In this document: piece after piece, positions 1-32,000 of the stretch | How positions within the stretch are numbered: the first letter of the stretch is position 1 | How the letters are laid out: each line of letters starts with the position of its first letter | Assembly (NCBI RefSeq): GCF_000283555.1 | Contig: NC_016012.1 | Span: 1,230,001 to 1,262,000 of the forward strand | Reading direction: 5' to 3' | Source of the DNA: Candidatus Arthromitus sp. SFB-rat-Yit | Lineage (GTDB): Bacteria > Bacillota > Clostridia > Clostridiales > Clostridiaceae | Length of the DNA stretch: 32,000 nt | Notes under the pieces: generated by a model | The model's input: only the letters and a program-made list of their open reading frames with translations | What the model was told of the DNA's origin: nothing | The model's database searches: none | Position numbers and translations under genes: made by a program

Positions 1-86
1 TGTATAAAATCTCCCAATTTATTCTCCTTAAAAATTAATTCTCCTTATATTAATAGGTATTAACCAATTAAAATATACCCATAATA

Positions 87-115
87 AAAGGCATGTACCT
101 ATGGCACACACCTTT
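87..115 (-). terminator. Rho-independent terminator after the 721-aa surface-protein gene
   Basis: Minus-strand RNA reads AAAGGUGUGUGCC-AUA-GGUACAUGCCUUU. This is a 13-bp stem whose 3 G-U pairs work only on the minus strand. It is followed by U-rich UAUUAU and lies 5 nt beyond the TAA stop at 121-123. Confidence 0.5.
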
Positions 116-120
116 ATTAA

Positions 121-2286
121 TTACTCTACTCTTAATCCAAGACTATATAAGAAGTTTCTAGTTTCTGACTCACCAAGCATTCTTTCAGATATAGCCTGCA
201 TAGCCGCAGTTCTATCTCCAACTTGTGCAATTGTTTCTTCTAAAGTCTTAACCCACCAAGCAAGTCCTTCAGAATCTGATGTTCTTCCTGTAACAGATCT
301 ATACATACGCTCTACGTACTTAGTATTATCTAAGTTTTTCTCTTTATATTCTTGTTCGTTAACTATATTAGACGTGAAATAATTAACTGAAAACTCTTGT
401 GAAGAAAGTTTTGATGTCCAATATGCCATTCCATCTGGATCACCATCTCTTAAGAAGAATATATTATAGAAACCTTCAATCCACTCTTTTGCATTTGTAA
501 TTTTCTTAGTTGTAAATGGCTCTATATCCATAGCTAACTCTTGTCCATCTTTAAGCACAACTACTAATTCAAGTCCTTCAGTTAAATTGTTTGGAATTAT
601 TCCATATAACTTAACTAAATTCTCTTTAGTATCATAGAATGAACTTGCAATTGAATCTCCAACAATTGAAACATCTTTTATAATTCCATTTGGATCATTA
701 AATAATATTTCAAATTCCGCTTTAGTTGGAGTAACATTCTTAAGTTCAAATGATTTTAATAAATCTCCTTCTTCTCCAGCTGAAGTACCATTTCCAAGTG
801 TTCTTATCGTCATAGGATTTACAGAAATAACATCATAATTTGTAAACCTTCTGTTTATATCACCATCTCCAGAGTTAAACGTAACAATTAATTCCGTAAA
901 CTTATAATCTGTTCCAGACTTTAACCCTGTTATCAATAAATCTTTATACTCAGAGGCATTTTTTTGAGGATCCTTTAAAGTATTATCAAGTTTAGCATAA
1001 GACTGCATAGATCCAATTTTAGTATCCTCTTTTAAAATCTTACCATCATAAAGATTTCCTTCCGAATCCTTTACTTGTATTCTCTTTATTGTATCCTCAG
1101 GATCATATAAAGCATCATAAAGTACTACTCCATCCTCCAAAGGTCTAACGTTAGCATGATTATATCCTTGTGCTTTATCTTCTTCTGAAAATGGACCAAT
1201 ATAACGGATTATATTATCATCAGTTGATACAATCTCACCTTTATCATCTACATCAACATTAACAAAATAAGAAACTGTAGGTTTAATTGCTAAAGGATCT
1301 AATGGATTTGTATTATCAATATTTATATTCTCTGTTAATAGAGGATCTAAATAAGGAATTATTCCTTTTTTACCTTCTATAGCAGTTTGAGTTGATGTTT
1401 TTTGAACTACACTCTTGTCCACAAGTGTTGGAAAAATCAAAGAACCACCAAAAGATATATTAGTTATCTCAGATCCTGTTGGTAATCCATAAATCTTAAA
1501 ATAAATATTCCCTTCTTTGTCTACAATTTTAGGAGCATTATAAACATTTGTATACTGATTTATCTTACCTGTTGTGGTATCCATAACTAAATCCTCAATT
1601 GATATCTTTTTAGTTTCAGTTTTAGCACCACTTGTATATGTCACATTAAGTGTAAAATCTTTATTCACCAAATTGCCTGACTCATCTTTCATACCAAGTG
1701 AATTTTGTATAATTGTCGCAAGAGTTTCTTGTTGAACTAATTCAATCTGAGAACCCTTTCCACTTGATAAAATATTTAAATTCTTAGTATATTCATTAAC
1801 AGCTGCATCTATATTAGACTTCAAAGCAGCTTCAACATTACCCGAAAACTTAACCTTGATATAAGCATATCCACCTGTTGATTTATCCCTTAAGTACGAT
1901 TTTTGATAACCTTGCATATCTTCTCTTGCTACAACTGAAGTATTTCGAATTACCCCACCTTCAACTCCAGTTATTGTTAAAAACTGCTCTTCTGCATTTA
2001 CTGACGAAGAAGATTTAACAAAATCTTCCGTTCCTTTTAATGGTAAAACTTCGTTCTCATCATACTTACCATTACCATTAAAATCAACTGCACCTGGATT
2101 CGTTCCAGCTGGCAACTCCATGTTTGAAAGGTTAATCGTAAATTGGCTATCCCCTTCAACATATCTACTTTGCTGTGCTGGTACAGCCCAAGCAAATTTC
2201 GAACCGATATGAGTCATCACACCTGAAGCAACAGATAAAGATAAAAATATCCCGATTAATTTCTTCATAAATTTTTTACTAAACAT
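121..2286 (-). CDS. Secreted surface protein: signal peptide, FN3/Ig-like modules, tandem C-terminal DUF4214-type repeats
   Basis: 721-aa ORF with RBS GGAGGAAG 5 nt upstream of the ATG. N-terminal signal peptide is MFSKKFMKKLIGIFLSLSVASGVMTHIGSKFAWA. The C-terminus carries two repeats, FYNIFFLRDGDPDGMAYWTSKL and YVERMYRSVTGRTSDSEGLAWWVKTL, matching the DUF4214 pattern (hydrophobic-x-x-x-Y...R-x-x-D-x-x-G-x-x-[YW]-W). It is collinear with the 974-aa ORF, e.g. GNIYFKIYGLPTGSEITNISF versus GLIYVTLRGLPTDIKITNIEL. Confidence 0.8.
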   Translation of the reverse strand: MFSKKFMKKLIGIFLSLSVASGVMTHIGSKFAWAVPAQQSRYVEGDSQFTINLSNMELPAGTNPGAVDFNGNGKYDENEVLPLKGTEDFVKSSSSVNAEEQFLTITGVEGGVIRNTSVVAREDMQGYQKSYLRDKSTGGYAYIKVKFSGNVEAALKSNIDAAVNEYTKNLNILSSGKGSQIELVQQETLATIIQNSLGMKDESGNLVNKDFTLNVTYTSGAKTETKKISIEDLVMDTTTGKINQYTNVYNAPKIVDKEGNIYFKIYGLPTGSEITNISFGGSLIFPTLVDKSVVQKTSTQTAIEGKKGIIPYLDPLLTENINIDNTNPLDPLAIKPTVSYFVNVDVDDKGEIVSTDDNIIRYIGPFSEEDKAQGYNHANVRPLEDGVVLYDALYDPEDTIKRIQVKDSEGNLYDGKILKEDTKIGSMQSYAKLDNTLKDPQKNASEYKDLLITGLKSGTDYKFTELIVTFNSGDGDINRRFTNYDVISVNPMTIRTLGNGTSAGEEGDLLKSFELKNVTPTKAEFEILFNDPNGIIKDVSIVGDSIASSFYDTKENLVKLYGIIPNNLTEGLELVVVLKDGQELAMDIEPFTTKKITNAKEWIEGFYNIFFLRDGDPDGMAYWTSKLSSQEFSVNYFTSNIVNEQEYKEKNLDNTKYVERMYRSVTGRTSDSEGLAWWVKTLEETIAQVGDRTAAMQAISERMLGESETRNFLYSLGLRVE

Positions 2287-2296
2287 TTCTTCCTCC

Positions 2297-2332
2297 TTGA
2301 AAGAATTAAATTTTTAAGATTAATCTTTCAAA
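2297..2332 (-). promoter_or_regulatory. Inverted repeat in the 5' leader of the 721-aa gene, abutting its Shine-Dalgarno
   Basis: TTGAAAGA (2297-2304) and TCTTTCAA (2325-2332) are perfect 8-bp arms separated by 20 nt. On the mRNA the 3' arm runs directly into GGAGGA. Confidence 0.3.
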
Positions 2333-2432
2333 CCGATAAATTTATAAATCTAAATTCATGTTATGTTCACATAATCGGAATATTTTTATTTTTATTTACT
2401 ATGTATAGTTATTTTTATTTAATTTTTTATGT

Positions 2433-3557
2433 TCAGTTATTCGAAATCAATTTCATATACTCTTTACTCGATTCCATATTTAAAAACTTATCCAAAAGTT
2501 CAATTTTACTCTCATCAACAGTCTCCTTATTAGAAAATTTTTCATTAAACTCTTCCAAAGTGATTATTGACACTCTTCCATTTATTATTTTTTTATTAGC
2601 TAAAAAATAAATACTATCAACTATCTCTTTATTAGTTGTATTTATTAAATCAAATTCATCACTCAAAATAATTTCACTCAATATACTCTTTATATCAACT
2701 ACATTATTTAAAACATTATATAAATTTTGAGAATACTCTTTTTCAGTTGGATATCTCTTTAAAACTTGAGAATAAATTTTAACAAAATAATTTTCAAGTT
2801 CTGAACCATAGTCCATTAAAAGTTTTGAAATTATAAACTTTATTTTATTTTGATCCTTATCGTAAGAAACTATTTCCACATTCAAATACTGCTTTCCTGG
2901 AATCAAATTGCCAATTATTAATTTGTTGTTATTCTTATCATAATTTACACTTAAACCCGAAACTTTATTTCCATTAAAATCAGCTGTAATTGTAAATTTT
3001 GAATTTGGATCTATGTTAATATTTTCCGGAATATCAACCGAACTAGTTACTCCCTTTGTTGTGTAACCATTAAGTGCAAAAACATTTTCAAAATTTTGAT
3101 ATAACTCATCTTCTATATTAATCATTAAAATATCACTCATATAAATTTTATCTCCTTTTTTAAGTGACATCTTCAAATACAAATTTACATTCTTATCCAA
3201 GAAATCCAGATTTTTGTATAAATCCTTATCAAAATTTTCATCAATTTTAATATTAAATCTCTCTATGTAACTATCTTCTGTATTAATATCTTTAGTATGA
3301 ATGGAAAAAATATAATCTTTTAAATTTTTAGAATTAATTTCATTCAAATTATACATAATGTAATTAATTAAATCATTTTTAGTTAGTTTATTAGTATTGA
3401 TAGGTGATAAAAATAGCTTATCATCTTTTATACCAATAAATTCTTTACCCAAAATTTTTGTATCTACAGTTTTTAATATGAAATCTAAATTTATAGTTAC
3501 AAGAAGTATACAAATAAAAACAACTATACCAATAAAATTACGTAATTTATAATTCAA
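2433..3557 (-). CDS. N-terminally membrane-anchored protein with one FN3-like module and a degenerate DUF4214-like tail
   Basis: 374-aa ORF with a TTG start 7 nt after AGGAGGTG. Single N-terminal hydrophobic helix FIGIVVFICILLVTINLDFIL. The module LIIGNLIPGKQYLNVEIVSYDKDQNKIKFII resembles modules in the 721- and 974-aa proteins. The tail YFVKIYSQVLKRYPTEKEY...ILSDEF is DUF4214-like. Confidence 0.7.
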   Translation of the reverse strand: MNYKLRNFIGIVVFICILLVTINLDFILKTVDTKILGKEFIGIKDDKLFLSPINTNKLTKNDLINYIMYNLNEINSKNLKDYIFSIHTKDINTEDSYIERFNIKIDENFDKDLYKNLDFLDKNVNLYLKMSLKKGDKIYMSDILMINIEDELYQNFENVFALNGYTTKGVTSSVDIPENINIDPNSKFTITADFNGNKVSGLSVNYDKNNNKLIIGNLIPGKQYLNVEIVSYDKDQNKIKFIISKLLMDYGSELENYFVKIYSQVLKRYPTEKEYSQNLYNVLNNVVDIKSILSEIILSDEFDLINTTNKEIVDSIYFLANKKIINGRVSIITLEEFNEKFSNKETVDESKIELLDKFLNMESSKEYMKLISNN

Positions 3558-3623
3558 TTACTTACACCTCCTACATATTTTTAAAAAACAAAGGTATAGT
3601 TTTTCACACAAAAAACTTATATT

Positions 3624-4616
3624 TTAATTTTCTATATATTTATCCTTAAGTACCAAATCCACCCAGTTCAAATTACTCAAATACCAATTTATAGTATTTC
3701 TAATTCCTACTTCAAAATCAGTTATACACTTAAATCCAAGCTCATTATATATTTTACTACTATCAACTGAATATTTTAAATCATGCCCTAATCTATCATC
3801 TACATAAGTTATAAGAGAATAATCTTTATTTAACAATCTAAGTATTTTCTTTATCAAACTCAAATTATCAATTTCATATCCAGAGGATATATTATATATT
3901 TCTCCTTTTTTGCCTTCTTTTATAATCTTATCAATAGCCATAGAATGATCATGAACATACACCCAATCACGTATATTTTTCCCATCGCCATATACAGGTA
4001 TCTTATTACCCTTGAGTGCATTTACAATAACAACAGGTATTAACTTTTCTGGAAATTGATATGATCCATAATTATTTGTACATCTAGATATTGTTACATT
4101 AAGTTTAAACATCTTAAAATAACTCATAACTAACATATCCGCTGATGCCTTTGAAACTGAATAAGGTGAAGATGGTCTTAATATATCTCCTTCTTCAAAA
4201 CTTTTATCATCCTCTAATTTCAAATCACCATATACTTCATCAGTTGAAATTTGATGATATCTATTAACACCATACTTCAAACACATATCCATCAAATTCT
4301 TAGTTCCTATAATGTTAGTTTCTAAAAATACTTGTCCATTATATATTGATTTATCTACATGAGATTCTGCAGCAAAATTTACTACAATATCGAAATCTTC
4401 ATTTTGAAAAACTTTATCCAAAAAATTATTATCTAAAATATTCCCTCTATAAAATTTAAAATTTATATTTTGTCTAACAAGCTCTAAGTTTTCAAGATTC
4501 CCCGCATATGTCAATGCATCTATACAAGTAACATATATATCCCTATATTTGTTAATCATATAGTGAATAAAATTGCTTCCTATAAACCCTGCTCCACCTA
4601 CTACACAAATTTTCAT
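3624..4616 (-). CDS. rfbB: dTDP-glucose 4,6-dehydratase
   Basis: 330 aa. Rossmann motif VVGGAGFIGSNF, the STDEVYG motif, catalytic YxxxK in PYSVSKASAD, and NIRDWVYVHDH. Collinear with RmlB proteins as I remember them. No rmlA, rmlC or rmlD lies adjacent. Confidence 0.85.
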   Translation of the reverse strand: MKICVVGGAGFIGSNFIHYMINKYRDIYVTCIDALTYAGNLENLELVRQNINFKFYRGNILDNNFLDKVFQNEDFDIVVNFAAESHVDKSIYNGQVFLETNIIGTKNLMDMCLKYGVNRYHQISTDEVYGDLKLEDDKSFEEGDILRPSSPYSVSKASADMLVMSYFKMFKLNVTISRCTNNYGSYQFPEKLIPVVIVNALKGNKIPVYGDGKNIRDWVYVHDHSMAIDKIIKEGKKGEIYNISSGYEIDNLSLIKKILRLLNKDYSLITYVDDRLGHDLKYSVDSSKIYNELGFKCITDFEVGIRNTINWYLSNLNWVDLVLKDKYIEN

Positions 4617-4857
4617 AAACCCCTCCTACTTAAAAATTAGATATAAAAATTTATCTAATCTCTATAACGTTATAAGTCTACTATAATTTTTACTTTTCTT
4701 CTACTTTAATAAAAATAATTTCCTTGAATTAATTTTAAATACTAATATAATAATTCTTAATAATCTTCATAAAAATAATACTTGTCTATTTACAATATTA
4801 TATTAAAAATATTTAACTGTGAAGATTATTTAGTTTTATATAAAGGTGAATTTAAAA

Positions 4858-6597
4858 ATGGATAAAAAAATATATATCGAAAATATTCAAGCATCCATAA
4901 AAAAAATTGCTTGCGATTTAGTAATAAAAAATATAACAATTGTAGATGTATTTCAAAATTCTTCGTTCGTATCAGATGTTGCTATTCATAATGGTTATAT
5001 AGTTGGTCTTGGGGATTACTCTGGAAAAAACGAAATAGATGGAAGCAAAAAATATATTTGCCCTGGTCTAATAGATGCTCATGCCCATATAGAATCATCT
5101 CTTTTAACTCCAAAAGAATACTACAAAACTGCTCTCATACATGGAATAACTTCTGTAATTATAGATCCTCATGAAATTGCAAATGTTCTCGGACGCGATG
5201 GGATTAATTTAATGATGGATCTTTCACGCGATATACCATTTGACTTTTACTTTATGCTACCTTCATGTGTACCTGCAACAGAATTTGAAAACTCTGGTGC
5301 AGTGTTAAATAGTTCTGATCTTTATCCATTTTATAAAAATGATAAGGTTCTTGGATTAGCCGAAGTTATGGATCTAAAAGCTGTCCTTGAATGCGATAAA
5401 AACATGATAGATAAAATTTATGATGCTTATATAAATGATAAAGTCATAGATGGTCATTGTGCTGGATTCTCAATTGATCATATAAATGCATATACAACTG
5501 CTTATATAAAAACAGATCACGAATGTCATACCCATAAAGAATTAATTGAGAGAATTCGTCGTGGAATGTATGTTCATATAAGAGAAAGAACTGTAGCTAA
5601 AAATTTAAAAGAACTTATACAAGGAGTATCAATACACAATAGTAGAAAATTATGTTTATGTACAGATGATAAACACATAGATGATTTTGTGAAAGATGGA
5701 TCCATAGATAATTCAATAAAAATGTGTATTAAAAGCGGACTAAGCCCAGAAACTTCGATTCAAATGGCTACTATAAATACAGCTGAATGCTATAAATTAA
5801 ACAAAAAAGGTGCTATTGCACCTGGTTATATTGCAGACTTTTTAATACTCGATTCATTACACGATTTTAAAATTTCATCAGTATACAAAAATGGAAATTT
5901 AGTTGTTGAAAATAACAAGCTAGTAAACAAAGACATATCCAACATAAAAATATCTTTAAAAACTCAAATAAATATACCAAACCTCACAGAGGATCATTTT
6001 AAGATATCCATCAAAAACAAATCACTTTTAAATGTTATAGAAATAATACCTAATAATTTAAATACTAATCATCTTAAACTAAATATATCTTCCCTCAATT
6101 TAAATCACAGTGAATATTTTAATGCCTGCACTAAAAATGATTTATTAAAAATTGGTGTTATAGAAAGACATAATAACACTGGAAACATTGGACTTGGAAT
6201 TGTAAAAGGGCTTATGTTAAAATCTGGAGCAATAGCTACAACAATTGCTCATGATTCTCATAACTTAATTGTTTGTGGTACAAACGATAAAGATATGATA
6301 CTTGCATGTAATCACATAAAAAAAATTGCTGGTGGAATTGTAATTATAGATAAAGGAGAGGTTCTCTATTCCCTAAGCTTAGAAATCGGAGGACTTATAA
6401 CAAATAGAAAGACTCAAGATGTTATAAAAGACTTAGAAATTTTACACAGCAAAATTAACATACTCTCACCAAATTTGACCTTCAATCCATTTTTAACATT
6501 ATCCTTCTTATCTCTTCCAGTAATACCTGATATAAAAATTACTGACAAAGGTCTATTTGACACTATTAATTTTAAATTTATAAACGTATGTGAATAA
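4858..6597 (+). CDS. ade: Adenine deaminase
   Basis: Amidohydrolase HxH motif in GLIDAHAHIESS and the later IAHDSHNLIV motif. Length is ~580 aa. I prefer the ATG at 4858 (AAAGGTG about 10 nt upstream) over the GTG at 4846 used by the ORF track. Confidence 0.85.
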   Translation: MDKKIYIENIQASIKKIACDLVIKNITIVDVFQNSSFVSDVAIHNGYIVGLGDYSGKNEIDGSKKYICPGLIDAHAHIESSLLTPKEYYKTALIHGITSVIIDPHEIANVLGRDGINLMMDLSRDIPFDFYFMLPSCVPATEFENSGAVLNSSDLYPFYKNDKVLGLAEVMDLKAVLECDKNMIDKIYDAYINDKVIDGHCAGFSIDHINAYTTAYIKTDHECHTHKELIERIRRGMYVHIRERTVAKNLKELIQGVSIHNSRKLCLCTDDKHIDDFVKDGSIDNSIKMCIKSGLSPETSIQMATINTAECYKLNKKGAIAPGYIADFLILDSLHDFKISSVYKNGNLVVENNKLVNKDISNIKISLKTQINIPNLTEDHFKISIKNKSLLNVIEIIPNNLNTNHLKLNISSLNLNHSEYFNACTKNDLLKIGVIERHNNTGNIGLGIVKGLMLKSGAIATTIAHDSHNLIVCGTNDKDMILACNHIKKIAGGIVIIDKGEVLYSLSLEIGGLITNRKTQDVIKDLEILHSKINILSPNLTFNPFLTLSFLSLPVIPDIKITDKGLFDTINFKFINVCE

Positions 6598-6603
6598 AAT
6601 ACA

Positions 6604-6633
6604 TTGATTTATAATCGCAATTAAGTATATAAT
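6604..6633 (+). promoter_or_regulatory. Sigma-A type promoter for the codBA leader
   Basis: TTGATT (6604-6609), an 18-nt spacer, then TATAAT (6628-6633). Confidence 0.5.
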
Positions 6634-6649
6634 ATCTTTCAAGAAAACT

Positions 6650-6756
6650 AGTCCTTTAATTTTAGTCCAGAGAGACTAACAAGGCCTTATACGAATGTGT
6701 TTTTACATAATTAAAAATAATTCATTTTATAACGGCCTTTTGGCCGTTATTTTTTA
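6650..6756 (+). promoter_or_regulatory. PyrR-type transcription attenuator (binding loop, antiterminator, terminator)
   Basis: A hairpin UUAGUC-CAGAGA-GACUAA (6662-6679) contains AGUCCAGAGAGACU, matching the conserved PyrR-site core UCCAGAGAGG at all but its last base. A lower stem forms between CCUU (6653-6656) and AAGG (6681-6684). GGCCUUAU (6683-6690) can pair with AUAA(C)GGCC (6729-6737), which is the 5' arm of the terminator AUAACGGCC-UUUU-GGCCGUUAU-UUUUU (6729-6755). Confidence 0.7.
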
Positions 6757-6797
6757 TGCTAGTTTGATAAAAATTTAATACGATTGGAGATGGCTAA

Positions 6798-8039
6798 ATG
6801 GATAAAAATAAAATTTCAGATATGGATTATTCTTTATCTTCCGTAGATTCTAAAGACAGAAAAGGGTTCTTTTCAATATTTGTTATAATGCTAGGATTCA
6901 CATTTTTCTCTGCAAGTATGCTAACAGGTGCAACCATTGGAGTTTCTCTAAATTTAAATGACTTCCTAAAATCTATATTAATTGGAAACTTAATTCTCTC
7001 TATATACACAGGACTATTATCATACATAGGATCTGATACTGGATTATCGCTACACCTATTAACTAAATATTCATTTGGATTAAAGGGATCTTATCTCCCA
7101 TCATTCATTACAAGCATAACTCAAATAGGATGGTTTGGTGTAGGTATTTCAATGTTTGCAATACCCATATCAAATAGATTCAATATAAACCTTTATGTTC
7201 TTGTTCTAATAACAGGAATCTTAATGACTAGTACCGCTTACTTTGGAATGAAATCACTTACTATATTAAGTGCAATAGCTGTACCTGCTATTGCAATACT
7301 CGGTGGTCTATCACTACTTATAGCAATTCAATCAATTGGTGGATTCGGCGAACTATATAGTATAACTCCAACAAATCCGATGAATTTAATAACTGCAATA
7401 ACTTTATGTATTGGATCTTTTATAAGTGGAGGTACTGTTACTCCAGACTTTACTAGATTTTCAAAAACAAAGAAAATCGCGGTATCAACAACAGTAATAG
7501 CTTTCTTTATTGGTAACTCCTTAATGTTCTTATTTGGTGCAGTTGGTGCAATGGTTACCGGAAATTCTGATATAGCTGATGTAATGTTCTCTCAAGGCCT
7601 TATTATACCAGCTATAATTGTACTTGGACTTAATATATGGACAACAAATGATAATGCGATATATACAGCAGGTCTTGGACTCTCTAATATAACAAAAGTT
7701 AAAAAAAACAAATTAGTATTGATAAGTGGTTTAATTGGAACTCTCGGCTCTATATGGATTAATAATAATTTTACATCTTTCCTAACTTTATTAAATTCAA
7801 TGCTACCTCCAATCGGAGGTGTTGTCATCGCAGATTACTTTTTCATAAAGAAACTCAAATACGATAAAATAGAAATTGCAAAATTCAAAGAGGTTAATCC
7901 AATAGCTATAATATCATTTATTATTGGATTTTTAGTTGCAAATTTTATATCATTTGGTATACCTGCCATAAATGCTATTATTTCAACAATAATTATTTAT
8001 ATTATTGGAATGAAAATTTTTAAAAATAAGGATGTGTAA
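6798..8039 (+). CDS. codB: Cytosine/purine permease (NCS1 family)
   Basis: 413-aa polytopic membrane protein (about 12 hydrophobic segments) with RBS GGAGA 7 nt upstream. It lies immediately upstream of cytosine deaminase, separated by 2 nt. Confidence 0.75.
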
Positions 8040-8041
8040 TA

Positions 8042-9310
8042 TTGTTAATTAAAAATTTGAAACTCAAAGGAAAAAAAGGAATTTATGATATAAGAATTAA
8101 GGATGGTATATTCCATGAAATCTCAAATAATTTAATTCCCCTTAAAAATGAAGATGTAATAGAAGGAAACTTCAATTTAGCACACCCCCCTTTCATAGAA
8201 CCACATATCCATTTAGATACTGTACTTACAGCTGGTGAACCTAAATGGAATAAAAGCGGCACACTCTTTGAAGGAATACAAGTATGGAATGAGAGGAAAA
8301 ATTTCTTAACACATGACGATATTAAAAGTCGTGCAAAGAAAGCTATTAAATGGCAAATAGCAAATGGTATACAATTTGTTAGAACTCATGTTGATACTAC
8401 AGATAAGAATTTAACTGCAATCAAAGCAATGATTGAACTAAGAGAAGAACTTAAAGACTCTATAGAAATACAAATTGTCGCATTCCCTCAAGAAGGAATT
8501 CTATCCTACCCTAATGGAATTGAATTATTAGAGGAGTCTATAAAACTTGGTGCTGATGTTTTAGGTGGAATTCCACATTTTGAATTTACTCGAGAATACG
8601 GAGTTCAATCTATAGATTTAATTTTTTCATTAGCTGAAAAATATAACAAACCTATAGATGTACATTGTGATGAAATCGATGATGAGCAATCAAGATTTTT
8701 GGAAGTTCTAGCAACTCGTGCATATGAAACTGGATTAAAAAATAAAGTTACTGCAAGTCACACAACTGCAATGGGTTCATATAATGATGCCTACACATAT
8801 AAATTATTTAGAATTCTCAAGATGAGTGAAATCAATTTTATATGTAATCCTCTTGTAAATATACATCTTCAAGGTAGATTCGATAGTTATCCAAAGAGAA
8901 GAGGAGTTACTCGAGTAAAGGAATTGAATGAATCTTCGATAAATGTTTGCTTTGGTCACGATGATATTTTCGATCCATGGTATCCCCTTGGATGTGGAAA
9001 TATGCTAGACGTTCTCCACATGGGATTGCACATTTGCCAAATGATGGGGTATGATGATATAAACGATTCACTTAAATTCATATCATATAACAGTTCTAAA
9101 ACTCTAAACATACAAGATAATTACGGAATAGAAGAAGGAAAACCCGGAAATTTAATAATACTTAATGGTACTAATGACTACGACATCATTCAAAGGAAAA
9201 GCTCAATAATATACTCAATACGAAATGGAAAAATAATTTCAAATACCACTCCTTCAAAAACATTTATTAATATAGATAATAAATCAGAAGAAATAAACTT
9301 TAAAAAATAA
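8042..9310 (+). CDS. codA: Cytosine deaminase
   Basis: 422 aa. [12 protein letters not shown] matches the CodA metal-binding HxH region. Also present are VHCDE and GHDD motifs typical of the amidohydrolase fold. TTG start with AAGGATG upstream. Confidence 0.85.
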
Positions 9311-9342
9311 GAGATGCAAATACATGCATCTCTTTTATTTTT
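9310..9342 (+). terminator. Rho-independent terminator of codBA
   Basis: AGAGATGCA (9310-9318) pairs with TGCATCTCT (9325-9333) and is followed by TTTATTTTT. Confidence 0.75.
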
Positions 9343-9381
9343 GTCTGCATATTAAAAACTCTAAGCTCATTCTCAATCTAA

Positions 9382-9410
9382 TTGTAAACATTATCCTTTA
9401 ATGATATAAT
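9382..9410 (+). promoter_or_regulatory. Sigma-A type promoter of the glycosyltransferase gene
   Basis: TTGTAA (9382-9387), a 17-nt spacer, then TATAAT (9405-9410). Confidence 0.5.
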
Positions 9411-9480
9411 CTTATATCATTGGAAATAAATATAATAATAACTTTTTATAATAAAAATTTGATTTGAAAGGTGGTTAACT

Positions 9481-10887
9481 ATGGTAATCATAGATTCTAT
9501 AATAAATAGCATCGATATAGATTATTTCAAGTTCAATTTAAATTTTCATAAATATGTACTTCAAAAACTAAAGACGGATAATTTCACAATTGATGAAGAC
9601 TTTGAAAGTAAGTTAAATAAACGCATAAAAGTTTTAAGCACGATAAATGGTACATGCCCTAATATTTTAAAATTTTTCATAAATGATGATTATATACAAT
9701 ATAAAGATGACCTAACTAATGAAAACCTAGTAGAATTAATAAATATTTTTTCTGATGATACACCAATAAAATTAAGTGCAAATCTAATTGTATTTAACGA
9801 AGAGCGTTGTATTGAAAGATCATTAAATGCTATTTCCACTTTCGCCGATGAAATATTAGTTTTAGATACAGGATCAACAGATAATACAGTAAAAATAATC
9901 AAAGAAAAATTTCCAAATGTTAAGCTATATAAAGATAAATGGAGAAAAGATTTTGCATACTCAAGAAACTTATTAATAGATAGATCCAATAATGATTGGA
10001 TATTATCTATAGATGCAGATGAAACCCCAACAGATGAATTTTATCTCATAAAAGATGTTATTTCATTATTTAATAATTTCAACTCAAACGAAAAACATCC
10101 ATTGGTATTTTCTCCAACAATAGATTCACTGGGTCAAAAAATAAATACTACAAAAAGAATTTTCAATAAAAAACATGAGATGAAATTCGATGGCAAAATT
10201 CATGAAGAAATCGTATCTAAAAATGAATCAGAAATCAATTACATTATGCTTAATTTAACACTTCTTCATGATGGATATCATCCTGAAGTATTTAAAAGCA
10301 AAAATAAAGCTGAGAGAAATACTGAGATACTTGAAAAAATGATAAAACTTGAACCTAATAAAATTAGATGGTACTACTTCCTTGGACGTGAAAAAAATAT
10401 ATTAGGTCATGATATAGATGAATGTATAAAAATATTGAAATCAGGATTAAAATTAAAACATACTCAAAATTCCATTGAAAACTTTTATTATAATATTCTA
10501 ACACTCTTAGCTAAAATAGCTGTATCACATAAAAAATATGATTTATTAAAAGAAGTCATAGATCTTATGGAATACGAAATACCAAACTCACTGGATAGCT
10601 TTTATTTTCAACTCATACTTGAAAATGATTCTGTAATGAGTGATAAATTTGATCAAATAAACTCAATGGTTAAATCAATAGGAGATATAACAAATAAGGT
10701 TAACACAATAGATGGAACTTATTCTCATGTTCTTCACACTCTCGGGATTATATATCTTAGTTTCAGAGATTATACAAGAGCATTTTATTATTTTAATCAA
10801 ATAACATCCCCCAAAAATATAGAAGCAATTAAATATATTTTAATTCCTCTAAGAAGTCAAATAGATGATTTCTTAAAAAATAAATAA
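9481..10887 (+). CDS. Family-2 glycosyltransferase with N-terminal extension and C-terminal TPR-like helical domain
   Basis: 468 aa with no signal peptide or TM segment. GT2 core reads LIVFNEERCIERSLNAISTFADEILVLDTGSTDNT...WRKDFAYSRNLLIDRSNNDWILSIDADE (DxD-type DAD). The C-terminal ~190 aa is helical-repeat-like (RWYYFLGRE..., YSHVLHTLGIIYLSFRDYTRAFYYFNQ). RBS is AAAGGTGG. Confidence 0.75.
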   Translation: MVIIDSIINSIDIDYFKFNLNFHKYVLQKLKTDNFTIDEDFESKLNKRIKVLSTINGTCPNILKFFINDDYIQYKDDLTNENLVELINIFSDDTPIKLSANLIVFNEERCIERSLNAISTFADEILVLDTGSTDNTVKIIKEKFPNVKLYKDKWRKDFAYSRNLLIDRSNNDWILSIDADETPTDEFYLIKDVISLFNNFNSNEKHPLVFSPTIDSLGQKINTTKRIFNKKHEMKFDGKIHEEIVSKNESEINYIMLNLTLLHDGYHPEVFKSKNKAERNTEILEKMIKLEPNKIRWYYFLGREKNILGHDIDECIKILKSGLKLKHTQNSIENFYYNILTLLAKIAVSHKKYDLLKEVIDLMEYEIPNSLDSFYFQLILENDSVMSDKFDQINSMVKSIGDITNKVNTIDGTYSHVLHTLGIIYLSFRDYTRAFYYFNQITSPKNIEAIKYILIPLRSQIDDFLKNK

Positions 10888-10916
10888 AGTGAAGTTCAAA
10901 TGAACTTCACTTTTTA
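10888..10916. terminator. Bidirectional terminator between convergent genes
   Basis: AGTGAAGTTC (10888-10897) pairs with GAACTTCACT (10902-10911), a 10-bp stem with T/A runs on both sides. Confidence 0.75.
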
Positions 10917-10920
10917 TATA

Positions 10921-13845
10921 TTATTCAAATTTAATTCCTAATGTAGTTGCCATCGCTCTTACTTCATCAGTATCTAACATTCTTGATACAACAGCAGCTC
11001 TAGCTTGACTTTGAGGTTCTCCAGCTTGTATAGCTTTTTCGATTTCAGATGTCCAGAAAGTAACCCCTTCAGTTTCTCCAGCTCTATCTACTATAGCATA
11101 CATAGCTTCAACAAAGTTAGTATTGCTTAAGTTTTTCTCCAATAATTCAGGTGTAAACGAAAGTTGTCCTAAGAATCCTTTTAAAGTTTCTTCTTTAGCA
11201 GCCAATTTAGTAGTCCAGTATACTAGACCATCTCTATCTGGCTCTCTTGTAAAGAATGCTCTATAAACTCTTGAAACATATCCAGCTACGCCTGTTTCAC
11301 TTTGTGATTGAATAGTTGTTTTAAACGATGGTACAGTTAAAGTTGTACTCTTATCTCCATATCTTAATATCAATCTAAGATCTGTATAATCTGTATTAGA
11401 ATTAAGATCTGTTAACTCAATTACATTACTAGTAACATTATAAGTTGCTTTAACTCCATTAGATCCAGTTCCCGTAACTTCAACAGATATCATTTCTTTA
11501 TCAGTATTTTTAATCGTTGCGTTAACCGTTGCTGAGTTTGTAGTAACACCAGTTACATTAACACCTGCAGTTGAAACTTCAACTTTTGTAGTTCCAGCTC
11601 TTCCAGTTGCATATCTAGTTATGGCTTGTTGAGTTTTTGTACCATTAGATGGTATTGATCCTAATGCACCAGCTTTATCAGTTCTTATAGATGATACTCT
11701 ATTTCCATCCTCTGAAGTTGAAAACTCAAATTTAAAATCTGTAGATCTTCCAGCTTCAATTCCTGTTATAGTTATTTCAATCATTTCAGAAGCTGACTCA
11801 ACCGTACTCTCACTTCCTGTTATATGAGTATTCTCTAACAATGGATAGTCAATATCATAATCCCCAGATATACTGTTATTACCGTCTACATCCAATCCTT
11901 TAACAACTCTATAAGTTGTCTCAAAACTAACTCTTGAAGGATCTATTCTACTATAACTTCCATTATTATTTACATATACATCAACGCCACTTATGATATG
12001 GTCAGCATCTTTAATTCTTCCATAGAATCTTACTCCACCTGGAATTTGCTCATACTTAAGTTGTGAATCTATCCATAACTCAGATTTATAATCTTTATTT
12101 GTTTTTGCAAATATATTATTTTTTGCGTTATCAATATTTGTAGTTGAGTATGGGAATAACGAATCTCCACTTACAGAGTTATTTCTTCCTAAAGATATTG
12201 GATTTCCATATCTTTCTCTTCCATTTTCATTATAAACAGTTTCAATTGATAAAAAGTCATAACTTCTATCTCTATCTAAATTAGTGATCTCTACTGCAAA
12301 CCAGTTAGATGTAGATTTCTTGCCATCTTCAGATTTAACATTTTTAATAGTATAAGTCTCTCCAGCTCTTAATCCTCTAACTTCAAGTCTTTGTAAATTA
12401 CTAATATCGTCAACTTTAACTAAATAAGTTAATGTATCTAAACCAACATTAGCTTGGTATAATAAATCTCCTTTTACTAACTTGTCAAATCCAAATACTT
12501 GTGAAGTTTGATAATTTGACGTAGATATTGATAAATATTTATCACCTGTAACATAATTAGTAGCTTTCCTATCATCAAACCTTATTCTTTGACTTCTCTG
12601 ATCACCATTTATTGTATAATAAACATCAATATACTCAAAATCATAAGTAGTATTTGCATTTAATCCACCTATTTTAAGATCTCTATACCTTGTACCATGG
12701 TTAACTGTATCACCATTAGAAAGCTTACCAGTTTCAAAATCTCCAATTTGGGCTTCGTAGCTATCTCCACGTCTATCAACTACAGTAGCACCTGTTATAG
12801 TTTTATTTGTATCTTTAAAAAGATCTATTAAAGTTATTGTAGACCCTGTAGACTTAACAAATACATGTTCTCCACTATCAATTACATTATTTCTTCCATT
12901 TGATAACTCTTGATATTGGCTTTGATTACCAACCATCGCATATAAAGAATCAGTTAATATCCAAGTAGAAGTAGGAACTGTAGATATACCTGCGTTATAT
13001 GATATGCTATTTTGAACTGAATAGTTTGTAGCATCAACTTGTCCACTACTATAATTTGTAGCTACTGTCAATTTATCTCTAGAATCTAATTCAATATTAG
13101 TTATTTTTATATCTGTTGGAAGTCCTCTTAGTGTAACATAAATTAAACCATTCTCATCAACTAAAGATCTCAAATCATTAGAATTTGAAATTCTTCCTGA
13201 ATCTGTTTCAGGACAATCTAAGCTAAGCTCATTAAATCTTACAGTTGTTGTTCTAGTTCTACCATCACTCAATTCATAAGTGATTAAAAATCTTACATCC
13301 TGATTGCTATTATTAACAACATCAAAAGCAGTTAACAATTCACTAGCTAATCTTTCTTGATTTTGTGTATTAATTGCAACACCATTATTATGTCTATTTG
13401 CATTAACAGTATTTACGTTATTTCTATGCTCAGATACTGCATCATCAACGTATCTTCTAAACGTTCTTTCTAATTCTCCTGATAATCTTATACCTATTCT
13501 TGCAACTCCACCCTCATTTGCATCAGCTTTATAAGTTTTATTCGTACCGCTAACAGTTGTATCAGAAGTTAAAACCTCAGTTAAAATCTTTTCGATTGAG
13601 AAAACACTTTCTTCTGTCTTCTTAGCATTACTAGCTAATGTAACCTGAGTTGTACTTGTAAAACTATCCACATAACCTTTACTATTTAAAGTCCAACTAT
13701 TCTCATATCTTCCATCATTAATTTCTGCTGCATTAACTTTTATATTATTAACAGGTAAAACTGATAAAGTCATAGCTAACATCGCAATACCTGCAATCAA
13801 TTTTCTTAATTTTAAAGATTTCATACTTATCCTCCTAATTTTCAA
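10921..13845 (-). CDS. Large secreted surface protein (S-layer-like candidate): signal peptide, at least 4 FN3-like modules, tandem C-terminal DUF4214-type repeats
   Basis: 974-aa ORF with RBS AGGAGGA 6 nt upstream. The signal peptide ends ...LSVLPVNNIKVNA. Recurring modules include DLKIGGLNANTTYDFEYIDVYYTINGDQRSQRIRF, VEITNLDRDRSYDFLSIETVYNENGRERYG, ITITGIEAGRSTDFKFEFSTSEDGNR and IELTDLNSNTDYTDLRLILRYGDKSTTL. The tail has YVSRVYRAFFTREPDRDGLVYWTTKL and FVEAMYAIVDRAGETEGVTFWTSEI. Confidence 0.85.
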   Translation of the reverse strand: MKIRRISMKSLKLRKLIAGIAMLAMTLSVLPVNNIKVNAAEINDGRYENSWTLNSKGYVDSFTSTTQVTLASNAKKTEESVFSIEKILTEVLTSDTTVSGTNKTYKADANEGGVARIGIRLSGELERTFRRYVDDAVSEHRNNVNTVNANRHNNGVAINTQNQERLASELLTAFDVVNNSNQDVRFLITYELSDGRTRTTTVRFNELSLDCPETDSGRISNSNDLRSLVDENGLIYVTLRGLPTDIKITNIELDSRDKLTVATNYSSGQVDATNYSVQNSISYNAGISTVPTSTWILTDSLYAMVGNQSQYQELSNGRNNVIDSGEHVFVKSTGSTITLIDLFKDTNKTITGATVVDRRGDSYEAQIGDFETGKLSNGDTVNHGTRYRDLKIGGLNANTTYDFEYIDVYYTINGDQRSQRIRFDDRKATNYVTGDKYLSISTSNYQTSQVFGFDKLVKGDLLYQANVGLDTLTYLVKVDDISNLQRLEVRGLRAGETYTIKNVKSEDGKKSTSNWFAVEITNLDRDRSYDFLSIETVYNENGRERYGNPISLGRNNSVSGDSLFPYSTTNIDNAKNNIFAKTNKDYKSELWIDSQLKYEQIPGGVRFYGRIKDADHIISGVDVYVNNNGSYSRIDPSRVSFETTYRVVKGLDVDGNNSISGDYDIDYPLLENTHITGSESTVESASEMIEITITGIEAGRSTDFKFEFSTSEDGNRVSSIRTDKAGALGSIPSNGTKTQQAITRYATGRAGTTKVEVSTAGVNVTGVTTNSATVNATIKNTDKEMISVEVTGTGSNGVKATYNVTSNVIELTDLNSNTDYTDLRLILRYGDKSTTLTVPSFKTTIQSQSETGVAGYVSRVYRAFFTREPDRDGLVYWTTKLAAKEETLKGFLGQLSFTPELLEKNLSNTNFVEAMYAIVDRAGETEGVTFWTSEIEKAIQAGEPQSQARAAVVSRMLDTDEVRAMATTLGIKFE

Positions 13846-14125
13846 AACAAAGTTAAAAATTAATTTCCATTATTTCAGTGAAACTTGTATTGTGACCCTT
13901 CCTTTGTTAAATAATAACATTTGTAATCTTTTTTTAACATATTTGTATTACTTCATTTACCTAATATTTTTTGCTTTATTTTGTTATTTTCTCCTATTTT
14001 CTCTCTTTTTCTTAATTTTTTGTATTTTATACATAAAATAGAGTTTAAAATTGTTTTAAAAAACAATGAAGAGCATCTAAAATAAGATGCTCTAATAAAT
14101 TATCAAACTAAGGCATTACAAAAAT

Positions 14126-14153
14126 ATTTTAAAAATCAATCATCAATCGTCAA
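14126..14153 (-). promoter_or_regulatory. Candidate promoter for a long (~275 nt) leader of the 974-aa gene
   Basis: On the minus strand: TTGACG (14153-14148), a 16-nt spacer, then TAAAAT (14131-14126). Other AT-rich candidates exist, so this is tentative. Confidence 0.3.
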
Positions 14154-14425
14154 AGTTATAAATTAAATAAAATCATACTATAACATCACTAAATCTGCCA
14201 GAATATAGGAATAAATATATAGATAACCATACATTAAAAATGTTTATAATCAATAAATAACTATAAATAAAAGTACATATTTATTATACATAATGTATAC
14301 AAAATATTCAATAATATAAATAGTTATTATTTTTAAAAAAATAGATTGATTTATTTTTTCGTTTATTATATTTATTATAATTTATAATTATTCAATATAC
14401 CAATCACAAATCGGAGGATTAGTCA

Positions 14426-15157
14426 ATGAAAAATAAATTAAAATTACTTCATTTTATTATAGTTTATCCATCTATTTGGCTTATCTACTATGTATTTGAA
14501 CTAATATCAAAAAATATTTCAGATACATATAGCATGGTAATGAACTTATTACCAGCATTATTATTATTAATTATTTCATACTTATTTTATAAATACTGTG
14601 AAAAATCTATAATTCTTAAAGATGCTCACTTAACCATAATAATATTAATATTATTTGCAATTGACCAATTATCTAAAATAACTGTTTCTACGATATTTAG
14701 TAAAAATAATATATATTCTTTTAATATAATTCCAAATTATTTATCTATTACTCCAGATTTAAATGATAAAGGCTCATTTATAGCATCTAGATTCAATATA
14801 AACGCTCCTTTTGTGATTTTTATCACTTTGAATTTTTTAATTCTATTATTTATATTTTTTACATACAGATATATTTTCTATAAAAACCAAATAAATTCCA
14901 TAAATCAATTAACTTTTATATTTTTATTTTCAGGTGGTTTATGCTCTCTTATAGACAAATTATTCTGGGGTGGAAGTTTAGATTTCTTGCACATACATAA
15001 CTTATTTATTGCTGATATTAAGGATATTTTTATAACACTTGGTTTATGTAATTTCATTATATATAACATAAATTCAGATTATCAAATTAAAATAAAAGAT
15101 TTAATGAAATTTATAATAAAATTTTTAAAATTTAAAGGAGGTAAACATGAGTCCTAA
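14426..15157 (+). CDS. Divergent signal peptidase II (LspA)-family membrane protein with an N-terminal extension
   Basis: 243 aa with RBS GGAGGA 7 nt upstream. Blocks collinear with LspA: ILFAIDQLSKITV (AADQLTK region), ITPDLNDKGSF (HRNTGAAF region), SGGLCSLIDKLFWGGSLDFLHI (GGAxGNxxDR...VVDF region) and LFIADIKD (FNxAD). Both catalytic Asp positions are retained. About 70 extra N-terminal residues form two more hydrophobic helices. Confidence 0.6.
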   Translation: MKNKLKLLHFIIVYPSIWLIYYVFELISKNISDTYSMVMNLLPALLLLIISYLFYKYCEKSIILKDAHLTIIILILFAIDQLSKITVSTIFSKNNIYSFNIIPNYLSITPDLNDKGSFIASRFNINAPFVIFITLNFLILLFIFFTYRYIFYKNQINSINQLTFIFLFSGGLCSLIDKLFWGGSLDFLHIHNLFIADIKDIFITLGLCNFIIYNINSDYQIKIKDLMKFIIKFLKFKGGKHES

Positions 15158-16313
15158 TTTTTTAATAGAATTATGTTTAATTTTATTACTTACAAAAGTT
15201 TTAGGATCCATAACAAACAAACTAAGACTTACAAATGTCGTTGGTGCTTTAATAGCCGGAGTAATATTAGGTCCATCAGTATTAAAAATAGTTTCATACG
15301 ATACATTTTGGGAATATGCAGCAAATATAGGTGTAATACTCTTAATGTTTAACGCAGGACTCGAAACAGATATAGATCATCTAAAAAAGGTAGGAATGTC
15401 ATCTTTTTTAATAGCTCTACTAGGAGTTATCATTCCTTTAATTGTAGGATTTTCAATTGGATATTTCATAATGAACTTACCTTATTTAGATAGTTTGTTC
15501 TTAGGAATTATATTTACTCCAACATCTGTTTCTATAACATCTCAAACACTTAAAGACCTTAAAGTATTTTCTTCAAAATCTGGTTCTGCAATTATGGGAT
15601 CTGCAATTATAGATGATATTTTAGGGGTGTTTATTTTAACACTTTTTGGAGGGTCTCTTGGACAAGAAGTTAAAATACAATCAGTTGTAATAGGATTGCT
15701 ATTATTCTTCGTATTTGTATTCTTATTAATTAAATTCTTGCCTCCATTCTTAAATAATTTAAGTATAAATAAGGAACATAAACACAGAATGCCATTATAT
15801 GCCCTTATATTATGTTTTGCTATATCATTTATTAGCGAAGAATTCTTCCATGTTACTTCTATAATAGGAGCATATTTAACTGGTATTGTATTCTCTAAAT
15901 ATGTTTTCCAACATACAGTTTACAAACAACTTAATTATTTAAGTTACTTTATATTCTCTCCTATATTCTTTGCAAGTATAGGAATGCAAACCAAATTATC
16001 ATCCTTCAATAAAACTGTAATAATATTTACTTTAATTCTATTCATAGGTGCTGCATTAAGTAAATTCGTTGCATGTTTTATTACATCAAAAGTATTAGGA
16101 TACAACTTCAAAGACTCCTCACGTATAGGAGCTGGAATGATCTCAAGAGGGGAAGTTGCATTAATAATTATAAATATTGGTATAACTAATCAAATACTTA
16201 GTGAAAATCTAGTTTCACCTCTTATAATAGTTGTAATTTTAACTACAATTATTACTCCAATACTTTTATCTAGGCTTTACGCAAATATGAACAAAGAAGT
16301 TTTAATAAATTAA
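15147..16313 (+). CDS. Cation:proton antiporter (CPA2, NapA/KefB-like membrane domain)
   Basis: 388-aa polytopic protein with AGVILGPSVLK and ILLMFNAGLETD motifs typical of Na_H_Exchanger family proteins. RBS AAAGGAGG lies inside the upstream gene. The start overlaps the upstream gene by 11 nt. Confidence 0.8.
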   Translation: MSPNFLIELCLILLLTKVLGSITNKLRLTNVVGALIAGVILGPSVLKIVSYDTFWEYAANIGVILLMFNAGLETDIDHLKKVGMSSFLIALLGVIIPLIVGFSIGYFIMNLPYLDSLFLGIIFTPTSVSITSQTLKDLKVFSSKSGSAIMGSAIIDDILGVFILTLFGGSLGQEVKIQSVVIGLLLFFVFVFLLIKFLPPFLNNLSINKEHKHRMPLYALILCFAISFISEEFFHVTSIIGAYLTGIVFSKYVFQHTVYKQLNYLSYFIFSPIFFASIGMQTKLSSFNKTVIIFTLILFIGAALSKFVACFITSKVLGYNFKDSSRIGAGMISRGEVALIIINIGITNQILSENLVSPLIIVVILTTIITPILLSRLYANMNKEVLIN

Positions 16314-16346
16314 AAAGGGATTAACTTAAATAAGTTAATCCCTTTT
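16312..16346. terminator. Bidirectional terminator
   Basis: GGGATTAACTT (16317-16327) pairs with AAGTTAATCCC (16332-16342), an 11-bp stem flanked by AAAAA and TTTT. Confidence 0.8.
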
Positions 16347-18771
16347 AAACATTTATAATATAAGCATTTCCCTTAAGATAATCAATCTCCCTTTTAGTTG
16401 ATGTAAATAAAATAACTTGTCTATCTTTTGAATACTTTTCAAGTATCATAAGAGCCTTCTTCATCCTATTAGAATCATATGTTAAAAATAAATCATCTAA
16501 AATAAGTGGAATTTCTCCTTTATATTCATAAATAAAATCAGCAATAGTAATCCTCAAAGCAAAATATATAAGATCCCACATTCCACCACTTAAAAATTCA
16601 ATTCCAAGTTTCTCCCTAAGCAAAATCGAACTATTATCCCTATCATATTTATAAATTTTTTTACTTGTACTTATAGAATCTTTTGTTAAATACTTAATTA
16701 AATATTCTACTCTATTGGATATTTCTGATGATAATGTATCTATAAACTCATAATAAATATCAGTAATCCTATTTCTGTACGTATCTATATTAGCTATTTT
16801 ATTTTCTAAATAAAGAATTGTATTCCTAAGATTCAGTATCTCATCATTTATACTACTTACCCTATTTTTATTTGATTCAGCACTCTTTAAACTATCCTCT
16901 AAATATTTTATATCATCATCTATTTCTTTGAGTTCAATTTTTAAAATATTATACTCCTTCTCAACATCTTCTTTATCCTTAAAAACTTCCACATTTGAGT
17001 ATTGTTCAAATAAAGATAATTCATTTATTAAATCACTTTTCTCTCTACCATTTAGCATCTTTAAAAGTTCATTACTTTTACTCTCTAAATCTTTCTCGAT
17101 ATTAGATTTATAATTCAACTTAAATTTCATATTGTCAATAAAATTTTCTATATCCCTAATATAAATATCATCAAACCCAAAATTGGCTAGTATTTCTAAA
17201 ATCTCATCTTCCTTCTTCTTAAAATCTTTAATTACAGATGTATAAGATAAATCTCCACTTTTAAATCTATAACTTAAAGAATCCAATTCATTTTCTATAT
17301 TCTTTATATTTTTAATATCAGTTCTAAGTTTATAGTAAGAATATGGATACAATTCCTTCTCTAATTTAGATATTTGATCTTTAAGTTCATAAAATTTCCC
17401 AGCTTTTCTATGTAAATCCTTATCCCCTATTTCCTTATAATCCTTAAACATCATATAAACATATGACAATCCGATTAATCCAAAAGCAATAAGAGAAATT
17501 AAAATTACACTACTAATATTAATTTTGAATAAAGGGGCTAAAATAGTTATTAAAATTGATACTATTATTATGGATATATATATCTTTAAGTCATTATCCT
17601 TCTGCTTATTTTTTTTCACCCTTGAAATTATCTTATATTGTTTGAGCAAATACGAAAGCCTACCATTCCCCTTTATATTATCTATTTCCTTATTTATCAT
17701 CTCAATTTTTTTGACTCTCTCTGAGTAAAAAAGAAAATTAGATTTAATATCTGAATACCTATCAAGTTGTTTATTTAAATACTCAAATCTTTTTATAGCA
17801 TTGGATTCTTCATCAACATCTATTTTATTTACATTTAAAATCTCTTTTTTACCCTCCCTATAATTAGAGAATTTAGTTATGATATCCTCCATAATAGAAT
17901 TATCTATAATTTTTTCATTCATCTTCGGTATGCTATCATTTACATTTTTAATATCTTGCTTAATTTTATTAATTTCATTTTCAACATTTAAAATATCATT
18001 TACATTTTTTTTGATATCAAGATATTTAAAGTATTTACGTTCATCCCCAATTAATGAATATTTAGTTAACAATACTTCCTTTCTCTTTTTTAAACCATCC
18101 AATTTAGAATAATCTATATTATTAAGATTAACTATCTCAACTGCCCTATGTAACTTTTCATTTAAATCTGAATACTTTTCATATAATTCACCCAAATTTT
18201 CAGATATTTTTATATCTTTTATAATGCACTTTGCCTTATTTATTAACTCAATTGATCTATCAAAAGAAAATCTATTATCAAAATTTTCCTTAATTTTAGC
18301 CACATCAGCCATCAGCTTAAAATTTTTATCTTTAGTCCCAAATTCATCTATATTTTTCAAAAACATAGTTCTATTGAAAGCCTCAAATCCTATGTCCAAA
18401 AATGTCTTTCCAGGTTGATCCAAATCAACATTAAATATTTTTTCCCCATCAATCATTCTTTTAACAATACTAGTATCATTTGATTTTGAAATCCCAAATG
18501 TTCTCTCTATACAATATTCAATATTATTTATCTCAACAATCAGTTCCCCTTTTGTCTTATCTATAAAAAACGGAGAATATTTACGTCTAAATACACTTTT
18601 AAATGCTTTTCTTTCATCATCCATTCCATATAAAAAACAAACTATAAAATTCTGGATAATAAACTTAATTTGATCACTTTCACAATAAACAATATTAATA
18701 CCATTTTCGAAATTTATACTCTTTTTATTTATTAATCCAAAATTATTTATATTAATTTTCTTAATTTTCAT
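16345..18771 (-). CDS. Rad50/SbcC/YhaN-like coiled-coil protein with degenerate ATPase motifs and a central transmembrane hairpin
   Basis: 808 aa. The N-terminal head-like fold is MKIKKININNFGLINKKSINFENGINIVYCESDQIKF, where YhaN/SbcC proteins carry G-x-N-x-x-GKST. The C-terminal head has FLSGGMWDLIYFALRI (signature motif) and PLILDDLFLTYD (Walker B-like). Long K/E/N-rich coiled-coil arms are present. Two hydrophobic helices sit at residues ~398-445, exactly mid-protein. Confidence 0.7.
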   Translation of the reverse strand: MKIKKININNFGLINKKSINFENGINIVYCESDQIKFIIQNFIVCFLYGMDDERKAFKSVFRRKYSPFFIDKTKGELIVEINNIEYCIERTFGISKSNDTSIVKRMIDGEKIFNVDLDQPGKTFLDIGFEAFNRTMFLKNIDEFGTKDKNFKLMADVAKIKENFDNRFSFDRSIELINKAKCIIKDIKISENLGELYEKYSDLNEKLHRAVEIVNLNNIDYSKLDGLKKRKEVLLTKYSLIGDERKYFKYLDIKKNVNDILNVENEINKIKQDIKNVNDSIPKMNEKIIDNSIMEDIITKFSNYREGKKEILNVNKIDVDEESNAIKRFEYLNKQLDRYSDIKSNFLFYSERVKKIEMINKEIDNIKGNGRLSYLLKQYKIISRVKKNKQKDNDLKIYISIIIVSILITILAPLFKINISSVILISLIAFGLIGLSYVYMMFKDYKEIGDKDLHRKAGKFYELKDQISKLEKELYPYSYYKLRTDIKNIKNIENELDSLSYRFKSGDLSYTSVIKDFKKKEDEILEILANFGFDDIYIRDIENFIDNMKFKLNYKSNIEKDLESKSNELLKMLNGREKSDLINELSLFEQYSNVEVFKDKEDVEKEYNILKIELKEIDDDIKYLEDSLKSAESNKNRVSSINDEILNLRNTILYLENKIANIDTYRNRITDIYYEFIDTLSSEISNRVEYLIKYLTKDSISTSKKIYKYDRDNSSILLREKLGIEFLSGGMWDLIYFALRITIADFIYEYKGEIPLILDDLFLTYDSNRMKKALMILEKYSKDRQVILFTSTKREIDYLKGNAYIINV

Positions 18772-18855
18772 AGAATTACACGTCCTTAGTAAAAGCTAGT
18801 CTTGTATATTAAGATTTACTACTAAAAATTCCAAAATTTGTTACATCATTAATAT

Positions 18856-18883
18856 ATTATATTCATTAATTTCAATATTGCAA
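18856..18883 (-). promoter_or_regulatory. Sigma-A type promoter of the 808-aa gene
   Basis: On the minus strand: TTGCAA (18883-18878), a 16-nt spacer, then TATAAT (18861-18856). Confidence 0.5.
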
Positions 18884-18890
18884 TATTAAT

Positions 18891-18922
18891 AAAAAATGGC
18901 TGCTGTTTAATAAAACAGCAGC
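18891..18922 (-). terminator. Rho-independent terminator after the carboxypeptidase gene
   Basis: On the minus strand GCUGCUGUUU-UAUU-AAACAGCAGC forms a 10-bp stem followed by CAUUUUUU. Confidence 0.75.
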
Positions 18923-18927
18923 ATAAA

Positions 18928-20166
18928 CTAAAATATTCTTTTAACTCTTTTTTTTCCTCGTATTCTCTTAATAATTATCATTATAAGAATTATAATAACA
19001 AGTATTAATAATATTGACAACGTATAAATTAAAATATTTGATAAAATAATAGGTTTCATATCCACACTTAAATTATAAGATGATTTACTATCTGAAACCA
19101 AAACTTCAAAAGTTCCAATTGGCTTATTAAAATCAGTAAAAATATTAATATTATCTTTTAAATAGATATTTGTGGATAAATTCTGTTTGTTATAATCATT
19201 ATCATACATATAAACATTATCATTTAAAATCAATGGAACTTGAGCTACTTTCTTAGGTCCAAAAAAACCAAAAAGCTTATACTCTAATGGAAAACTTTCA
19301 GAAACAACACTACCTTTTTCATATAATAATGCTTTTTCTTGCTTCTCTGCAATTTGCTTCAAATTCTCCATATCATTAAATACATATGAATCCTCAGAAT
19401 CGTATATAGATTTTAAAACAGTAATTATATACGATTTCCCATCTTTTTCAAAAGCTCCTACAAGATTTCTTCCCGATCTAGATGTATAACCTGTCTTACC
19501 ACCAATCATACCATCTGTTCCCAATAATTTATTAGAATTTTTATAAACTATAATAGATCCATTAGGTAAAGATACACTTGTTTCTTTAATTGAAATAGTT
19601 TCACGTATCCAATCATATTTAAGTGCTGCTTCTAAAAGAAGTGCTAAATCATATGCAGTTGAATAATGATCATCATCATGAAGACCAATAGCATTTTTAA
19701 AATATGTATTTTTAAGTCCTAGTTCCCTTAATTTATCATTCATTATCTCTTCAAAAGATTTTCCTAATTCATCGGATAAATTATCTGCAACAACCTGTGC
19801 CATATCATTTGCAGAAAATATAAGTATAGATTTCATAACGAAATCTGCACTTAATTCCTGTCCAACATCAAACGAAGAATAATTTAAATTAACAGAATAT
19901 TCTGGCATTTCCTTAGCCCTAGAAGTAAAGATCAAAGTATCTTTTTTAGTTTTATGCTCAGCCAATAAAATAGCAGTAATTAATTTTGAAATACTTGCTG
20001 GATACATTTTTGCATCTGCATTTTTTGATAAAATAACTTCATTAGTATCTCCGTCTATAACCACATAAGATTCTCCGTAAATTTTATAATTATTTATTTC
20101 CTCAGCTGAAACACTAGTAAAAATAACACTTAAAGAAAAAATAATACTAATCAACAATTTAAACAT
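18928..20166 (-). CDS. D-alanyl-D-alanine carboxypeptidase (low-molecular-weight PBP, S11 family) with C-terminal membrane anchor
   Basis: Signal peptide present. SxxK in PASISKLIT, SxN in FSANDMA, KTG in GGKTGYT. C-terminal hydrophobic anchor ILIYTLSILLILVIIILIMIII followed by a basic tail. RBS is AGGGGG. Confidence 0.85.
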   Translation of the reverse strand: MFKLLISIIFSLSVIFTSVSAEEINNYKIYGESYVVIDGDTNEVILSKNADAKMYPASISKLITAILLAEHKTKKDTLIFTSRAKEMPEYSVNLNYSSFDVGQELSADFVMKSILIFSANDMAQVVADNLSDELGKSFEEIMNDKLRELGLKNTYFKNAIGLHDDDHYSTAYDLALLLEAALKYDWIRETISIKETSVSLPNGSIIVYKNSNKLLGTDGMIGGKTGYTSRSGRNLVGAFEKDGKSYIITVLKSIYDSEDSYVFNDMENLKQIAEKQEKALLYEKGSVVSESFPLEYKLFGFFGPKKVAQVPLILNDNVYMYDNDYNKQNLSTNIYLKDNINIFTDFNKPIGTFEVLVSDSKSSYNLSVDMKPIILSNILIYTLSILLILVIIILIMIIIKRIRGKKRVKRIF

Positions 20167-20201
20167 ACTAATCCCCCTAAAATATTACAAATAGAAATTA
20201 C

Positions 20202-20966
20202 TTACCTTACTCCTTTATTTATAACAGATTTTTTAATAAAATAATCAAAATCTTTCTCACTTATATTATCTAATGTCATAAATTTATATCCAAGTTGTTT
20301 TGCATATAATATTATTCTCTCCAATGAGTCAATAGTGTTTGTATTACCATATCCATCATGTAAAAGAACTATAGCTTTTGACTTGTTATTAAGTTGACTA
20401 ATAGTAGAATTATATATAGTATCTGAACTTTTAGGAATCCTCTCAGCATCTAAACCATATACATTCCACTCAACAAAATAATATTTATTATCCAAAAATC
20501 TATCCTTAATTTCATTTAAAACATCTTCTCTTAATAGTTCGTTATTAACACCCCCCGGAAATCTAATAAAATTAACAGGCTCTTTTAGAATAACATCTTT
20601 TATTTTAACTATACAACTATTTAAATCAATAAAATAATCATCTGCTGTATTATAAATTTTCATATAATTATGACAATTAGTATGCGGTAGAATACACATA
20701 CCATCTCTCTCTAACCTTCTTACAATATCTTTATGAACTTCCACTTGATTCCCAATTACAAAAAAAGACGCTTTAACATTATTTTTATTTAATATATCCA
20801 AAATTTTATTTGTATTTGGACTTGGTCCATCATCAAAGGTCAAATAAATAACTTTATCATCTATGATTTTTAAATATTTGCCTTCATCAATACACTTAAC
20901 ATTAACCATATTTGTATTAAATAATAAGCAAACACCAAAACATAACATAATAATTTTTTTATACAT
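20202..20966 (-). CDS. Polysaccharide deacetylase (NodB/CE4 family), secreted
   Basis: NodB motifs LTFDDGP, HTNCH and a later LLHDG. I prefer the ATG at 20966 (GGAG 9 nt upstream, giving the signal peptide MYKKIIMLCFGVCLL...) over the ORF-track start at 20981. Confidence 0.8.
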   Translation of the reverse strand: MYKKIIMLCFGVCLLFNTNMVNVKCIDEGKYLKIIDDKVIYLTFDDGPSPNTNKILDILNKNNVKASFFVIGNQVEVHKDIVRRLERDGMCILPHTNCHNYMKIYNTADDYFIDLNSCIVKIKDVILKEPVNFIRFPGGVNNELLREDVLNEIKDRFLDNKYYFVEWNVYGLDAERIPKSSDTIYNSTISQLNNKSKAIVLLHDGYGNTNTIDSLERIILYAKQLGYKFMTLDNISEKDFDYFIKKSVINKGVR

Positions 20967-21040
20967 ATAAATAATCTCCATTCTTTGGTAATTATAGTTA
21001 ACTTACCCAATATTTAAATAAATTATATAAAAAATAAAAA

Positions 21041-21063
21041 GAACACTTGAAATTCAAGTGTTC
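21041..21063 (-). terminator. Rho-independent terminator after the 157-aa gene
   Basis: GAACACTTG (21041-21049) pairs with CAAGTGTTC (21055-21063). The minus strand continues with UUUUUAUUUU. Confidence 0.7.
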
Positions 21064-21070
21064 TAAATAA

Positions 21071-21544
21071 TTAATTCAAATTTATCAACATAAATATTAA
21101 CTCTCTGTCAATATTTACAATTTTATTAATATAAAAATTTAATTTATTTCCCCTTATGTTATATTCCTTTATAATATCTTCGGTTACATTATCTATAATT
21201 TCTCTTAAATTACTAATAGATATATCTAATTCCTTCTTAAATATTATTTTATCAAGTAGAGAAATAAACTTATTTTTATCTGACAATCCACATAAATTTA
21301 AATCAATAAAACCAGCTATAGATTTAAATTTATTCATAATATCAAATGAAATATTTAAAGCAAATGATCTATAATAAATATTACAACTGTCATTTTTAAA
21401 ATCATATTTAAAATCCGTATTTTTACAAATATCACTAATTATATATCTATCATCCATTTTTTTAAACTTGTCTAAATTAACAATATCTTTAAATAAAGAC
21501 TCATTATTAGATAGTTTTTTATCATGATTTTGCTCTGACCTCAC
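21071..21544 (-). CDS. Hypothetical cytoplasmic protein, no recognisable domain
   Basis: 157-aa ORF with a GTG start 6 nt after the strong RBS GGAGGGGA, and its own terminator. No signal peptide, TM segment or motif that I recognise. Confidence 0.55.
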   Translation of the reverse strand: MRSEQNHDKKLSNNESLFKDIVNLDKFKKMDDRYIISDICKNTDFKYDFKNDSCNIYYRSFALNISFDIMNKFKSIAGFIDLNLCGLSDKNKFISLLDKIIFKKELDISISNLREIIDNVTEDIIKEYNIRGNKLNFYINKIVNIDRELIFMLINLN

Positions 21545-21759
21545 CTCAAATCCCCTCCTAAGTAAACAACTGTAAGCACCTCTTTATTTTCAAAATAAAT
21601 TATATTATCACCATAATGATTTATTACATATAATTTATTATGGTTTTTTAAACAAAATTTAAACATCATTTAATAAATAATTATTATTATAAAAGCTTGT
21701 ATATTTTCCCTAATTATAAGAAATAATTAAAGTATGCTTATGTTAGGAGTTTGAATTAA

Positions 21760-21891
21760 ATGAAAAATTGTTATTGTTGTGGTAAAGAAGAATCAAATAT
21801 TATTAAGTTAACTTATGCAAATTTTATTTTGTGCAATTGGTGTGCAGAAACCTACTATACTTCATTAAAAATTTTAAATAATTACATATAA
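21760..21891 (+). CDS. Small 43-aa four-cysteine (CxxC...CxxC) zinc-ribbon-like protein, absent from the ORF track
   Basis: ATG at 21760 lies 10 nt after AGGAG. Translation is MKNCYCCGKEESNIIKLTYANFILCNWCAETYYTSLKILNNYI, with TAA at 21889-21891. A strong terminator follows immediately. Confidence 0.5.
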   Translation: MKNCYCCGKEESNIIKLTYANFILCNWCAETYYTSLKILNNYI

Positions 21892-21924
21892 AAAAGAGAG
21901 GCGTTATTTTCACCTCTCTTTTTT
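21891..21924. terminator. Bidirectional terminator (small ORF on plus, tRNA-Trp on minus)
   Basis: AGAGAGG (21895-21901) pairs with CCTCTCT (21913-21919) around an 11-nt loop. AAAAA lies upstream and TTTTT downstream. Confidence 0.7.
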
Positions 21925-21927
21925 GTA

Positions 21928-22003
21928 TGGCAGGGGCAGCAGGAATCGAACCCGCAACCAACGGTTTTGGAGACCGCTACTCTACCAATTGAGCTATACC
22001 CCT
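21928..22003 (-). tRNA. trnW: tRNA-Trp (anticodon CCA), 76 nt, 3' CCA encoded
   Basis: Minus strand reads AGGGGTATAGCTCAATTGGTAGAGTAGCGGTCTCCAAAACCGTTGGTTGCGGGTTCGATTCCTGCTGCCCCTGCCA. The acceptor stem AGGGGTA/TGCCCCT, D-arm GCTC..GAGT, anticodon stem GCGGT/ACCGT with loop CTCCAAA, and a GTTCGATTC T-loop all fold as a cloverleaf. Confidence 0.92.
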
Positions 22004-22016
22004 AAATTACTTTGAT

Positions 22017-22045
22017 ATTGTACTATAAATTTTATATAAAATCAA
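22017..22045 (-). promoter_or_regulatory. Sigma-A type promoter of tRNA-Trp
   Basis: On the minus strand: TTGATT (22045-22040), a 17-nt spacer, then TACAAT (22022-22017), 13 nt upstream of the mature tRNA 5' end. Confidence 0.55.
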
Positions 22046-22115
22046 CAATAAAATAAATTTACATTGTTACTAAAAATTATTAAAATTATTCTATATAAAA
22101 TAATTGGAGTTATTT

Positions 22116-22598
22116 ATGAAAGATATTTTAAAAATAAATAATATAAATGAAACAATTAATATAGGAAAATTAATTGGAAAAAATCTAAATAAAAGCATAA
22201 CAATCGCACTAGACGGTGATATAGGGTGCGGTAAGACTCAACTAACAAAAGGTATTGCACTAGGACTCAATATTAAAGACAATATAACTAGTCCAACATT
22301 TAATTTAATAAATGAATATTATGATGGAACTCTCCCACTATATCATTTTGATGTTTATAGATTAAACTCAATAGATGAATTATTTCTAATTGGATTTGAT
22401 GATTATATTAAATCAGATGGAGTCAGAATTATAGAATGGGCATCAAATGTGAAGGAAGCACTTCCATTAGATACAAATTTTATCAATATATTTAAACTTC
22501 CTTCAAATAATAATGAACGCATAATTGAATTCAACTTTAATAATGAATATGAGGATATTTTAACTAAAATTTTAAACGATTTTAAAAAGGAGATTTAA
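22116..22598 (+). CDS. tsaE: tRNA t6A37 biosynthesis ATPase TsaE
   Basis: P-loop GDIGCGKTQLTKG, the SPTFNL motif and YHFDVYRL. The ATG at 22116 has GGAG 6 nt upstream; the ORF track starts at the TTG at 22104. Confidence 0.85.
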   Translation: MKDILKINNINETINIGKLIGKNLNKSITIALDGDIGCGKTQLTKGIALGLNIKDNITSPTFNLINEYYDGTLPLYHFDVYRLNSIDELFLIGFDDYIKSDGVRIIEWASNVKEALPLDTNFINIFKLPSNNNERIIEFNFNNEYEDILTKILNDFKKEI

Positions 22599-22602
22599 CA
22601 AT

Positions 22603-23310
22603 ATGATACTTCTAACTCTTGATACAAACTCTGATATATTAAGTTGTTGCGTCACAAATAACAAAAAACTCTTATCAGAGATAAATATATATAATTTAAA
22701 AAGTCATTCTATAAACTCTATAGGTATTATAGATTCTGTTTTAAAGAATTCAAACTTAACAATAAATGATATCGACGGATTCATATTATCTAAAGGTCCC
22801 GGAAGCTTTACAGGACTTAGAATAGCCTTCTCCATAATAAAATCATTTTCATTTGCCTTAAAAAAACCAATGATATCTTTATCTTCTCTAGACTCTTTGT
22901 GTTTTAGGGAAAATTTTAATGGAATTGTATGCAGCATAATAAACGCGTTAAGAGATGAAGTGTACATAAATTCGTTCACATGTAGAAATGAAATAATTCA
23001 AAATGATTTTGAAGGGGAAATTGTACATATAAACAATATCAAAAAATATTTGAAATCAAAGTACAATAATTTACAAAATATACTCTTTACAGGTGATGGA
23101 ACTTTAAAATTTGAATCTCACTTAAAAATAATATTTCCAAATTCATATATAAACCAAAAACCTATCTCTTCATATGATTACGCACTTTTAGGATTCGAAA
23201 AATTTAAACTTAATTTGTTTGATGATTCGTTTCTTTGTTCCCCATCATATATAAGAGTTTCTCAAGCCCAAGAAATGCTTCTTACCAAAAACAAATCAAA
23301 AAATGATTGA
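22603..23310 (+). CDS. tsaB: tRNA t6A37 biosynthesis protein TsaB (YeaZ family)
   Basis: ILLTLDTN start and the GPGSFTGLRI motif. Its position between tsaE and rimI is the usual Firmicute operon order. Confidence 0.85.
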   Translation: MILLTLDTNSDILSCCVTNNKKLLSEINIYNLKSHSINSIGIIDSVLKNSNLTINDIDGFILSKGPGSFTGLRIAFSIIKSFSFALKKPMISLSSLDSLCFRENFNGIVCSIINALRDEVYINSFTCRNEIIQNDFEGEIVHINNIKKYLKSKYNNLQNILFTGDGTLKFESHLKIIFPNSYINQKPISSYDYALLGFEKFKLNLFDDSFLCSPSYIRVSQAQEMLLTKNKSKND

Positions 23311-23743
23311 TTTTAAGAAGATTCATGTAAAGAAATCAAACTCTTCACACATAAATTCTATTTACCTAATAAGTAAATCAAATATAAAAAATTCTTGGAG
23401 CATAGAATCGTTTAATGATGACTTTAACAATATTTTTTCAGAATACTTCTCATTAATGTATGAAAATAAAATAATTGGTTTTATAAGTATATGGGTAATA
23501 ATAGATGAAGTTACCATAACTAATATATCAATACATAATGAATATAAAGGTATTGGATTGTCAAACTATTTAATGGATTATTTAATAAATAATTATGATA
23601 ACTATACTATACTTCTTGAAGTGCGTGAATCTAATAAAATAGCAATAAATCTATATAAAAAATTCAAATTTAAAGAAATTGGTAGACGTAACAATTATTA
23701 CAAATTTCCTTCAGAAGATGCCATAATAATGAAAAAATTCTAG
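23303..23743 (+). CDS. rimI: Ribosomal-protein-alanine N-acetyltransferase (GNAT)
   Basis: GNAT core ISIHNEYKGIGLSNYLM...LEVRESNKIAINLYKKFKFKEIGRRNNYY...EDAIIM. Overlaps tsaB by 8 nt. Confidence 0.8.
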   Translation: MIDFKKIHVKKSNSSHINSIYLISKSNIKNSWSIESFNDDFNNIFSEYFSLMYENKIIGFISIWVIIDEVTITNISIHNEYKGIGLSNYLMDYLINNYDNYTILLEVRESNKIAINLYKKFKFKEIGRRNNYYKFPSEDAIIMKKF

Positions 23744-23759
23744 GATAAATTCCTAGAAT

Positions 23760-24317
23760 TTATTTTTTAAACCTATCAATAATAGCAACAGTTGGGAAAA
23801 AAATTATCATAGATTTTATTACATTATAAGGAACAATATATATAATCAAGAATTTTAATAATGTATTTGCCTCTCCAATAAAGGAACTTAACTCAACGCC
23901 TAATAATTTTACATAAACAGGTAATATTACCGTAGCATTTAATATAACCCCTGATAAAGTAAGACCAATCATTCCAGATAATAAACTAAAAATATATCTA
24001 TTCTTACCATTAAATTTTTTGTAAAAATATGCCCCTGGAACTATAAAACAAAATCCCATTAAAAAATTTGCAAGCTCGCCTATACCGAAAGTAAAACTCC
24101 CCATAGTAAAACACACCAATAAATTTTTTAATGCTAAAGATATAACCCCTAAAATAGGAGAAAATATTATAGTTATGAAAAATATCGGTATATCTGATAA
24201 ATCAAATGTTAAAAAATTAGGTAAAAAAGGTACGCTTAACCTAAAATACATAAGAACAACAGATAATGCTACCAAAATACATATTTTGATTTTATTATTA
24301 AATTCAATTTTTCTCAC
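23760..24317 (-). CDS. ECF-transporter substrate-specific (S) component, possibly riboflavin RibU-like
   Basis: 185 aa with about 5-6 hydrophobic helices. The N-terminal pattern ...PFLPNFLTFDLSDIPIFF resembles the RibU/FmnP family. It lies 25 nt downstream of tex, so it is probably co-transcribed. The substrate assignment is weak. Confidence 0.55.
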   Translation of the reverse strand: MRKIEFNNKIKICILVALSVVLMYFRLSVPFLPNFLTFDLSDIPIFFITIIFSPILGVISLALKNLLVCFTMGSFTFGIGELANFLMGFCFIVPGAYFYKKFNGKNRYIFSLLSGMIGLTLSGVILNATVILPVYVKLLGVELSSFIGEANTLLKFLIIYIVPYNVIKSMIIFFPTVAIIDRFKK

Positions 24318-24342
24318 TCATTATCACCACCTATAAAAATTG

Positions 24343-26499
24343 CTAAATTTTCATAGTCAAAGAAATTCTATTCCTCTCTTTATCTATATCAAGTACCTTA
24401 ACATTTACAATTTCACCTAATTTTACCACATCCAATGGATGTTTTACAAATTTATTAGATAGCTGAGATTTATGAACTAGTCCATCTTGATGAACTCCAA
24501 TATCTACAAAGGCTCCAAAATCAGAAATATTTCTAATTGTGCCAACAAGTATCATTCCCTCTTTTAAATCATCTATACTTAAAACTCCTTTTTTAAATAT
24601 AGGTTCTGGTAAATCTTCCCTCGGATCTCTCGCAGGTTTTTTGAGTTCTTTTATAATATCCCTAAGTGTAATCTCTCCAATTCCTAAAATTTCAGATATC
24701 TCAAAAATATTTTGATTTTTAAACTTATCATCTAAATCATGTATCTTTCCTCTATATTTTAAATCTTCTATATCTAAATTAAACATACTCAAAAGTTTCT
24801 TTGTAGCATCATAGCTTTCAGGGTGAACCGACGTATTATCAAGTCCATTTTCTCCATCACTTATCCTTAAAAATCCAACGCACTGTTCATAAGCCTTATT
24901 TCCTAAACGCTTTACCTTCAAAAGATCTGATCTTTTTTTAAATTTACCATTTTCTTCTCTATATTTTACAATATTCTCTGCAATAGAAGCATTTATTCCA
25001 GATATATACGATAATATAGATGGCGTAGCCATATTTAAATCCACTCCAACTGAATTTACACAATCCTCTATAACAGTTTTAAGAGAATCTTCTAATTTCT
25101 TACCATTTATATCATGTTGGTACTGTCCAACACCTATTGATTTAGGGTCTATTTTAACAAGTTCAACTAAAGGATCCTGCAATCTCCTTCCTATAGAAAT
25201 TGCGCCCCTTATAGTAACATCTAAATTAGGATACTCTTTACTTGCAAGTTCAGATGCTGAATAAACAGACGCTCCTGCTTCAGATACTATAACATATGAT
25301 AAATCCACATTTTTCTCTACTTTAACCTCATCTATAATCTCACCTACAATTTCTTCAGTTTCACGACTTGCTGTTCCATTTCCCAATGAAATCAAAGTAA
25401 CATTATATTTATAAATTAAATCTATCAAAATTTTCTTACTTTCATCAACTTTTTTAACAGGTTCGTTTGGATATATCGTAGTCGAATCCATATACTTTCC
25501 CGTATCACTTAATATACAAACTTTACAACCAGTACGGAATCCTGGATCAATAGCCATAACAACCTTACCTTTTATCGGTGGTTGCATAAGTAATGCCTTT
25601 AAATTTTCTTTAAATATAATAATTGCTCCGTCTTCTGCAACTAAGCTTAAATCCTTTCTAATTTCTCTAATAATCGAAGGTAATATAAGCCTTTTTAGGG
25701 AGTCATTTATAGATTCTAATATTAATTCATTATTTTTCTTATTATTAACCCCAATTTTAGAAAATATCATATCTATTATTTCATTTTCCCCAAATGATAT
25801 CTTTACTTTTAAGATTCCTTCTTTTTCCCCTCTATTTATAGCAAGTACCCTATAGGAGGGTATAATTTTCACCTTTTCTCTATAATCATAATAATCTTCA
25901 TATTGTGTTCTCTTATCACTTTCTCCACAAGTTTCAATAATACCATTTTCAAATACATAGTTACGTATAAATTTTCTAAAATTTGCATCATCTGAAATTA
26001 TCTCAGATATTATATCCTTCGCTCCATCCAATGCATCTTGTCCACTTTTAATTCCAAATTCTTCGTTTATAAATTTTTCACTCTCCTCTAAAATATCACC
26101 ACTAAAATCTTTATTTAAGATAATTTCTGCTAAAGGTTTTAATCCCTTTTCCTCAGCAATAATTGCACGCGTTCTTTTCTTTGGTTTAAACGGTCTATAT
26201 ATATCCTCTATCTCCACTAATGTATTTGAGCTTAAAATGCTATTTCTAATTTCATCTGTTAATTTTCCTTGTTCATCAATTAAACGTATAATATTTTCTT
26301 TCTTTTCCTCGAGATTTCTCAAATAATTAAGCCTAACCTCAAATTTTCTTAATACAACATCATCAAGAGAACCTGTAGCTTCCTTCCTATATCTACTTAT
26401 AAATGGAACCGTATTACCTTCATCTAATAAATTAATTACATTATCAACATATTTTTTATCAATCAAAAATTCACTAGATAAAACTTTAGAAATATCCAT
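24343..26499 (-). CDS. tex: Tex transcription accessory protein (YqgF/HhH/S1 domains)
   Basis: 718 aa. N-terminal VPFISRYRKEATG, a central AIDPGFRTGCK (YqgF/RuvC-like) motif, and a C-terminal S1 domain GTIRNISDFGAFVDIGVHQDGLVHKSQL. Confidence 0.9.
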   Translation of the reverse strand: MDISKVLSSEFLIDKKYVDNVINLLDEGNTVPFISRYRKEATGSLDDVVLRKFEVRLNYLRNLEEKKENIIRLIDEQGKLTDEIRNSILSSNTLVEIEDIYRPFKPKKRTRAIIAEEKGLKPLAEIILNKDFSGDILEESEKFINEEFGIKSGQDALDGAKDIISEIISDDANFRKFIRNYVFENGIIETCGESDKRTQYEDYYDYREKVKIIPSYRVLAINRGEKEGILKVKISFGENEIIDMIFSKIGVNNKKNNELILESINDSLKRLILPSIIREIRKDLSLVAEDGAIIIFKENLKALLMQPPIKGKVVMAIDPGFRTGCKVCILSDTGKYMDSTTIYPNEPVKKVDESKKILIDLIYKYNVTLISLGNGTASRETEEIVGEIIDEVKVEKNVDLSYVIVSEAGASVYSASELASKEYPNLDVTIRGAISIGRRLQDPLVELVKIDPKSIGVGQYQHDINGKKLEDSLKTVIEDCVNSVGVDLNMATPSILSYISGINASIAENIVKYREENGKFKKRSDLLKVKRLGNKAYEQCVGFLRISDGENGLDNTSVHPESYDATKKLLSMFNLDIEDLKYRGKIHDLDDKFKNQNIFEISEILGIGEITLRDIIKELKKPARDPREDLPEPIFKKGVLSIDDLKEGMILVGTIRNISDFGAFVDIGVHQDGLVHKSQLSNKFVKHPLDVVKLGEIVNVKVLDIDKERNRISLTMKI

Positions 26500-26537
26500 A
26501 TTAATTCCTCCTGTTGTAACAAATTCACTTTTTAATT

Positions 26538-27639
26538 TTAATAAACTCCTCTTATATAATTTTTTATAAACATATCAATATCCCCATTAAGCACCTTATT
26601 TATATCCGATGTTTCAATATTCATCCTATGATCCTTAACAAGTGTATACGGATGCATAACATAAGATCTTATTTGACTTCCAAACCCAATTTCTTTTAAA
26701 TCCCCAGATAAATCATCAAGCTTCTCTTTATGACTTCTATCCTTAAGTTCAATCAGTTTAGATATCATAATTTTCATCGCAGTTTCCTTATTTGATAATT
26801 GACTCCTCTCATTTTGACATTGAACAACTATACCTGTTTTTAAATGAGTTATTCTAACTGCAGATTCTGTTTTATTAACATGTTGTCCACCAGCCCCACT
26901 AGCTCTATATGTATCAATTTTAAGTTCACTCTCATTTATCTTAATTTCTTCTAAATTCTGTATCTCAGGTAAAATTTCAACAGAAGCAAACGATGTCTGT
27001 CTTTTCCCATTAGCATTAAAAGGAGAAATTCTAACAAGTCTGTGTATACCTTTCTCCCCTTTTAAATATCCATAGGCATATTCACCTTCAATTTTTATCG
27101 TAGCACTCTTTATACCAGCTTCATCGCCTATACTATAATCAATAACACTTAACGCAAATTTGTTTTCCTCTCCCCATCTCATATACATACGAAATAACAT
27201 ATCGCTCCAATCCTGAGCATCAACACCACCAGCACCAGCATGAATAGTTAAAAAAACATTATTCTTATCATATTCACCATTTAAAAGAGTTTTAATATTA
27301 AGAGTATCTATAACATTTTTAAATTTATAAAAATCATCCTTAAACATCTGTATATACTCTTCATCACTCTCATCCTTTATAATTTCTAATGACTCCACTA
27401 AATACTCATAATCTTTATATAATTTATCTACTTCATCTATTTTATCTTTTAAACTCTTAGCAAGCTTAACTATTTTAGTACTGTTTTCAATATCATCCCA
27501 AAATTTACTATCCTCCATCATAATCGAATACTCTTCAAATTTCTTATTTAGCCTATCTAAGTCAAAGAAACCCCCTTATAAGATCAAAATTCTCTTTTAT
27601 CTCTTTAAGTCTATCTTTAAAATATTGATAATCAAACAT
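26538..27639 (-). CDS. prfB: Peptide chain release factor 2, with programmed +1 ribosomal frameshift
   Basis: ORF1 starts at ATG 27639 and encodes MFDYQYFKDRLKEIKENFDLIRGFL, ending at an in-frame TGA (27564-27562) within AGG GGG TTT CTT TGA C. A +1 shift at CTT_T continues DLDRLNKKFEEYSIMMEDSKFW... into the 327-aa ORF. That ORF carries the SPF tripeptide (RISPFNA) and GGQ (GAGGQHVNKTESAVR). Confidence 0.92.
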
Positions 27640-27662
27640 AATCTTCTCCTTTGTATATAAAA

Positions 27663-27680
27663 AGCTGCTAAAAAGCAGCT
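27663..27680 (-). terminator. Intercistronic hairpin between secA and prfB (possible partial terminator or processing site)
   Basis: On the minus strand AGCUGCU-UUUU-AGCAGCU forms a 7-bp stem followed by UUUUAU, about 20 nt upstream of the prfB RBS AGGAGA. Confidence 0.35.
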
Positions 27681-27690
27681 AAAATAAAAT

Positions 27691-30192
27691 TTAAAGATTT
27701 TTCCCGCAACAAGATTTATATTTCTTTCCACTTCCACAAGTACAAATATCATTTCTTCCAACCCTAGAATTTTTCCTAACAGGCTTTGATTTGACATCAG
27801 AAGAAATTTCATTCGTACCTGTTTCCATTGCGACTCTTTCTCTCTTAGGAGTTTTATCCTCTCTAACATGCATCAAGTACTTAATAGTATCTAATTTTAT
27901 ATTCATTATCATTTCCTCAAACATAGCACTACCTTCATACTGATATGCTTGAATCGGATCTTGTTGTTTATACGCTCTAAGACCTATACCCTGTTTTAAA
28001 TGATCCATATTATTTATATGATCCATCCACTTAAGGTCAACAACTCTAAGTAATATTACTCTTTCAACTTCACGTAGCTGTTTTTCCCCAAACTCTTCCT
28101 CTTTTTTTGCATATATCTTCTTAGCTATAGATATATACTTATCCGTTATTTCTTTTATATTTAAATCTTCAAGCATTTCACGTTTAATCAATCCAACAGG
28201 AACATACAACATTTCCATATACTCTATAAGTTTATTTAAATCACTATCCTCTGAATCAGATCCAACTAAATGTAAATTAACTTCATACGAAACTACATCT
28301 TCAATCATAGAAATTATCTGTTCTTTTAAGTTCTCACCTTCAAGTACTCTAGAACGCTGAGAATATATTATCTCCCTTTGCTTATTTATAACATCATCAT
28401 ATCCTATTAGAGATTTTCTAACATCAAAGTTATTACCTTCAACATTTTTTTGAGCATTTTCAATAGCTTTAGATACAAATTTACTCTCAATTGCATCATC
28501 ATCTGAAAGACCAAGTCTATCTACAACAACTTTCAATCTATCAGATCCAAATATTCTCATTAAATCATCATCTAAACTTATATAAAATCTAGAACTACCT
28601 GGATCTCCTTGCCTACCTGCTCTTCCCTTCATCTGACCATCAACACGACGAGACTCAGCTCTTTCAGTTCCAATGATTTTAAGACCTCCAGCCTCTGGAA
28701 CACCTTTTCCAAGCTTTATATCAGTACCTCTTCCCGCCATATTTGTCGCAACCGTTATCATTCCCGCCTGACCAGCTTGAGCTACAATTTCTGCCTCTTT
28801 TTCATGTGACTTTGCTGTTAAAAGCTGATGCTTCATTCCTCTTCTTCTTAATTCATCTGACATATTTTCAGCTTTAGAAATACTAGGCGTAACAACTAAA
28901 ACAGGTTGACCTTTTAAATTACTTTCCTCAATGTCTTTTATTATAGCCTTTATTTTACCACTTTCAGTTTTAAATACTTTATCTGAATAATCAACCCTCT
29001 TAATCGGTTTATTCGTTGGAACAACTACAATATCTAAGCTATATATTTCTCTAAATTCATTTTCCTCAGTTGCTGCAGTACCTGTCATACCACTTAATTT
29101 TTTATACATTCTAAATAAATTCTGATAAGAAATAGTTGCAAGTGTTTTTGATTCTTTCTCAACTTTTACACCCTCTTTAGCCTCTATAGCCTGATGTAAT
29201 CCATCTCCATATCTCCTTCCTTCCATTACCCTACCAGTATTATCATCAATTATTTCAACTTTTCCGTTTACAACAATATAATCTTTATCCCTCTTCATAG
29301 CATAATTAGCTCTCAAAGATTGTGAAACATGATGTTGTATACTCATATTTTGTGGGTCTGCGTAATTATCAACCTTAAAAAAAGTTTCAGCCTTCTTAAC
29401 ACCATCTTCAGTTAAAATTACAGAATTTGTTTTCTCATCTTTCTTATAATCATCTTCGTTAAGAGTTTTTGAAAAATAATCAGCTATTCTATAAAAATCC
29501 GTAGACTTATCTGCAGCACCAGATATTATTAAAGGAGTTCTAGCATCATCTATAAGAACGGAATCTATCTCGTCTATAATTACAAAATTTAACCCCCTCT
29601 GAACTCTTTCCTCCTTAAATATAACCATATTATCTCTTAAATAATCAAATCCAAATTCATTATTCGTTCCATATGTAATATCACACGCATAAGCTTCCTT
29701 TCTTTGTTGAGATGTAATCCCATGAACTATCGGTGCGACACTAACACCTAAAAAATCATATATAGGTTTATTTATTTCACAGTCCCTTTGTGCTAAATAA
29801 TCATTAACAGTTATTATATGAACCCCATCTCCTGATATAGAGTTCAGATATGCAGGTGGTGCTGAAACCAAAGTCTTACCTTCCCCAGTTTTCATTTCTG
29901 CAATTCTTCCTTGGTGTAATATAATTCCACCAATCAACTGAACATCATAATGCCTTTTACCTAAAACTCTTCTTGAAACTTCTCTTATTACCGCAAAAGC
30001 CTCTGGTAACATTTTATCAAGAGATTCACCTTTTTTATATCTCTTCTTAAATTCATCAGTCTTACCCTTTAACTCATCATCTGATAAATTTTGTACCGTT
30101 GCCTCTAAAGAATTAATTTTTTTTATTATCTTATTTATTTGTTTTAACTCTTTATCGCTATATGTTCCAAATATTTTTGTTAATAATCCCAT
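27691..30192 (-). CDS. secA: Preprotein translocase ATPase SecA
   Basis: 833 aa. Walker [14 protein letters not shown]-like box [21 protein letters not shown], and the C-terminal zinc-binding tail [14 protein letters not shown]. Confidence 0.95.
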
Positions 30193-30298
30193 TAATTTTC
30201 ATCCTCACACTATACTAACACTTATAATTATATTATCTTAATTTTATATTAAAATTAAACATATAATTTATTTTTTATTCTATATACACTTAATAAAT

Positions 30299-30330
30299 AG
30301 GTTAAGGTGTTCAAATGAACACCTTAACCT
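30299..30330 (-). terminator. Terminator after hpf
   Basis: AGGTTAAGGTGTTC (30299-30312) pairs with GAACACCTTAACCT (30317-30330), a 14-bp stem. The minus-strand tail is AUUUAUUA. Confidence 0.7.
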
Positions 30331-30333
30331 ATA

Positions 30334-30867
30334 TTAATATTCTGCTTCTATAAGTCCATAATTACCAGACCTTCTTCTATATAACACATTAACATCATTT
30401 GTCTCTGCGTTTATAAAAACATAAAAATCATGTCCAATAAGTTCCATTTGAAGTATAGCTTCATCTCTATACATAGGTTTAATTGGAAATTTCTTAACCT
30501 TTACAATAACATCATCTTCTAAATCATCATTTTCTATATTGTCAAATAATATATCTAAACTTCTTGCATCCTTATTACTATATTTTTTAACAAGCTTAGT
30601 CTTTTGTCTACGAATTTGCTTATATAATTTATCTACAACTAAATCTATAGCAACATACAAATCACTATTTCTTTCCTGAGCTCTTAAATATGTACCATTA
30701 AATAAAATACCAACTTCTATTACTTGATCATTCTTCTCAACACTCAAAGTAACTTGAGCTTCTAATTCTCTTGAAAAATAGTTATCTAATTTAGATAACT
30801 TTTTATTTATAATGTCTTCTAATGCATGAGTAATCTCTATATTCTTACCATGAGTAACAATTTTCAT
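30334..30867 (-). CDS. hpf: Ribosome hibernation promoting factor, long form (RaiA/YfiA family)
   Basis: MKIVTHGKNIEITHALEDIINKKLSKLDNYF is the typical S30AE N-terminal domain. The C-terminal dimerisation domain reads PMYRDEAILQMELIGHDFYVFINAETNDVNVLYRRRSGNYGLIE. I prefer the ATG at 30867. Confidence 0.9.
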   Translation of the reverse strand: MKIVTHGKNIEITHALEDIINKKLSKLDNYFSRELEAQVTLSVEKNDQVIEVGILFNGTYLRAQERNSDLYVAIDLVVDKLYKQIRRQKTKLVKKYSNKDARSLDILFDNIENDDLEDDVIVKVKKFPIKPMYRDEAILQMELIGHDFYVFINAETNDVNVLYRRRSGNYGLIEAEY

Positions 30868-30896
30868 TAACCTCAAGCCCCTTATTAATTAAACTA

Positions 30897-31099
30897 AAGC
30901 TAGTTGACCTGGTCTTTTACCCCACACTCGCCTGCTGGAGATTTCGCTAATAAAAATTAATTCCTCACTACTAACCCTCTCATACCTAAATGGCAGGTCT
31001 TACTTCTAAGCCGCACCATGATAATTAAAAATCTATTTTTAATTTACGTGGATCGTTTCGCCTGCGACTGGCATCGATTTTCAACCACAAACCTAGCTT
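30897..31099 (-). ncRNA. raiA-motif structured noncoding RNA (candidate)
   Basis: A ~203-nt block is visibly far more G+C-rich than its flanks. It sits on the hpf strand in the comFC-hpf gap, the reported hallmark location of the raiA motif. It is closed by AAGCUAG (31099-31093) pairing with CUAGCUU (30903-30897), extended by GUUGA/UCAAC. Internal hairpins include AAUUAAAAA-UAGA-UUUUUAAUU and ACCU-GCCAUUU-AGGU. GCAGGCGA occurs twice. Confidence 0.65.
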
Positions 31100-31109
31100 C
31101 AATACTATT

Positions 31110-31769
31110 TTAAATTAAAGTTTTCGCAATTGTCAATACACTTAAATCCGTTTCAAATACACTTTTTTTAATAATTCTACAAACCTCATTTAAAGTATTG
31201 TAAGTTGTTGCTACATCATCTATAATCAGAACTTTTTTACCATTAAATTTGTTTAAATCTACACCCTTATTTATAAAAAACTTATCTTTTATATTAACAG
31301 ATCTTCCATATATATCCAATTTCTTTTGATCACACTTTTTACCATTGCAATATAAAAGCTTTACATAAGGAATATTCAAACTTTCACTAAGTTTTTTAAC
31401 TAAATAATAACTTTGATCAAACCCCTCTTTTTTAATCTTATTTTTATCCCTAGGAACATACGTTAAATAATCTATCTTGATATCTAACTTTTTAATATAA
31501 AAATTTAAAATACTACTTAAATACTCACCAGATCTAAAATCTTTATATATTTTAAAATTATATATTATATTTTTTATAGTCCCGAAATAATAACACGCAT
31601 TATATGCCTTAAAATCTTTAAATTCAAATTTATTTAAATCTTCATTAAATTTAATATCCCGCATACATTCATGACAAATAAAATTATCACCTATCTTTTC
31701 ATAACAACTAACACATAAATTTAAGCTAGGATAAATTAAATCTAATATTTTTTCACTCCACTTTCCCAA
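31110..31769 (-). CDS. comFC: Competence protein ComFC (phosphoribosyltransferase-like)
   Basis: N-terminal CxxC...CxxC (CVSCYEK...CHEC) and the PRT-type motif KVLIIDDVATTYNT. The TTG start is uncertain because it overlaps the upstream ORF by 28 nt and has no well-spaced RBS. Confidence 0.8.
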   Translation of the reverse strand: MGKWSEKILDLIYPSLNLCVSCYEKIGDNFICHECMRDIKFNEDLNKFEFKDFKAYNACYYFGTIKNIIYNFKIYKDFRSGEYLSSILNFYIKKLDIKIDYLTYVPRDKNKIKKEGFDQSYYLVKKLSESLNIPYVKLLYCNGKKCDQKKLDIYGRSVNIKDKFFINKGVDLNKFNGKKVLIIDDVATTYNTLNEVCRIIKKSVFETDLSVLTIAKTLI

Positions 31770-32000
31770 AGCTTTTTGTTATAACTCCTTGAAATTACTT
31801 TTGCCATAATTATTTCTATATTTTCATAATTAGATACAAAAATTATCTCATTTTTACAATCTGTTAAAAATTTACACATACCGCATATGCTAAGCAAGCT
31901 TTTATAATTAAACTTATTACTTGATGCAAAAAACACAAGTATATTAAAATTATTATACATAGGATTATCAATTATAAAATTATATAACTTGGGCAATTGA
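31742..32000 (-). CDS. 3' end of a comFA-like (SF2 helicase) gene, truncated by the window edge
   Basis: The frame is open to position 32000. Its position upstream of comFC, and spacing similarity of NILVFFASS...SLLSICGMCKF...NEIIFV to the helicase motif VI region and C-terminus of ComFA, support the call. Only about 85 aa are visible. Confidence 0.35.
   Translation of the reverse strand, partial: QLPKLYNFIIDNPMYNNFNILVFFASSNKFNYKSLLSICGMCKFLTDCKNEIIFVSNYENIEIIMAKVISRSYNKKLWESGVKKY

Follow-up and report, generated by a model that had tools for sequence, protein, structure and literature searches.

Gene content and layout of the locus

The analysed DNA, a stretch of 32,000 nucleotides referred to here as the window, came from Candidatus Arthromitus sp. 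SFB-rat-Yit, and protein A was 100% identical to a protein of SFB-rat-Yit. Three genes for predicted exported proteins (A, B and C, all ORF calls) were found together with rmlB, a glycosyltransferase gene (GT) and a group of nucleobase-salvage genes:

121-2286, minus strand: A, 721 aa
2433-3557, minus strand: B, 374 aa
3624-4616, minus strand: rmlB, dTDP-glucose 4,6-dehydratase, immediately upstream of B and A, all three on one strand
4846-9310, plus strand: nucleobase-salvage genes, inside the locus
4846-6597, plus strand: adenine deaminase (Pfam)
6649-6757: PyrR leader (Rfam scan)
6798-8039, plus strand: cytosine/purine permease (Pfam)
8042-9310, plus strand: cytosine-deaminase-like amidohydrolase (Pfam)
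9309-9334: terminator after the amidohydrolase gene (signal scan)
9382-9410: promoter-like site before GT (signal scan)
9481-10887, plus strand: GT, putative SunS/ThuS/GmaR-type protein glycosyltransferase, 468 aa
10886-10913: bidirectional terminator, common to GT and C (signal scan)
10921-13845, minus strand: C, 974 aa, convergent with GT
14426-15157: divergent LspA-like gene

An earlier note on this DNA had described a locus split by a nucleobase-salvage operon, and Pfam confirmed the deaminase, permease and amidohydrolase genes. This interruption was kept in all SFB lineages examined. The salvage genes were probably outside the surface system, and the LspA-like gene probably had no link to it. 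The note had also placed the locus between positions 121 and 13,845; these coordinates were correct, but the locus ran past them and past the window itself. Accession mapping showed that the setting of the locus was a cluster of SFB antigens. Namely, the Th17 antigen SFB3340 (SFBNYU_003340, P3340; EGX28318.1 / AID45212), which had its tail in common with the proteins described here, was located three genes beyond A and beyond the left edge of the window, and EGX28308.1 (C), EGX28315.1 (A) and EGX28318.1 (3340) mapped at 10 tag units per gene.

The adjacency of C and GT and the gene order rmlB-B-A-p298-GT2b-Th17Ag were kept in five SFB lineages. A scan of genome contigs gave three loci, none of them from mouse SFB, and the mouse-type sequence was taken from a Logan contig and from cluster members. 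Between the rat strain and distant SFB lineages, identity was 68% for A, 57-60% for C and 42-45% for B, compared to 70-82% for the enzymes of the same locus, with GT being the best-conserved gene (82% across lineages). Such fast divergence of A, B and C relative to the enzymes fits exposed proteins. The signal scans suggested that GT forms its own transcription unit. The promoter scan found no excess of sites (106 versus 103.7 expected), and upstream of C a long AT-rich stretch had no Rfam match.

Domain architecture and antigen orthology of the DUF4214 proteins

The following parts were distinguished in the three proteins, all encoded on the minus strand:

2185-2286: A, predicted signal peptide (aa 1-34), followed by a disordered linker
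1357-2052: A, SFB-restricted head domain (aa 79-310)
517-1149: A, FN3-like modules (aa ~380-590)
124-501: A, tandem DUF4214 tail (aa 596-721)
3468-3551: B, predicted N-terminal membrane anchor (aa 3-30)
3108-3440: B, alpha/beta domain (aa 40-150)
2817-3086: B, single beta-sandwich (aa 158-247)
2436-2810: B, degenerate tandem DUF4214 tail without the G-x-x-[YF]-W motif (aa 250-374)
13729-13845: C, predicted signal peptide (aa 1-39)
12946-13716: C, head domain homologous to the A head (aa ~44-300)
13129-13152: C, NGLIYVTL (aa 232-239), the rat counterpart of the mouse CD8 epitope SGLIYVTL
11311-12858: C, several FN3-like modules (aa ~330-845)
10924-11304: C, tandem DUF4214 tail (aa 848-974)

All three proteins were likely to be exported, as previously proposed: A and C carried predicted cleavable signal peptides, judged by eye and from hydropathy, and B carried a predicted N-terminal membrane anchor. 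The N-terminus of A had a positive start, a hydrophobic core and a putative cleavage site between AWA and V, that of C had the same layout with the site between VNA and A, and B started with a helix of 28 residues in which a cleavage motif was absent. The composition of the proteins (pI 4.65-4.96, zero to one cysteine) was typical of surface proteins; A was a 76 kDa protein with no cysteine, and C had a mass of 103 kDa.

The C-terminal tails of A and C each matched DUF4214 (PF13946, gathering cutoff 23.2 bits) in two stretches, with 50.4 bits (E 2.3e-13) for A and 40.7 bits (E 2.4e-10) for C, so that the doubled repeat reported for the two large proteins was real. The orthologue of the Th17 antigen scored 38.1 bits, and its tail aligned with those of A and C without gaps. 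Pfam found no known anchor domain in the proteins: SLH, CWB2, LysM and choline-binding domains had no match at E<=0.1 in A, B or C. The pattern search of the same three proteins found neither a lipobox nor LPXTG, which ruled out lipoprotein and sortase anchoring. The tandem DUF4214 tail was left as the sole candidate retention module, as the earlier note had argued, and this agreed with the published view of SFB. Secreted proteins that are specific to SFB, end in DUF4214 and may form surface structures were described in 2012 (Pamp et al.), and in 2025 DUF4214 was named as the domain likely to anchor proteins on the surface of SFB (PMC3371716; PMC12780176); the latter cryo-ET study named it because SLH and the other usual motifs were absent.

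The relationship among the three proteins was less uniform than had been supposed. A and C were clear paralogues (head E 3e-20, tail E 8e-22), but B had no significant similarity to either by BLASTP, which ruled it out as a full paralogue; only its last beta-module and tail were related to them. B alone scored 12.8 bits against DUF4214 (E 0.13), below the gathering cutoff. Matches at E<=1 were found in all 13 members of the B family (best 3.5e-7), residues 200-369 of B were collinear with residues 545-714 of A in an hhalign comparison with the A/C profile (E 1.6e-5, probability 79%), and the AlphaFold model of B (mean pLDDT 83) had an eight-helix tail whose helices follow the pattern seen in the tail of A. 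On these three grounds the tail of B was called a degenerate DUF4214 repeat, as the earlier note had termed it.

In the AlphaFold model of A the domains had pLDDT 85-94, about 25% of residues fell below 50, and a pTM of 0.42 meant low inter-domain confidence; when the sequence of A was searched against solved structures, nothing matched at E<=1. AlphaFold and Foldseek gave an eight-helix tail in the models of A and B and matches to FN3 tandems. The module with the pattern L-x-I-x-G-L...Y-x-F, which had been noticed from the sequence, was real and was identified here for the first time, from models, as an FN3/Ig-like sandwich: Foldseek matched it to tandem FN3 arrays (E 1e-7 to 1e-5; the strongest match had E 2.6e-7, others being weaker), and one orthologue of C, P0068, reached 25.1 bits against Pfam fn3 (cutoff 25). 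The head domain had just four matches among 1.84 billion cluster representatives, all of them members of the A and C families of SFB; by this search the A/C head is confined to SFB, which is also new here. The tail profile matched the REP domains of ApcE (E 6e-16) and 2KY4 (E 1e-5). The closest solved relatives of DUF4214, the phycobilisome linkers, make protein-protein and not glycan contacts, which counts against a glycan anchor.

Orthology to known antigens was established by accession and locus-tag mapping. C was the orthologue of mouse SFBNYU_003240 (EGX28308.1), a CD8 T-cell antigen that had the exact SGLIYVTL epitope at aa 226-233. A was the orthologue of SFBNYU_003310 (SFB3310, EGX28315.1), a serum-IgG antigen and one of only four serum-antibody targets from phage display, and B was the orthologue of SFBM_1245 (EGX28314.1). 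Literature searches with specific locus tags found only 003240. The rat sequence DVQFNGQVPSKSD is presumably similar to the 7B8 Th17 epitope; this resemblance was not counted as evidence. All homologues found came from SFB lineages, and A and C had the features of Cluster.1/Cluster.3 of Pamp et al. (2012), i.e. restriction to SFB, a secretion signal and a DUF4214/PBS-linker-like C-terminus. The system was not uncharacterised, as the earlier note had called it, in the sense of having gone unnoticed: a description of its family dates from 2012, and in mouse SFB the orthologues of C and A are on record as a CD8 and an IgG antigen. The observation on A, B and C was correct and mainly a rediscovery, since the literature had presented the DUF4214 family and proposed a surface role for it in 2012, and did so again in 2025; only the link to protein-glycosylation genes is a new lead.

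We consider it probable that A and C are immune-visible SFB surface proteins that are exported via Sec, carry an N-terminal SFB-only head on a stalk of FN3-like beta-sandwiches, and are held non-covalently on the envelope by their tails. The tandem DUF4214 tail would consist of eight helices and be a relative of the phycobilisome linkers, and it would bind a wall glycopolymer or peptidoglycan; the paralogous Th17 antigen is thought to be held in the same manner. By analogy, anchoring to such a ligand is the most likely role of DUF4214. The Th17 antigen was reported to be abundant, was seen across the surface of SFB and was considered wall-associated, and Psh of Pseudomonas putida binds the LPS O-antigen and masks phage receptors (bioRxiv 10.64898/2026.09.02.748959). 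Both the surface location of the former and the retention of the latter on O-antigen fit retention by the tail; the O-antigen-contacting part of Psh was not mapped to DUF4214, which its authors only suggested (bioRxiv 10.64898/2026.09.02.748959). Antigenicity was no proof of surface retention since secreted proteins are antigenic too. B would be a short membrane-tethered relative that kept the tail scaffold and lost G-x-x-[YF]-W, so its tail is probably not used as in A and C.

The glycosyltransferase and the sugar genes

The earlier note had labelled GT a GT2-TPR enzyme. The GT2 domain was confirmed, but Pfam found no TPR, and the helical C-terminal domain was instead homologous to that of SunS and ThuS. 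GT matched 7MSK (ThuS) with E 1.2e-48 over aa 70-444, SunS with E 1e-44 and GmaR with E 4.8e-23. It had the features that define the SunS/ThuS/GmaR structural family, namely a GT-A domain with a DxD motif (D178-A-D180) and a C-terminal helical, substrate-binding domain; its 'IDADE' aligned with 'IDADN', and the DxD was kept. Against TIGR04195 (SunS) it scored 204.4 bits (E 2.7e-60, model positions 30-411 of 421) and did not reach the equivalog cutoff of 350, which by sequence makes it a SunS homologue and not an equivalog. The assignment of GT, on homology, to the SunS/ThuS/GmaR-type protein glycosyltransferases is new here. Rather than being a polysaccharide synthase, GT would by homology act directly on polypeptides, and its substrate could be flagellin. 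Neither around GT, where ORFs of 20 aa or longer were considered, nor elsewhere in the window was a glycocin-type Cys precursor, C39-peptidase ABC transporter or thiol-disulfide oxidoreductase found; since genes for a small Cys-rich precursor, a C39 transporter and thioredoxins were all missing, a glycocin cluster around GT was ruled out.

p298 was a degenerate paralogue of GT, and in chicken SFB it was fused to a TylF-type sugar O-methyltransferase beside rmlB-rmlD. The identity of rmlB was confirmed (TIGR01181, 431.1 bits versus a cutoff of 365.1). In chicken SFB, rmlD directly followed rmlB (TIGR01214, 255.7 versus 224), and rodent SFB had no rmlD at this place. Judging from this gene order, the lone rmlB is a remnant of an rmlB-rmlD cassette retained in bird (chicken) SFB, a conclusion that is new here. 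Within the window, and likewise at the rat and mouse loci, rmlB was the only gene of RmlABCD. A complete dTDP-rhamnose pathway has been reported only in human and turkey SFB, the rodent pathway being incomplete (PMC13153320). This made a deoxy-sugar glycan less likely for the rat strain. Neither a Wzm/Wzt transporter nor an O-antigen-ligase-like gene was found in the window or in an extended version of the locus (L001); rmlB and GT2 genes were present as in slg clusters, and the transporter and a WsaB-type oligosaccharyltransferase were absent from both.

The locus was interleaved with sugar-nucleotide and glycosyltransferase genes, and a SunS/GmaR-type GT would act on proteins in the cytoplasm. 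These genes could form a surface-glycoprotein cassette in which A, C and/or the Th17 antigen would receive O-linked sugars from GT, possibly acting with p298, GT2b and rmlB, while still in the cytoplasm and ahead of Sec export. The full-length homology of GT to ThuS, SunS and GmaR with its retained DxD, the TIGR04195 match, the conserved C-GT adjacency and rmlB-B-A-p298-GT2b-Th17Ag order with GT as the best-conserved gene, and the p298 paralogue with its TylF fusion beside rmlB-rmlD in chicken SFB would all fit such a cassette. So would the Ser/Thr-rich linkers in C and the Th17 antigen and the lack of a glycocin-type peptide, C39 transporter or flagellin gene near GT. However, the signal scans suggested separate transcription of GT, whose gene converges with that of C, GT was below the SunS equivalog cutoff (204 versus 350 bits), and SunS-style S-glycosylation is impossible for A because it has no cysteine. 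Moreover, the rhamnose pathway of rodent SFB was incomplete (PMC13153320), literature searches found no report of glycosylation of SFB surface proteins or flagellin, and GmaR-type enzymes modify flagellin while SFB offspring are flagellated. Taken together, and on contextual evidence, we regard this cassette as a tentative and somewhat unlikely possibility.

Alternative roles and comparison with known systems

It was also conceivable, if unlikely, that A and/or C are lattice subunits of the SFB S-layer (in intracellular offspring) or of the hair-like layer (in filaments), with the tail docking the lattice and the FN3 stalk forming the 'hairs'. Rat and mouse SFB have an S-layer with ~8 nm spacing and hair-like subunits 28 +/- 4 nm long and ~1.4 nm wide, and the Th17 antigen was judged to be no component of either layer. 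A and C were acidic, near cysteine-free proteins of 76 and 103 kDa with rod-forming FN3-like modules, their GC content was above that of the neighbouring genes, and the orthologue of A was among the few antibody targets. On the other hand, SFB encode ~19 or more DUF4214 proteins, which gives any single one a low prior; the agreement in dimensions was only roughly estimated, and the promoter scan, without an excess of sites, gave this role no support.

The tail might instead be a protein-protein docking module by which A, C and the Th17 antigen dock on a protein partner, e.g. B, and not on a wall glycan. In ApcE, the Pfam00427 REP domains matched by the tail profile sit within phycobiliprotein rings, to which they bind. 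B was a suitable candidate: it would be membrane-tethered, its gene is flanked by rmlB and A without any terminator-like site detected in between, and it kept the tail scaffold with a changed surface motif. However, B was truncated in one lineage (L004) that retained A and C, DUF4214 has been reported also in peptidoglycan hydrolases of SFB, enzymes that act on the wall, and Psh binds a glycan-bearing surface; we consider docking of this kind quite improbable. Similarly doubtful was the broadest proposal, in which the whole locus is a surface-coat cassette where GT, a catalytically dead p298 and GT2b/rmlB O-glycosylate the DUF4214 proteins including the immunodominant Th17 antigen, and A and/or C are S-layer or hair-like subunits docked by their tails. 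Finally, it was very unlikely that A and C are set free from the cell as soluble effectors or adhesins acting on the host epithelium: the orthologues of C and A reach the MHC-I and antibody pathways, epithelial cells take up SFB antigens at the attachment site, and the head domain is lineage-restricted and quickly diverging, but the Th17 antigen, a paralogue that has this tail too, is distributed over the entire surface of the bacterium, the sharing of a conserved C-terminal module by a large number of exported proteins typically marks a retention domain, and uptake of a wall-associated antigen accounts for immunogenicity without release.

SFB serve as the model commensal in work on the induction of Th17, IgA and epithelial CD8 T-cell responses, and three of the few mapped SFB antigens (3240, 3310 and 3340) were in this one locus. 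If the antigens are glycosylated, this would bear on the recombinant proteins, tetramers and nanobodies now used. The questions of anchoring, layer composition and glycosylation were narrowed to a small conserved gene set.

Among known systems, the secreted DUF4214 proteins of Pamp et al. (2012) and the Th17 antigen were from the same organism group and had the same plan of signal peptide, variable body and tandem DUF4214 tail, encoded at the same locus. However, HMMER did not find the A/C head in the Th17 antigen, and B differed from that family in its membrane anchor and degenerate tail. GT had the same GT-A plus helical architecture as SunS, ThuS and GmaR over aa 70-444, with the DxD retained. 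Unlike the SunS/ThuS glycocin systems, it was below the equivalog cutoff and had no precursor, C39 or thiol-disulfide genes nearby, and unlike Listeria GmaR, the flagellin O-GlcNAc transferase, it did not adjoin flagellar genes.

S-layer proteins with anchors (Clostridioides difficile SlpA/CWB2, Bacillus anthracis Sap/EA1/SLH) were similar to A and C in being acidic, cysteine-poor and exported, with a conserved module that in A and C is a candidate anchor, and B. anthracis switches surface layers in development, as SFB do. Unlike SlpA, Sap and EA1, A and C had neither SLH nor CWB2. In the slg clusters of Geobacillus and Paenibacillus, rml and glycosyltransferase genes adjoin as they did here; in contrast to these clusters, our locus had neither the Wzm/Wzt transporter nor the WsaB-type oligosaccharyltransferase.

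The helical fold of the tail was homologous to the phycobilisome linker REP/Pfam00427 domain (ApcE, CpcC; PDB 2KY4, 7EYD). These linkers are cytoplasmic and bind phycobiliprotein rings, whereas A and C are predicted to be extracellular in bacteria without phycobilisomes. The RTX-DUF4214 protein Psh of P. putida (bioRxiv 10.64898/2026.09.02.748959) is also exported, has a C-terminal helical DUF4214 and is retained on a surface glycan; it differs in its diderm host, type I secretion, RTX body and LPS O-antigen ligand, compared to the monoderm envelope, predicted Sec export and FN3-like body of the SFB proteins.

Gene layout and domain architecture

ORF calling recovered exactly the genes that the earlier note had placed in this window, which had a very low GC content (~27%):

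121-2286, (-): A, 721 aa
2433-3557, (-): B, 374 aa
3624-4616, (-): rmlB, 330 aa
4846-9310, (+): three genes, for adenine deaminase, permease and amidohydrolase
9481-10887, (+): GT, a GT2 enzyme, 468 aa
10921-13845, (-): C, 974 aa

A was 100% identical to a Candidatus Arthromitus sp. SFB-rat-Yit protein, and the homologues were all from segmented filamentous bacteria (SFB) of rat, mouse, turkey and chicken ('Dwaynia gallinarum') and from metagenome-assembled genomes. Pfam placed two stretches of DUF4214 above threshold in each of the two large proteins, as had been read there, with 50.4 bits for A and 40.7 bits for C, and gave nothing at E<=0.1 for B. The export signals described earlier were also recovered, namely typical signal peptides in A (AWA/V) and C (VNA/A) and a 28-residue N-terminal helix without a cleavage site in B. 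Likewise, SLH, CWB2, LysM and choline-binding domains were absent from all three proteins in Pfam searches, and LPXTG and lipobox in pattern searches. A and C were acidic (pI 4.65 and 4.96) and nearly cysteine-free.

The AlphaFold model of A contained a confident head (79-310; two long helices on beta-sheets), beta-modules (~380-590) and a helical tail, with an uncertain arrangement between the domains (pTM 0.42). Foldseek matched A and B to tandem FN3 arrays in the PDB (fibronectin, titin, contactins, SiiE; E 2.6e-7 and weaker) and one C orthologue attained the Pfam fn3 threshold. Thus, the shared L-x-I-x-G-L...Y-x-F module noticed earlier was an FN3-like sandwich. A and C, exported by their signal peptides, were shown to consist of a head, an FN3 stalk and a tandem DUF4214 tail. 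In a phmmer search of 1.84 billion cluster representatives, the A head matched only 4 proteins, all of the SFB A and C families; therefore, this predicted domain is lineage-restricted to SFB.

The claim that the three proteins were paralogous held for A and C, which matched each other in the tail (E 8e-22) as well as over their N-terminal halves (E 3e-20). B had no significant BLASTP similarity to A or C, and its relationship was supported only from the last module onward, where hhalign aligned 168 collinear columns of the B and A/C families (B 200-369 with A 545-714; E 1.6e-5, probability 79%). All 13 B-family proteins matched DUF4214 at E<=1 when scanned one by one (best E 3.5e-7; window B, E 0.13). 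AlphaFold modelled B (pLDDT 83) as a membrane helix followed by an alpha/beta domain, a single beta-sandwich and then eight helices (253-372) with the same pattern as A helices 599-715. When the tails of these proteins and of the Th17-antigen family were aligned without gaps, family by family for A, B and C, the B tail (2436-2810) kept the scaffold residues and had lost G-x-x-[YF]-W from both repeats. Its repeat was thus rightly called degenerate. B was the sole membrane-anchored member among those compared here. The motif loss in this protein may point to residues that matter for ligand binding.

The GC content of A and C (~30-34%; 1-2300 and 10900-13900) resembled that of two other genes of the window, secA and prfB, whereas B, rmlB and GT had ~23-26%; the raised values are compatible with high expression. 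Pattern matching located a terminator-like hairpin 3' of the amidohydrolase gene (9309-9334), a bidirectional one between GT and C (10886-10913), and none in the rmlB-B-A stretch. A PyrR-binding leader at 6649-6757 (+), which scored 55.3 bits in Rfam (RF00515; gathering score 54) and had its terminator hairpin at 6729-6750, preceded the genes for the permease and the cytosine-deaminase-like protein. These genes were therefore likely to be pyrimidine-regulated and transcribed apart from the adenine deaminase gene.

The 580 bp upstream of C (13846-14425) were very AT-rich (~19% GC in the 14-15 kb bin). Promoter-like sites occurred at several points, and the strand of C had a terminator-like hairpin (14070-14093); no Rfam family matched this region, which may be a long leader or regulatory region. 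It was followed by a gene for a divergent signal-peptidase-II-like protein (14426-15157, (+); PF01252 E 1.8e-15, far under the NCBIfam LspA cutoff) with an N-terminal extension of ~70 aa; the next gene, which is cation/proton-antiporter-like (15147-16313), begins before this one ends. A raiA RNA motif (30895-31101, (-); RF03072, 191 bits) was directly upstream of a 180-aa ORF (30334-30876) that by eye looks like a ribosome-hibernation-factor gene.

Conservation of the locus and antigen orthology

Past the left edge of the window, the contig of A encoded a 298-aa ORF (p298), a GT2 gene (GT2b), a 1037-aa DUF4214 protein at the Th17-antigen position (Th17Ag), NAGPA, GatD and MurT. Tblastn against five other contigs found that rat, mouse-type and chicken SFB, as well as two further lineages, share one gene order: C / GT / amidohydrolase-permease-adenine deaminase, then rmlB-B-A-p298-GT2b (1-3 copies)-Th17Ag (0-2 copies) / NAGPA-GatD-MurT. 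Between rat and the two most distant lineages (L004 and L005), identity was 82% for GT, 70-76% for the salvage genes, 68% for A, 57-60% for C and 42-45% for B, and the Th17 antigen was at 40% or absent. Between rat and mouse-type SFB it was 95% for GT, 85% for A, 73% for B and ~50% over the available part of the Th17 antigen. Thus, the exposed proteins of the locus diverge fastest; fast divergence of the SFB DUF4214 family was already remarked by Pamp et al.

In two rat-type contigs, the Th17-antigen orthologues (L001:15086-18199 and L002:5184-8342) were 71% identical, whereas flanking A, p298, GT2b, NAGPA, GatD and MurT were 99-100% identical, indicating that the antigen gene was hypervariable or exchanged by recombination between near-identical strains. 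An uncultured Arthromitus metagenome-assembled genome (L004 9347-17288) had three tandem GT2b copies, no Th17-antigen orthologue and only a 144-aa B match, so gene content was fluid at the antigen end.

Mouse orthologues found by cluster look-up:
A: SFBM_1244 / AID45215.1 / EGX28315.1
B: SFBM_1245 / AID45216.1 / EGX28314.1
C: SFBM_1251 / AID45222.1 / EGX28308.1

The Th17 antigen SFBNYU_003340 was EGX28318.1 (AID45212 in SFB-mouse-NL). The H2-Kb epitope SGLIYVTL, published from SFBNYU_003240, was exact in the mouse C orthologue, and rat C had NGLIYVTL at aa 232-239. With SFBNYU_003340 and SFBNYU_003240 as the two anchors, each gene corresponded to a step of one accession number and ten tag units, making A the orthologue of SFBNYU_003310. 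'SFB3310' was one of only four SFB proteins from serum-antibody phage display, and IgG alone bound it. Accordingly, three paralogous DUF4214 genes within ~30 kb were targeted by CD8, IgG and Th17/IgA responses; expression in vivo and immune recognition were thereby shown for the orthologues of A and C. Proteins of ~1100 aa from SFB-turkey and related lineages (P0090-P0092), which form another DUF4214 family of SFB, contained EMMSEPEFK. This is close to EMMDQPEFK, a mass-spectrometry peptide in human gut fluid (PMC6034559), so the published peptide came from a different DUF4214 family rather than from A, B or C.

Glycosyltransferase and sugar genes

GT matched nearly the whole SunS-family model TIGR04195 (E 2.7e-60), yet scored below its equivalog cutoff. 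Among solved structures it matched 7MSK (E 1.2e-48), SunS (E 1e-44) and Listeria GmaR (E 4.8e-23), with a conserved DxD motif; the annotation of 7MSK says no more than Glyco_trans_2-like protein, and we take it to be ThuS. Enzymes of the SunS/ThuS/GmaR type act in the cytoplasm, where they transfer sugar from a nucleotide donor directly to a Cys, Ser or Thr residue of a polypeptide. The generic label 'GT2-TPR' thus gave way to a predicted SunS/GmaR-type protein glycosyltransferase, and no other element of the locus was as well conserved. Near GT, the search for a glycocin-type peptide or transporter found none. The conserved context suggests that GT might glycosylate A and C; flagellin is a credible alternative substrate.

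p298 (L001:12270-13166), downstream of A, was a degenerate paralogue of GT by BLASTP (E 6e-6) and by hhalign (E 1.3e-4, with a probability of 53%); it was collinear with GT and lacked DxD and core GT-A segments. In chicken SFB, its orthologue (L003:6711-8579) formed one protein with a TylF-type sugar O-methyltransferase (PF05711 at E 2.3e-22).

The stand-alone rmlB (dTDP-glucose 4,6-dehydratase) was genuine. In chicken SFB, rmlD directly followed it (L003:1661-2503; 255.7 bits with TIGR01214, whose cutoff is 224), whereas rat and mouse SFB had only 66-88 bp at this position, indicating loss of part of a deoxy-sugar cassette from this locus in rodent SFB. A 2026 study (PMC13153320) reported a complete dTDP-rhamnose pathway in human and turkey SFB only. 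Given the chicken gene pair and this report, the lone rat rmlB is best read as a probable remnant of a larger cassette.

Probable surface role and relation to known systems

The sequence observation of the earlier note was confirmed. Its surface-system interpretation was partly supported, but the term 'uncharacterised' was not, since published work covers most of it. The core of the surface-anchored DUF4214 idea is already known from Pamp et al. and a 2025 cryo-ET study; the latter found the usual Clostridial wall-binding motifs largely absent and DUF4214 the likely surface-anchoring domain. It also described two surface coats, an S-layer that covers the intracellular offspring and a hair-like layer that covers the filaments. 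From composition and rough size, it is possible that A or C forms the S-layer or the 28-nm hairs.

Our analysis added an exact assignment of orthologues, within a single locus, to three mapped antigens, the computational FN3 and phycobilisome-linker assignments, the SFB-restricted head, the degenerate B tail without the conserved motif, and the SunS/GmaR-type GT with its dead paralogue. Together these points lead to a testable, unproven candidate hypothesis that SFB surface antigens are glycosylated.

The tail profile matched REP domains in ApcE, a phycobilisome linker (E 6e-16), and also matched 2KY4 (E 1e-5); given this homology, a less likely alternative is that the DUF4214 tail is a protein-protein docking module. 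We infer that the tail probably holds A and C non-covalently on the envelope, because both lack another anchor, the Th17-antigen paralogue is wall-associated and cell-wide, and the same domain is reported on SFB peptidoglycan hydrolases. The retention reading also draws on P. putida Psh, an RTX-DUF4214 protein that shares this domain with A and C and is retained on O-antigen.
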